Shown: positions 1-64,000 of the stretch, one piece after another
How positions within the stretch are numbered: position 1 is the first letter of the stretch
Layout of the letters: the number at the start of each line of letters is the position of its first letter
Assembly (NCBI GenBank): GCA_937898685.1
Contig: CALEJT010000028.1
Coordinates: 55 to 64,054, forward strand
Reading direction: 5' to 3'
Origin: an uncultured Gammaproteobacteria bacterium
GTDB lineage: Bacteria; Pseudomonadota; Gammaproteobacteria; Pseudomonadales; Pseudohongiellaceae
DNA: 64,000 bases
The notes under the pieces: generated by a model
Database searches by the model: none
The model's input: the letters and a program-made list of their open reading frames with translations, nothing else
What the model was told of the DNA's origin: nothing
Made by a program: the position numbers and the translations under genes

Positions 1-1
1 T

Positions 2-157
2 TTAACCTGGTGCCGCCCGACGGGCAGGGTACAACAGGCGAGCCCGGTGAGTTTTAACGGGTCGGCCCCGAGCGAGCCTTCCCGCGATCTCGTTCTGTAT
101 GACGATGGCAATCACTGGTTTACGAGCATCCCGGTGGCCATCGCTCGCTGCGCCTAA
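2..157 (+). CDS. 3' end of an unidentified CDS entering from the left edge (partial)
   Basis: The frame is open from position 2 to TAA at 155-157. It shows the same strong G/C third-position bias as the confirmed genes. No family recognised. An imperfect inverted repeat (about 144-169) spans the stop codon. Confidence 0.3.
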   Translation, partial: LTWCRPTGRVQQASPVSFNGSAPSEPSRDLVLYDDGNHWFTSIPVAIARCA

Positions 158-371
158 TTAGGCAGCGAGAGCGTAAGTTTCGTCGTTGGCAACTATTTAA
201 GTTGCATAGATTGATTTACGAGAGTCTATACCCTCTCGACATGCACCTCAGGTTTTGTAACCGGCGTCGAATCCAAAACGCCCCCGAGTGGGTCGGCGAT
301 GCTAACACAACTCACGCATCACTTCTCGGTGATGAAAACATCGCGTTGAGTCAGATGTGGGGGCGGAGGCT

Positions 372-404
372 CAAAAGACAACAGGCACCGAGGTGCCTGT
401 TGTC
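372..404 (-). terminator. Rho-independent terminator of the DUF6152 operon
   Basis: A 12-bp perfect stem (377-388 pairs with 393-404). On the minus-strand transcript it is followed by CTTTTGA. It lies 22 nt downstream of the stop of the 426-845 gene. Confidence 0.75.
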
Positions 405-425
405 ATGTCCATTGCGGTGAGTCGC

Positions 426-845
426 TTACTTGTTCTTTTCCTGGCAGACCTTCTGCGCTTCACCCACGTCGCAGTAGTACTGGCCGTTGGCCATTCTGAT
501 CGTGTAGAAGCGGCCACCGGGCTTGCCGTTGGCGTAGGGGCTGACGGTGAACTCGACCTCGTCGCCTACGTTGAAGTTCTTGACGTCGAAGCCGCGCCGA
601 GTGAGGTGCACCTTGCTGGTGAACTCGATGCCCCAGAGTTCCGAGGAGCCGTTTTCGGTGGGCACATCGACGAAGATCCAGACGTGGGGGTTGGTCCACT
701 GCACTTCAGTGATCTTGCCGACGTGGGTGACCTTTTTCGTCTGGTCGAACATCGAGAAGGAGTGATGCGCCAGCGCAGTGCTGACGGGCAGGCCCAGTAA
801 TAGCAAGCTCAGGACGTAAGGGACGGGCGTTTTCATTGTTCTCAT
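426..845 (-). CDS. Exported small protein, DUF6152-like
   Basis: 139-aa ORF. Sec signal peptide ends in TALA, so the predicted mature N-terminus is HHSFSMFD. It carries a WTNPHVW motif and a C-terminal Cys pair (YYCDVGEAQKVC). This fits my recollection of the DUF6152 family. An alternative ATG lies at 836. Confidence 0.8.
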   Translation of the reverse strand: MRTMKTPVPYVLSLLLLGLPVSTALAHHSFSMFDQTKKVTHVGKITEVQWTNPHVWIFVDVPTENGSSELWGIEFTSKVHLTRRGFDVKNFNVGDEVEFTVSPYANGKPGGRFYTIRMANGQYYCDVGEAQKVCQEKNK

Positions 846-897
846 ACCTCTGTTGTAGGCGCCGTCCTGGCATGGGCGGCGATGGGTCTGTCTAAAG

Positions 898-1572
898 TCA
901 ATCCGTGCGACGTTCGTCGCGCAATATCTTGATCAGCTGATTGGCGGTGATCACGACCTCCGGCAGCTCCGGCACACCTTCATTGCGCACGACACGGTAG
1001 CGGCCATTGACCACCAAAGTGGGCAGACGGCTGATGCCGGCGGCCTTGGTTTTCTGCTCCGCCTCTGCCAGGGCTGCGGCTACTTCCGGCGAGTTCCAGG
1101 CCTGCTCGAAGGCGTCCGCGGCCACACCGAGTTCGGCAAAGAAAGCTCTTGCCTGATCGACCGTGTTCAGCGGCTGATGCTTCTCGTGAATGTGGCGAAA
1201 CGCGGCCGAATGCGCCTCATCATCGATCTTCAACTGCACTGCGGTGTAATAGATCTGCGCGTGCAACTTCATGACCGGATTCCAGATCGCCGGCATTCGA
1301 TGCAGGACGAGGTCACCACGCACTTCGCCACCCCAGTAGGACATCATCGGCTCGAACTCGCTACACACCGGGCAGCCGTACCAGAACACGTCGAGCATCT
1401 CGATGATCTCGGGTGGCGTGTCGGTCGCGATCGGCGGATCGATGCGCTCGTAGTGCTTGCCCTCATCCATTGGACGTGGCTGCGCCAGCGCGATGGCGGA
1501 AACGAACAGCAGGACGGCCAGGAGGGCAACCTGTCGCAAGCTCAGCGGAAGCAAGGTGTGTGGCGTTTGCAT
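898..1572 (-). CDS. DsbA-family thiol:disulfide oxidoreductase paralogue (CPVC active site)
   Basis: 224-aa ORF with a signal/anchor segment (LLAVLLFVSAIALAQP). Thioredoxin-fold motif WYGCPVCSEFEP with DsbA-like length and layout. It lies 52 nt upstream of the DUF6152 gene on the same strand. Confidence 0.85.
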   Translation of the reverse strand: MQTPHTLLPLSLRQVALLAVLLFVSAIALAQPRPMDEGKHYERIDPPIATDTPPEIIEMLDVFWYGCPVCSEFEPMMSYWGGEVRGDLVLHRMPAIWNPVMKLHAQIYYTAVQLKIDDEAHSAAFRHIHEKHQPLNTVDQARAFFAELGVAADAFEQAWNSPEVAAALAEAEQKTKAAGISRLPTLVVNGRYRVVRNEGVPELPEVVITANQLIKILRDERRTD

Positions 1573-1598
1573 GTAAGGCTCCGCGCAGTCTGCGCCAC

Positions 1599-2375
1599 TT
1601 AGAAATCTGCCTGCGTCTGGCCGTTTTCATCGACCGGATGACGGTCGTTCTCGTCACAGATGTACTCGAGCATTTCCCAGGTGCGGTCGCGACGGAAGGT
1701 GTGGCTCAGGCGCCAGGGCTCTTCGAGTACGTTGGGATCGGTGAAGGTGAAATCCAGATGCAGGATGTCAGGGTTGTCCTTGTCGAGGTAGAGACGCTCT
1801 TCGATGACGAGGTCGGCGCTGTTGTAGACGCCGGCTTTGCCGAGGCGCTGGCCGGGACGTACGTTGCGGGTTTCGACCACGAGCACGTCGCCTTCCCAGT
1901 GGCCGCGGGAATCACCGAAATACTTCGGTTCCGGCTCTTCGGGGAAGGGGCGGCCATCGGTGAAGATGCGGCGTACCATCATGTGTGCTTCCTGCATCAC
2001 TGTGATCTTGCCGGGAGTGAACAGGAATTCGAGGCTGTAGGGCATGGTCATGAAATACGGCATGCCCGGCGGTTCACAGTTGTTCGGGCCTTCCGGAATT
2101 TCGTAAGTGGGATCGGCGGCGATCTTGGCCATTTCCCGTTCATAGAATTCCTTGGCGGCACCTTTCAGTTTTGGCTCTTCGGGTGGCGTGGAACCGAAGG
2201 CGAAGGCGGGGAACCACAGTCCGCGGAAGTCGGGCAACTTGTCCAGTTCGGCATAGGAAGCATCCGGAGCGTTGGCCGGATAGACCACGCCGTCCTGGGC
2301 AAGCGCTGGCTGAGCCAGAACAGAACCAGTCAGTACGGAAAGAGCGAGAAGGGTGTGTCGAGCGGTGAAGGTCAT
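1599..2375 (-). CDS. Exported protein of unknown function
   Basis: 258-aa ORF. Signal peptide LSVLTGSVLAQPALA then QDG. Exactly two Cys in the mature part (NNCEPPG, EYICDEN). No domain recognised. High GC3. Only 26 nt separate it from the DsbA-like gene. Confidence 0.75.
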   Translation of the reverse strand: MTFTARHTLLALSVLTGSVLAQPALAQDGVVYPANAPDASYAELDKLPDFRGLWFPAFAFGSTPPEEPKLKGAAKEFYEREMAKIAADPTYEIPEGPNNCEPPGMPYFMTMPYSLEFLFTPGKITVMQEAHMMVRRIFTDGRPFPEEPEPKYFGDSRGHWEGDVLVVETRNVRPGQRLGKAGVYNSADLVIEERLYLDKDNPDILHLDFTFTDPNVLEEPWRLSHTFRRDRTWEMLEYICDENDRHPVDENGQTQADF

Positions 2376-2598
2376 CTGGCAAGCCTCGATCTACTAATTA
2401 TTGTGGGCGGCAATCCGCTGCGTAGGCGCGGGATGATAATAACGTCCAACTGGTCAGTTCAATAGAAGCGCTGCCGGAATAGGTTGGAACTTGGTTCAGG
2501 ATTGGCGCGTGGGCCTCACATTGCTCGTTGAGGGGGGCAGATAAAGCGGCTACCATCACCGGGCTTGAGCAAGGGGACTGCCAAGGCGGAGCTAGACT

Positions 2599-4239
2599 AT
2601 GCCTGGGAATGATTACGATAAGAAGCAAGCGACCCTTTCCATGATGTCAATCATCGAACGTTTGAACAGAGGGCGAAAATCCCACGCGGTGCCTGTCGTG
2701 CGCACCTTGGTGGGCGCATGTGCGTTGCTGTTGTCACTGCATGTGCAGGGCAACGAGGCCATTCAACGCGCCGCCGAAGAAGGCGATCTCGCAGCACTCG
2801 AGCAGATGCTGCGAGCCGAAGAAAATGTGAATACGCCAATGCTCGATGGATCCACTGCGTTGCATTGGGCCGCATTGCGCGATCAGGCAGAAGTGGTTTC
2901 CTTCCTCCTCGAACGTGGCGCTGATGTCGAAGCGCGCAACCGCAATGGTGTATATCCGCTTTATCTCGCTGCGCTCAATGGCAGTGCCAAAGTCACGTCG
3001 CTGTTACTCGAAGCTGGCGCTGATCCCAACGCAGAACTTCCCAATGGCGAAACGGTGCTCATGACGGCAGCGCGCACCGGTGCGCCGGAAGTACTGGAAT
3101 TGCTGCTGTCTTATGGCGCGCTCGTCGACAAGCGTGATCCTGAATTCCAGCAAACCGCTTTGATGATCGCTGCACGCGAGAATCATCCCGCAGCTGTGGA
3201 TGTGTTGCTGCGCTACGGCGCAGAAGTGAATCTGCATACGCGCATCGGTCCGCCGATCGTCCACATTCCGCCCTGTAAAGGTACGGGCTGCGGTTCCGAA
3301 GGTGTGGGCATCAACCGCAGTGGTGTGCCTGATCGCGGCGAACGTTACGAACAAAAAGGCGGGATGACTGCATTGCTGTATGCAGCTCGCGAGGGCAACA
3401 CCGAAGTTGCGCGCAGTCTGCTCAAAGCCGGTGCCGATATCGAAGCGACCGAAGTCAATGGCATCGGGCCTTTGTTGATGGCGGTACTGAACAACCAGCA
3501 GGACACCGCCTATCTCCTGCTCGAACATGGCGCCAACGTCAACGTCGAAGATTTCTGGGGCAGAACGCCACTCTATGCGGCTGTCGACTATCGCAACCTC
3601 GATCTCAACAGCTCCATCGAAGACAGTCCCACCACCAACTACGTCGATCGTGAGCCGATCTTTGCGTTGATCAAACGCCTGCTCGATGCCGGTGCTGACG
3701 TAAATGCCCAAACTCGTGAATGGCCGCCCGAGAAGAAATGGCTCTATGCACTGAACGATGTGTCCTGGGTCGACATGACTGGCCGTACGCCTTTCATTCG
3801 CGCTGCGGAATCCGGTGATGTGCGTGTCATGCGCCTGCTTTTGGAATATGGCGCCGACCCCCATATCACTACTTATGGTGGAACCAACGCCCTGATGGCT
3901 GCTGCTGGTGTCAACTGGACCGTGGCGCAGACCTATACCGAATCCGACGAATCATCGCTCGAAGCGGTGCGTTTGTGCCTGGAGCTGGGTCTGGATGTGA
4001 ATGCCACCAACTCCATGGGCTTGACGGCGCTCCTCGGCGCTGCGAACCGCGGGTTCAACGACATGATCGTTCTCTTGGCTGAAAACGGGGCTCGTCTGGA
4101 TGTACGCGATGCCGTCGGACGCACCGCCCTGCGCTGGGCCGAAGGCGTGTTCCTGGCGGCGGTCGGTGCCCAGCAGAAGCCGGAAACCATCGCACTCCTG
4201 AAGGAGCTGCTGAGTAAGCAGGGTTTGCCGCATGAATAA
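2599..4239 (+). CDS. Exported ankyrin-repeat protein (about 10 repeats)
   Basis: 546-aa ORF with an N-terminal hydrophobic signal (VVRTLVGACALLLSLHVQG). Repeated G-TALH-AA----VV-LLL--GAD-N units, for example DGSTALHWAALRDQAEVVSFLLERGADVEA and GGMTALLYAAREGNTEVARSLLKAGADIEA. Alternative starts at ATG 2641/2644. Confidence 0.9.
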   Translation: MPGNDYDKKQATLSMMSIIERLNRGRKSHAVPVVRTLVGACALLLSLHVQGNEAIQRAAEEGDLAALEQMLRAEENVNTPMLDGSTALHWAALRDQAEVVSFLLERGADVEARNRNGVYPLYLAALNGSAKVTSLLLEAGADPNAELPNGETVLMTAARTGAPEVLELLLSYGALVDKRDPEFQQTALMIAARENHPAAVDVLLRYGAEVNLHTRIGPPIVHIPPCKGTGCGSEGVGINRSGVPDRGERYEQKGGMTALLYAAREGNTEVARSLLKAGADIEATEVNGIGPLLMAVLNNQQDTAYLLLEHGANVNVEDFWGRTPLYAAVDYRNLDLNSSIEDSPTTNYVDREPIFALIKRLLDAGADVNAQTREWPPEKKWLYALNDVSWVDMTGRTPFIRAAESGDVRVMRLLLEYGADPHITTYGGTNALMAAAGVNWTVAQTYTESDESSLEAVRLCLELGLDVNATNSMGLTALLGAANRGFNDMIVLLAENGARLDVRDAVGRTALRWAEGVFLAAVGAQQKPETIALLKELLSKQGLPHE

Positions 4240-6568
4240 AGGTATTGCAGCAATGCGTCTTTCGAAGCTGTGCCTTGCCTTGCTGCTACCGCTGGCAGGG
4301 ACTCTCGCGCAGGCTCAGGGTTTGAATCCCGAGCAAGCGAAACTCATCGATCAATATTGCAGCGAGTGCCATAACCTCGACGATTTCTCGGGCAGTCTCG
4401 CGTTCGAATTGGTCAATCGTGATGCCGTGCACGAAGATGCCGCCACCTGGGAAAAAGTGGTGCGCAAGCTCAATGCAGGGATGATGCCTCCGCCCGGCAA
4501 TCCTCGTCCTTCCGAGGAGCAGCTGCAGGGTTTCGTGCGGGCAGTGACGTCGACCATCGACGCACAGGCGGCCAACAATCCCCAGCCTGGTGCTCCGCTG
4601 CTGCGCCGCCTCAACCGCACCGAATATCAGAACGCCATTCGTGATCTGCTGGATCTGCCGATCGATGCTTCCGAACTGATGCCGGCCGACGATTCGAGCG
4701 GTGGCTTCGACAACGTCGCCAACGTGCTCAGCATCTCGCCGGCTTTGCTCGAGGCCTATATTTCCGCAGCGTCGAAGATCAGCCGTTTGGCTGTGGGCGA
4801 CATGGACACCGTCGCATCAGCGACGACCTATCGCGGTGATGGCCAGTCGCAGGCGCTTCACAAGGAAGGCTTGGCGCTTGGCACTCGCGGCGGCTTGAGC
4901 GCGCGTCACGTGTTCCCGCTCGATGCCGAATACGAACTCAACATCGTGCGCACCGGTGCGAACAGTGCCTTCATGCTCACGCCTTTCGGTGAAGAAGATC
5001 CCGTAGAAGTCGTAATCGACGGCAAACGCGTTGCCCTGCTGCAGCCCAACGATCGTGGCACCATCCGTCTGCCCATCAGCGCAGGTGTGCATCAGGTGGA
5101 TGTCGCTTATCTGCCAATGGCACCGGCCTTGGGAGTGGATGATCTGCACTCCGTCTGGGCCACCAGCACGGCCATCAACTCTCTGTCGATTCGTGGTCCT
5201 CTGGACCCGACCGGCCGCGGCGATACGCCGTCACGCCGCAAGATTTTCATTTGCCAACCTCAGTCGACCAGAGAAGAAGCCGCCTGCGCCGAACGCATCC
5301 TGCGGCAGCTGGCAACGCGTGCCTATCGCAAGCCGGTCGATCAGGAATCGCTCGACATTCTCATGTCTTTCTATCAGGACGGTCGCGCCAAGGCCGATTT
5401 CGATACCGGTATTCAGTATGCACTGGCACGACTGTTGGTCGACCCGCAGTTCATCTTCCGCTTCGAAGCCGAGCCTGAAGATCTGGCGCCCGGTGCCATC
5501 TATGCGGTGAACGACTACGAACTGGCGAGTCGCTTGTCGTTCTTCCTTTGGAGCAGCATCCCAGACGATCGTCTGTTGGAGCTGGCCGGTCAGGGCAAGC
5601 TGAAGGATGAGTCTGTCCTCGATGCCGAAGTGAAGCGCATGTTGGCCGATCCCAAGGCTGAGTCGCTCGTCACGAACTTTGCGACCCAATGGTTGTCGCT
5701 GCGCAAACTGGATTCCGCCAACCCGGTATCGGTGGAGTTCGATGGCGCGCTACGCGAGGCGATGCTGAAAGAAACGCAACTGCTGTTCGGGCACATCCTG
5801 CGTGAAGACGCGAGCGTCGTCGAACTGCTGGATGCGGATTACACCTTCGTCAACGAACGTCTGGCCAAGCATTACGGGTTGCCCGGAATCCGCGGCAGCC
5901 ACTTCCGTAAGGTTGCCCTGCCGGAAGGTTTCCGCCGCGGCCTGCTCGGTCACGCCAGTATCCTGACCATCACGTCTGCGCCCAACCGTACTTCGCCGGT
6001 GATTCGCGGCACCTGGGTGCTGGAGAACCTGATGGGCACGCCGCCGCCTTCGCCGCCGCCCGGTGTCGAGACCAATCTCGAAGTCAGTGTTCCCGGTGGC
6101 CAGACCTTGACCATTCGCGAACAATTGGAGCGGCACCGTGCCGATCCCTCCTGTTCGGCATGTCACAGCGTGATCGACCCGCTCGGTTTCGCGCTCGAGA
6201 ACTACGATGCCATCGGCAAGTGGCGTGACGAAGTGGGTGGGGCGCCGGTCAATACCAGTGCTACTCTGTGGGACGGCAGCGCCATCGATGGCCCCGAAGA
6301 TCTCCGTAAGGCCTTGCTGGCACGGGAAGAAATGTTCGTGGAAGCGTTCATAGAGAAGATGATGACCTATGCTCTGGGGCGCCGCGTCGAGTACTTCGAC
6401 ATGCCGGCGATCCGCAAAGTGGCGGCAGCCGCAGAGAAAGACGGCTATCGTTTCAGCGCAGTGATCAAGGGAATCGTCGATGCCGACGCATTCAGAATGC
6501 GCACGAAGGAAGTAAAGGATCAGGCCCAGGTGACGCTGGCGCCATCAGCAGGACAGGTTGAACGATAA
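4232..6568 (+). CDS. DUF1592/DUF1595/DUF1588/DUF1585-type exported protein with two CxxCH motifs
   Basis: 778-aa ORF with signal peptide LLLPLAGTLAQAQG. CSECH at 4358-4372 and CSACH at 6152-6166. Family-typical motifs: DPQFIFRFE, FFLWSSIPDDRLLELA, FATQWLSL, TSPVIRGTWVLENLMGTPPPSPPPGV and DPLGFALENYDAIGKWR. Alternative start at ATG 4253. Confidence 0.85.
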   Translation: MNKGIAAMRLSKLCLALLLPLAGTLAQAQGLNPEQAKLIDQYCSECHNLDDFSGSLAFELVNRDAVHEDAATWEKVVRKLNAGMMPPPGNPRPSEEQLQGFVRAVTSTIDAQAANNPQPGAPLLRRLNRTEYQNAIRDLLDLPIDASELMPADDSSGGFDNVANVLSISPALLEAYISAASKISRLAVGDMDTVASATTYRGDGQSQALHKEGLALGTRGGLSARHVFPLDAEYELNIVRTGANSAFMLTPFGEEDPVEVVIDGKRVALLQPNDRGTIRLPISAGVHQVDVAYLPMAPALGVDDLHSVWATSTAINSLSIRGPLDPTGRGDTPSRRKIFICQPQSTREEAACAERILRQLATRAYRKPVDQESLDILMSFYQDGRAKADFDTGIQYALARLLVDPQFIFRFEAEPEDLAPGAIYAVNDYELASRLSFFLWSSIPDDRLLELAGQGKLKDESVLDAEVKRMLADPKAESLVTNFATQWLSLRKLDSANPVSVEFDGALREAMLKETQLLFGHILREDASVVELLDADYTFVNERLAKHYGLPGIRGSHFRKVALPEGFRRGLLGHASILTITSAPNRTSPVIRGTWVLENLMGTPPPSPPPGVETNLEVSVPGGQTLTIREQLERHRADPSCSACHSVIDPLGFALENYDAIGKWRDEVGGAPVNTSATLWDGSAIDGPEDLRKALLAREEMFVEAFIEKMMTYALGRRVEYFDMPAIRKVAAAAEKDGYRFSAVIKGIVDADAFRMRTKEVKDQAQVTLAPSAGQVER

Positions 6569-6583
6569 GAGAGAGGCGTGGAT

Positions 6584-7906
6584 ATGTTCATTACGAAGAA
6601 ACATCTGTCTCGTAGGACCTTGTTGCGGGGTGCCGGTACGGTCCTGGCGCTGCCGCTGCTCGACGCCATGGTGCCCGCGCTGGCGCAGGCTCCTGCGCCT
6701 ACTCCGCGTCTCAGCGCCATCTACATTCCGCATGGTGCGACCATGGCCAAGTGGACGCCGGCCGCGGAAGGCAAGAACTTCCCGATTTCCGAGATTCTGT
6801 CGCCCCTCGAGCCCTATCGCGAATACCTGAACGTCATCAGCGGTCTGGCCAACGAGCCGGTTGGTCCCTGGCCGGGCGAAGACACGGGTGGGGCTCAGAA
6901 CCACTCGCGCGCCGCGGCTGCGTTCCTGACGGCTGCGCACCCAGTAAAAGGTGACAAGGCCTACGTCGGTGAATCACTGGACCAGGTTGTCGCCCAGACG
7001 CTTGGCCGTGATACCCCGCTGCCCTCGCTGGAGCTGGCCATCGAGCCCTCCGGTCTCACCTGCGGCACCAACTTCACCTGCGCCTACAGCAATACGCTGT
7101 CGTGGAAAACGCCGACACTGCCGATGCCGATGGAGAACAATCCGCAGCTCGTGTTCGAGCGTCTCTTCGGCGAAGGCGCTACCGACGAGCAGCGCCGCGA
7201 ACGTCGTCAGCTTTCCGCCAGCATGCTCGACTCGATTCGCGAGCAGGTGCAGGCGCTCAACAAAGGTCTACCCGCTGCCGACCGTTCCCGTTTGGATGAC
7301 TATCTGCAGGAAGTCCGTGAAATCGAGCGCCGCGTACACTTGGTGGATGAGCGTCTGAGCGAAGATCTCGATCTGCCGGCTGCACCCTCGGGTATTCCGC
7401 GCGACTTCGAGGATCACGTCGAACTGATGTTCGACCTGCAGGTGCTCGCATTCAAATCCGAAATCACGCGCATCAGCACGCTGATGCTCTCGCGCGAGAA
7501 CAGCAATACCCGTTATCCGGGCAGCGGTGTGGCCGAGGGCTTCCACAACGCTTCGCACCATTCGAACGAACAGAAGAACAAAGATCAGTTTGCCGTGATC
7601 AACCGCTACCACATCACCGTGCTGAAGAAGTTCTTCGATAAGCTTGCCGCAACTCCGGATGGTGACGGTACCTTGCTGGATAACTCCTTGGTGCTCTACG
7701 GCAGCAGCCTCAGCGATGCCAACGAACATAACTTCGATCCGCTGCCCATCATCCTCATGGGCAAGGCCGGTGGTCGCATCGAAGGCAACCGCCACCTGCG
7801 CTTCCCCGACCATACGCCGCTGGCCAACCTGCATTTGGCCTTGCTGGAGAAATTCGGCATTCACCGCGACAGCTTCGGCAACAGCACGGGAATGTTGGAC
7901 GTATAA
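6584..7906 (+). CDS. DUF1552-family protein with twin-arginine export signal
   Basis: The ORF-track start is GTG 6578. ATG 6584 sits 8 nt after an AGAGG Shine-Dalgarno. Tat motif SRRTLLRGAG. Family-typical C-terminal region LVLYGSSLSDANEHNFDPLPIILMG. It starts 10-16 nt after the DUF1592 stop. Confidence 0.85.
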   Translation: MFITKKHLSRRTLLRGAGTVLALPLLDAMVPALAQAPAPTPRLSAIYIPHGATMAKWTPAAEGKNFPISEILSPLEPYREYLNVISGLANEPVGPWPGEDTGGAQNHSRAAAAFLTAAHPVKGDKAYVGESLDQVVAQTLGRDTPLPSLELAIEPSGLTCGTNFTCAYSNTLSWKTPTLPMPMENNPQLVFERLFGEGATDEQRRERRQLSASMLDSIREQVQALNKGLPAADRSRLDDYLQEVREIERRVHLVDERLSEDLDLPAAPSGIPRDFEDHVELMFDLQVLAFKSEITRISTLMLSRENSNTRYPGSGVAEGFHNASHHSNEQKNKDQFAVINRYHITVLKKFFDKLAATPDGDGTLLDNSLVLYGSSLSDANEHNFDPLPIILMGKAGGRIEGNRHLRFPDHTPLANLHLALLEKFGIHRDSFGNSTGMLDV

Positions 7907-7923
7907 CCGTTCTCCAAATGAAG

Positions 7924-7954
7924 AAAACCCGGCCTTGTGCCGGGTTTTCTTTTT
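7924..7954. terminator. Bidirectional rho-independent terminator
   Basis: AAAACCCGGC-cttgt-GCCGGGTTTT followed by CTTTTT. An A-tract on the other side lets it work for both convergent genes (6584-7906 and 7970-9370). Confidence 0.85.
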
Positions 7955-7969
7955 CCGACAGAAAGTTTC

Positions 7970-9370
7970 TTAAAGTGTCAGCAGGAAAGCGACCAAGTCT
8001 TCCTTCTCCTGATCCGTCAGATTCACACCCAGCACCAGGTTGAAGAACTCCACGGTGTCGGCGAGCGTGAGCAAACGACCATCATGTAAGTAGGGCGGTG
8101 AATCCTTGATGCCTCGGAGCGTGAAGGTCTTGATCGGACCATCGGCACTCGCGAGACGTCCGAGAATTTCGCGTTCCTCGAAGAAGCGCTCGGTGCGCAG
8201 GTTATGCATCAGGTTGTCGGTGAAGTAGGGCGGTACATGACAGCTGGCGCAGCGGCCCTTGTTGTGGAAGACGTCTTCACCGCGCAGCTCCTGCTCCGTG
8301 GCCAATGTCGGATCGAGCCGACCGAACACATCGAGTTTCGGCGCAGGCGGAAAATCCAATAACTCTTGCACTTCCGCCATGTTGTGCACCTCACTGCCAC
8401 GTTCGAGGACGCGCACGCCCTTCTTGGTTGCGACCACCGGGTCGCCGTCGAAATAAGCTGCACGCTGTTCGAACTCGGTGAAGTCTTCGATGGTCTTCAA
8501 TGCGCGCTGCGAGCCAAATAGACGCTGCACGTTCACGCCACGCAGTGAAGGCGTATCGATGCGGTGCCGGTGATTTTGCGGGCGAATGTCGCCGACGAGG
8601 TGAGTTGCGGCATTGGTGTGGCCGTTCACATGGCAGTCGAAACAGGTGACGCCCATGCTGGGTTCCGGTGAACGACGGTCCGCAGTGGAGTTGAACTGCT
8701 GTTGCATCATTGGTGTCACCAATAGCCGGAAACCATCGAGTTGTTTAGGGTTGAGGATGCCGTTGAAGAGCTCATAGAAGTTCGCGAGCGTCACCACCTG
8801 GCCTTGCGAAACGTCACCCAGGTCAGGGCGCGTCGTCAGATAGATGGCAGGTGGGAACTCGGGCAGAAAATGATCCGGCAACTGATAACTGAGGTCGAAG
8901 CGAGTCAGGTCCCTTCCATCCTGCTCCCGGATGCGATCGATATGGAATTGCGGAAACAGCATGCCGCCTTCGGCATGATTTTCGTGGGGCAGGGGGTAAA
9001 AACCGGCTGGCCAGAGATTGCCGTCTTTGATCTGCTGCGGCGTCATCGCCGCCAAGTCCTGCCATGAGGTCCCGGCAGGCAGCCGAACTCGTACTCCTCC
9101 CTGTATCGGCTTGCCCCGACCACTCGAAGTGACGCCAGGAATGGGGTTGTCTCGCAGGTCATAACGTTCTTCGAGCAGGCGTCGGAAGTTGTTTTCGATA
9201 CCTGCCTTTTCGCCTTCCATGCGTCGTCGCACCTCGTCGAAAGGTTGTGGCTCGACGACGGGGGTGTAGCTGCTGGGCGGCGCTTCCGCGGCGTTGGCGG
9301 ATGAGATCGCAATGGTGAGGAGAGGGACGGATAGCGCAGCAGAAACTAGCGTGAAGGGCGTGGTTTTCAT
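7970..9370 (-). CDS. Diheme cytochrome c peroxidase/MauG-family protein with a long N-terminal extension
   Basis: 466-aa ORF with signal peptide ending SSANA-AEA. Two CxxCH motifs (CFDCH, CASCH) about 130 residues apart in the C-terminal half. CCP-like segments DTPSLRGV and LRGIKDSPPYLHDG. AAGGAG Shine-Dalgarno lies before the ATG. Confidence 0.8.
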   Translation of the reverse strand: MKTTPFTLVSAALSVPLLTIAISSANAAEAPPSSYTPVVEPQPFDEVRRRMEGEKAGIENNFRRLLEERYDLRDNPIPGVTSSGRGKPIQGGVRVRLPAGTSWQDLAAMTPQQIKDGNLWPAGFYPLPHENHAEGGMLFPQFHIDRIREQDGRDLTRFDLSYQLPDHFLPEFPPAIYLTTRPDLGDVSQGQVVTLANFYELFNGILNPKQLDGFRLLVTPMMQQQFNSTADRRSPEPSMGVTCFDCHVNGHTNAATHLVGDIRPQNHRHRIDTPSLRGVNVQRLFGSQRALKTIEDFTEFEQRAAYFDGDPVVATKKGVRVLERGSEVHNMAEVQELLDFPPAPKLDVFGRLDPTLATEQELRGEDVFHNKGRCASCHVPPYFTDNLMHNLRTERFFEEREILGRLASADGPIKTFTLRGIKDSPPYLHDGRLLTLADTVEFFNLVLGVNLTDQEKEDLVAFLLTL

Positions 9371-9607
9371 CTTGGCGCTCCTTTTCTGTGAGGTAGGGCC
9401 TCAGCAGTATAGGCCTAGGTGTTGCGCCAATTGATATGTGATGAGTGATCCAAATTGCAAATTCACCGCAAATATTGTGGTGTCTTCGTGATTACAGAGG
9501 CACGCTGGTATTTATGTGAACTGCAGAGCCGATATGTACCCAGCCTGCTATCAGAAGAGCTGGCGCTTAGCGTTATAGGGAAGGTCCCGATGAGCTTGAG
9601 CGGAGAA

Positions 9608-10090
9608 TCAGCGACGCGCGGCGTGTGACATCATGCGGCGCTTGGTGATGTTCCACTCGCGTTCGCGCTCTACTTCGCGCTTGTCGTAGTCGTGCTTGCC
9701 CTTGGCAAGAGCGATCTCGCATTTCACGAGATGCCCCTTCCAATACATCTTGGTGCAGATGCAGGTATGACCTTTCTGCTGGACTCCGGAAAAGATGCGA
9801 GCGAGCTCCTTGCGATTCAGCAGGAGTTTGCGCGTGCGGGTGGGGTCTGCCACGTAGTGGGTGCTGGCACTGATCAAGGGATTGATCTGTGCGCCGAACA
9901 ACCAGGCTTCGCCGTTCTTGACGAGGATGTGGCTGTCGACGAGCTGCACTTTCTTTTCGCGCAGGCTTTTGACTTCCCAACCCAGGAGTGCAATGCCTGC
10001 CTCGAAACGTTCTTCGAGGAAGTAGTCGTGGTTCGCCTTGCGGTTGACGACGATCGTGTTGTCGTCGTGTTTTACTTTCTTCTTAGCCAT
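9608..10090 (-). CDS. smpB: SsrA-binding protein SmpB
   Basis: 160 aa. The N-terminus [32 protein letters not shown] and the overall length match SmpB. Confidence 0.95.
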
Positions 10091-10207
10091 GCGCGCGGAT
10101 TATAGGCAGCTCGTCGCCGCCTTCCTATCGGATATTGGTCTTTGCAAATGCAACAGGTGCGTTATATGGTGCCGCCGTTCTTGATTTCGAGTCCTTGAGT
10201 CTCCTGC

Positions 10208-10645
10208 ATGATCACCATTTCCCGCTCCGCGTTGCTGCCGTATTCGGACGCGGAAGTGTTCACTCTCGTCAACGACATCGAATCCTATCCACAGTTCATG
10301 GATGGCTGTATTGCCGCCGAAGTGCTGAGCAGAAGCGAGGAAGAAGTCATCGCGCGGCTCGAACTTGGCAAAGCAGGCCTTCGCTATGCTTTCAGCACGC
10401 GCAATACGTTGGAGCCACCGAAGCGTATGGTGATGAACCTGGTCGAAGGCCCCTTTCGCAACTTCGAAGCGCAATGGCGCTTCACCGCGCTTTCACCCAC
10501 TGCGTGCAAGGCAGAGTTCGACATGCGCTTCGAGTTTTCCAGTGGTCTCGTCAATGCCGCGCTGCGTGCGCTCTTCGAAAGCACGAGCCGCGAAATGGTG
10601 GCGGCGATCTGTCGTCGTGCGGAGCAGTGCTATGGGCGGCGTTGA
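10208..10645 (+). CDS. ratA: SRPBCC-fold ribosome-association toxin RatA / Coq10-like protein
   Basis: 145 aa. Aligns by eye with E. coli RatA/YfjG (ISRSALLPYSDAEVFTLVNDIESYPQFMDGC). It is divergent from smpB, as in enterics and pseudomonads. Confidence 0.9.
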   Translation: MITISRSALLPYSDAEVFTLVNDIESYPQFMDGCIAAEVLSRSEEEVIARLELGKAGLRYAFSTRNTLEPPKRMVMNLVEGPFRNFEAQWRFTALSPTACKAEFDMRFEFSSGLVNAALRALFESTSREMVAAICRRAEQCYGRR

Positions 10646-10964
10646 AAACAATAACGACACCATCATGGTGGAAGTCGCCTACGCGCTTCCCGACCGGCAA
10701 CGCATCCTCACGTTGGAGGTCAGCCGTGGCACTACTGCATTCGAAGCAGTAGTGAAGTCGGGCATCACGCAGGAGTTTCCCGAGATCGATCTCGCCACGG
10801 CGACCATGGGAGTGTTCGCCAAGATCCTCGATGGCAAGGTATTGCCCTCACCCAAGGATTACCAACTCAAGCCGCGCGACCGCGTGGAAATCTACCGGCC
10901 GCTGATTGCCGATCCCAAGATCGCTCGCGCCCAGCGCGCCGCCAGGGCCAAGCAAGGCAAATAA
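10632..10964 (+). CDS. rnfH: RnfH-family ubiquitin-fold protein
   Basis: Contains MVEVAYALPDRQRILTLEV...RDRVEIYRPL, typical of RnfH/YfjF. ATG 10632 overlaps the ratA stop. An alternative ATG lies at 10665. Confidence 0.85.
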   Translation: MGGVENNNDTIMVEVAYALPDRQRILTLEVSRGTTAFEAVVKSGITQEFPEIDLATATMGVFAKILDGKVLPSPKDYQLKPRDRVEIYRPLIADPKIARAQRAARAKQGK

Positions 10965-10994
10965 GAAAGTTGCTGTTACCCAGGCGAGCGGCTG

Positions 10995-11417
10995 TTACTG
11001 CTGCTGCGACGTGGCGGAATCGCTGCTTGGACGGACGCTGCTGAACTGGTTGTTTTCCGGCGTCTGCTGGAAGTCGCCTTCGAAGTGCGTCAGCTGGTTG
11101 TTCTCGAAGTACAGCGTGAGGCGCTCCTGCACGCGTTCACCGCCGCCGGGCTGGAAACTGTAGATGTAGTCCCAGCGATCCTGGTGGAAGGTGTCGCGCA
11201 CGAGAGGCGTGCCGAGGATGAAGATGACTTGGTTCTTGGTAAGGCCCGGCCGAAGCTGGTCCACCATCTTCTGGGTGATGATGTTGCCCTGCGGGATGTC
11301 GATACGGTAGACGCCCGGAAAACTGAAGGACGATACCGAACCACAGCCGCCTAGCATTAAGGCGCTGACGCAGAGCAGGACTCGCGTGAACTGACTGTTG
11401 TAGTTAATGCGCAACAT
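10995..11417 (-). CDS. bamE: Outer-membrane protein assembly factor BamE (SmpA/OmlA lipoprotein)
   Basis: Lipobox LMLGGC followed by [36 protein letters not shown]. The ORF track starts at TTG 11438, but ATG 11417 is preferred. Confidence 0.9.
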
Positions 11418-11574
11418 CTCTCTACGTTGGCTTGCCAAGTGGACTTGGATTTACTTACCTGAGGAACGCGGCATAATACCCCAAACCCAAAATTTGTGTC
11501 AGTCCGGCGGGGTTCACCCCCTATGTAGTACACCGGACAGCGGCCCCGTGTCCGTGGCCCAATAGGAGTAAGCG

Positions 11575-11994
11575 ATGAGCGGAGAAAATCAGGAATTGCG
11601 CAAGGCGGGGCTCAAGGTCACGTTGCCCAGAGTCAAGATCATGCAGATTCTGGAAGCTGCCCGGGACCGTCACCTCAGCGCGGAAGACGTCTACAAGGCC
11701 TTGCGCGATGCCGATGAGGATGTGGGGCTTGCCACCGTTTATCGCGTGCTCACTCAGTTCGAAAGTGCTGGGCTCGTGCAACGCCACCATTTCGAAGGCG
11801 GCCATTCCGTATTCGAAATGCGCCCCGAAGAACATCACGATCACATCGTATGCACTAAGTGCGGACGCGTGGAAGAGTTCATCGACGAAGTGATTGAGGA
11901 GCGTCAAGAACAGATGGCGAAGAAGCTCGGCTTCACCATCAGCGATCACTCACTCTACATCTACGGGCTCTGCGCCAACTGCCAGGTGCCCTGA
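11575..11994 (+). CDS. fur: Ferric uptake regulator Fur
   Basis: 139 aa. LRKAGLKVTLPRVKIMQILE, the HHDH motif and C-terminal CxxC pairs (CTKCG, CANC). Confidence 0.95.
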   Translation: MSGENQELRKAGLKVTLPRVKIMQILEAARDRHLSAEDVYKALRDADEDVGLATVYRVLTQFESAGLVQRHHFEGGHSVFEMRPEEHHDHIVCTKCGRVEEFIDEVIEERQEQMAKKLGFTISDHSLYIYGLCANCQVP

Positions 11995-11997
11995 GCC

Positions 11998-13671
11998 TCA
12001 AGCTCCAAGTCCCAGTAGTTCTTGTGCATGCGCCAACGACTGGCGTGATTGTTCATCTCCCCCCAGCATGCGCGAGATTTCCGAGATCCGTTGCGAACGA
12101 TCCAGCGCCACCAAGGTGGTGCTGGTCGTCTTGCCGTCCGACGACTTGCTCACCAAAAGATGCTGATCGGCCTGCGCCGCCACCTGTGCCTGATGCGTGA
12201 CGCACAGCACCTGACCGCGTTTGCCGAGCTCGTGCAATAGTTCACCTACCGCGCGCGCAGTGGCGCCGCCGATGCCTACGTCCACTTCGTCGAATACCAG
12301 CGCGGGGATGCGGCTGGTCTGTGCCGTGACCACCTGGATCGCGAGGCTGATGCGCGACAGCTCGCCACCGGAGGCGATCTTGATCAGCGGCTTCGCCGGC
12401 TGACCGGGGTTGGTGCTCACCAGGAATTCGACGTGGTCATGGCCGCGCGCCGAGGGCGTGCCGTTGGGATCGGTATTCAGTGCTACTTCGAAGCGAGAGC
12501 TGGCCATGCCGAGCTCGGCGAGACGAGCATTCACTGCCGTGCTCAAACGTTTACCGGCCTGGGCGCGCGCCTTGCTGAGCGCAGCAGCCAGTTTGTGATA
12601 CGCCTGCAAGGCCTTTTCATGCTGAGCCTGCAAAGCGGCAAGTCTGCCATCTGCGCCGCTGATGCTGGCGAGGCGGTCGCGTAGGGTTCGAGCGTGTTCG
12701 TAGAGCGCTTGCGGTTCCACGCGGTGCTTGCGCGCCAAGCGGTGGATCAGGCCCAGGCGCTCGTCCACTTCGGCGAGGCGCTCCGGGTTGAGCTCGACAC
12801 GATCGAGTGCCTTGTTCAATACGTGCGAGGCTTCCTCCACCTGGATCAGTGCGCTCGACAGCATGTTGTGCGCTTCGCTGAGCTCGGGCGTCTGGTAGGG
12901 CAGGGTTTCCATCATGCTGCAGGCCCGGCGCAGACTCTGCTCGATGTTGCCCTCGTCCGCCTCGCTGCACAGTTGTACCAGGCCCTGCAGGGCAGTCCTT
13001 GCAGTATCGGCATGACTGAGCTGGGCATGTTCCTGCTCCAGGGCGGGGAGTTCGTTCTCGACCAGGCGTGCCTCGTCCAATTCCTTGACCTGAAAGGTCA
13101 GGAGTTCCACCTGGGCGGCGTCGGCTTGTTGGGCCTGGCTAAGCGCTTCGATTTCCTGGGTGAGCTGACGCAATTCCTGTGCGGCTTCGGCCACCTGGTG
13201 GCTCTGTGCTTCCAGTCCACCAAAGGCGTCCAGCAGACGTTGGTGGGTGGCGACCTTGAGCAGCGACTGATGTTCGTGCTGGCTGTGGATGTCGATCAGC
13301 ATCTCGCCCAGCGTGCGCAGCTCGGCGAGGGTGGTGGGTTGCCCATTGATGTAGGCACGCGAGCGCCCATCTCGACTCAACACGCGCCGCAGGATGCACA
13401 GATCCTCCGCCTCTGGATAATCGTGCTCCTGCAACCATTTGGCAGCTTCGGGCTGCCCTTGGAGGCTGAAGGTGGCGCTGATGTCGGCGCGCTCCTCGCC
13501 GGTGCGGATCACGTCGAGGTCGGCGCGATCGCCCAGAGCGAGGCCCAGTGCGTCCAGCATGATGGACTTGCCGGCGCCGGTCTCACCGGTGATGGCAGTC
13601 ATCCCGGGTTGGAGTTCCAGGTCGAGCTTGGCAACGAGGGCGAAGTTCTGAATCGTGAGCTGTACGAGCAT
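11998..13671 (-). CDS. recN: DNA repair protein RecN
   Basis: 557 aa. N-terminus MLVQLTIQNFALV, Walker A GETGAGKS, a long coiled-coil middle region and C-terminal SGGELSRISLA. Confidence 0.95.
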   Translation of the reverse strand: MLVQLTIQNFALVAKLDLELQPGMTAITGETGAGKSIMLDALGLALGDRADLDVIRTGEERADISATFSLQGQPEAAKWLQEHDYPEAEDLCILRRVLSRDGRSRAYINGQPTTLAELRTLGEMLIDIHSQHEHQSLLKVATHQRLLDAFGGLEAQSHQVAEAAQELRQLTQEIEALSQAQQADAAQVELLTFQVKELDEARLVENELPALEQEHAQLSHADTARTALQGLVQLCSEADEGNIEQSLRRACSMMETLPYQTPELSEAHNMLSSALIQVEEASHVLNKALDRVELNPERLAEVDERLGLIHRLARKHRVEPQALYEHARTLRDRLASISGADGRLAALQAQHEKALQAYHKLAAALSKARAQAGKRLSTAVNARLAELGMASSRFEVALNTDPNGTPSARGHDHVEFLVSTNPGQPAKPLIKIASGGELSRISLAIQVVTAQTSRIPALVFDEVDVGIGGATARAVGELLHELGKRGQVLCVTHQAQVAAQADQHLLVSKSSDGKTTSTTLVALDRSQRISEISRMLGGDEQSRQSLAHAQELLGLGA

Positions 13672-13774
13672 AAGGCCGGCGGGGTGTTCGGATTGCCTGA
13701 TTGTAGTGGAAGCCCTTGCAAATTACCCCTCGCCATCCTGGCGATGAGAGTGGCGAGAGATATGAAGATCGGGC

Positions 13775-13802
13775 CTTGAATCTCAATACCCCGACCCCAT
13801 AT
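13775..13802 (+). promoter_or_regulatory. Sigma-32 (heat-shock) type promoter upstream of grpE
   Basis: CTTGAA (13775-13780), a 14-nt spacer, then CCCCATAT (13795-13802). This matches the E. coli-type consensus CTTGAA-N13-15-CCCCATnT. It lies 49 nt before the grpE ATG. Confidence 0.65.
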
Positions 13803-13850
13803 CGCGCCGAGTTTTATTGACGCTATGTAAACGTAGGGCAGGAGGAAGTG

Positions 13851-14432
13851 ATGGTCGACGAACCGCAGGATAAGGTCAGCCCCGAGGCTGAGACCGCGCA
13901 GGTGGATGCTAACGCACAGGAAGGTGTCCAGCAGGAACCAGCCGCGGGCGAGGTGGATGAGCTGGCCGAGCGCATCCAGGAAGCGGTGAACGCGGCCCTC
14001 GCCGAGCAACGCGACATGGTGTTGCGGGCCCAGGCCGAGTTGCAGACCATGCGTCGCCGTTGCGAAGCGGATGTCGAAAAGGCACACAAATTCGCCTTGG
14101 AAAAATTCAGTGCCGAGCTGCTGTCCGTGGTGGACAACCTCGAGCGAGCCCTGGCGTCCAAGCCGAGCGACAATGTCGATCCCGCCGTGACCGCCTTGTT
14201 CGAAGGCGTGGAACTGACGCTGAAGGGGCTGCTCGACACCTTCGGCAAGTACAACATCCAACAGATCGACCCGCAGGGTGCTCCCTTCGATCCGCAGGAG
14301 CATGAGGCCATCGCCATGGTGCCGAACCCTGCCGTGGAGCCGAACACCGTGGTCGACGTGATGCAGAAGGGCTACTCGCTCAATGGTCGCATCCTGAGAC
14401 CGGCCCGGGTCGTAGTGGCAAAAGCGTCGTAA
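13851..14432 (+). CDS. grpE: Nucleotide exchange factor GrpE
   Basis: GrpE-like sequence ([28 protein letters not shown]...DPQEHEAI). AGGAGG lies 5 nt before ATG 13851. The ORF track starts one codon earlier, at GTG 13848. Confidence 0.95.
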
Positions 14433-14467
14433 GCGGCACGATTCCCCACAAATTTCAGGGATTTCCC

Positions 14468-14495
14468 CTTGAATTCAGTGTGGACGGATCAATAT
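14468..14495 (+). promoter_or_regulatory. Sigma-32-like promoter upstream of dnaK
   Basis: CCCCTTGAA with the -35 core at 14468-14473, a 14-nt spacer, then ATCAATAT (14488-14495). The -35 match is strong and the -10 match is weaker. Confidence 0.45.
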
Positions 14496-14575
14496 AGCCA
14501 GGCAGTTTGACCGCAACTCTCGAGCATAAGAAGCGGTTGAAATAAAACAGAATTTGCAGTCAGCGGAGAGCATAC

Positions 14576-16513
<1,938 letters not shown>

Positions 16514-16545
16514 GGCAGTTCCGCTACGGCGGGTGTAAGTTGATG

Positions 16546-16575
16546 AAAACTGACGGAGGATGCTCCGTCAGTTTT
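16546..16575 (+). terminator. Intercistronic hairpin/partial terminator between dnaK and dnaJ
   Basis: AAAACTGACGGAG-gatg-CTCCGTCAGTTTT. The 13-bp stem ends in a T-run. It lies 33 nt after the dnaK stop and 33 nt before the dnaJ ATG. Confidence 0.6.
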
Positions 16576-16607
16576 CGTGTGTTCGAGAAAAACGATCTGG
16601 AAGCGGC

Positions 16608-18534
<1,927 letters not shown>

Positions 18535-18676
18535 TGAGCTCGAGTGTCGAGAAATACGGAGAAACGGCGCAAAAGGAAATAAGCGTTGGACAAGGCTTTC
18601 TCGGTTTTCATAAAATAGCCGCTCAGTATGAACGGCACTGAGACAGCAACTCTCCAGTTCTTCTACAGGACACCGG

Positions 18677-18714
18677 AAAAAGCGGAATGAGCAACAGGCA
18701 TTCCGCTTTTTTTT
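18677..18714 (+). terminator. Strong rho-independent hairpin between dapB and carA (dapB terminator and/or carA attenuator)
   Basis: AAAAAGCGGAATG-agcaacagg-CATTCCGC followed by eight T (18707-18714). It lies 143 nt after the dapB stop and about 160 nt before carA. Confidence 0.8.
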
Positions 18715-18875
18715 AGGCGCCGCAGATGCGGCCCGCTGTTTAGGTAGTCGTTCAACTCTCTAGCGTTACTGCGTTACCTTGCTTCGGCTTCATTACCATT
18801 TCTGATGGATGGCGGGCGACTGCCCAGGCCAAGCGTAGCGTGCAACTTGCGCTCACAGCTGACGAGGACACAACT

Positions 18876-20048
18876 TTGGCAACAGCTTCGTACAACCCTG
18901 CGCTCCTGGTGCTGGCGGACGGCTCCGTCTTCACTGGTATTTCCATCGGCGCCGAAGGTCTTTCCGTGGGAGAAGTGGTCTTCAACACATCGATGACCGG
19001 CTACCAGGAAATTCTCACCGATCCTTCGTACGCCAAACAGATCGTCACTCTGACCTATCCCCACATCGGCAACACCGGCACCACGCCGGAAGATGACGAG
19101 TCCGACCGCGTCTGGGCCTCGGGACTCGTGATCCGCAATCTGCCCTTGCTCGCCAGCAACTTCCGCAACCGGCAGAACCTCGATGCCTATCTGAAGGAGC
19201 GCAACGTCGTTGCCATCGCCGAAATCGACACGCGCCGCCTCACGCGCCTTCTGCGTGAAAAAGGTGCGCAGAACGGCTGTCTGTTCGCCGGTGCCGAAGT
19301 GGCTGCGGACATCGAAGCTGCGAAGGCCAAAGCTTTGCAGGCCGCACGCGAATTCCCGGGTCTCGTCGGCATGGATCTGGCGAAGGTCGTTTCCTGCAAG
19401 GAGCGCTATGAGTGGCGTGAAGGTTCTTGGAAGCTGGGGCAGGGCCACATTACGCCTGAGCACTCTCCGCATCATGTCGTTGCCTATGACTTCGGCGTCA
19501 AACGCAACATTCTGCGCATGCTGGCAGACCGCGGCTGCCGTGTGACCGTCGTGCCTGCGCAGACCCCGGCCAGCGAAGTGCTGGCCATGAATCCCGATGG
19601 CGTATTCCTCGCCAACGGCCCTGGCGATCCGCAGCCTTGCGATTACGCGATTGCCGCGATTCAGGAAATTCTCAAAACCGACCTGCCTGTGTTCGGCATC
19701 TGTCTCGGCCATCAGCTGCTCGGTCTGGCCTGTGGTGCGCGCACGGTAAAAATGCCCACTGGCCATCACGGTGCGAACCACCCGGTGCAGGACCTCGAGA
19801 CCGGTCGTGTCTACATCACCAGCCAGAACCATGGCTTCGCGGTGGATGAGGCGACTTTGCCCACCAACGTCGTGGCGACGCACAAATCGCTCTTCGACGG
19901 TACCTTGCAGGGCATCCACCTCACCGACAAGCCCGCCTTCGGCTTCCAGGGCCATCCCGAAGCCAGCCCGGGTCCGCACGACATCGCGCCGGTTTTTGAC
20001 CATTTCATCCAACTCATCGAGCAGCGCAAGCAAACTGCCCGCAAGTGA
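18876..20048 (+). CDS. carA: Carbamoyl-phosphate synthase small (glutaminase) subunit CarA
   Basis: [38 protein letters not shown] and the GICLGHQ amidotransferase site. TTG 18876 has GAGGA 8 nt upstream and fits homologue N-termini. The ORF track starts at GTG 18840. Confidence 0.93.
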
Positions 20049-20066
20049 GGTCTGACGAATACAGCC

Positions 20067-23285
<3,219 letters not shown>

Positions 23286-23442
23286 GGCCTAGCTCTTACA
23301 AGACTCACGTGTCGCGCCATCGCGTGACGCGTGGGTCTTTTGCAGTATTTTTTTGGAAAGCCCAGGGCGGTTGCGCCCGTGATTCTGCGGGTGCGCCCGA
23401 GTTGAGTCATGAGAAGAATTGCGTAGTGAGAACCTAAGCGCC

Positions 23443-23919
23443 ATGAGAAAAGTACCCATGACCGTGGGCGGAGCCGAACGTCTCCGTGCGGAACTGAACG
23501 AACTGAAGAACGTCACGCGTCCGCGCATCGTGCAGGCGATCGCCGAAGCGCGTGAACACGGCGATCTCAGAGAGAACGCGGAGTATCACGCTGCGCGTGA
23601 GCAGCAGAGTTTCTGCGAAGGACGCATCAAGGAAATCGAAGGCAAGCTGGCCGATTCCGAGATCATCGACGTCACCAAGATTCCCAATACCGGCAAGGTG
23701 ATCTTCGGTGTGACCGTGCGTCTTTATAACGTCGATACCGAGGAGACCGTTACCTACCAGATCGTGGGTGAGGACGAGGCCGACGTGAAGAACGGCAAGA
23801 TTTCTGTCGGTTCCCCGGTGGCGCGCGCCCTGATGGGTAAGAAGGAAGGTGACGAGATCGTGGTGAAGGCACCGAGTGGCGACATCACCTACGAAATCGA
23901 GAAGGTGGAGCACATCTAA
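23443..23919 (+). CDS. greA: Transcription elongation factor GreA
   Basis: [18 protein letters not shown] aligns with E. coli [40 protein letters not shown] is also present. The ORF-track start at TTG 23419 is probably too far upstream. Confidence 0.95.
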
Positions 23920-23932
23920 TTGGATGATCTGC

Positions 23933-23957
23933 CAAGGACCTGCATCGCAGGTCCTTG
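23933..23957. terminator. Hairpin between convergent greA and yhbY
   Basis: CAAGGACCTGC-atc-GCAGGTCCTTG, an 11-bp perfect stem. There is no clear T-tract on either side. Confidence 0.5.
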
Positions 23958-23975
23958 CGAATCGGTGCTGCGGAC

Positions 23976-24293
23976 TCAGTTCAGCAGCATCTTGTAGCGA
24001 TGCAGGTTGGAGAGTTCGGGTTTGACCTTCAACGCCTTGCGCAGCAGAAGGGCCATATGACCAGCCACCTGGATCACTTCGGCGCCAGTGCGATCACAGA
24101 TTTCCTCGATCAGCGCCGCCTTCTCTTCCCGATCCTCGGCCAGAACCCGCACCTTGATCAGTTCATGATCGTTCAGGGCGCGTTCGATCTCGGCCAATAC
24201 GTTGTCGGAAAGTCCGTTGCTGATGATGACGATGGGCTGCAGTTTGTGACCGATGGCGCGGTACTGCCGGCGTAAAGAGTTGTCGCTGCGCAT
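23976..24293 (-). CDS. yhbY: CRM-domain RNA-binding protein YhbY
   Basis: LQPIVIISNGLSDNVLAEIERALNDHELIKVRV aligns with E. coli YhbY. ATG 24293 matches the homologue N-terminus length. The ORF track starts at TTG 24305. Confidence 0.9.
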   Translation of the reverse strand: MRSDNSLRRQYRAIGHKLQPIVIISNGLSDNVLAEIERALNDHELIKVRVLAEDREEKAALIEEICDRTGAEVIQVAGHMALLLRKALKVKPELSNLHRYKMLLN

Positions 24294-24395
24294 GCTGAGT
24301 TCCAATTCAAAGGGTGGCTATTCTACCTCAGAGCTCGCTCTGACGCTGACCAACTGCGTGATGCAAGCACAGTTGGTTCCTCCCTGTGTCGGCGT

Positions 24396-24424
24396 CTTGC
24401 AATTGCGGTTTCCTTGCCCAATAT
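24396..24424 (+). promoter_or_regulatory. Sigma-32-like promoter about 300 nt upstream of ftsH
   Basis: CTTGCAA (24396-24402), a 14-nt spacer, then CCCAATAT (24417-24424). Compare the consensus CTTGAAA-N13-15-CCCCATnT. The E. coli rlmE-ftsH operon is heat-shock controlled. Confidence 0.45.
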
Positions 24425-24727
24425 CAGCATCTGGCATCGTCCGTGCGGGGCCTTTCGTGTCATCCAGGGATGGGATGCAGGCATTTAGGCTGGAGCGTGG
24501 CGCCCCGAATTGCCGCCAGGCGCTCCAACTGAGCTGAACTGCGTCACACGCCCGTCAGCCTAGGGTCTTCGCCGATAGGATCGGCGCGCTTTTCGTGCCA
24601 GAATGCGCAGGACTCTGCCTGCCGCGACCCTACGAGGCCGCTGCATGGCGTCCCCCGTTCGTTCGGCGGGGTGTCGTGCGACTATGTGGCAGCAAGACTG
24701 CCAGGTGAGGATAAGCACTTGAATGAC

Positions 24728-26647
24728 ATGGTAAAAAACCTGCTGTTATGGATGGTCATAGCCGCCGTGCTCCTGACTGTCTTCCAAAATTTCAGCCAGC
24801 CTTCGAATTCGAATGAGCTGATCTACTCCGATTTCATCCGTGAAGTGCAGGCAGGTCAGGTCAGCGAAGTGACCATCAGTGGCTGGAACATTACCGGCCG
24901 TAAGATCAACGGGCAGGTGTTTTCCACTTATCGTCCCTACATGGACGATCCCAAGTTGATGGACGACCTCCTCGCGCACAACGTACAGGTGCGCGCCAGC
25001 GAGCCCGAGCAGCAGAGCGTCTGGACGCAGTTGCTCGTCGCCAGCTTCCCCATCCTGATCATCATCGCCGTCTTCATGTTCTTCATGCGGCAGATGCAGG
25101 GCGGTGGTGTCGGCGGCAAGGGCGGGCCCATGGCTTTCGGTAAGAGCAAAGCCAAGATGCTCACGGAAGACCAGGTGAAGGTGACCTTCGCCGACGTGGC
25201 CGGGGTGGATGAAGCCAAAGAAGACGTCAAAGAGCTCGTAGATTTCCTGCGCGAACCCGATAAGTTCCAGCGCCTCGGGGGGCGCATCCCGCGTGGTGTG
25301 CTGATGGTGGGTCAGCCGGGTACCGGTAAGACCCTGCTCGCCAAGGCCATCGCCGGCGAAGCCAAGGTGCCTTTCTTCTCCATCTCCGGTTCCGACTTCG
25401 TCGAAATGTTCGTCGGTGTGGGTGCGTCGCGTGTCCGCGACATGTTCGATCAGGCCAAGAAGCAGTCGCCCTGCATCATCTTCATCGACGAGATCGATGC
25501 CGTGGGTCGTCACCGTGGCGCCGGCGTCGGCGGTGGTCATGACGAACGCGAACAGACCCTGAACCAGCTGCTGGTGGAGATGGATGGCTTCGAAGGCAAT
25601 GACGGGGTAATCGTGATCGCTGCCACCAACCGTCCGGACGTGCTCGATCCGGCGCTGCTGCGTCCCGGTCGTTTCGACCGTCAGGTAGTGGTCGGTCTGC
25701 CCGACATCCGCGGTCGTGAACAGATTCTGAAAGTGCACATGCGCAAGGTGCCGCTGTCCGAGGGGGTCAAAGAATCCGTCCTCGCTCGTGCGACGCCTGG
25801 CTTCTCCGGTGCCGACCTCGCCAACCTCGTGAACGAGGCTGCTCTCTTCGCGGCACGTGCCGGCAAGACACGCGTGACGATGGAGGAATTCGAGAAGGCC
25901 AAGGACAAGATCATGATGGGTGCCGAGCGCAAGACCATGGTCATGTCCGACAAAGAGAAGCTCAACACCGCCTACCACGAAGCCGGCCACGCCATCGTGG
26001 GCCTGCTGATGCCGGAACACGACCCCGTTTACAAGGTCAGCATCATTCCGCGCGGTCGCGCACTGGGTGTGACGATGTTCCTGCCCGAGGAAGATCGCTA
26101 CAGCCACAGCAAGCAGAGCATCCTCAGCAAGATCTGCAGCATGTACGGCGGCCGTATCGCCGAAGAGTTGACGCTGGGGCCGGACGGTGTGACCACTGGT
26201 GCGTCCAACGACATTCAGCGTGCCACGCAGATGGCGCAGAACATGGTCCGCAAGTGGGGCTTGTCCGAGCGTCTTGGTCCGCTGCAGTACGACGACGAAC
26301 AGGAAGAGCTGTTCCTCGGTCGTCCGGGCGGTGGCAGCAGCAAGGTGCTTTCCGCCGAGACGCAGCGCGCCATCGACGAGGAAGTGCGCGCCATCGTCGA
26401 CAGTTGCTACGCGCGCGCCAAGCAGATCCTGCTGGACAACCGCGACAAGCTGGAAGCCATGAAGGACGCTCTGCTCGAATACGAAACCATCGATGCCGAT
26501 CAGATCGCGGACATCATGGCTGGACGCAAACCACGTCCGCCGGCCGACTGGTATGACGATGACTATCGTTCCGGTCGTCCTGCCGTGGACAACGCTGGCC
26601 AGAGCGAAGCCAAGCCCTCCATCGGGGCTCCTGCCAGCGAACACTGA
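24728..26647 (+). CDS. ftsH: ATP-dependent zinc metalloprotease FtsH
   Basis: Two N-terminal TM segments, Walker A GQPGTGKT, the AAA+ SRH region and the HEAGHA zinc motif. ATG 24728 (MVKNLLLW) is preferred over the ORF-track start 24671. Confidence 0.98.
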
Positions 26648-26664
26648 GGACTTTGGTAGTAACG

Positions 26665-26692
26665 AAAGGAGCTCTCAGGAGCTCCTTTTTTT
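26665..26692 (+). terminator. Rho-independent terminator after ftsH
   Basis: AAAGGAGCTC-tcag-GAGCTCCTTT followed by additional T residues, 18 nt after the ftsH stop. Confidence 0.85.
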
Positions 26693-26753
26693 ATTGAGTC
26701 TTTTCTTCTCGTGGCGCAGTCCTGCGCCGAACGTACTTTGAAGCAACCGCACG

Positions 26754-27623
26754 ATGAAAAACTCTCGCACGCACTTCGATTTTGCCGGTAAAAAGTTGCC
26801 GCTCGACGAACCCCAGGTAATGGGCATTCTCAACCTGACGACCGATTCCTTCTCCGATGGCGGTGAACTGCTCGATGGCGGCAAACCGCAATTGGACGCA
26901 ATACTGCAGCGTGCGGAAAGCATGGTGCTTGCAGGAGCCACGTTCCTCGACCTGGGCGGTGAATCGACTCGTCCTGGTGCTACCGGCGTTAGTGAGGCGG
27001 AAGAGCTGGACCGCGTATTACCGGTCCTCGAGGCGCTGAAGGCGCGCTTCGATGTGGTCATCTCGCTCGACACCAGTAGTCCTGCGCTCATGCGTGAAGG
27101 TGCGCGGCTTGGTGCGGGTTTGATCAACGATGTACGTTCCCTGAGTCGCGAAGGTGCGCTCGAAGCGGCGGTAGAAACCGGACTGCCTGTCTGTCTCATG
27201 CACATGCAGGGCGAGCCACGTACGATGCAGCAGGCGCCACACTACGAGGACGTGGTCAAAGAAGTAACCGACTATCTGCTCGAGCGCGCGCAGCAATGTG
27301 AAGCCGCCGGCATCGCGCGCGACAAGCTGCTGCTCGATCCCGGCTTCGGCTTTGGCAAGAATCTTCAGCACAACCTGACCCTTTTGCATTATCTGGAACG
27401 ACTGGTAGTAAGCGACTTCCCTTTGCTCATAGGGGTTTCCCGTAAACGCATGTTGGGGGAAATCACCGGCAAGAAAGAAAAAGACCGTATTTTTGCGGGT
27501 ATCGCGGCCGCGGTTATTGCCGTAAATAAGGGAGCGTGGATAATCCGGACGCACGACGTGGCAGCCACCGTCGATGCAGTAAAGGTCTGTCGCGAAGTGT
27601 CGCACGTGGGCTCGGCAGTCTGA
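26754..27623 (+). CDS. folP: Dihydropteroate synthase FolP
   Basis: 289 aa. [28 protein letters not shown] and [11 protein letters not shown]. Confidence 0.95.
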
Positions 27624-27661
27624 CAACGCCCACGCAGCGTGTGCACAGGGAGAAAAACAGC

Positions 27662-29002
27662 GTGAAAAAATACTTCGGTACAGACGGCATTCGCGGCACG
27701 GTCGGTGTCTACCCAATCACGCCTGATTTCGTGCTGAAATTGGGTTGGGCCACCGGCAAGGTCTTTGCGCAACAGGGTAAGTGCAAGGTCCTCATCGGCA
27801 AGGACACGCGTATTTCCGGCTACATGTTCGAAGCCGCGCTCGAAGCGGGTCTTGCTTCTGCCGGCGTCGACATCAACATGCTCGGCCCGATGCCCACGCC
27901 AGCCGTTGCCTATCTGACGAGCACCTTCGGTGCGCAGGCCGGCATCGTCATCAGCGCTTCGCACAATCCGCATCACGACAACGGCATCAAGTTCTTTTCT
28001 CCCAAGGGCACCAAGTTGCCCGATGAAGTCGAAGCCGCAATCGAAGCGGCGATGGATCAAGACTTCACCATCGTGCCGTCGGAACAGATCGGCAAGGTTT
28101 CGCGCATCGTGGATGCGGCCGGTCGCTACATCGAATTCTGCAAAAGCACCTATAAACACGGCGAAAAGCTCAAGGGTTTGAAGATCGTGCTCGACTGCGC
28201 GCACGGCGCCACCTATCACATTGCGCCGAGCGTGTTCACCGAACTTGGCGCGCAGGTGAGTGTGATCGGCAATCAACCGAACGGTCTCAACATCAACGAG
28301 CAGTGTGGCTCCACGCATCCAGCGCGTCTGAAGCAGGAAGTGCTGCGCATGCAGGCCGACCTCGGCATCGCCTTCGATGGTGATGGCGATCGCGTGATCA
28401 TGGTCGATCACACGGGTGCCGAAGTGGACGGCGACGAGTTGCTCTACATCATCGCGCGCTACAAGCTCATGCGCGGCGACATCACGAGCGGCGTGGTCGG
28501 CACCCAGATGAGCAATCTGGGTCTCGAGCAAGCGCTTGCGAGTGCAGGTATTCCCTTCGTGCGCAGCAAGGTGGGTGACCGCTACGTCATGGCTGAGCTC
28601 TTGAATCGCGGCTGGTACTACGGTGGTGAATCGTCCGGGCACCTGATCTGTCTCGACGCGACGAGCACCGGCGACGGCATCGTCGCTGCTTTGCAGGTGT
28701 TGGCTGCCCTGATGGAATCCGGACGCACGCTGCACGAGCTGAAGCAGGGTATGAGCAAGTTCCCGCAGAAGATGATCAACGTAAAAGTCGCCGATCGCGA
28801 CAAGCTCAAGAACAATCCGCGCATTGCCGAGCTGGTACAGGAGGCAGAGACCCAGCTCAACGGCAAGGGTCGCGTACTGTTGCGTCCCTCGGGCACCGAG
28901 CCCGTCATTCGTGTGATGGTCGAAGGTCAGGATGCGGTACTCGTCGGTAAGATCGCTCAACACCTCTCCGAGGCGGTCGCGGCCGCCGGCGCTGCTGCCT
29001 GA
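27662..29002 (+). CDS. glmM: Phosphoglucosamine mutase GlmM
   Basis: (V)[11 protein letters not shown] at GTG 27662, in frame with the ORF-track start 27536. Active-site ISASHNP and GDGDR are present. Confidence 0.95.
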
Positions 29003-29040
29003 GGCGGCGGCTCGCTAACCGCCAAGCGTTGCTTGCACCA

Positions 29041-29072
29041 GGCAAAGTCGTTAGACTTGCCAGCCTTTTTTT
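29041..29072 (+). terminator. Terminator-like hairpin plus T7 run after glmM
   Basis: GGCAAAGTC-gtta-GACTTGCC (one bulged A), then AGCC and TTTTTTT (29066-29072). It lies inside the 5' extension of the tpiA ORF-track call, which argues against that extension. Confidence 0.5.
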
Positions 29073-29089
29073 GGGACGGACGGGACTCG

Positions 29090-29863
29090 GTGGCAGAGAG
29101 ATACCTGGTAGCAGCCAACTGGAAGATGAACGGCAGCAAGGCGCAAGCCGTTGCACTTACCACAGAGTTGCTGCAAGCGGGTATTGATTCGCTTGCAATC
29201 GACATTGCAATTTGCCCGCCCAGCCCCTATTTGACCGTGGTTGCGCAGCAGCTGGCGTCGAGGTCGGTGAGCCTGGGGGCTCAGAACCTTCACGCAGAGG
29301 ACAGCGGAGCCTATACCGGTGAAGTGTCGGGTGCGATGCTGAGCGATCTCGGTTGTCACTACGTCATCGTCGGGCATTCGGAACGCCGCGGTATGTGTGG
29401 CGAAACCGATGCGATGGTGGCGGACAAGGTCCTCGCCGCGCAGCGCAACGGCCTCATCCCCATCGTGTGTGTGGGTGAAAGCGCCGAAGAGCGCGCCAGT
29501 GCGCGTTGGCGAGAGGTGATCGAGCGGCAGCTGGCGAGCATCGTGGCTTGCGGTGCCTTCGGTCGCGGCGAGTTGGTCATCGCCTATGAGCCCATTTGGG
29601 CCATCGGCACCGGCAACACGGCGAGTCCGGAGCAGGCGCAGGAAGTGCATGCGGCGATCCGAGAATATCTGGCGCAGGCTGGTGTGGAAAACAGCGGTGC
29701 CGTGCGCTTGCTCTATGGTGGCAGCGTGAATGCAGGCAACGCTCAGGCGTTGTTCGCAATGCAGGACATCGATGGCGCGCTCGTGGGCGGCGCCTCGTTG
29801 AAGGCGGTGGAGTTTGCCAATATCTGCCGCGCCGCGAGTGAAGCGGCAAGCAGTTGCAGTTGA
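29090..29863 (+). CDS. tpiA: Triosephosphate isomerase TpiA
   Basis: LVAANWKMNG near the N-terminus, GHSERR and AYEPIWAIGTG. GTG 29090 is chosen by homologue length. The ORF track starts at TTG 29033. Confidence 0.92.
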   Translation: MAERYLVAANWKMNGSKAQAVALTTELLQAGIDSLAIDIAICPPSPYLTVVAQQLASRSVSLGAQNLHAEDSGAYTGEVSGAMLSDLGCHYVIVGHSERRGMCGETDAMVADKVLAAQRNGLIPIVCVGESAEERASARWREVIERQLASIVACGAFGRGELVIAYEPIWAIGTGNTASPEQAQEVHAAIREYLAQAGVENSGAVRLLYGGSVNAGNAQALFAMQDIDGALVGGASLKAVEFANICRAASEAASSCS

Positions 29864-29940
29864 AAGGTTGAAGCGCGCTGTGCGGCTGGTTCAAGCGCCG
29901 CTGGCGTAACGAGTCGAACACAGAGTCGCGACATAACATC

Positions 29941-30384
29941 ATGGAATTTTTCATCATCATCGTGCACGTGCTGGCTGCGCTGGGAATCGTCGGTCTCGTA
30001 CTGATGCAGCAAGGCAAGGGTGCCGACATGGGCGCTGCTTTCGGTAGCGGTGCCTCGCAAACGATTTTTGGCAGCGTGGGTAGTGGCAACGTTCTTACGA
30101 AATCCACCACCTGGCTGGCCGTAGTGTTCTTTGCAACCAGTCTCGGACTGGCGCTGATTGCACGCCAGCGTGCTGATCAGGGCATTTCCGATAGCTCCCT
30201 GATCCAAGACGTCGAGCAGTTGCAGAGCATCATTCAGCAGAACGCACCTGCTGATGGCGATGTGCCCGGTGCCGTGAATGCGGCGCCTGCTCCTGCTGTG
30301 GAAAATGTCGAACAAGCGGCGCCCGAATCTGCATCAGAAAATGATGCAGAAACGGAAAATGCTCTTGAGTCGACGCAGCAGTAA
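29941..30384 (+). CDS. secG: Preprotein translocase subunit SecG
   Basis: IIIVHVLAALGIVGLVLMQQGKGADMGAAFGSGASQTIFGS is typical of SecG. The C-terminal tail is acidic and Ala/Pro-rich. Confidence 0.93.
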   Translation: MEFFIIIVHVLAALGIVGLVLMQQGKGADMGAAFGSGASQTIFGSVGSGNVLTKSTTWLAVVFFATSLGLALIARQRADQGISDSSLIQDVEQLQSIIQQNAPADGDVPGAVNAAPAPAVENVEQAAPESASENDAETENALESTQQ

Positions 30385-30406
30385 TCGCATAATCGCCGGC
30401 CCCATT

Positions 30407-30491
30407 GCCCAAGTGGTGAAATTGGTAGACACGCTATCTTGAGGGGGTAGTGACTTCGGTCATGCCGGTTCAAATCCGGCCTTGGGCACCA
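30407..30491 (+). tRNA. leuU: tRNA-Leu (anticodon GAG), class II with long variable arm
   Basis: 85 nt. Acceptor GCCCAAG/CTTGGGC, anticodon loop TTGAGGG, variable arm TGAC-ttcg-GTCA, T-arm GCCGG-TTCAAAT-CCGGC and encoded CCA. It is near-identical in layout to E. coli leuU, which also follows secG. Confidence 0.95.
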
Positions 30492-30523
30492 ATTACTAAC
30501 TTCATGATCCGGTGATCATGAGG

Positions 30524-30552
30524 TTGACTGAGAAGGGCGAGATTCTTACAAT
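30524..30552 (+). promoter_or_regulatory. Sigma-70 promoter for the tRNA-fMet-rimP-nusA-infB operon
   Basis: TTGACT (30524-30529), a 17-nt spacer, then TACAAT (30547-30552). It lies about 40 nt before the tRNA-fMet 5' end. An 8-bp hairpin (30502-30521) sits just upstream. Confidence 0.7.
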
Positions 30553-30593
30553 GTCCGCCCTCTCGAAACAGAGAGTAGTACTGACGGAATTGT

Positions 30594-30670
<77 letters not shown>

Positions 30671-30742
30671 ATTCGGATCGTGATCTTCCGATCCCTCTCA
30701 GTAGACAAGGAATCGGGCTCAGTGCCAGATTCAGCCGTACTG

Positions 30743-30766
30743 GAAAGCCCCTTCAAGGGGCTTTTT
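30743..30766 (+). terminator. Rho-independent terminator/attenuator between tRNA-fMet and rimP
   Basis: AAAGCCCC-ttca-AGGGGCTTT followed by TTTCATT. Its position is analogous to the attenuators in the E. coli metY-rimP leader. Confidence 0.75.
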
Positions 30767-30890
30767 CATTCGTAGGCAAAATATACGGATGAGCCGACGG
30801 CGCCACTAGAAGATGATGTGTGATCGTTTCCTTCGCGGTGTATGCACCAGTTCACCGCAGCAGTTCGGTCACGAGAACAAGTAGTAACTG

Positions 30891-30914
30891 AAGTGGGCCT
30901 GGTGCCCATTTTTT
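30891..30914 (+). terminator. Second, weaker terminator-like hairpin immediately upstream of rimP
   Basis: TGGGC-ctggt-GCCCA followed by TTTTTT (30909-30914). It lies 15 nt before the rimP ATG, next to the GGAG Shine-Dalgarno. Confidence 0.4.
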
Positions 30915-30929
30915 ATTTGTGGAGCACGC

Positions 30930-31394
30930 ATGAGCGCGCGCGTGGAACAGATTCAAGCCATGGTGGAGCCGGTGCTCGGCGCGCTGGGTTTGCAACTGTG
31001 GGGCATCGAATACCTCGGCCAGGGCCGCCACACGCTGCTGCGTGTCTACATCGACAAGCCAGATGGCGTCGACATCGAAGACTGCGCCGAAGCAAGTCGG
31101 CAAATCAGCGGTATTTTGGATGTCGAAGATCCGATCAAGACGGAGTACACGCTGGAAGTGTCCTCGCCGGGCATCGAGCGTTTGCTGTTCACGCTCGAGC
31201 AATACCGCCAGTACCTCGGAACCGAAATCAAAGTGCGTTTACGGCAGAACTTTGAAGGCCGCCGCAACTACGGCGGTGTGCTGGTGGAAGTCGCCGACGA
31301 TGAAATCAGCATCGTAAAGGGTGAAGACAAACTGAGCTTCCCGCTGGAACTGATCGAGCGGGCAAACGTGGTTTACACATATAAGGACGAGTAA
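30930..31394 (+). CDS. rimP: Ribosome maturation factor RimP
   Basis: 154 aa. LLRVYIDKPDGVDIEDCAEASRQISGILDVEDPI...YTLEVSSPGIERLL. Confidence 0.93.
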   Translation: MSARVEQIQAMVEPVLGALGLQLWGIEYLGQGRHTLLRVYIDKPDGVDIEDCAEASRQISGILDVEDPIKTEYTLEVSSPGIERLLFTLEQYRQYLGTEIKVRLRQNFEGRRNYGGVLVEVADDEISIVKGEDKLSFPLELIERANVVYTYKDE

Positions 31395-31444
31395 GGACGA
31401 GCCCGGTCCACGGACATAGTCATACATTCATTGGGTGACAAGTT

Positions 31445-32935
31445 ATGAACAACAAAGAGATCCTGCTGGTAGCAGATGCGGTTTCCAACGAAAAGGGCGT
31501 ATCGCGTGAAGTGATCTTCAAGGCGATCGAATCCGCGTTGGCTTCGGCGACGAAGAAGCGTTACGTCGACGAGGAAATCGACTGCGAAGTCATCATCGAC
31601 CGTGCCACGGGCAACTACGAGACCTATCGTATCTGGACCGTAGTGGGCGATGATGAGCTGGCCTTGCTGGGTTCGCAGTTCACCCTCGAAGAAGCGCACG
31701 AAAAGGATCCCAACCTGAAACCGGGCGATGTTTATCGCGAAAAAATCGAGAACGTCGAATTCGGTCGTATCGCAGCTCAGACCGCCAAGCAGGTCATCGT
31801 GCAGAAAGTGCGCGAAGCAGAGCGTGAACTCGTCGTCGCCGAATACGCCAGCAAGGTGGGCAAACTGGTATCGGGCACCGTCAAGAAGGTCACCCGCGAC
31901 AATGTGATCGTGGATTTCGGCAATAACGCCGAGGGTCTCTTGCCGCGCGAAAATCTCATCCCGCGCGAAACCTTCCGCATCAACGATCGTATCCGTGCTC
32001 TGTTGGTGGAAGTGCGCAGCGAAATGCGTGGTCCTCAGCTGCTCTTGAGCCGCACCAGCCCGCAGATGCTGATCGAGTTGTTCAAGATCGAAGTGCCGGA
32101 AATCGCCGAAGAAATCATCGAGATCAAGGCTGCTGCCCGTGATCCCGGTTCGCGCGCGAAGATCGCCGTGAAGACCAATGACAAGCGCATCGATCCCGTT
32201 GGTGCCTGCGTGGGCATGCGTGGTTCGCGTGTGCAGGTGGTTTCGAGCGAGCTCGCCAATGAGCGCATCGACATCGTGCTGTGGGATGAAAACCCCGCAC
32301 AGTTCGTCATCAATGCGATGGCACCGGCGGAAATCGCCTCCATCGTGGTCGATGAAGACACGCACACCATGGACGTGGCGGTGGCAGAAGAAAACCTGGC
32401 ACAGGCCATCGGGCGCAACGGTCAGAACGTCCGCCTGAGCAGCGAGCTCACCGGCTGGACCATCAACGTGATGAGCGAAGAGAAGGCCGCGGACAAGCAG
32501 CAGAAAGAAGCCGCGACCATCATCCAGACCTTCATGGAAGCGCTCGACGTGGATGAGGAAGTGGCCGAGATCCTGGCACAGGAAGGCTTCACCTCGATCG
32601 AGGAAATCGCCTATGTGCCGCTGGAAGAAATCGCCAGCATTCAGGATTTCGATGAAGAAATCGCCAACGAGTTGCGCAACCGTGCCAAGGATGCACTGCT
32701 CACCAAGGCGATTGCTTCCGAAGAAAGCATCAGCAAGGCAGGCATCGCCGATGATCTGCTCAACATGGAAGGCATGACCAACGACATCGCCCTCGCGCTG
32801 TCGAAGCTCGGCATCCTCACCATGGAAGATCTGGCGGAACAAGCTATTGACGATCTGTTGGAAATCGAAGGGATGGATGAAGAGAAAGCCGGCCAGCTCA
32901 TCATGGCCGCACGCGCGCCATGGTTCAGCGAGTAA
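31445..32935 (+). CDS. nusA: Transcription termination/antitermination factor NusA
   Basis: 496 aa. [19 protein letters not shown]1 and KH domains ([12 protein letters not shown]) and C-terminal acidic repeats. Confidence 0.98.
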
Positions 32936-32989
32936 GCCTGTAACAAGGGCTTCACGTGGCGCAAAGAGAATCCATCCGGGGAGTAGGGT

Positions 32990-35533
32990 ATGGCAGAACT
33001 GAGTATCAAAGACCTGGCCAGAATGGTGGGCGTGCCGACCGAGCGTTTGCTCGATCAGGTGCGCGAGGCCGGTTTGCCTCAGCGTAATGCTGAAGACATC
33101 ATCAGCAATGAGCAGCGCGCCGCGCTGCTGTCCTTCCTCAAGAGTCGCCACGGCGATACGTCGGGGGGAGACACCGCTCCCAAGCGCATCACGCTGAAGA
33201 AGAAAACCGTCGAAACACTGCGCACCTCCGACAATCAAGGTCGCAGCAAGTCCATCAGTGTCGAAGTGCGCAAGAAGCGCACCTACATCAAGCGCAGCGT
33301 AGAGGAAGCTCAGAAAGAAGCTGCCGAACGCGAGCGTCTGAAAGCCGAACAGGCCGCACAGGAAGAGAAAGAGCGTCTGGAGCGTGAAGCAGCCGAGAAA
33401 GCCGCTGCCGAAGCCGCTGCTGCTGCGAAGAGCCAGGCTGAGAAAGAGCGCAAACCTGCGCAGGACGCCAAGCCTGCTCCTGCGCCTGCCAAGCCTGAGA
33501 CCAAGACCGACAAAACCGAAGCCAAGCCGGACGCCAAGAAAGGTACTCTGCGCAAAGAAGGTCGTGACGAAGAAGAGGCCGAAGCGCGCAATGCCAAGAA
33601 AGGTTTCCGTGGCAAGGAGCAGCCGGTCAAAGACACTGCCAGCATCAAGAAGCTGGCGCGTACGCGGACGCCGGACGACTTCATCCTCGATGAGGACGAC
33701 GAAGGCGGCGCGCGTCGCAAGGCCCGCAAGAAAATGGGCCAGCGCAATCAGCACCAGTTCGAGAAGCCGACCGAATTCATTGCGCGCGAGATCCAGGTAC
33801 CCGAAGCCATTACGGTTTCCGAGCTGGCTCAGCGCATGTCGCTCAAGGCTGCCGAGCTGATCAAGACCCTGATGAAGATGGGCGTCATGGCCACGCTCAA
33901 CCAGGTACTCGACCAGGACACTTCAGTGCTGCTGGTCGAAGAACTCGGGCACAAGGCCAAGCCCATTTCCGATACAGCCATCGAGGACGATCTGGTGGAT
34001 TCCATCAAGTACGAAGGCGAGGAATTACCGCGTCCGCCGGTGGTCACAGTCATGGGTCACGTCGACCACGGCAAGACCTCGTTGCTGGACTACATCCGTA
34101 AGTCCTCCGTTACCCAGGGTGAGGCCGGTGGCATCACACAGCACATCGGCGCCTATCACGTAGAAACGCCGAAGGGAGTGATCAGCTTCCTCGACACGCC
34201 TGGCCACGCCGCATTCAGCGCAATGCGTTCGCGCGGTGCCAAGGCCACCGACATCGTGATCCTGGTCGTGGCAGCCGATGACGGCGTCATGCCGCAGACG
34301 ATCGAAGCCATTCAGCACGCTCGTGCTGCCAACGTGCCAATCGTGGTTGCGGTGAACAAGATCGACAAACCGTCTGCCGATCCCGAACGCGTACGCAGCG
34401 AACTGTCCCAGCACGGCCTGATTTCCGAGGCCTGGGGCGGTGACACCCAGTTCGTGGAAGTGTCCGCTCATACCGGTCAGGGCATCGATGAACTGCTCGA
34501 AGCCGTACTGCTACAGGCGGAAGTGATGGAACTGCGCGCCGTGGTGGACTGCCCGGCGAAAGGCGTGGTGATCGAATCGCGTCTCGACAAGGGGCGTGGC
34601 TCCGTGGCCACCGTGCTGGTGAAACACGGCACGCTGAAGCAGGGCGATATTGTACTGGCTGGTCATGAATATGGTCGCGTCCGTGCCATGATCGACGAGA
34701 ATGGTCGCCAGGTGAATTCCGCAGGTCCGTCCATTCCGGTGGAGATCCTCGGTCTGAACGGCACGCCCGAAGCCGGTGATGAATTCATCGTGGTGGAAAG
34801 CGAGAAGAAAGCACGCGAAGTGGCTGAATTCCGCATGCACCGCTACCGCGAAAGTCAGCTCGCCAAACAACAGGCAGCGAAGACCGAAAGCATGTTCGCC
34901 ACCATGGGCAAGGACAACAAGAAAGTCCTCAATGTGGTACTCAAGGCTGATGTGCGCGGCTCGCTCGAGGCCATCATGGCGGCGCTGCAGGGTCTCGGCA
35001 ACGACGAGGTGGCAGTCAACATCGTCGGTTATGGTGTCGGTGGCATCTCCGAAACCGACGTGCAGCTGGCTGAAACTTCGAAGGCCACGATCATTGGTTT
35101 CAACGTGCGTGCCGACAAGGCTGCCAAGACCTTGATCGAAACCACCGGTCTGCAACTGCGCTACTACAGCATCATCTACAACCTGATCGATGACGTGAAG
35201 GCAGTGCTCGGCGGCATGCTGGCACCGGAACTGCGCGAAGAAATCGTGGGTGTGGCGGAAGTGCGCGGCGTATTCAACTCGCCGAAGTACGGCGCCATCG
35301 CCGGCAGCATGGTGGTGGAAGGCACGATCTATCGCAACAAGCCGATCCGTGTATTGCGCGACAACGTCGTGATCTTCGAAGGCGAACTCGAATCGCTGCG
35401 TCGTTACAAGGACGAAGCCACCGAAGTGCGCATGGGCATGGAATGTGGTATCGGTGTGAAGAACTACAACGACGTCCGCATCGGCGACAAGATCGAAGTC
35501 TACAACCGCACCGAAGTAGCGCGGACGCTGTAA
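32990..35533 (+). CDS. infB: Translation initiation factor IF-2
   Basis: 847 aa. Lys/Ala/Glu-rich N-terminal region, G-domain [17 protein letters not shown] and NKID. Confidence 0.98.
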
Positions 35534-35548
35534 GTCCGCAGAGGCGAC

Positions 35549-35950
35549 ATGCCAAGGCCGTCAAACAGACTGGACCGCATAGCCGACCAGCTCCAGCAGG
35601 AGCTGGCCGTGCTGATCCGCGATGAGCTGCGCGATCCGCGCGTCGGCATGGTGTCGATCGTGGGTGCAAAGGTGAGCCGCGATCTGGCCCATGCGGTCAT
35701 TTATTTCACGGTGATGAACGCTGACATCGCGGAAGTCGAGGAAGTGCTCAACAAGGCCAGTGGCTATCTGCGCACACTGCTTGCCAAGCGCCTCAACCTG
35801 CGCACCACGCCCAAACTGCGTTTCACCTACGACGAAAGCATCGAACGGGGCCGCTCGCTGTCGGCCTTGATCGACAAGGCCATCGCGCTCGATTCCGCCC
35901 GCGAGGAATCCGAAGACGAAGGCTCTACCGATGATGACGTGGAACGCTGA
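35549..35950 (+). CDS. rbfA: Ribosome-binding factor RbfA
   Basis: 133 aa. RIADQLQQELAVLIRDELRDPRVGMVSI and TPKLRFTYDES. Confidence 0.93.
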   Translation: MPRPSNRLDRIADQLQQELAVLIRDELRDPRVGMVSIVGAKVSRDLAHAVIYFTVMNADIAEVEEVLNKASGYLRTLLAKRLNLRTTPKLRFTYDESIERGRSLSALIDKAIALDSAREESEDEGSTDDDVER

Positions 35951-35985
35951 GTCAGGTTCGCGTTCTTCCTCCCCATAGCACGACC

Positions 35986-36927
35986 ATGGCCAAGCAGCCT
36001 CAGTACAGGCGTCAGACTCGCGCCGTCGACGGTATTCTGATCGTCGACAAACCTCTGGGGCAGAGCTCCAACCACTGTCTGCAAACGGTCAAACGCTGGT
36101 TGCAGGCGGAAAAGGCCGGGCACACCGGTGCACTCGACCCTCTCGCCACCGGTGTACTGCCACTGTGTTTCGGCGAAGCCACTAAACTCAGCCAATTGCT
36201 GCTCGATGCCGACAAGGGTTATCTCGCCACGATCCGTCTCGGCATCGAAACCACCACCTGCGATGCCGATGGCGAGGTGGTGAGCGAAGCGCCAATACCG
36301 GCTTTCGATGAAGCACGCATCGAAGAAGTATTGGCGCAGTTCAGAGGTGTGCAGATGCAGGCCGCACCGATTTATTCCGCGCTCAAGCAGGACGGCGTGC
36401 CGCAGTACAAGCTGGCGCGCGAAGGCCGCGCGGTGGAAGCGAAGGAGCGCGAGATCGTGATCCACGAACTCTCGCTGCAAGGCTGGGCTGCCACCGAACT
36501 CGTCGTGCGCGTGCGTTGCAGCAAGGGCACCTACATCCGCAGTCTGGCACGCGACATCGGCGCTGCCTTCGGCTGTGGCGCTCATCTCAGCGCCCTGCGC
36601 CGTGAACTGGCAGAACCGTTCACGCTCGAGCGCAGTCATACTCTCGACGAACTGAAGGCAATCTGGGAGGCCAAGGGGCCGGAAGGTCTCGATGCCTTGC
36701 TGTTGCCGATGGATTATGCAGTGCAGGATTGGCCGCCCTTGCGGCTCGAAGGTACCAAGGGCCTGCACTTCTGGCAGGGCCGTCCGTTGCGTTTGCCGCG
36801 GGAACATGGGCAGGCACCCGGACGGGTGCGCATCTACTGGGAAGAACGTTTCCTCGGCATTGGGGAACTCCTGCCCGATGGCACGGTCAGACCGCTGCGT
36901 CTGGTGAAATACGAGCCAATTAATTAA
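35986..36927 (+). CDS. truB: tRNA pseudouridine-55 synthase TruB
   Basis: 313 aa. GILIVDKPLGQSSN and the catalytic motif GHTGALDPLATGVLPL. Confidence 0.95.
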   Translation: MAKQPQYRRQTRAVDGILIVDKPLGQSSNHCLQTVKRWLQAEKAGHTGALDPLATGVLPLCFGEATKLSQLLLDADKGYLATIRLGIETTTCDADGEVVSEAPIPAFDEARIEEVLAQFRGVQMQAAPIYSALKQDGVPQYKLAREGRAVEAKEREIVIHELSLQGWAATELVVRVRCSKGTYIRSLARDIGAAFGCGAHLSALRRELAEPFTLERSHTLDELKAIWEAKGPEGLDALLLPMDYAVQDWPPLRLEGTKGLHFWQGRPLRLPREHGQAPGRVRIYWEERFLGIGELLPDGTVRPLRLVKYEPIN

Positions 36928-37013
36928 TTTAGGCGTTCCTGTGCCGGGCCGTAACGGACCTGTGGCCGGCGGAAAGTATTCCGATCAGCGTGAACGCAGC
37001 GCTAGGAAACGCT

Positions 37014-38288
37014 ATGGCCTTGCTCAAATCCTTGCTTCTGCTCTGCCTGATTGTGCTCGTGGCCGTGGGCGGTTTTCTGTTCATGGTCGTCGAACGCAGT
37101 CCCACCGTGCCTCCAGCTCCCGTGCTTTCGGTGGCCGATCTGCATGCGCTCGAAATTCTTTCCGCCGACAACGATCCCCGCTCACTCGAACCCGGTGAAT
37201 CCGCCACGCTGGCGCTGAGTGAAAACGACCTCGAACTCGCCCTCGGCTATGTCCTGGATCGCCTGCAGGTGGGTCAGGCCGATGTGGTGCTGGGTGATTC
37301 CACCGCTCTCGTCAGTGTGTCGGCGCGACTGCCCGTGAACTTCGCCGATCTCTATCTCAATCTCAAAGCCAAGGTGCAGAGTGGCAGCGATTTCCCCGTG
37401 GTCACCGGCCTGCAATTGGGAGGGGTGACGGTGCCTGATTGGTTGTCGGCGACCTTGCTCGACTCCGTTCGCGGCGTCGTCAGCCAACGTTACCCCGAAT
37501 ACGAGCGTCTGCAGGCCACGATCGAAGACATCAGTATCGACGAAGGCCGTCTGCGCGTGCGTTACCGCTGGGATCCCGAGCTGGTACGCGATCTCTCGCG
37601 TCGCGGTGGAGAACTGCTTCTATCCGGGCCACTGCAGGAATTGCTGGCCATCTATCGCTCGCGCTTGCGTGAGCTGACCAACGAACCCAACCTGCCGCGC
37701 CGCCTCTCCGCCACCGAGTTTCTGCGTCCGCTCTTCGTCTATGCCCACAACCGTGGTGGCGATCCCGTGGAAGAGAACAGGGCTTTGCTGCTTGCGCTCA
37801 GTCTCTATGTGCTGGATCTCGATCCAAGTGACTTCATCGGCTTGGAAGGCGAGCCTGCACTGCCGCGTCACGAACTGCAGTTCTATCGCCGCAACGACTT
37901 CGCCCGGCATTTCTTCACCTCGGTCGGTCTCACGTTGGGCACCGACGCGGGTCTTGCCGACAACATCGGAGTCCTGAAGGAATTGGAGGACGCCCGCGGT
38001 CCGGGCAGCGGTTTCAGCTTCACCGACATCGGCGCCGACCGCGTCGGCATCCGCTTTGCCGAGTTCGCGGTTTCCAACGATCACAACGCGCGGCTGTTGC
38101 AGCGGCGCATGGCGGAGGGAGAGGGGGAGGCCTTCTACTTTCCGGATTTCAGGGACCTGCCGGAATTCCTCAGCAAGGAGGAATTCGCCAAGCTTTACGG
38201 CAGCACCGGCAGCCTGCGCTTTCGGCGTGAAATCGAGGGAATCGATGCCCGCATAGACGCTTTGCCAGTGTTCAGTCCGGGGCCGTGA
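37014..38288 (+). CDS. Membrane-anchored protein of unknown function, inserted between truB and rpsO
   Basis: The ORF track gives 36990-38288 (432 aa, GTG start), and ATG 37014 yields MALLKSLLLLCLIVLVAVGGFLFMVV. One N-terminal TM helix, and no motif I recognise in the remaining roughly 400 aa. Codon bias matches the neighbouring genes. Confidence 0.75.
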   Translation: MALLKSLLLLCLIVLVAVGGFLFMVVERSPTVPPAPVLSVADLHALEILSADNDPRSLEPGESATLALSENDLELALGYVLDRLQVGQADVVLGDSTALVSVSARLPVNFADLYLNLKAKVQSGSDFPVVTGLQLGGVTVPDWLSATLLDSVRGVVSQRYPEYERLQATIEDISIDEGRLRVRYRWDPELVRDLSRRGGELLLSGPLQELLAIYRSRLRELTNEPNLPRRLSATEFLRPLFVYAHNRGGDPVEENRALLLALSLYVLDLDPSDFIGLEGEPALPRHELQFYRRNDFARHFFTSVGLTLGTDAGLADNIGVLKELEDARGPGSGFSFTDIGADRVGIRFAEFAVSNDHNARLLQRRMAEGEGEAFYFPDFRDLPEFLSKEEFAKLYGSTGSLRFRREIEGIDARIDALPVFSPGP

Positions 38289-38317
38289 GAGACCCCAAGC
38301 ATGGCGCCGCGGGGCTG

Positions 38318-38326
38318 TGATACAAT
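38318..38326 (+). promoter_or_regulatory. Extended -10 promoter element (TGaTACAAT) upstream of rpsO
   Basis: TG-n-TACAAT at 38318-38326, about 120 nt before the rpsO ATG. No good -35 is visible, which extended -10 promoters tolerate. Confidence 0.35.
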
Positions 38327-38447
38327 CGCCCACCCTTCGCCTGTACCGGGAGGGCAGGAAGACCCCAGATAACTATCAATATGCATGGTTACTCTGGTTT
38401 GAAATGGATGTCCTTCATTCAACTACGCATATTAAGAGGAACTCTCC

Positions 38448-38717
38448 ATGGCTCTGTCCGCAGAACAGAAAGCAGAAATCATTCGTGAATACGGCTTGGC
38501 AGAAGGTGACACCGGCTCACCGGAAGTGCAGGTGGCGTTGCTGACCGGCAACATCAACCAGCTGCAGGAGCACTTCAAAGTTCACACTCATGACCATCAC
38601 TCCCGCCGGGGCCTCATCCGGATGGTCAACACCCGCCGCAAACTCCTCGACTATCTCAAACGCAAGGATCTGAACCGCTACAACGCGCTGATCCAGCGTC
38701 TGGGCCTGCGTCGCTGA
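38448..38717 (+). CDS. rpsO: 30S ribosomal protein S15
   Basis: 89 aa. [37 protein letters not shown]. Confidence 0.98.
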
Positions 38718-38731
38718 CGTTTGCTCTCAGA

Positions 38732-38760
38732 GGGTGGTGGGATTGGCCCGCCACCCCTTT
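38732..38760 (+). terminator. rpsO terminator/attenuator hairpin ahead of pnp
   Basis: GGGTGGTGGG-attgg-CCCGCCACCC (10 bp, one G-U pair) followed by CTTTAATT. The arrangement matches the E. coli rpsO-pnp intergenic hairpin. Confidence 0.7.
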
Positions 38761-38779
38761 AATTGGTAAGAGAAGATAA

Positions 38780-40891
38780 ATGTTTAATCCCATCAGGAAG
38801 GAATTCAAATTCGGCGCGGACACGGTCATTCTGGAAACGGGCAAGATCGCCCGCCAGGCGACTGGCGCCGTGGTAGTGACGATCGGCAGCACCGTCGTAC
38901 TGTGCACCGTAGTCGGTAAGAAAACGCCCAACCCCGGCCAGGACTTTTTCCCGCTGACCGTCGACTATCAGGAAAAGACTTACGCCGCAGGCAAAATTCC
39001 TGGCGGATTTTTCAAGCGCGAAGGTCGCCCAACAGAAAAAGAAACGCTGACCTCCCGCCTCATCGACCGTCCTCTCCGCCCGCTGTTCCCCAAAGGTTTT
39101 CTCAACGAAGTACAGGTCATCTGTACCGTAGTTTCTTCCGACAAAGACACTGATCCGGATATCGCCGCCATGATCGGCGCCTCCGCCGCGCTGGCCATCT
39201 CCGGCATTCCGTTCAACGGCCCGATCGGCGCCGCCCGCGTCGGTTACAACGACACCGATGGCTACATCCTGAACCCCGGTTACAAGCAGCTCGAGAAATC
39301 GCTGCTCGACATGGTGGTGGCCGGTACCGATGCCGCCGTACTGATGGTGGAATCCGAAGCGAAGGAACTGAGCGAAGACCTGATGCTGGGCGCCGTACTG
39401 TTCGCGCACCAGGAAATGCAGGTGGTCATCCAGGCCATCAAGGAATTCAAGGAACTGGCCGGCAAGCCCGCTTGGGATTGGACGCCGCCGCCGAAGAACG
39501 AAGCGCTGATCGAAGCCGTGAGCGCCGCCTTCAGCGCCGAGATCACCGCCGCCTATCAGATTTCCAGCAAGACCGAACGTCACGATCGTTTGACCGCGCT
39601 GCAGCAGCAGGCCATCGAACAGTTCGCCAACGAAACGGCCGAGCCGCCGGTCACCGCTGCGGAAGTACAGAGCGTATTCGCTTCGCTCGAGAAGAAGATC
39701 GTGCGCAGCCGCATCATCGCCGGCTATCCGCGTATCGACGGTCGCAACAACCACACGGTGCGCCCCATCCACGTCGAAGTCGGCGTACTGAGCAAGACGC
39801 ACGGCAGCGCGCTCTTCACCCGTGGTGAAACGCAGGCGCTGGTCGTTGCCACGCTCGGCGCGATCCGCGATGCACAGATCATCGAAGATCTGTCCGGCGT
39901 GAAGAAAGACGGCTTCATGCTGCACTACAACTTCCCGCCCTTCAGCGTCGGTGAAACCGGTCGCATGGCAGGTCCGAAGCGTCGTGAAGTCGGCCACGGC
40001 CGTCTCGCGCGTCGCGGCGTTGCCGCCGTACTGCCGAGCGAAGAATCCTTCCCGTATGCGATTCGCGTCGTATCGGAAATCACCGAGTCGAACGGCTCCA
40101 GCTCCATGGCCTCCGTGTGCGGCACCTCGCTGGCACTGATGGATGCCGGTGTGCCGATCAAGGCGCCAGTGGCTGGTATCGCGATGGGTCTGATCAAGGA
40201 AGAGCACGGCTTTGCCGTACTCACCGACATCCTGGGTGACGAAGACCACCTGGGCGACATGGACTTCAAAGTGGCCGGTTCTGCCAATGGCGTCACCGCG
40301 CTGCAGATGGACATCAAGATCCAGGGCATCACCGAAGAGATCATGGAAACCGCGCTGGAAGAAGCCTACAAAGCGCGCATCCACATCCTCAATGAGATGA
40401 ACAAGGTCATCTCCGCGCCGCGTCCGAACATCTCGCCGAATGCACCGAGCATGGCCGTGATCAAGATCCACACCGACAAGATCCGCGACGTCATCGGTAA
40501 GGGCGGCGTCACCATCCGCGGCATCACCGAAGAAACCGGTGCTTCCGTGGACATCGACGACGACGGCAATGTCCGCATCTACGGTGAGAACGCCGCTTCG
40601 CGCGACCGTGCTCTCGAGATGATCCAGGCCATCACCGCCGAAGCCGAAATTGGCCGCACCTACAAGGGCAAGGTCTCGAAGATCGTCGACTTCGGCGCCT
40701 TCGTCACCATCCTGCCTGGCAAGGACGGTCTGGTGCACATCTCGCAGATCTCGAGCGAGCGTGTGGAGAAAGTCTCCGACTACCTCAGCGAAGGCCAGGA
40801 AATCTTCGTCAAGGTCCTCAAGATCGACGATCGCGGCAAGATCAGCCTCAGCATGAAGGAAGTGACGGAAGAGGATAAGGCGCTCGCCTAA
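38780..40891 (+). CDS. pnp: Polyribonucleotide nucleotidyltransferase (PNPase)
   Basis: 703 aa. Two RNase PH domains, [18 protein letters not shown], and C-terminal KH and S1 domains. Confidence 0.98.
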
Positions 40892-40925
40892 GCCTCACCG
40901 CTCCGCTGAGCGGATCCACTCCAGG

Positions 40926-40951
40926 AAAGGGCAGCTTCGGCTGCCTTTTTT
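40926..40951 (+). terminator. Rho-independent terminator after pnp
   Basis: AAAGGGCAGC-ttcg-GCTGCCTTTTTT, 35 nt after the pnp stop. Confidence 0.85.
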
Positions 40952-40975
40952 CTTTCTGCATTTTTGAATTTCCCT

Positions 40976-41023
40976 CCCGCTTACCCGCTTACCCGCTTAC
41001 CCGCTTACCCGCTTACCCGCTTC
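40976..41023. repeat. 8-bp tandem repeat (CCCGCTTA x5 perfect, plus one imperfect copy)
   Basis: Read directly: CCCGCTTA at 40976, 40984, 40992, 41000 and 41008, then CCCGCTTC at 41016. It is intergenic, between the pnp terminator and the TonB-receptor promoter. Confidence 0.95.
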
Positions 41024-41120
41024 ACCCATTGCCCTGCGCAGAAGTCGGCGCCGTTCTGCTGCCCACCGAACAGTTTGCGTAAAAAACCTCAAAGGCTGTT
41101 GCGTTCTCTCAAATGATAAA

Positions 41121-41139
41121 GATAATGCGAATCGTTCTC
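41121..41139 (+). promoter_or_regulatory. Fur box overlapping a candidate promoter of the TonB-dependent receptor
   Basis: GATAATGCGAATCGTTCTC matches the consensus GATAATGATAATCATTATC at 15/19 positions. GATAAT (41121-41126) can serve as the -10, with TTGCGT (41099-41104) 16 nt upstream as the -35. Confidence 0.65.
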
Positions 41140-41221
41140 ATATACAGATATGCCGGCTCCGGTGCTCCAAAGTGCATCCGCGGGCTTGGTCGATGATTCG
41201 TTTACAACAACAGGGAGATAA

Positions 41222-43678
41222 GTGAGCTCTATGAACCCACAGGCAGATAAACGCAGTAGTTCCACCTCCACCTCCATCCGCAGCAGCAAGCATGCCATCG
41301 TCGTGAATAAATCCCTGCTCGCGTTGGCGCTGATGGCGGTGCCCTTTGCCACGTACTCACAGGACACCCAGGCCCAGCCGGAGCGCCGTGATGATGGCGC
41401 AACGGCACAGCAGCAGGACCGGCAGGGGGGGCGACGTGCGCAGAATCGGCGCGAAGAGCCGGAGGTGATCGACGTGCTGGGCCGCAATCGTCAGCTCAAG
41501 ATCGACAACTCCGCCAATACCAAGTTCACCCGTCCGCTGCTCGATACGCCACAGACCGTGCAAGTGATCAGTCAGGACATGCTGCGCGAGCAAGGCTCCT
41601 ATTCACTGATGGACGCCCTGCGCAATACACCCGGCATCACCATGCAGCTCGGCGAAAACGGCAATACTTCCGCGGGTGACACCTTCCAGATGCGCGGCTT
41701 TGCTGCCAACACCTCGACTTTCGTGGATGGCATCCGCGACCTCGGTGCCATCAGTCGCGATTCTTTCAACCTCGAGCAGGTGGAAATTGCGAAGGGACCA
41801 TCGGGTGCCGACGTCGGCCGCGGTGCTGCCTCCGGCTATGTCAATCTCATCACCAAGCAACCGGCGCGTGATCTCAACTCGGTGCTCACTGCAGGCTATG
41901 GCTTGAAGGACACCAAGCGTCTTACCGTCGACACCGGTGTGAACATCGGTGAAACCGGCGCCGCGCGTTTCAACGTCCTTCTGTCCGAAGGTGGAGTACC
42001 CAAGCGCGATGAAGTGAACAACCAGAACTTTTCCTTCGCTCCTTCCATCGCCTTTGGTCTTGGCACCGACACGCGCGTCCATCTCTTCTCGCAACACGTC
42101 CGTCAGGACAATGTCCCCGACGGCGGGATCCCCGCGCTCGGTCGCGGCGGTTACCGGGTATTGCCCTATTACACGACCAACGGCGTGATCACGGAAAACG
42201 CCGCCACTCATGCACTCGCCGCTGCGATCAACAAGGCGCCGAAAGTGGATCGCAGCAACTTCTACGGTTACACGGGCGACCACGAAGACGTGAAGTCGGA
42301 CATGGTGACGATCAAGATCGAACACGATCTCGGCCCCAACACCGTGATCCGCAATATTTCACGTGTGGGTCGTACCGACATGGATCGTGTGTTGAGTGGC
42401 GCCAACTCGCCAGTGGTGAATGCCAATACGACGACTCCCGGCAATGCGCTCTATCTGGATCCCGGCGACCTTTCTTCCTGGGTGTTCACTCCGAGTCGTC
42501 AGGGCGTCGATCGCGTCGACGAAATCCTCACCAACCAGAGCAGCTTCAACAGCACCTTCAACACCGGTGCCATCGAACACTCGCTCGCCGGTGGAGTGGA
42601 ATTCATCTATGAACGCCAGAAGTCGCTGAACTTCACGACGAACGCAATAACACTCAACGGCATCGATTACCCTGCAGTGGCGAACCCACCGGCCAACATC
42701 TACGCGCCGAACCCCGAACTGTTCCGTGGTGAACCCAATTTGAATGGTGTTTCCACCGACGGTGATACCCGCACCACGGCTCTCTATCTCTTCGACAGCA
42801 TCGCACTGAATCCACGGTGGTTGCTTAACGCGGGTGTGCGCTACGAAACCTATGAAACCGAAACCGACGGTACCTCGGTGGTCGATGGCATCATCACCAC
42901 CAACGCACCTCTGCATGTCGATGATGAGCTGTTGAGCTGGAAAGTCGGCGCCGTGTACAAACCGGTGACCAATGGCAGCATCTACGTGTCCTATGGCACT
43001 TCGCAGACTCCGCCCGGCAGCGCCAACTTCGCACTCTCTTCTGCGGTCGGCAATCAGAACAATGGTGAACTCGATCCGCAGGAAACCGACAACGTCGAAC
43101 TCGGCACCAAGTGGGAGCTGCTCGATGATCGTCTGAGTTTGACTGCTGCCTTGTTCCGCACGGAAAACAGCAAGCAGGCTTCTTACGACGATCTCGGCAA
43201 CCCGGTGCAGATGGGGCGCACCAAGGTCGAAGGCATCGAGCTCGCCGCAGTTGGACAAATCACGAACTTCTGGCAGATCTCGGCCGGCATCACACACATG
43301 GATGTCGAAGTCGAAGATCAACGTAACTCCAACGGCGTGGAAACGGTTGGCGTGCGCTGGACGCCGGATCTGTCTGCCACCTTCTGGACTTCCTACACCC
43401 TGGGCGACCTCACCATCGGCGGTGGTGCACGCTACTTCAGTGAACAGGAACGCAACGTCACGGTGAGCGCCACGCCGAGCAATGGTATTTCGTCCATCCC
43501 TTCCTACTGGGTGGTCGATGCCATGGTGGCCTATCGTCTCAACGACCAGGTCAACCTGCGCGTGAATCTGTACAACCTGACGGACGAGGAATACATCGAA
43601 ACGTTGAACAACGGCGGCAACCGTTTCCGTCTCGGCCAGCCGCGTTCGGTGTGGGTCTCGGGCGAGTATCGTTTCTGA
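41222..43678 (+). CDS. TonB-dependent siderophore receptor (Fiu/PiuA-like catecholate type)
   Basis: 818 aa with a signal peptide. Plug-domain motifs (DTPQTVQVISQDMLREQG, IAKGPSGADVGRGAASG), a long beta-barrel and the terminal YRF. GGGAG lies 4 nt before GTG 41222. An alternative ATG lies at 41231. Confidence 0.92.
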   Translation: MSSMNPQADKRSSSTSTSIRSSKHAIVVNKSLLALALMAVPFATYSQDTQAQPERRDDGATAQQQDRQGGRRAQNRREEPEVIDVLGRNRQLKIDNSANTKFTRPLLDTPQTVQVISQDMLREQGSYSLMDALRNTPGITMQLGENGNTSAGDTFQMRGFAANTSTFVDGIRDLGAISRDSFNLEQVEIAKGPSGADVGRGAASGYVNLITKQPARDLNSVLTAGYGLKDTKRLTVDTGVNIGETGAARFNVLLSEGGVPKRDEVNNQNFSFAPSIAFGLGTDTRVHLFSQHVRQDNVPDGGIPALGRGGYRVLPYYTTNGVITENAATHALAAAINKAPKVDRSNFYGYTGDHEDVKSDMVTIKIEHDLGPNTVIRNISRVGRTDMDRVLSGANSPVVNANTTTPGNALYLDPGDLSSWVFTPSRQGVDRVDEILTNQSSFNSTFNTGAIEHSLAGGVEFIYERQKSLNFTTNAITLNGIDYPAVANPPANIYAPNPELFRGEPNLNGVSTDGDTRTTALYLFDSIALNPRWLLNAGVRYETYETETDGTSVVDGIITTNAPLHVDDELLSWKVGAVYKPVTNGSIYVSYGTSQTPPGSANFALSSAVGNQNNGELDPQETDNVELGTKWELLDDRLSLTAALFRTENSKQASYDDLGNPVQMGRTKVEGIELAAVGQITNFWQISAGITHMDVEVEDQRNSNGVETVGVRWTPDLSATFWTSYTLGDLTIGGGARYFSEQERNVTVSATPSNGISSIPSYWVVDAMVAYRLNDQVNLRVNLYNLTDEEYIETLNNGGNRFRLGQPRSVWVSGEYRF

Positions 43679-43768
43679 TCTTCAACAAGCCGTTGCAACC
43701 AGCGCGCGGGGCCCACTTGTCAGCGGGCTCCGCCTTTTGTGATCATCGCGCAAAACTCGGTGTTCCCC

Positions 43769-44461
43769 ATGATGTTGCATGTTCCTGAGGTTCTGGTCGG
43801 CTCGGCTCTCGGCGAAATGCGCGATGCGCTGCATGCGAGCTTGCAGAGCGCCGAATGGACGCAAGGCGTCGCCACTTCAGGGCTGCAAGCCACGCAGCGC
43901 AAACAGAATCGACAACTGACGGCCAGCTCCGCCGTGGGCGAACGCTTGGGACAGTTGGTGAGCGCTGCACTCGAACAGCATCCGCTCTTCGTTTCCGCTG
44001 CTTTGCCCAAGCATGTGCTACCGCCGCTCTTCAACTGCTATGAGGGTGGCGGGCACTACGGTAATCACGTCGACAATGCGATTCAGCGTGATCCACAACA
44101 ACGGGTGCGGACACGCACCGATGTGTCTGTCACCGTATTTCTGAGTGAGCCGGAAGAATATGAAGGTGGCGAACTTCTCATCGAAGACACCTACGGCACA
44201 CATGCGGTGAAGCTACCGGCAGGTGATGCGATTCTCTATCCCGCGACCAGCTTGCATCGCGTCGAGCCCGTTACTGCAGGACGCCGGCTGGCGGCGGTGA
44301 CCTGGGTGCAGAGCATGGTGCGCGACGACTGGCAGCGTTCGATGTTGTTCAATCTCGACATGACCATTCTGCGTTTGCGCCAGCAGCTCGGTGATGGTGA
44401 GGACATCGTGGCGCTCACCAGTCACTATCACAACCTGCTACGCCGGTGGGCGGACCTTTGA
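43769..44461 (+). CDS. Fe(II)/2-oxoglutarate-dependent PKHD-type hydroxylase (PiuC/YbiX family)
   Basis: MMLHVPEVL aligns with E. coli YbiX MMYHIPGVL. HVD and LHRVEPV supply the 2-His-1-carboxylate residues, and the C-terminus YHNLLRRWADL fits. The ORF track starts at GTG 43739. Confidence 0.9.
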   Translation: MMLHVPEVLVGSALGEMRDALHASLQSAEWTQGVATSGLQATQRKQNRQLTASSAVGERLGQLVSAALEQHPLFVSAALPKHVLPPLFNCYEGGGHYGNHVDNAIQRDPQQRVRTRTDVSVTVFLSEPEEYEGGELLIEDTYGTHAVKLPAGDAILYPATSLHRVEPVTAGRRLAAVTWVQSMVRDDWQRSMLFNLDMTILRLRQQLGDGEDIVALTSHYHNLLRRWADL

Positions 44462-45573
44462 GCGAGCAAAGTGTGCCAGACGTTCCAGTACTGAGCTCCA
44501 TTCCCCGCGACATCGCTGCCGTCAGCGATTACGAGCGATATGCGCGCGAACGGCTCGATGACAATGCCTGGGTGTTCTTGGCCTCTGGTGCCGCTGATGA
44601 AATCACGCTGCGTGAAAATCGTGCGGCCTTCGATCGTTTGCAGCTACGCAGCCGCGTTCTGAGCAAGATGAGGGGCGCTCATACACGCCTCGAATTGTTG
44701 GATCAGAAACTCACGCATCCCATATTGCTTGGTCCCATTGCCTACCAACGCTTGTTTCACACTGATGGCGAAGTGGCTACGGTACTGGCAGCACGCGCGA
44801 TGGGAGCACCAATGGTGGTGAGCTCGCTCGCCACGGTGCGCCTCGAACAACTGGCGACGAGCGGAGCCAATCTGTGGTTTCAGTTGTATCTGCAGGCGCG
44901 CCGCGAAGACACGCTCACGCTCGTACGTCGTGCCGAAGACAGTGGCTGCAAGGCCTTGGTCGTCACCGTCGATGCCCCGCTCGTCGGCATTCGCAATCAG
45001 CAACAGCGGGTGGGCTTCCATTTGCCACCTGGCATCGCGGCGGTGAATCTCGAAGGCTTGCCACCACCTCCGATGCCACAACTCTCACCGGATTCGAGTG
45101 TGGTATTCGATGGCCTGCTGGCGCACGCACCGACCTGGGAGGACATCGCCTGGCTCTGTGAGTCGACCGAGTTGCCGGTGATCCTCAAGGGCATCCTGGA
45201 TCCCGAAGATGCCCTGCTCGCGCTTCAGCACGGCGCGCAGGGAATCATCGTGTCCAATCATGGTGGCCGTGTACTCGATACCTTGCCTGCCAGCATCGAC
45301 GCCTTGCCTGCCATCGCACAAGCCGTAGCCAAGAGTGTGCCGATCCTGCTCGACGGCGGCATACGTCGCGGCAGTGACATCTTCAAGGCACTGGCTTTGG
45401 GCGCGGATGCGGTGCTGATCGGGCGCGCCTACGTCTATGCGCTAGCCGCAGCCGGTGCCTTGGGCGTGGCACACGTCATTCGTACGTTGAGAGAAGAGCT
45501 GGAAGTGTGCATGGCGCTCACCGGCTGCGCCACGCTCGATAAGATCGATTCGAACAGGTTGTTCAATAACTGA
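44446..45573 (+). CDS. FMN-dependent alpha-hydroxy-acid oxidase/dehydrogenase (LldD/glycolate oxidase family)
   Basis: 375 aa. DYERYARERLDDNAWVFLASGAADEITLRENRAAF, IIVSNHGGRVLD and LLDGGIRRGSDIFKALALGADAVLIGR. The start is uncertain: GTG 44446, TTG 44458 or GTG 44473. Confidence 0.88.
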   Translation: MGGPLSEQSVPDVPVLSSIPRDIAAVSDYERYARERLDDNAWVFLASGAADEITLRENRAAFDRLQLRSRVLSKMRGAHTRLELLDQKLTHPILLGPIAYQRLFHTDGEVATVLAARAMGAPMVVSSLATVRLEQLATSGANLWFQLYLQARREDTLTLVRRAEDSGCKALVVTVDAPLVGIRNQQQRVGFHLPPGIAAVNLEGLPPPPMPQLSPDSSVVFDGLLAHAPTWEDIAWLCESTELPVILKGILDPEDALLALQHGAQGIIVSNHGGRVLDTLPASIDALPAIAQAVAKSVPILLDGGIRRGSDIFKALALGADAVLIGRAYVYALAAAGALGVAHVIRTLREELEVCMALTGCATLDKIDSNRLFNN

Positions 45574-45618
45574 GCCGCTACCGCAATGCATGGGCATCGC
45601 AGTAGCTCATCAGGTAGT

Positions 45619-46617
45619 TCAGCCGAGTACGGCCTTGCGGATCTCCTGATGCTGGGCAGGGGAGAGGCGAGGGCCGAAGTGGCTCACCGTGGTCGCTGCA
45701 GCAAGTGCGGCGAGTTTGCCGGAGGTGGCGTAGTCGTGGCCGGTGGTGAGGCCGTAGAGGAAGGCACCGGCAAACATGTCGCCCGCGCCGTTGGTATCGA
45801 TGGCTTGCACTTTCACCGGTTCGATCGGCGTGCGCTCGTCGCCGTCGACGACCAGTGCACCATCGGGGCCGAGCGTCAGCACCAGGACCTTCGCAATTTT
45901 CTGCAATGCAGGAATTGCGTCTTCGACACTGCGCGTGCCGGCCCAGGTCATCGCTTCGGTTTCGTTGGCGAAAAGCAGATCCACACCATCGCCGATCATT
46001 TCTTCGAGGCCGCCGCGGAAGAACTGCACCATCGCGGGATCCGACAGCGTCAATGCGGTTTTCACTCCATTGGCTTCGGCGATCTTGCGCGCGTCGATCA
46101 CTGCTTGCCGGCCGGTGGGCGAAGTCACCAGATAACCTTCCATGTACAGAAATTGCGAATCACGCAACGCTTCGGCGTCGATGGCGCTCGAGTCGAGCTT
46201 TTCGGAGATGCCGAGGAAGGTGAGCATGGTGCGCTCGGTGTCGGGGCTCACCATCACGAGGCATTTGCCGGTGGTACCGTGATCGCGGCCGCTGCCGAGG
46301 TTGGTGTGGATGTTGTGGCTGCCGAGTTCCTGCAGATAGAAATCGCCGGGCTCGTCATCCGCCACTTTGCAGCTGTAATAGGTGCTACCGCCGAACTGTG
46401 AGATGGCGTAGATGGTGTTGGCAGCAGAGCCGCCCCCGGCGCGCTTCTTGATGCCGAAACGCTGCGACAACCGCTCGAACAGCACGCGCTGTGCTTCCTC
46501 GTCGACCAGGGTCATCACACCCTTTTGGATCTTTTCCTGCTCGAGGAAATCGTCGGTCACGGAAAATTCGGTATCCACCAGAGCGTTGCCCAGGCCATAG
46601 ACGTGGTAGCGAGCCAT
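45619..46617 (-). CDS. PfkB-family kinase (adenosine kinase-like)
   Basis: 332 aa. YGLGNALVDTEF near the N-terminus and the PfkB signature DTNGAGDMFAGAF near the C-terminus. Confidence 0.85.
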   Translation of the reverse strand: MARYHVYGLGNALVDTEFSVTDDFLEQEKIQKGVMTLVDEEAQRVLFERLSQRFGIKKRAGGGSAANTIYAISQFGGSTYYSCKVADDEPGDFYLQELGSHNIHTNLGSGRDHGTTGKCLVMVSPDTERTMLTFLGISEKLDSSAIDAEALRDSQFLYMEGYLVTSPTGRQAVIDARKIAEANGVKTALTLSDPAMVQFFRGGLEEMIGDGVDLLFANETEAMTWAGTRSVEDAIPALQKIAKVLVLTLGPDGALVVDGDERTPIEPVKVQAIDTNGAGDMFAGAFLYGLTTGHDYATSGKLAALAAATTVSHFGPRLSPAQHQEIRKAVLG

Positions 46618-46646
46618 GCGTGCTTCCTTGTGTTGTTGGTCGTTGA

Positions 46647-47942
46647 TTATTTGAGCGAGGCGAATGCAGCTCGAGCTGCTTCCAGCGTGGCGGCGATGTC
46701 GGCATCGCTGTGCGCTGCGGAGATGAAGCCCGCTTCGAAAGCAGAAGGAGCAAGATAGACACCACGCTCGAGCATGGCGTGGAAGAAGCGGCGGAACAGC
46801 TCCACCTTGCTTTCCATCACCTGCGCGAAGCTGGTGATTTCCTGGTTCTCGTTGAAGTAGAGACCGAACATGCCGCCCACCTGCGTGGTGGTGAAGGCGA
46901 TGCCTGCGTCCTGCGCAGCCTGGCGCAGACCATCGAGCAACTGCTTGCCTTTGGCTTCGAGTGTGGCGTGGAAACCGGGCTTGCTGATTTCGTCGAGCAA
47001 TACGAGACCGGCCGTCACGGCGAGCGGGTTACCGGACATGGTGCCGGCCTGATAGACGGGGCCGAGCGGCGCGAGCTGGTCCATCAGATCCTTGCGGCCG
47101 CCGAAGGCGCCGACCGGCAGACCACCACCGATGATCTTGCCGAGTGTGGTGAGATCGGGCTTGATGCCATAGCGCGCCTGTGCACCACCAAGTGCGACGC
47201 GGAAACCGGTCATCACTTCGTCGAAGATCAACAGCGCGCCATAGCGCTGCGTGATCTCGCGCAGCCCCTGCAGGAAGCCGGCCGTCGGCGGCACGCAGTT
47301 CATGTTGCCGGCCACGGGCTCGACGATCAGCGCGGCGATGTCGTTGCCGTGGATCGAGAACAGTTGTTCCACGGCATTGAGATCGTTGTAGGGCAGTACG
47401 AAGGTTTGGGCTGCAGTATCGGCCGGGATGCCGGCGGAGTCGGGGTTGCCCATGGTCAGCGCACCGGAACCGGCTTTCACCAGCAGCGAGTCGACGTGGC
47501 CGTGATAGCAGCCTTCGAACTTCACCACCTTGTCGCGCTTGGTGCAGCCGCGCGCGAGACGCAGGGCACTCATCGTGGCTTCGGTGCCGGAGTTCACCAG
47601 TCGCACGCTTTCGATCGAGGGAATCAGTTCGCAGATCTTGTCGGCCAGCTGTACTTCGAGCGCGGTGGGAGCGCCGTAGGCGATGCCGCGATCGAGCTGG
47701 GCATGCAGTGCTTCGATCACCTTCGGATGGTTGTGGCCGAGAATCATCGGGCCCCAGGCGCCGACGTAGTCGATATAGCTGTTGCCGTCTTCATCGAACA
47801 ACTTCGAGCCGTTTGCGCTCTTGAAGAATACCGGGTTGCCACCCACACCGCGGAAGGCACGTACTGGCGAGTTGACGCCACCTGGGATGTGGCGGACTGC
47901 TCGTTCAAACAAAGCGATGGAATTGGGGATGCGTTGCGACAT
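46647..47942 (-). CDS. hemL: Glutamate-1-semialdehyde 2,1-aminomutase HemL
   Basis: 431 aa. [24 protein letters not shown] and the class-III aminotransferase layout. Confidence 0.96.
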
Positions 47943-47958
47943 GAGGACTACCGTTGAA

Positions 47959-48381
47959 TCAGAAAGGTTTGACTACCACGAGAACTACGATGGCGATCAA
48001 CAGCAGCACCGGTAGTTCGTTGAAGATGCGGAAGAACTTGTGTGACTTGGTGTTGCGATCATCGCGGAAGGCTTTGAGATAGTGACCGCACATGAAGTGA
48101 TACACCAGGAGCAGCACCACGCAGGTCAACTTGGCGTGCATCCAGCCACTGCTCATGTAGTAGGCCGTGTTGTAGCTCAGAGTCCAGATACCCAATACCA
48201 CGGTCAGCACCATCGATGGCGTCATGATGCCGCGATAGAGCTTGCGTTCCATGATCTTGAAACGCTCCTTGCCTGGTGTGTCCTCGCACATGGCGTGATA
48301 CACGAATAGACGCGGTAAATAGAACATCGCTGCAAACCAGCAAATCACGGCGATGACATGGAACGCTTTTACCCAAAGCAT
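47959..48381 (-). CDS. hemJ: Protoporphyrinogen IX oxidase HemJ (CopD-like membrane protein)
   Basis: 140 aa. [29 protein letters not shown] and four predicted TM segments. It is adjacent to hemL. Confidence 0.85.
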
Positions 48382-48529
48382 GCGATTTCTTCCTGCTGTG
48401 CAGCGCGAAGCTGCATAAGTAATTCATTTTATTGGGCGATTTTATTATATTGGCGCGCCCTGGCCAGTGTTTGCCGGGGCTTTTTTCTGAAGTGGCCCAG
48501 CCAGGGCCGAATACTGCGGAGTAACGAGC

Positions 48530-49561
48530 GTGATCAAGGTAGGCATCGTCGGAGCAACGGGTTATACCGGCGTGGAACTGTTGCGGTTTTTGAGCTTGCA
48601 TCCCGAGGTCGAGATCAGCGTCGTCACCTCGCGATCCGAAGCCGGCCTGCCTGTTTCCAGCTTGTTCCCCAACCTGCGCAAATACGTGGATCTCAAGTTC
48701 GTCGAGCCCAGCGCAGAGAACTTGAATACCTGCGACGTCGTGTTCTTCGCAACGCCCAATGGCACCGCGATGAAGATGGCGCAGGAACTGCTCGACGCCG
48801 GTGTAAAGGTGATCGACCTTTCTGCCGATTTCCGTATCAAGGACGTCAAAGTTTGGGAGCAGTGGTATCGCATGACGCACGCGAGCCCGCACCTGCTCGA
48901 AGAAGCAGTGTACGGTCTCTGCGAGATCAACCGCGAAGCGATCAAGCAAGCGCGTCTCGTGGCGAACCCGGGTTGTTATCCCACTGCAGTGCAGCTCGGC
49001 TTCCTGCCACTGCTGCGTGCTGGTGTGATCGATCCTTCGTATCTCATTGCCGACTGCAAATCGGGTGTGAGTGGTGCCGGCCGCAAGGCCGAGATGGGAC
49101 TTCTGCTCTGCGAAGTCAGTGAGAGCTTCAAGGCTTATTCGATCAACGGTCACCGTCATCAGCCGGAGATCAAGCAGGGGCTCGATCTCGTCAGCAAGAC
49201 ACCGGTGAACCTGACCTTCATGCCGCATCTGGTACCGATGATTCGCGGCATTCAGGCTTCGCTTTACGCGCGTCTGACCGACACCAGCGTGGATCTGCAG
49301 CAGTTGTTCGAAGACACCTACCGCAACGAGCCCTTCGTCGACGTGTTGCCGGCAGGCATGAGTCCCGAGACACGCAGCGTGCGTGGCAGCAACCACTGCC
49401 AGTTGGCCGTCACTCGTCCGCAGGGCGGCGACACCGTGGTGGTGTTCGCGGTCGAAGACAACCTGGTCAAAGGCGCGGCGGGTCAGGCGGTGCAAAACAT
49501 GAACCTGATGTTCGGTTTGCCGGAAACCACCGGCCTGAACGTCGTGGCGGCTCTGCCCTAG
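48530..49561 (+). CDS. argC: N-acetyl-gamma-glutamyl-phosphate reductase ArgC
   Basis: 343 aa. [18 protein letters not shown], active-site NPGCYPTA and the C-terminus [16 protein letters not shown]. Confidence 0.96.
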
Positions 49562-49627
49562 AGGAGAACGAGGCTCCGCAAGAGACGGAGCAAGCTGCTC
49601 TGAGGGGCGGACCGCGGCAAGCTCGAG

Positions 49628-50416
49628 GTGAAGATGCCGGCGGTCAAAGGCAGCAAGCAACCCAAGATGATCGTGGTGGCGTATCGTCCTGCGCTGCTGT
49701 GGGCGGTTGCTCTCGTGCTGCTCGGTTCCCTCACGCTTGCCGTTTGGCTCGGACATTCCGCCGGTCGCAGCGCCGCACAACGTGACATCGATGCGGCGCT
49801 GCAGATTCCCACCTCCGAAAGCGAACTCACGCTTCAGCGCGCCAAGGAAATCGCGCGCAGTCCCGACCAACTGATCACCATCCTGCGCGAGAACAACGAG
49901 CTCAAACAAAAACTGGTGAGTCTCGAGCGCAGTGCCGCCATCGACAAGGAAGCGCTCGCCGCCGTGCAGGACGAACTCGTGTCGCAGCGCGATACCATCG
50001 CGCAATTGCAGGAAGATCTGATGTTCTATCGTCAGATCGCGGCGCCCGATTCGGCCGCGGCGGAGCAGGGTCTCGTGATCGGCAGTCTCGATCTCGTCGC
50101 CGGCAGACAAGCAGGACGCGTGCGTTACAAGATCGAATTCCGTCAGCAGGGCGGCTCCGACAAACTCGAAGGTTATGCCAACGTCACCGTGGTCGGTGAT
50201 CAGGATGGTGAACGCGTGAGTCTGCCGCTGCATGAACTTGCGACGGGAGAGCAGGAACAGAACATTCCGCTTGGTTTTCGTTATTTCCAAAACGTAGAAG
50301 GCGAGCTCGAGCTGCCCGAAGGTTTCAGTCCGCTCCGCATGCAGGTGCTGGCGGTGGTCGAAGGCAAGAACGCCAAACGAGTGGAGAAGAGCTTCGGCTG
50401 GAGCGTACGCAATTGA
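49628..50416 (+). CDS. Membrane-anchored coiled-coil protein (DUF6776-like), conserved partner upstream of bactofilin
   Basis: 262 aa. One TM helix (LLWAVALVLLGSLTLAVWL) and a heptad-like region (LKQKLVSLERSAAIDKEALAAVQDELVSQRDTIAQLQEDL). The same position is occupied in Pseudomonas-type argC-erpA loci, as far as I recall. Confidence 0.65.
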   Translation: MKMPAVKGSKQPKMIVVAYRPALLWAVALVLLGSLTLAVWLGHSAGRSAAQRDIDAALQIPTSESELTLQRAKEIARSPDQLITILRENNELKQKLVSLERSAAIDKEALAAVQDELVSQRDTIAQLQEDLMFYRQIAAPDSAAAEQGLVIGSLDLVAGRQAGRVRYKIEFRQQGGSDKLEGYANVTVVGDQDGERVSLPLHELATGEQEQNIPLGFRYFQNVEGELELPEGFSPLRMQVLAVVEGKNAKRVEKSFGWSVRN

Positions 50417-50440
50417 CCAGCCACTGACAGGAGAGCCCCC

Positions 50441-50896
50441 ATGTCATTGTTCAAGAGCAAGTCCCCGGTTGCCGGTGTCGTGGCAACCGGTAGCATCACT
50501 CTCATCTCCAGGGCCACGACGCTGACGGGTGACATCCGCTTCAGCGGCTCGCTCGAAATCGAAGGCACGATCCACGGCAACATCCACGCCGATGGTGAAA
50601 ATGCCCAGGTGCGTGTGTGCGAAACCGGTCTCGTGCAGGGCGAGATCCATGCGCCGCGTGTCATCATCAACGGCAGGGTGGAAGGCGACGTGCACGTGGC
50701 CGGCCATCTCGAGCTGGCAGCCAAGGCGCGTGTCGTCGGCGACGTCTACTACGAGCTGATCGAGATGGTGATGGGGGCGGAAGTGAACGGTGTGCTGCAT
50801 CACGTGCCGAAGGCCGAAGCACAGCCCGTGACGGCCCAGAAAGCAGCTGCGGAGGCGGCCGTGAGCGACTCAGCCATGGCGGCGCTCAGCTCGTAA
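50441..50896 (+). CDS. Bactofilin-family cytoskeletal protein
   Basis: 151 aa. Repetitive beta-helix pattern: ITGDIRFSGSLEIEGTIHGNIHAD...VQGEIHAPRVIINGRVEGDVHVAGHLELAAKARVVGDVYY. Confidence 0.9.
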   Translation: MSLFKSKSPVAGVVATGSITLISRATTLTGDIRFSGSLEIEGTIHGNIHADGENAQVRVCETGLVQGEIHAPRVIINGRVEGDVHVAGHLELAAKARVVGDVYYELIEMVMGAEVNGVLHHVPKAEAQPVTAQKAAAEAAVSDSAMAALSS

Positions 50897-50957
50897 TACT
50901 TGACTATTTTCCTTGGTTAATAGAGAATCGGCGGCGTTGTCTGTTGCAGGTATTCCT

Positions 50958-51311
50958 ATGAGTGTTGTTCAAACCCAAGAAGCGAGCGTGCTGACGATGA
51001 CCGACGCCGCTGCCCGCAAGGTGAACGCGCTGCTGCAGGAGGAAGGCAACCCCAATCTCAACTTGCGGGTCTACGTCACCGGCGGCGGCTGTTCCGGCTT
51101 TCAATATGGTTTCTCGTTCGATGAAACCGTCAATGAAGACGACACCGTGATCGAACGCGACGGTGCCCACATGTTGGTGGACTCCCTCAGCATTCAGTAT
51201 CTGGCTGGTGCCGTGGTGGACTACGAGGAAGGGTTGCAGGGTTCACGCTTCCGTGTGCAGAACCCGATGGCCACCACGACGTGTGGCTGCGGCATGTCCT
51301 TCACCATCTGA
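50958..51311 (+). CDS. erpA: Iron-sulfur cluster insertion protein ErpA
   Basis: [20 protein letters not shown] and the C-terminal CGCGMSF. ATG 50958 is preferred over the ORF-track start 50913. Confidence 0.93.
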
Positions 51312-51330
51312 TCGCGTAAGCGACGTCTTC

Positions 51331-52449
51331 TCACTCCGCGTAATAGATGCCCCCTGCAATTACCGGCCCACTGGCGCCGGTGAAGGGGCTGAAGTCTATC
51401 GTTTCTCTTTTAAGTGTCTTGCTGGCGAACCAGGCGAAGGCTGCGGCTTCGACGCAATCGGCATCGAGACCATGTTCGGTGCTGGTGCTGAGCACGAAGC
51501 CCGGCAGTAGTTCACGCAGACGTTCGAGCAAGGCCTCGTTGTGCACGCCGCCGCCGCAGGCGATCAAACGTCCGCGGATGGCGTGGCGCAGCACCGCATC
51601 GCTCACCGTTCTTGCCGTGTATTCGAGCAAGGTCGCCTGTACGTCGACGGCAGCGAATTCGCCGCCGCAAGCTGCCAACTGTCGATCGAGCCAGGGCAGG
51701 TTGAAGAGCTCGCGTCCGGTACTCTTCGGCGGCGGTTTGTCGAGATAGGGCTCCTGCAGCAATTGTTGGAGCAACTTGTTCTGGACCTCGCCGCTCTTTG
51801 CCCACTGACCGCCATCGTCGTAGCGCAAACCCTGATGACGCTGAATCCAGCCATCCATCAACACGCTGGCCGGACCCGTGTCGAGGCCGAAGGGACGACC
51901 ACCATGCGGCGGCAATACCGTGATGTTGGCGATGCCACCGAGGTTGAGCACGATCGTCAGTTGCTCGGCATCGCTGAAGAGCGCCTGATGCAGCGCCGGC
52001 ACGATGGGTGCACCTTGACCGCCAAGCGCCATGTCCTTGCGGCGGAAATCGGCCACGGTGGTGATGCCGGTGCGAGCGGCGATGGTGCTGGGGTCACCGA
52101 TCTGCAGCGTGAAGGCATGTTGCGTCGCCCGTTGTGGCGGCTCGTGCCAGATGGTCTGGCCGTGGCTACCGATCGCGACGATGTCGCTCGCCTGGAGTCC
52201 TCTGCGCTGCAGCATCGCGTTCACGGCAGCGGCAAAACCCACCGCCACTGCGATGTCGGCATTGCCGAGCGTGGGAAGATCGAGCCCATCGTTGTCGCAC
52301 AGTCGCAACAGCGTGCTGCGCAAAGTGGGATCGAGCGGATGACAGAGATAGTCGATAACGGAAAGGCCTGACCCCATGTCCACCAGCGCACAGTCGATGC
52401 CGTCCATGCTGGTGCCCGAGATCAGGCCTATGTAGAGCGCTTGGCTCAT
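51331..52449 (-). CDS. anmK: Anhydro-N-acetylmuramic acid kinase AnmK
   Basis: 372 aa. YIGLISGTSMDGIDCALVD and LNLGGIANIT. Its ATG overlaps the upstream gene's TGA (ATGA at 52446-52449). Confidence 0.95.
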   Translation of the reverse strand: MSQALYIGLISGTSMDGIDCALVDMGSGLSVIDYLCHPLDPTLRSTLLRLCDNDGLDLPTLGNADIAVAVGFAAAVNAMLQRRGLQASDIVAIGSHGQTIWHEPPQRATQHAFTLQIGDPSTIAARTGITTVADFRRKDMALGGQGAPIVPALHQALFSDAEQLTIVLNLGGIANITVLPPHGGRPFGLDTGPASVLMDGWIQRHQGLRYDDGGQWAKSGEVQNKLLQQLLQEPYLDKPPPKSTGRELFNLPWLDRQLAACGGEFAAVDVQATLLEYTARTVSDAVLRHAIRGRLIACGGGVHNEALLERLRELLPGFVLSTSTEHGLDADCVEAAAFAWFASKTLKRETIDFSPFTGASGPVIAGGIYYAE

Positions 52450-53834
52450 TCGATGCGGCTTTCAGCCTCTTTCTTTTCGGCCTGCGCCATGGCGAGGCGA
52501 ACGGTTTCGGAGCGCTCGCTCATCATCGCGAGCAGCGGACGCGTCTGTTCCAGGAAACGCGGCAGTTCTTCCTTCGCCAGCTGCACCTGTTTGATCTCTT
52601 CCTGCTGCAGGATGCGGCGCGAATCGCGGTGCACACCATCCATCAGGAATTCGTAGTGCAGATGCGGACCGGTGGCGCTGCCGGTGGAACCGACGTAACC
52701 GATCACCTGACCCTGCTTCACACGGGTGCCGACCTTGATGCCCGGGCCGTAGCCGTTGAGGTGGGCATACTTGGTTTCGAAGCGATCACCGTGCTTGATC
52801 ACCACCAGCTTGCCGAACGAACCGTTGCTGTTGGCGAAGGTCACACGACCATCGGCCGTGGCCACCACGGGAGTGCCGGTGGGAGCCGCGTAGTCGGTGC
52901 CGCGATGCGCGCGAATGGTGTTCAGAATCGGGTGTTTGCGCGCCAGGCTGAAGCCGGAGCTGATGCGGGTGAAGTCGACCGGGTTGAGCAGGAAGGCCTT
53001 GCGCATGGCTTCGCCTTTCGGGCTGTAGAAGCCGCTGTCACCTTCGGCATTTTCGTAGCGCACGGCCACGTGCGTGCGGCCCTGGTTGGTGTACTCGGCA
53101 GCGAGGATGCGGCCGACACCGACGTATTGCTCACCCAGATAGAGTTCTTCATACAGGATGCCGAAGCTGTCGCCGGGCTGGGTGTCCTGCAGGAAGTCCA
53201 CCACGCCGTTGAAGATCGAGGACAGGTCCATCGCCATCGCGGCGCTCACGGAATTGCGCTGTGCGGCGAGGAAGAGCGAATCGGTGATCACGGCTTCGCG
53301 CCATACCTGACGCACTTCCGGAGTCTTCACCACGTGATCGAGCGAGTAGGTGCCATCTTCCTGACGCGTGACCAGCCAACTTTCGAGCGGAGTCTTGATC
53401 AACTCCAACGACTGCACACGATTGTCGGGCGTGAGTTCGAAGACGAGGTTGTTGCCGGGATAAAGGTTGCTGAGGACGCGGGCGTGTTCCTTGCCGGCGG
53501 TGACGTCCGCCACCTGCTGCGGGCCGAGGCCGGCGCGGCGGAAGATCACGGAAAGACTGTCACCCGGTTTCACCTCCAGCCACAGGCGCGGATCGACCAC
53601 GGGCGTCGCCTCTTCGAGCAACGAGGCAACCGGATCGGGCGCGGGCGCGAGATAGTCGGCCGGCACGGCAGGACCGAGCGCCACGAAATCACGCGCCAGG
53701 TTCTGATTACTTTCCGCCTTGGGGAAGAAAGCCAGTGCGACTACGAGAGGGAGAAGACCCGCCAGGAGACATTGATGGGATCGGGGCAGGTGCCGATCAA
53801 TGTGTTCCTTCTTTATTTGTTTTAGCAAACGCAT
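52446..53834 (-). CDS. M23-family peptidoglycan DD-metalloendopeptidase (MepM/YebA-like)
   Basis: M23 motifs HRGTDYAAPTGTPV and GPHLHYEF, with an N-terminal TM anchor. ATG 53834 (MRLLKQIK) is preferred over the ORF-track start 53903. Confidence 0.9.
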   Translation of the reverse strand: MRLLKQIKKEHIDRHLPRSHQCLLAGLLPLVVALAFFPKAESNQNLARDFVALGPAVPADYLAPAPDPVASLLEEATPVVDPRLWLEVKPGDSLSVIFRRAGLGPQQVADVTAGKEHARVLSNLYPGNNLVFELTPDNRVQSLELIKTPLESWLVTRQEDGTYSLDHVVKTPEVRQVWREAVITDSLFLAAQRNSVSAAMAMDLSSIFNGVVDFLQDTQPGDSFGILYEELYLGEQYVGVGRILAAEYTNQGRTHVAVRYENAEGDSGFYSPKGEAMRKAFLLNPVDFTRISSGFSLARKHPILNTIRAHRGTDYAAPTGTPVVATADGRVTFANSNGSFGKLVVIKHGDRFETKYAHLNGYGPGIKVGTRVKQGQVIGYVGSTGSATGPHLHYEFLMDGVHRDSRRILQQEEIKQVQLAKEELPRFLEQTRPLLAMMSERSETVRLAMAQAEKKEAESRIE

Positions 53835-54136
53835 GCAAAAGAAAAAGAAATAGGTGCGAAAAAAGAGGGGCCCAAGACTCGGGCAATGGCCGGATTGTAA
53901 CAAAAAGTTTCAGTCTGACTACCTGCAATTCATACGTGATTTGACTAGCCTCCGCAGACTTTTCCTAACGCGTGTAAACGGCATGTAACGATCGCGCAAA
54001 CCCCGTGATTTGCCGAGCGAAATGCGTTCGCCATCGAGCGGGGACAGCCACCTTCGTGCCCGGCGCGTGGCAATGGGCGGCCGCTTTTAGTAAAGTGCGC
54101 GGTCTTTTGTAGTTAGGTCCCCGGAACCCTAAGCCC

Positions 54137-55420
54137 ATGTCGAAGCAGCCCGCCAACATCGTTCAGATCCTGCGTGAGCGTGGACTGGTGGTGCAGGTCT
54201 CCGCCGAAGCGGAATTGGACGAGCACCTCACCAGCGCCTGCCGCACCGTGTATTGCGGTTTCGATCCCACGGCGCAGAGTCTGCACATCGGATCCCTCGT
54301 TCCCCTCCTGGCCCTGCGCCGTGTGCAGTTGGCAGGTCATCGCCCCATCGCGCTGGCCGGCGGTGCCACCGGCATGATCGGTGACCCCAGCTTCAAGGCG
54401 AAGGAGCGCAAGCTCAATTCTCTGGAAGTGGTGGGCGAGTGGACCGAGCGCATCAAGGCGCAGGTCTCGCGCTTCATCGACTTCGACTGCGGCGAGAACT
54501 CCGCGATCGTCGCCAACAATCTCGACTGGACCCAGTCGCTCGACGTGCTCACCTTCCTGCGTGACATCGGCAAGCACTTCTCCGTCAATGCCATGATCGC
54601 GAAGGAGAGCGTGAAGCAGCGCATCGAGCGCGAAGGCGAGGGCATCTCCTTCACCGAATTCACCTACATGATCCTGCAGTCCTACGACTTTGCCGTGCTG
54701 AACCGTCAGTACGGCTGCACGTTGCAGATCGGCGGCAGCGATCAGTGGGGCAACATCACGGGTGGCATCGATCTCACCCGTCGTCTGAATCAGCAGCAGG
54801 TCTATGGTCTGACCATGCCGCTCGTCACCAAGGCGGATGGCACCAAGTTCGGCAAGACCGAAACCGGCACGGTCTGGCTCGATCCCAGCCTGACCTCGCA
54901 CTACGCCTTCTATCAGTTCTGGATCAACACCGCCGACGCCGACGTCTACAAGTTCCTGCGTTACTTCACCTTCCTCGACGTGGCCGAGATCGACGCCATC
55001 GAAGAACGTGACAAGAGCGCCGCCGGCAAGCCACAAGCCCAGGGCATCCTGGCGCGTGAAGTCACCAAGCTCGTCCATGGCGCCGAAGGTCTGGCCGCGG
55101 CCGAGCGCATCACCGAGGCGCTCTTCAGTGGTGATCTCAGCAAGCTGACCGAAGCGGATTTCGCCCAGCTCGCACTCGATGGCCTGCCCACCACCAAGAA
55201 GCCGATCGCGGGTCTCTCGCTGGTCGATGCCCTGGTCAGCACGGGCCTCGCCAGCTCCAACCGCGCCGCGCGCGAGTTCATCGGCAACGGTGCGGTGAAC
55301 GTCAACGGTGAGAAGGTGAGCGATCCGGCCGCCGTCATCGATCCGGTTCAGGCCATGCACGGCCGCTACTTCCTGCTGCGTCGCGGCAAGAAGCAGTTCC
55401 ATCTCCTCCAGGCCGAATAA
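54137..55420 (+). CDS. tyrS: Tyrosine--tRNA ligase
   Basis: 427 aa. [16 protein letters not shown] (HIGH region), KFGKT (KMSKS-like) and a C-terminal S4-like domain. Confidence 0.96.
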
Positions 55421-55563
55421 GCCCGTGTCACGAGCCGCGCATCAGTGCGGCTCGCTTGATTCCCAGCGTCCGACCCCCACCTTTGCAGAGTCATGGTGCG
55501 GCTTGCCTGTGCCCGGGCAAGGCCGTTCGATCCTGAAACCACGGGGCGAGGTGCACTCGACGC

Positions 55564-56520
55564 ATGGAATTCAAGGACTATTACGCAACGCTCGGTGTGG
55601 CGCCCGACGCCAGCCCCGACGACATCAAGAAGGCCTACAAGCGGCTGGCGCGCCGCTACCATCCCGACGTCAGCAAGGAGAAGGACGCCGAGCGCAAGTT
55701 CAAGGAAGTCGGCGAAGCCTACGAAGTGCTGCGCGATCCGCAGCGGCGCGCCGAATACGACAACCTGCGCAAGTACGGCGCGCGTGGCGCTGGCGGTGAG
55801 TTCCGTCCGCCGCCGGGCTGGGAATCCACCACCGAGTTCCACAGCGGCGACGCGGCCGACTTCAGCGAATTCTTCGAAACCCTGTTCGGCCGTGGTGGCT
55901 TTGCCCGCGGTTTCGGCGGCCGGCCGGATTTCGCCGTGCGTGGCGAGGATCTCGAGGCCGAATTGGCGCTGCTGCTCGAAGAGGCTTACAGCGGCACGGA
56001 ACAGATAATAGAAGTACGCGTCCCCGAACCGGATGAGTTCGGTCGACGCCGCCGCAAATCCCGCAAGCTCAAGATCAAGGTCCCGCCCGGCACCACCGAC
56101 GGCACGGTGTTGCGCATGCGCGGACAGGGCGCGCCGGGCATCGGTGGCGGAGAGAGCGGCGATCTGCTGGTCAAGGTACGCCTGGCCGAGCATCCGCTCT
56201 TCACCGTCGATGGGCGTGACCTTTCGCTCGTGGTACCGGTCCTGCCCTGGGAAGCGGCACTGGGCGCCAAGGTGACTGTCCCCACTTTGAAGGGGCGCAC
56301 GAGGGTGAGTGTCCCCGCCGGTAGCCAGAGCGGCCGCCGCCTGCGGCTGGCGGGGCAGGGACTGCCGGGACAGCCACCGGGTGACTTCTATGTGGTGCTC
56401 AAGGTGGTGATGCCGGACAAGGTGTCCGCCAAGGATGAAGAGCTCTATAGACAGCTGGCGGCCAACTTCGCCGCGAGCGGCGGCGCCGGTCCGCGCAGCG
56501 AATGGGAGGAGCGCGCATGA
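55564..56520 (+). CDS. cbpA: Curved-DNA-binding DnaJ-like co-chaperone CbpA
   Basis: 318 aa. J-domain DYYATLGV...YHPDVSKE without the zinc-finger region, then DnaJ C-terminal domains. Confidence 0.9.
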
Positions 56521-56840
56521 ACGAACTCAGCGTGGAAAGCCTGGACGAGGCCCTCTACAGCCTGGTCGAACTCTGTAGGCGTGCGCATCTCGACGAAAAC
56601 TTCGTGCTCACCTGCATCGAGCATGGCGTGGTGGAAGTCGCTGGCACCACGGTGGAGGAGTGGCGCTTCACCAACCGCGCGCGACTTCAGCTGCAGAAGG
56701 CCTGGCGCCTGCATCACGATCTCGAGGTGCAGCCAGCGCTCTTGCCGCTCGTGTTGGAGCTGCTCGGAGAAGTCGAAACGCTGCGCGAAGAGAACCGTCA
56801 TCTGCGCTTGCGGCTGCGACATTGGGAAGGTCTCGTGTAA
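56517..56840 (+). CDS. cbpM: Chaperone modulator CbpM (MerR-like)
   Basis: Its ATG overlaps the cbpA TGA (ATGA at 56517-56520). It encodes a small roughly 107-aa protein ending in a leucine-rich helix ([19 protein letters not shown]), the usual cbpA partner. Confidence 0.8.
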
Positions 56841-56991
56841 GTGCCAAACCGTTCGGTTCGGTAAGGTGCTTTTGTGCAAACAAAGAGAAAATTTCTTTCA
56901 CGCAGTCCCCTCACCGTCACGGGCGGATGACCGCCCCACCCACCGCTAGTATTCTTCGGCGCTCGTTTTATCGACCCAGCGCCGTATTTTC

Positions 56992-59253
56992 ATGACCCTT
57001 CGTTTCATACCTCGCGTTCTGGCACTGACCCTGTGCCTGGCTCCGCTCACTTCCACATTTGCCGCCGACGCGGCCAACATTCATGGTGTCACCGGTGGCA
57101 AACAGGTGCAGCTGCGCCGCCTCGATGCCGAGCCGCGCATCGATGGGGTACTCGACGAAGCCGTGTGGCAGCAGGCCGCGGTGATCACCGACTTCCATCA
57201 GATGAACCCGGTGGAATACGGCGAGCCCTCGCAGCGTACCGAGGTGCGCCTCTTCTACACGGACGACGCGCTCTACGTCGCGGCGCGCATGTATGAAACC
57301 GATCCCAGCCTGATCCGAGCGCGCGTCATGCGCCAGAACCAGGGCCTGCAGAACGACGACACCTTCAACCTGATGATCGATCCCTACTTCGATCGCCGTA
57401 GCGGCTATCTCTTCGAGATCAACCCCAATGGCGTGCGTGTCGACGGCATCTATCAGAACGTGTCGCAGGTGGACCGCAACTGGTCGGGTATCTGGCAGGC
57501 CAAGTCCACCATCGACGAGCAGGGTTGGGTCGCCGAGATCCGTATCCCCTTCCAGACCCTCAGCTTCGATCCGAACAATACCGAGTGGGGCATCAACTTC
57601 CGTCGCGCCATTCGCCGCAACAACGAGGAGATCGGCTGGGTCAGCCGCAACCGCCTGATCAACCCCAGCATCGCGGGGACAGCCACCGGACTCACCGGCC
57701 TGCAGCAGGGCCTGGGCCTGGACGTCGTGCCGTATTTCATTGCGCGGCGGGAAAAGGTGTTCGGCAATCCCAGCACCGAAGAAACCAGCCTCGAACCGCA
57801 GCTCGACCTCTTCTACAAGATCACGCCCCAGCTCAACGCGGCCTTGACGCTCAACACCGATTTCTCGGCAACGGAAGTCGATGACCGTGTGGTCAACCTC
57901 ACACGCTTCAACCTGTTCTTCCCCGAGCGGCGTGACTTCTTCACGCGCGACTCCGACATCTTCCAGTTCGGCCGCATCGGCAACGGTGTGATCTTCGGTC
58001 AGGAAGGTAACGAAGCCATCCCCAGCTCGGCGCTGCAGAACGGTCGTCCGTTCTTCTCGCGCAACATCGGTCTGAGCAGCACGGGCGCGCCGGTGGACAT
58101 CAACGTCGGCGCCAAACTCAGCGGGCGCGTCGGCGATTGGAACCTCGGTGCTCTGGTGGTGAATCAGGATGAAGACGAACGCACCGATCTCGATGCGCAG
58201 ACCGTGTTCGTCGGTCGCGCGGCGCTCAACGTGTTGGATGAATCGCAGGTCGGCGTGATCGCCACCTCGGGTGATCCGCGCGCGGGTCTGGACAACACCC
58301 TGGTCGGCGCCGACTTCCGCTACCGCAACTCGCGTCTGGCGCAGGGCAGGGTGGTCGAAGGAGAAGTGTGGTACCAGCAGTCGGACAGCGAAAACCTGAA
58401 AGGCGACGACGCGGCTTGGGGCTTCGGTGTGGCGGCACCCAACACCAACGGCTGGCGTGGCGGCTACAGCTACAAGCGCATCGAGGAAAACTTCAACCCG
58501 GCGCTCGGTTTCGTCAACCAGCGCAACATCGAAGATCATGCGCTCGACGGCGGCTATCGTCACTTCTTCGCGCCGGGCGGAACGGTGCGATCGGTGTATG
58601 CGGGCTTCGATGGTTATCGCAACAGCAACCTCGAAACCGGCGAGCTCATTTCGCAGATCGTCGATCTGCGCATGAATGCCAACAACAATACGAACGATAC
58701 GGTCTCGGCTTCGGTGGTGCGCCAGCGCGAAGTGCTGACACGGCCCTTCGTCATCTATCGCACGCCGGACAACAGCCGACAGGTGGTGATTCCGGTCGGC
58801 GACTACGAGTTCACGCGGCAGACTGCGGGCATTTCCTTCGGTGGTCAGCGTGTGCTCTCGGGCAGCATCAACATCAGCATCGGTGACTACTACGACGGCG
58901 AAAGCTTCGAGCGCCGCGTCAGCGCCACCTGGCAGCCGATACCCGGCTACAGCTTCACGCTCAGCTACACCGAGAACGAGATCGAGCTGCCCTACGGCAA
59001 CTTCACCGTGCGTCAGCCTTCGTTCAGTTCACTCATCAACTTCACGCCGGACCTCACCTGGTCCAACCGCATCCAGTACGACAACGTCTCCGAAGTCATC
59101 GGCATCAACAGTCGTCTGTATTGGATTCCCGAACCGGGCCGCGAGGCCTACATCGTGCTCAACTGGGGCATGCTCGACATCGACAAGGACAACGAGTTCC
59201 ACTCCACCAACAATGACCTGACGGTGAAATATAACTACACCTTCCGGTTCTAG
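56992..59253 (+). CDS. Outer-membrane beta-barrel protein with N-terminal CBM9-like domain (DUF5916 family), copy A
   Basis: 753 aa with signal peptide LAPLTSTFAADA. IDGVLDEAVWQQAAVITDFHQ, typical of CBM9-like domains. A long alternating-hydrophobic region follows and the protein ends YNYTFRF (OMP C-terminal Phe). Confidence 0.8.
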   Translation: MTLRFIPRVLALTLCLAPLTSTFAADAANIHGVTGGKQVQLRRLDAEPRIDGVLDEAVWQQAAVITDFHQMNPVEYGEPSQRTEVRLFYTDDALYVAARMYETDPSLIRARVMRQNQGLQNDDTFNLMIDPYFDRRSGYLFEINPNGVRVDGIYQNVSQVDRNWSGIWQAKSTIDEQGWVAEIRIPFQTLSFDPNNTEWGINFRRAIRRNNEEIGWVSRNRLINPSIAGTATGLTGLQQGLGLDVVPYFIARREKVFGNPSTEETSLEPQLDLFYKITPQLNAALTLNTDFSATEVDDRVVNLTRFNLFFPERRDFFTRDSDIFQFGRIGNGVIFGQEGNEAIPSSALQNGRPFFSRNIGLSSTGAPVDINVGAKLSGRVGDWNLGALVVNQDEDERTDLDAQTVFVGRAALNVLDESQVGVIATSGDPRAGLDNTLVGADFRYRNSRLAQGRVVEGEVWYQQSDSENLKGDDAAWGFGVAAPNTNGWRGGYSYKRIEENFNPALGFVNQRNIEDHALDGGYRHFFAPGGTVRSVYAGFDGYRNSNLETGELISQIVDLRMNANNNTNDTVSASVVRQREVLTRPFVIYRTPDNSRQVVIPVGDYEFTRQTAGISFGGQRVLSGSINISIGDYYDGESFERRVSATWQPIPGYSFTLSYTENEIELPYGNFTVRQPSFSSLINFTPDLTWSNRIQYDNVSEVIGINSRLYWIPEPGREAYIVLNWGMLDIDKDNEFHSTNNDLTVKYNYTFRF

Positions 59254-59357
59254 TGTCCTGGCTGGGGATACACGTAGAATTCGGAACCCCGTTAAAAGCA
59301 AGCGGAGGCGCACGACGCTCCCGCAGGTCGTTCAATTCAGAGGGAGCGTTGTTTGCG

Positions 59358-61559
59358 ATGAAGTTTCGTGTTCGTAGCCTTGTGTGGGCCGTTGGTCTCG
59401 TGGCCGCAGGAGCCCAAGCCCAGGAGCCATCCCTGGTGCGCAGCAAGGAGGTGCGGGCGGTAAGAGTGGATACCGCACCAGTGATCGACGGTGTGCTCGA
59501 CGAAGCCGTCTGGCAGCAGGCCGAACCCATCACCGACTTCCACCAGACCCGTCCCGGTGACGGCACCGAGCCTTCCGAACCCACGATCGTCTACGTCATC
59601 TATACCGAGGACGCACTCTACGTCGGCGCCATCATGCACGATCGCGAGCCGCATCTGATCGCGGCACCCACGATTCGGCATGGTCAGGGGCTGGGGCCGG
59701 ATGATCGTTTGGTGCTGATCCTCGATCCCTTCAACACGCGCCGCACCGGTTATCGCTTCGAGACCAACCTCAACTCGGTGCGTCACGACGCGCTCTATCA
59801 GAACATCAGCTCCTTCTCCGCGGACTGGAGCACCATCTGGGACGTCAAGTCGACGCGCTTCGACAACGGCTGGATCGCCGAGATCGAGATTCCCTTCAAG
59901 TCCTTGCCCTTCGATCCGCGCACCGAATCCTGGGGCTTCAACTTCGGTCGTGGTATTCGTCGTAAAGGCGAAGAAATGGCGTGGGTGTCCTACAACCGCA
60001 GCTACAACCCCAGCATCGCGGGGACACTCACCGGCATGCGCGGCATGAACCAGGGCGTGGGTCTCGATGTGGTGCCTTCGTTCTCCGTCACGCAGCGCCG
60101 TGACTACGTCACCGGCACCGAGTCCTTCGAAGAACAACCTTCGCTCGACGCCTTCTATCGCCTGACGCCCTCGCTCAACGCGGCAGTCACTATCAACACC
60201 GACTTTTCTGCCACCGAAGTCGACAACCGGCAGGTGAACCTCACGCGCTTCAACCTGTTCTTTCCGGAAAAACGAGACTTCTTCCTCAACGACTCGGACC
60301 TTTTCCAGTTCGGTGGCATCGGCAACGGCACGGGTGGCAACCAGGCGCTCGACCAGAACGCCCGTCCCTACTTCTCACGCAAGATCGGCTTGAGCGCCAC
60401 CGGTGCACCGGTGGACATCGAGTACGGTGGTCGCATCAGTGGTCGTGTGGGACGTTGGAACATCGGCACGCTGGCGATTCGCCAGGGGGAACTCGGTACG
60501 CTCGATCCCACCACGTTGTTCGTGACGCGCGTTTCCGCCAACGTATTGGCCGAGTCCAACGTGGGCTTCGTCTACACCAACGGCGACCCCGCCAGCAACC
60601 GCGACAACCAAGTGCTCGGTGTCGACTTTCGCTACCTGAATACGCGTCTCGGCAACGGCCTGCAGCTCGAAGGCGATGCCTGGTACCAGCAATCCGACAC
60701 GCCCGGCCTCGATGGTGATGACGCGGCATACGGTTTCGGCATTCGCGTGCCGAGCAACACGGGCTTGCGTGGCCGCATCAACTTCAAGGAAGTGCAGCGC
60801 AACTTCAACCCGGCGATGGGCTACATCAATCGCAGCGACATTCGCGATTACTCGGGTGACATCGGTTACACGCACTTCTTCGATGGTGGGCCTTTCCAAA
60901 GCATCTTCTTCGGTGTGAACGGGCAGCGCGTCACCGACCTACCGACCGGTGATCTGCAGAGCCAGGAAGTGGAATGGAATCTCTTCGAGATTTCCGCCAC
61001 CACGCGCGACTATCTCGGCATGGATTATCAGCGCAACCGCGAAGTGGTGATCGATCCCTTCCGCGTGTATTCCGAACCTTCGCGCGACGTGATCATCGGC
61101 CCCGGCGATTACAGCTTCGATGAATGGCGCATCTTCTACGGCACCGGTGATCAGCGCATGTTCTCGATCAACGGTGACGTGAAGAAGGGTGAGTTCTACG
61201 ACGGCGACAGCAAGGGCTATTCGGTGGGCGTCAATTGGAACCAGTCGCGCTTCTTCCGTCTGACGATGAACTACAACCTCACCGACATCAGCCTGCCGCA
61301 GGGTGAATTCGAAACGCGCCTGGTCAGTGTGAACTCGCAGGTAGCCTTCAACAGTCAGTGGTTCTGGGTGACACTGGTGCAGTACGACAACGTCTCCGAA
61401 CTCCTCGGCATCAACACGCGTGTGCAGTGGATTCCGAAGGCAGGGCAGGAAGGCTTCATCGTGCTCAACTACGGTCTGCAGGATTTCGACAAGGACAACA
61501 CGTTCAAATCGCTCAACGCCGATCTCAGCGTAAAATTCAAATACACCTTCCGCTTCTGA
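59358..61559 (+). CDS. Outer-membrane beta-barrel protein with N-terminal CBM9-like domain (DUF5916 family), copy B
   Basis: ATG 59358 gives MKFRVRSLVWAVGLVAAGAQAQE (signal peptide). IDGVLDEAVWQQAEPITDFHQ is present and the protein ends FKYTFRF. It is colinear with copy A. The ORF track starts at GTG 59253, overlapping the stop of copy A. Confidence 0.8.
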   Translation: MKFRVRSLVWAVGLVAAGAQAQEPSLVRSKEVRAVRVDTAPVIDGVLDEAVWQQAEPITDFHQTRPGDGTEPSEPTIVYVIYTEDALYVGAIMHDREPHLIAAPTIRHGQGLGPDDRLVLILDPFNTRRTGYRFETNLNSVRHDALYQNISSFSADWSTIWDVKSTRFDNGWIAEIEIPFKSLPFDPRTESWGFNFGRGIRRKGEEMAWVSYNRSYNPSIAGTLTGMRGMNQGVGLDVVPSFSVTQRRDYVTGTESFEEQPSLDAFYRLTPSLNAAVTINTDFSATEVDNRQVNLTRFNLFFPEKRDFFLNDSDLFQFGGIGNGTGGNQALDQNARPYFSRKIGLSATGAPVDIEYGGRISGRVGRWNIGTLAIRQGELGTLDPTTLFVTRVSANVLAESNVGFVYTNGDPASNRDNQVLGVDFRYLNTRLGNGLQLEGDAWYQQSDTPGLDGDDAAYGFGIRVPSNTGLRGRINFKEVQRNFNPAMGYINRSDIRDYSGDIGYTHFFDGGPFQSIFFGVNGQRVTDLPTGDLQSQEVEWNLFEISATTRDYLGMDYQRNREVVIDPFRVYSEPSRDVIIGPGDYSFDEWRIFYGTGDQRMFSINGDVKKGEFYDGDSKGYSVGVNWNQSRFFRLTMNYNLTDISLPQGEFETRLVSVNSQVAFNSQWFWVTLVQYDNVSELLGINTRVQWIPKAGQEGFIVLNYGLQDFDKDNTFKSLNADLSVKFKYTFRF

Positions 61560-61579
61560 GCGTCTCAGAGGAATTAGCA

Positions 61580-62125
61580 GTGGCGCTTGGCTCCACCATG
61601 TACGTATTCAGCGTCGCACTCGCCGACACCGACCGCGGCGTGTTCGAAACGCTGGAAATCCGCGCAGCACAACATCCGTCCGAAGCGGCGGATTACTTGC
61701 TCACTCGTGTGCTCGCCTATTGTCTCGAATATCGTGAAGGCATCGCCTTTTCCAAGGGCGGTGTCTCTGATCGCGACGAACCGACGCTGTTCGCGCGCGA
61801 TCTCACCGGCGCACTGCAGCTCTGGGTGGAGATTGGCGTGCCGGCACCGGAGCGATTACATCAAGCGATGAAGGCGGCACCCGATGTTGCGCTCTATTGC
61901 CACAAGGACGAACAGCAATTGCGGCTCAGACTCAAGGGCGCAACGATTCATCGCGCCGAAGACTTGCGCGCCTATCTCGTGCCGCGCAATCTGCTCGACA
62001 CCTTGCTCGCGCATCTCGATCGCCGCATGTCCTTCGCGCTCACGGTGTCCGAAGGCCATCTCTATTGCAGTGTGGGCGACGACAACGTCGACTGCGTGCT
62101 GGAACGCTTTCCGCTAGCGGAATGA
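61580..62125 (+). CDS. yaeQ: YaeQ-family protein (PD-(D/E)XK-like fold)
   Basis: GTG 61580 is preceded by GAGGAA. (V)ALGSTMYVFSVALADTDRGVF...HPSEAADYLLTRVLAYCLEY...LWVEIGVPAPERL aligns by eye with E. coli YaeQ. The ORF-track frame extends upstream into copy B. Confidence 0.85.
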   Translation: MALGSTMYVFSVALADTDRGVFETLEIRAAQHPSEAADYLLTRVLAYCLEYREGIAFSKGGVSDRDEPTLFARDLTGALQLWVEIGVPAPERLHQAMKAAPDVALYCHKDEQQLRLRLKGATIHRAEDLRAYLVPRNLLDTLLAHLDRRMSFALTVSEGHLYCSVGDDNVDCVLERFPLAE

Positions 62126-62227
62126 ATGCGACGCCCTGGACAGGACGTCCCACCCTCCCCACAATCCCCATTCATCGCTCTGGCAACAGATGCTGCTCAC
62201 CACACGGGAATTCCCGGGAGGACTGCA

Positions 62228-64000
62228 ATGACGCCTCAGGTCCCATTCTTTCGCACCTTGCTGCTCGCGGCTGCCATTGGCCTTGCCGCCTGCGGCGAAA
62301 CGCCGGCACCGAATGAAAACGTCTCCACTTCCGCTGCGCCACCTACCGCGGCGACGACGACAGTCGATACGCAAGCCGAAACCCAGCGGATCAATCAGTG
62401 GTTCGAAGAGAAGAACGAAGAGCGCCTGCGCTTCAATCCCCTCGAACTGACCTCGCTCGGGCGCAAGGAACTCTACGACCAGATTCCCGATTTGAGCGAA
62501 GCCGGCGAGGACGCCTATCTGGAGTGGTTCGCCGGTACCGTCGAAGAACTGCAACGCGAGTTCGATTACGACGCGCTCGACTTCGAAGCGCAGACCTCCT
62601 ACGACCTCTGGATCTACACCTACGAGATGGAGCGCGACCGCTCGCGCTTCCGCCGGCAGAACTATTACCTGACACAGATGTCCGGCGCGCATACGGACCT
62701 GCCGACGGCGCTCATCAGTCTGCACGTGGTGGACACGGTCGATGATCTGCGTGCCTACATCAGTCGTATCGAAGGCACGGCACGCGGCGTACGGCAGACC
62801 TTGGTGCGCGTACAGGACAGCGCGGCTTTCGGCGTACGGGCACCGCGTTTCGCCTACGAGGCGGTAATCGACGAATCGAGCAAGTTGATCAGCGGGCGTC
62901 CCTTCAATGCCGATGCGGAGGTGGACGCGCCACTCTACACTGATGCCAAGGCCAAACTCGCGGCCCTGCAGGAACAAGGCCTGGTCACGGATGAGGAAGC
63001 GGCGGAATTGCTGGCCGCCGTCGAACGGGCCTTGCTCGATCATTTCGAACCCGCCTATCGCGAGCTCATTACCTGGTTCGAGCAAGACATAGAGAATGCT
63101 CCTACCGATACCATCGGCGCGGCGGAATTGCCGGACGGTGTCGCGTACTACGCGATGGCGCTGCGCGACTCCACCACCTTGCCGCTGACGCCAGAGGAAG
63201 TGCATGCAACGGGTCTGGCCGAAGTGGAGCGCATCCGAGCCGAGATGCAGGCGCTCAAGGACAGCCTCGGCTTCGATGGTGATCTGCAGGCCTTCAATGA
63301 ATTCCTCACCACGGACGATCGCTTCTTCTATCCCAATACCGACGAAGGACGTCAGGCCTATCTCGATGATGCCACGGCCTACATCGATCGCATTCGCGAG
63401 TTGTTGCCGCAGTACTTCGGCATCCTGCCCAAGGCACCGCTCGTGGTGAAACGTGTCGAACCCTTCCGTGAACAGGATGGCGCGGCGCAGCACTACATGC
63501 AGGGCAGTGTCGACGGCAGCAGGCCCGGCATCTATTACGTGCATCTATCCGACACACGCTCGATGCCGAAGACCGAAATGGAGGCCGTCGCTTATCACGA
63601 AGGCATTCCCGGCCATCACATGCAGATCTCCATCGCGCAGGAAAATACCAGCCTGCCGAGTTTCCGCGGCCAATTCTTCTACGGCGCCTACGTGGAAGGC
63701 TGGGCGCTCTACGCCGAGCAACTCGCCGCCGAGATGGGCGCGTATGAAGATCCCTATCTGCGTTACGGGCAACTCACCAGCGAGATGTGGCGTGCGGTAC
63801 GACTCGTGGTCGACACCGGCATGCATGCGATGAACTGGAGTGAACAGGAGGCCATCGACTACTTCGCTGCCAATGCCACGACACCATTGGCAGCCATTCG
63901 TTCCGAAATCCGTCGTTATCTCGTGTGGCCGGGGCAGGCGACTTCCTACAAGACCGGCATGCTCAAGATCCTCGAACTGCGTGAGCGTGCTCGCAATCGA
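62228..64000 (+). CDS. DUF885-family lipoprotein (metallopeptidase-like HExxxGHH motif), 3' end outside the window
   Basis: Not in the ORF track because no stop falls in the window. My translation from ATG 62228 is open to position 64000. Lipobox LAAC, YHEGIPGHHMQ and VDTGMHAMNW are typical of DUF885. Confidence 0.85.
   Translation, partial: MTPQVPFFRTLLLAAAIGLAACGETPAPNENVSTSAAPPTAATTTVDTQAETQRINQWFEEKNEERLRFNPLELTSLGRKELYDQIPDLSEAGEDAYLEWFAGTVEELQREFDYDALDFEAQTSYDLWIYTYEMERDRSRFRRQNYYLTQMSGAHTDLPTALISLHVVDTVDDLRAYISRIEGTARGVRQTLVRVQDSAAFGVRAPRFAYEAVIDESSKLISGRPFNADAEVDAPLYTDAKAKLAALQEQGLVTDEEAAELLAAVERALLDHFEPAYRELITWFEQDIENAPTDTIGAAELPDGVAYYAMALRDSTTLPLTPEEVHATGLAEVERIRAEMQALKDSLGFDGDLQAFNEFLTTDDRFFYPNTDEGRQAYLDDATAYIDRIRELLPQYFGILPKAPLVVKRVEPFREQDGAAQHYMQGSVDGSRPGIYYVHLSDTRSMPKTEMEAVAYHEGIPGHHMQISIAQENTSLPSFRGQFFYGAYVEGWALYAEQLAAEMGAYEDPYLRYGQLTSEMWRAVRLVVDTGMHAMNWSEQEAIDYFAANATTPLAAIRSEIRRYLVWPGQATSYKTGMLKILELRERARNR

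Follow-up and report, generated by a model that had tools for sequence, protein, structure and literature searches.

A recurring, uncharacterized periplasmic module of six genes in a gammaproteobacterial smpB-ssrA gap

Introduction

The closest described relatives of the locus reported here are the PSCyt3/PSD and DUF1552 gene pairs of Planctomycetes and Verrucomicrobia. PSCyt3 genes usually adjoin one family of unknown genes, of unknown function, and PSCyt2 genes are paired with another family, likewise unknown (He et al. 2017, PMC5615132). A second point of reference is the periplasmic ankyrin protein AnkB, which shares an operon with the catalase KatB and on which KatB depends for its activity (Howell et al. 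2000, as cited in PMC12754779). We analyzed a 64,000-nucleotide stretch of gammaproteobacterial DNA (the window) in which one protein, E, has the same five domains as the PSCyt3/PSD proteins and a DUF1552 gene comes directly after it. The original prediction, made from the letters of the window, had joined these two genes and five neighbors into a single exported heme/thiol redox unit. Our comparison of 138 related loci, of which 133 (L006-L138) are foreign cluster loci, shows that six of the genes, A to F, make up a recurring, uncharacterized periplasmic module. The region is a composite of D-E-F with or without B, plus A-C, plus the unrelated gene G.

Results

Layout and boundaries

All seven predicted open reading frames were recovered with the predicted coordinates and spacing. 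The features of the locus, in order along the window, are as follows.

1..285, minus strand: ssrA (tmRNA), 5' part (Rfam RF00023, 122.4 bits, E 4.7e-48)
377..404, minus strand: intrinsic terminator at the end of the C-B-A unit (12-bp GC-rich stem, then UUUU)
426..845, minus strand: A, exported DUF6152 protein (Pfam PF19649, 95.9 bits)
898..1572, minus strand: B, exported DsbA-like thiol-disulfide oxidoreductase paralogue, CPVC (Pfam DSBA, 42.1 bits; cutoff 25.6)
1599..2375, minus strand: C, exported 258-aa protein of a family without a Pfam model (no Pfam or NCBIfam match)
2433..2462, minus strand: sigma-70-like promoter of C-B-A (TTGAAC, 18 nt, TATCAT)
2599..4239, plus strand: D, exported ankyrin protein, 546 aa (Pfam Ank_2, 1.6e-62)
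4232..6568, plus strand: E, exported two-heme-c protein, PSD3-PSD5-PSD4-PSCyt3-PSD2 (five Pfam domains above cutoffs)
6584..7906, plus strand: F, Tat-exported DUF1552 (HXXSHH) protein (Pfam PF07586, 294 bits)
7920..7952, both strands: bidirectional intrinsic terminator common to F and G (13- to 14-bp stem, U-tracts on both sides)
7970..9370, minus strand: G, exported di-heme protein (two CxxCH motifs)
9608..10090, minus strand: smpB (Pfam SmpB in the gene calls of L001-L005)

The tmRNA match spans RF00023 model positions 1 to 294 of 374, the gene being cut by the window edge, and metagenome contigs L001 and L002 carry the complete 362-nt gene, with the tag ANDETYALAA, at this locus. This tmRNA had been overlooked in the original prediction. 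Because it lies at positions 1 to 285, the cluster fills the gap between smpB and ssrA, a variable gap of which the tmRNA is the left boundary and smpB the right. The cargo of this gap differs by lineage (G alone, A-C alone, or A-C with D-E-F), and smpB adjoins the cluster or A-C in 14 of the 51 C-anchored loci. The earlier description of the cluster as lineage-specific accessory content was thus half right: the same smpB-ssrA position is common to at least 11 other lineages, and a base composition that matches the flanks also counts against it.

Gaps of 52 and 26 nt within C-B-A, an 8-nt overlap of the D stop with the E start, and a 15-nt spacing between E and F (an in-frame GTG at 6578 is a possible alternative start for F) suggest that the genes of each set are cotranscribed. 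The two sets diverge from a 223-nt control region (2376-2598). The C-B-A promoter is the sole promoter-like match within positions 1 to 10200, and in L006 both hexamers and the 18-nt spacing are kept while the spacer sequence differs, a comparison made by eye since the automatic alignment was shifted there. The terminator at 377-404 folds with a dG of −27.3 kcal/mol (z −5.5; 0 of 200 shuffles equally good). The hairpin at 7920-7952 bears out the predicted bidirectional terminator, folding on both strands with U-tracts (dG −22.4 kcal/mol on the plus and −22.8 on the minus strand; z −4.7 and −4.4; 0 shuffles equally good).

Export signals, motifs, and families

As predicted, all seven N-termini carry export signals. 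Judged by eye, those other than F are Sec-like, with a positively charged n-region followed by a hydrophobic core and an AxA-type site; F has the predicted twin-arginine motif (SRRTLLRG), in which RR is invariant in 89 homologues. The four CxxCH motifs, the CPVC motif, and the ankyrin repeats are likewise present, at residues 43 and 641 of E and 243 and 374 of G, at residue 67 of B, and as ten repeats in D. Pfam confirmed DUF6152, DSBA, ankyrin, PSD3/PSD5/PSD4/PSCyt3/PSD2, and DUF1552, and found no match for C or G; in agreement with the original prediction, no role is assigned in Pfam, NCBIfam, or the literature searched. C, D, E, and F each have one invariant nonheme cysteine pair.

The A-C pair

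A and C form an obligate pair. A adjoins C in 49 of the 51 C-anchored loci, both exceptions being truncated contigs, and natural fusions, in which A precedes C in P0113 and P0368 but follows a C-like part in P0505, indicate that the two proteins act as a physical pair. HHSF directly follows the AxA site in 71 of the 75 A-family members with a recognizable motif, so that the mature N-terminus of A is predicted to be His-His-Ser-Phe. Across paralogues down to 27% identity, the only invariant columns of A are H-H, N-P-H, and three glycines; judged by this conservation, the His-His pair and the NPH histidine form the only conserved site, putatively a metal site.

C matches nothing in Pfam or NCBIfam even at an E value of 5, and its family is large, with 10,352 representative clusters at E<=1e-3. 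Its AlphaFold2 (AF2) model (pLDDT 78, pTM 0.73) places eight strands across residues 115 to 231. FABP/CRABP-type matches to the model are weak (E 3e-4, target TM about 0.5) and, with an rmsd of about 9 Å, marginal as calycin-like matches. C is accordingly predicted from the model to be a beta-barrel protein, weakly calycin-like, with one conserved disulfide; none of 75 sequences lacks C100 or C240. It also holds a Met-rich stretch, GMPYxMTMPYS, in which M109 is invariant.

The D-E-F trio

D, E, and F constitute an invariant, obligate trio. E lies upstream of F in all 49 testable F-anchored loci, D is present in all 39 with enough upstream DNA, and even paralogous E-F pairs at 43 to 47% identity carry an ankyrin gene, in the order E-F-ank. 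Solitary trios are found in soil metagenome contigs, a 4.7-Mb Rariloculaceae genome, and L143. D shows ten repeat ends of the form G-A/L-x-V/P-D/N by eye and six to seven ankyrin units by Pfam, and its loop PCKGTGCGSEG, with C226, C231, and the surrounding residues, is invariant in 62 homologues. The domain set of E corresponds to DUF1587/1595/1592/1588/1585, and its N-terminal cytochrome c domain scores 25.1 bits against Cytochrome_CBB3, below the cutoff of 27; C341/C352, an additional cysteine pair, is kept along with both CxxCH motifs in 97 to 100% of 68 homologues.

In F, ten histidines (H50, H107, H119, H278, H321, H325, H326, H343, H382, and H404) and the cysteine pair C160/C166 are kept in 97 to 100% of 89 homologues. 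Its AF2 model is of low confidence (pLDDT 64, pTM 0.68). The 50 top Foldseek matches are mostly alkaline-phosphatase-superfamily enzymes, and the best 13 are all such; they include LtaS/LtaP, sulfatases, phosphopentomutase, YejM, and alkaline phosphatase. The best match is weak (E 7e-4, TM about 0.4), a sequence-profile search for a solved relative of F found none, and no nucleophile residue could be assigned in F. The model nonetheless predicts that F has the alkaline-phosphatase-superfamily fold.

Gene B links the two units

B scores 56 bits against an NCBIfam DsbA equivalog cutoff of 279 and is therefore not the housekeeping orthologue, and its CxxC is invariant in 28 homologues. It is optional (17 of the 51 C-anchored loci) and travels with D-E-F, adjoining D in Pseudohongiellaceae-type loci and in L143. 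In the window, by contrast, B lies inside the A-C operon, so that B bridges both units. It probably forms the conserved disulfides of C, D, E, and F and of close orthologues of A. On the best reading, the thiol-redox element of the original prediction is no part of the chemistry itself, B being a dedicated disulfide-forming helper.

Gene G is an independent neighbor

The C-terminal domain of G matches chains of bacterial cytochrome c peroxidase (bCCP; profile E 1.4e-9), and G is distantly related to bCCP, MauG, and MbnH. Its 120 best homologues are 69 to 82% identical and come from several orders. G, which supplies two of the four hemes of the proposed seven-gene unit, is absent from all 133 foreign cluster loci, even from L006, although the C and F proteins of L006 are 85% and 88% identical to those of the window. 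A sister organism (L142) has the order smpB-G-tmRNA with no cluster, and in the same sample the closest copy of B-D-E-F has another location. Homologues of G at 71 to 74% identity have unrelated neighbors in Microbulbifer, Thauera, and a Porticoccaceae metagenome-assembled genome (L139-L141). In the window, G has its own ribosome binding site and a 237-nt upstream region. G is thus an independent neighbor gene outside the conserved module, and the seven genes do not form a single unit.

Linkage of A-C and D-E-F

The predicted co-occurrence of the gene families holds for A-C with D-E-F, which are linked far beyond chance, and fails for the cluster as a whole, which contains two separable units, each also found alone. 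A-C neighbors D-E-F in 34 of the 39 informative A-C loci, in at least five gene orders, a count that overstates independence because the metagenome loci were not dereplicated and many come from Pseudohongiellaceae. The arrangements are divergent (e.g., L012, L018, L035), convergent with A-C after F (L070, L085, L087, L107), and colinear (A-C-B-D-E-F in L034), with different genomic surroundings; L008 has the order E-F-A-C and L047 the order E-F-ank-x-A-C with paralogous E-F, and Steroidobacteraceae loci show the linkage away from smpB. D-E-F is missing in the other 5 of the 39 A-C loci, and of 19 long F-anchored loci (at least 45% identity) 10 have no A-C within 10 kb, or 8 if divergent copies are counted. 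Such absences mean that the two units may work independently. In 36 related loci, A-C or B has a cytochrome c-PQQ beta-propeller dehydrogenase-like gene as a neighbor, which fits an electron-transfer setting.

Discussion

We propose, with odds a little better than even, that this composite region encodes a periplasmic metalloenzyme wired to c-type hemes and accompanied by a binding pair. F would be the catalytic metalloenzyme, acquiring its metal in the cytoplasm and crossing the membrane already folded. The two hemes of E would pass electrons between the substrate or metal site of F and the respiratory chain, and D may scaffold or mature the E-F complex, as AnkB does for KatB. A-C would bind and deliver a small ligand or metal ion. 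In the periplasm, an ester or oxyanion would thereby undergo a reaction coupled to electron transfer.

A rival explanation is that A-C, D-E-F, and B do unrelated jobs, with the smpB-ssrA gap collecting cargo whose order is then inherited. The lineage-dependent cargo and the solitary occurrences of both units agree with it, and many of the linked loci come from a single family, with an MBL-fold protein, an M20 peptidase, and a tannase as further syntenic genes in common. The linkage, however, outlasts rearrangement into divergent, convergent, and colinear orders, persists away from smpB, and is bridged by B, and we consider mere juxtaposition unlikely. Decidedly doubtful is a dedication to periplasmic metal handling, with copper as the prime candidate, in which A would be a histidine-brace-like metallochaperone with C as its partner, E-F would use or deliver the metal, and no organic substrate would be involved. 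N-terminal-His copper sites are known from CopC and lytic polysaccharide monooxygenases (LPMOs). The invariant histidines of A resemble these sites, and the Met-rich stretch of C with its M109 and the ten conserved histidines of F point the same way. Yet this Met-rich stretch is not kept in many C homologues, and the control region has no Fur box (best match 11/19). Moreover, neither Pfam nor NCBIfam shows a metal-transport or cupredoxin domain in the 20-kb neighborhoods, which also lack cop, cus, and pco copper-resistance genes and any metal-responsive regulator. That all seven genes, G included, form one extracytoplasmic redox module, with peroxide, metal, or protein-modification chemistry as examples, is highly improbable given the independent distribution, neighbors, and signals of G, even though every product is exported, G converges on the terminator of F, the peroxidase/MauG superfamily to which it belongs has members that can modify partner proteins, and G could be a local substitute for the cytochrome c-PQQ propeller protein of lineages without it.

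Returning to the metalloenzyme reading, the region can be set against five known systems. G shares with the di-heme bCCP/MauG/MbnH proteins two CxxCH motifs, here 131 residues apart, and a C-terminal heme domain that aligns with CcpA-type chains at the E value given above and, less strongly, with MbnH (6e1c) and the hydrazine synthase gamma subunit. It differs in an unmatched N-terminal extension of about 230 residues, in having no Pfam CCP_MauG match, in scoring far below all NCBIfam cutoffs (35 versus 444 bits), and in a Phe where the conserved Met of the "...NTM..." stretch of CcpA chains aligns. Dedicated DsbA paralogues are exemplified by DsbL with arylsulfate sulfotransferase, and B is likewise a second DsbA-like gene beside periplasmic proteins whose disulfides it putatively forms, although this cluster has no DsbB/DsbI-like membrane partner. 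By the account cited above, KatB-AnkB offers an exported ankyrin-repeat protein encoded in an operon with a heme protein; this is an analogy only, as AnkB is far smaller and works with a catalase, whereas D is 546 residues long, contains an inserted Cys loop that is conserved, and goes with a c-type cytochrome and a DUF1552 protein.

The PSCyt2/PSD1 (DUF1549/DUF1553) and DUF1501 pairs follow the same logic, a heme-c multidomain protein beside an exported enzyme-like protein, and DUF1501 belongs to the alkaline-phosphatase/sulfatase clan, which parallels the predicted fold of F. The Pfam families differ on both sides, and DUF1501, DUF1549, and DUF1553 are all absent here. For the PSCyt3/DUF1552 pairs, the literature searched mentions no ankyrin, DUF6152/beta-barrel, or DsbA partners. 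The locus described here differs from those pairs in being gammaproteobacterial, in always including an exported ten-repeat ankyrin gene, and in often being linked to a DUF6152/beta-barrel pair and a DsbA paralogue.

Architecture of the locus

The locus is real and conserved: five to six genes, A to F, make up an exported module that is still uncharacterised, and an unrelated di-haem gene, G, accompanies them. The seven ORFs lie at the positions and with the spacing originally predicted (52 nt between A and B, 26 nt between B and C, an 8-nt overlap of D and E, and 15 nt between E and F), and the Pfam search that had been proposed assigned A, B, D, E and F to families and left C and G without one.

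Features of the locus, with positions in the window
1-285, minus strand: 5' part of the tmRNA gene (ssrA), Rfam 122 bits
377-404, minus strand: terminator closing the C-B-A unit, -27.3 kcal/mol, z -5.5
426-845, minus strand: A, ORF, Pfam DUF6152
898-1572, minus strand: B, ORF, Pfam DSBA, CPVC at residue 67
1599-2375, minus strand: C, ORF without a Pfam family
2462-2433, minus strand: sigma-70-like site TTGAAC-18-TATCAT upstream of C
2599-4239, plus strand: D, ORF, Pfam ankyrin repeats
4232-6568, plus strand: E, ORF, Pfam PSD3/PSD5/PSD4/PSCyt3/PSD2, CxxCH at residues 43 and 641
6584-7906, plus strand: F, ORF, Pfam DUF1552, alternative in-frame GTG start at 6578
7920-7952, both strands: hairpin/terminator common to F and G, -22.4/-22.8 kcal/mol, z -4.7/-4.4, U-tracts on each side
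7970-9370, minus strand: G, ORF without a Pfam family, CxxCH at residues 243 and 374
9608-10090, minus strand: smpB, right-hand neighbour of the cluster and G

The N-termini of the script-printed protein sequences agree with the claim that all seven products are exported: A to E and G read as Sec signals, and F differs in its twin-arginine SRRTLLRG. A script located all four predicted CxxCH motifs, two each in E and G, together with the CPVC of B, and the bidirectional terminator expected between F and G folds on both strands. GC content across the cluster (0.57-0.62) is the same as in the flanks. Long antisense ORFs of up to 350 aa, including 1413-2465 (plus strand) and 3004-3864 (minus strand), overlay the real genes in this GC-rich DNA, and they should not be annotated.

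The divergent region between C and D spans 223 nt (2376-2598). Its sigma-70-like site is the only one within 1-10200, and both hexamers and their spacing recur by eye, around a different spacer sequence, in a related genome locus (L006), where the automatic alignment is shifted. We rejected a Fur box in this region, the best match being 11/19 against 14 and 15/19 matches to GATAATGATAATCATTATC at two overlapping, real-looking Fur-box-like sites at 41115-41139. Those sites lie just upstream of an 818-aa ORF (41222-43678, plus strand), possibly an iron-regulated receptor gene, that is unrelated to the cluster. The conserved gene set in the neighbourhoods of the compared loci contains no regulator gene.

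The original prediction overlooked the tmRNA gene at 1-285. A full copy is present at the same locus in metagenome contigs, with the tag ANDETYALAA (L001, 12091-12452). Since window positions 1-285 are the 5' part of this gene, the whole cluster sits between smpB and ssrA.

Linkage of the A-C pair and the D-E-F trio

All seven proteins were mapped onto two sets of loci: a C-anchored set of 52 species-representative genome contigs (L006-L057), and an F-anchored set of 80 metagenome contigs (L059-L138) and one genome locus (L058). Gene calling in the compared loci was performed with known genes masked. The cluster resolves into two units. A adjoins C in 49 of 51 C-anchored loci, both exceptions being contig ends, and three natural fusions join the two proteins, with A first in P0113 and P0368 and DUF6152 after the C-like part in P0505. 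Diverged extra A-C pairs (25-40% identity) occur within the same loci. In the trio, E lies upstream of F in 49/49 loci, and D upstream of E in 39/39 loci, that carry enough upstream DNA, and paralogous E-F pairs (43-47% identity) are likewise accompanied by an ankyrin gene, in the order E-F-ank. B is optional, and 17 of the 51 C-anchored loci carry it. It stands beside D in Pseudohongiellaceae-type loci and in metagenome contig L143, and inside the A-C operon in the window and L006.

The two units tend to be found together. Of the 39 informative C-anchored loci, 34 have D-E-F no more than 10 kb from A-C, and of the 19 long F-anchored loci, 9 have A-C nearby (11 if diverged copies are included). 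Their arrangement varies widely: the pair and trio are divergent in L012, L018 and L035, A-C is convergent after F in L070, L085, L087 and L107, L034 has a colinear A-C-B-D-E-F, and the orders E-F-A-C and E-F-ank-x-A-C occur in L008 and L047. The strongest competing explanation is pure juxtaposition within a gap that collects cargo, and it draws support from the loci in which one unit is missing. D-E-F stands alone in soil metagenome contigs with full 10-kb flanks, lies 2.1 Mb from A-C in a 4.7-Mb Rariloculaceae genome, and lacks A-C in L143 (F 91% identical). One unit is often missing, which means that the tie is not obligatory; the linkage nevertheless survives rearrangement and holds in varied surroundings, which argues for a functional tie, and we regard juxtaposition as unlikely.

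Two other candidate associations were set aside. A distant E-like fragment beside A-C in an acidobacterial MAG (L050) was not counted as linkage; by eye, a cytoplasmic gene resembling a luciferase-like monooxygenase separates the two. A recurrent 900-aa neighbour was rejected as a TonB receptor, since by eye it looks like a PAS/histidine-kinase hybrid, and its placement is inconsistent. A further gene, found beside A-C or B, encodes a 615-aa exported protein that combines a cytochrome c domain (CAACH) at its N-terminus with a beta-propeller of the PQQ-dehydrogenase type. This gene occurs in 36 related loci (L029, 7457-9304, minus strand, and 35 further), also where D-E-F is lacking (L019, L021 and L048), and is absent from the 64-kb window; its position fits a periplasmic electron-transfer setting. 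A tannase/feruloyl-esterase gene is a frequent neighbour in Pseudohongiellaceae loci.

Proteins of the trio and the pair

E and F have the three hallmarks checked for a DUF1592-type and DUF1552 pair: the domains themselves, a CxxCH within PSCyt3, and a DUF1552 gene that directly follows E in the same orientation (PF07586, 294 bits). E matches PSD3, PSD5, PSD4, PSCyt3 and PSD2 at 85.8, 59.6, 152.7, 119.7 and 82.4 bits, against Pfam cut-offs of 23-34. Its CSACH motif (residue 641) falls within the PSCyt3 match at 568-667 and is kept in 97-99% of 68 homologues, and both haem motifs and the pair C341/C352 in 97-100% of them. In F, the twin arginines, ten histidines (including those of HNASHHS and D378-x3-H382) and C160/C166 are kept in 97-100% of 89 homologues. 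A metal site could be made up of the conserved H50, D100, H107, H321, H325, H326, D378 and H382; among the conserved residues we identified no invariant Ser, Thr or formylglycine nucleophile.

When all PDB chains were searched with the sequences of A, C, E and F, and with profiles of A, C and F, only chance-level matches came back. A structural comparison hints at a fold for DUF1552. With an AF2 model of F (pLDDT 64, pTM 0.68), the best 13 Foldseek matches in the PDB, and most of the top 50, belong to the alkaline-phosphatase superfamily, including LtaS/LtaP, many sulfatases, phosphopentomutase, YejM and alkaline phosphatase, although the matches are weak (E 7e-4, TM about 0.4) and the model is of low pLDDT. 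At the level of fold, DUF1552 may therefore be an alkaline-phosphatase-type metalloenzyme.

A scores 95.9 bits against DUF6152 (PF19649, gathering score 27). Across paralogues down to 27% identity, its invariant columns comprise only an HH directly after the AxA site, an NPH and three glycines. This pattern has the look of a metal site centred on the N-terminus of the mature protein, and HHSF following AxA, together with the invariant NPH, is compatible with a histidine-brace-type site using an N-terminal histidine.

C belongs to a large family, some 10,352 representative clusters when grouped at 50% identity (E<=1e-3), for which neither Pfam nor NCBIfam has a model; when 20 homologues were scanned against Pfam at relaxed thresholds, nothing came back but the DUF6152 half of one fusion. 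Its AF2 model (pLDDT 78) has eight consecutive strands and a marginal resemblance to FABP/CRABP (E 3e-4, but an rmsd of about 9 A and TM scores of 0.28 for the query and 0.5 for the target), and C100 and C240 are invariant in 75 C sequences. The family, represented by P0014 and P0368-P0516, also includes tandem duplications of 450-530 aa and an 888-aa fusion (P0501) to a PHB-depolymerase/feruloyl-esterase-type domain.

D has the ten ankyrin repeats anticipated, with an invariant PCKGTGCGSEG loop. B, which had been called a DsbA paralogue, earns that description: it belongs to the DsbA family (PF01323, 42.1 bits, cut-off 25.6), its CPVC is invariant in 28 homologues, and it is a paralogue rather than the housekeeping DsbA because it falls far under the cut-off of the equivalog model NF008198 (56.3 bits against 279). 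Conserved non-haem cysteine pairs occur in each of C, D, E and F and in close A orthologues, and would explain simply why the cluster has a DsbA paralogue of its own.

A proposed division of labour

Beyond the observed composition, export routes, haem motifs, conserved residues and linkage pattern, we infer a division of labour among A to F. F would be the catalytic metalloenzyme, exported folded by Tat and probably already loaded with metal, and E, following the Sec/Ccm route, would use its two c-type haems to connect the respiratory chain with F or with the substrate of F. D, which accompanies E in every testable locus and is probably coupled to it in translation, may be a scaffold or maturation factor of the complex. 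A precedent is the periplasmic ankyrin AnkB, on which the haem enzyme KatB is described as dependent (Howell et al. 2000, as cited in PMC12754779); the role of D is proposed by likeness to that account. A and C would act as a unit of two proteins that binds a metal ion or some small ligand, and B would form the disulfides of the cluster proteins.

We lean slightly toward this composite picture of two units and their roles, and hold any specific chemistry with far less confidence. A bolder reading, which we offer only tentatively and consider rather doubtful, is that D-E-F, A-C and the private DsbA constitute an undescribed, widespread periplasmic enzyme system, in which an alkaline-phosphatase-fold metalloenzyme would be wired to c-type haems while a histidine-tipped metal protein and a barrel carrier supply substrate or metal. 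If true, it would give the first functional handle on the PSCyt/PSD families and on the C family of some 10,000 clusters that has no Pfam model. That the cluster instead handles metal, namely copper, with no organic chemistry strikes us as quite improbable.

Gene G and the smpB-ssrA gap

G is an independent gene, unrelated to the cluster. Its 120 best homologues (69-82% identical) are hosted by Porticoccaceae, Nevskiales, Spongiibacteraceae, Microbulbifer, Saccharophagus and Thauera, and its neighbours in Microbulbifer, Thauera and a Porticoccaceae MAG are unrelated to one another and to the cluster. The original prediction of one seven-gene exported redox module is partly supported, in that A to F recur as an exported set of five or six genes; with G absent from all 133 foreign cluster loci (L006-L138), and smpB, G and tmRNA standing without the cluster in a sister organism, a single module that includes G is very improbable.

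In that sister organism (L142; smpB 86%, G 81% identical), nothing else occupies the gap. In L006 (C 85%, F 88% identical), smpB abuts F and G is missing. The closest copy of B-D-E-F, in L143, lies between ruvX and a pilT-like gene; L142 and L143 are two contigs of JGI sample 3300042654, possibly not of one genome. Three states of the gap in three close relatives indicate that G and the cluster are separate occupants. In 11 further lineages the tmRNA gene comes after the cluster or after A-C on its own, so that the gap is a long-standing variable site and not a recent insertion point. In these bacteria it serves as a site of variable cargo.

Other genes flank or occupy this region. An exported 291-aa protein of metallo-beta-lactamase fold is encoded between F and smpB in Pseudohongiellaceae-type loci (L029, 47-922, minus strand, and 26 further), in the place held by G in the window. 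An island with a P4-type integrase and a serine recombinase follows ssrA in L002, L003 and L004 (about 12616-19625), and chemotaxis genes stand there instead in L001; these contigs are from the same organism, and the presence or absence of the island 3' of ssrA is strain-level variation. A similar integrase (415 aa) follows the tmRNA gene in L014, L027, L037, L041 and L056.

By sequence, G belongs to the bacterial di-haem peroxidase/MauG superfamily as a divergent member. It has the pair of CxxCH motifs, and its C-terminal haem domain, the only part that aligns with solved structures, is homologous (profile E 1.4e-9 to 3o5c and 3e-9 to 1iqc). It differs in its first 230 residues, which match nothing, and no Pfam family, CCP_MauG included, is hit at E<=0.01; in NCBIfam it reaches 35 bits at best, where the cut-offs are 150-444. 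The conserved Met of the NTM and ETM motifs in 3o5c and 1iqc, the axial ligand in CcpA, aligns with a Phe in G (VEFF).

Relation to known systems

DUF1592-type cytochromes and DUF1552 form an abundant, unexplained pair in Planctomycetes and Verrucomicrobia, and PSCyt3 genes usually adjoin a family of unknown genes; nothing was known of their function (He et al. 2017, PMC5615132). The literature we searched held no functional study of DUF1552, DUF1592, DUF6152, HXXSHH, PSCyt2/3, DUF1501, DUF1549 or DUF1553. As far as that literature goes, the obligatory ankyrin partner of E-F, the recurrent link to a pair of DUF6152 and predicted beta-barrel proteins, which also occurs fused, the private DsbA and the suggested fold-level placement of DUF1552 are new. 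The locus offers a workable way into a family that has long gone unexplained, and it yields testable hypotheses on how the complex forms, on its content of haem and metal, and on esters or oxyanions as substrates. A family definition of its own is also due to the C family. The E-F pair is of the same kind as the PSCyt3/PSD and DUF1552 pair of Planctomycetes and Verrucomicrobia; the gammaproteobacterial form described here differs in its fixed extra partners, namely the exported ankyrin protein, the DsbA paralogue and the pair of DUF6152 and predicted beta-barrel proteins.
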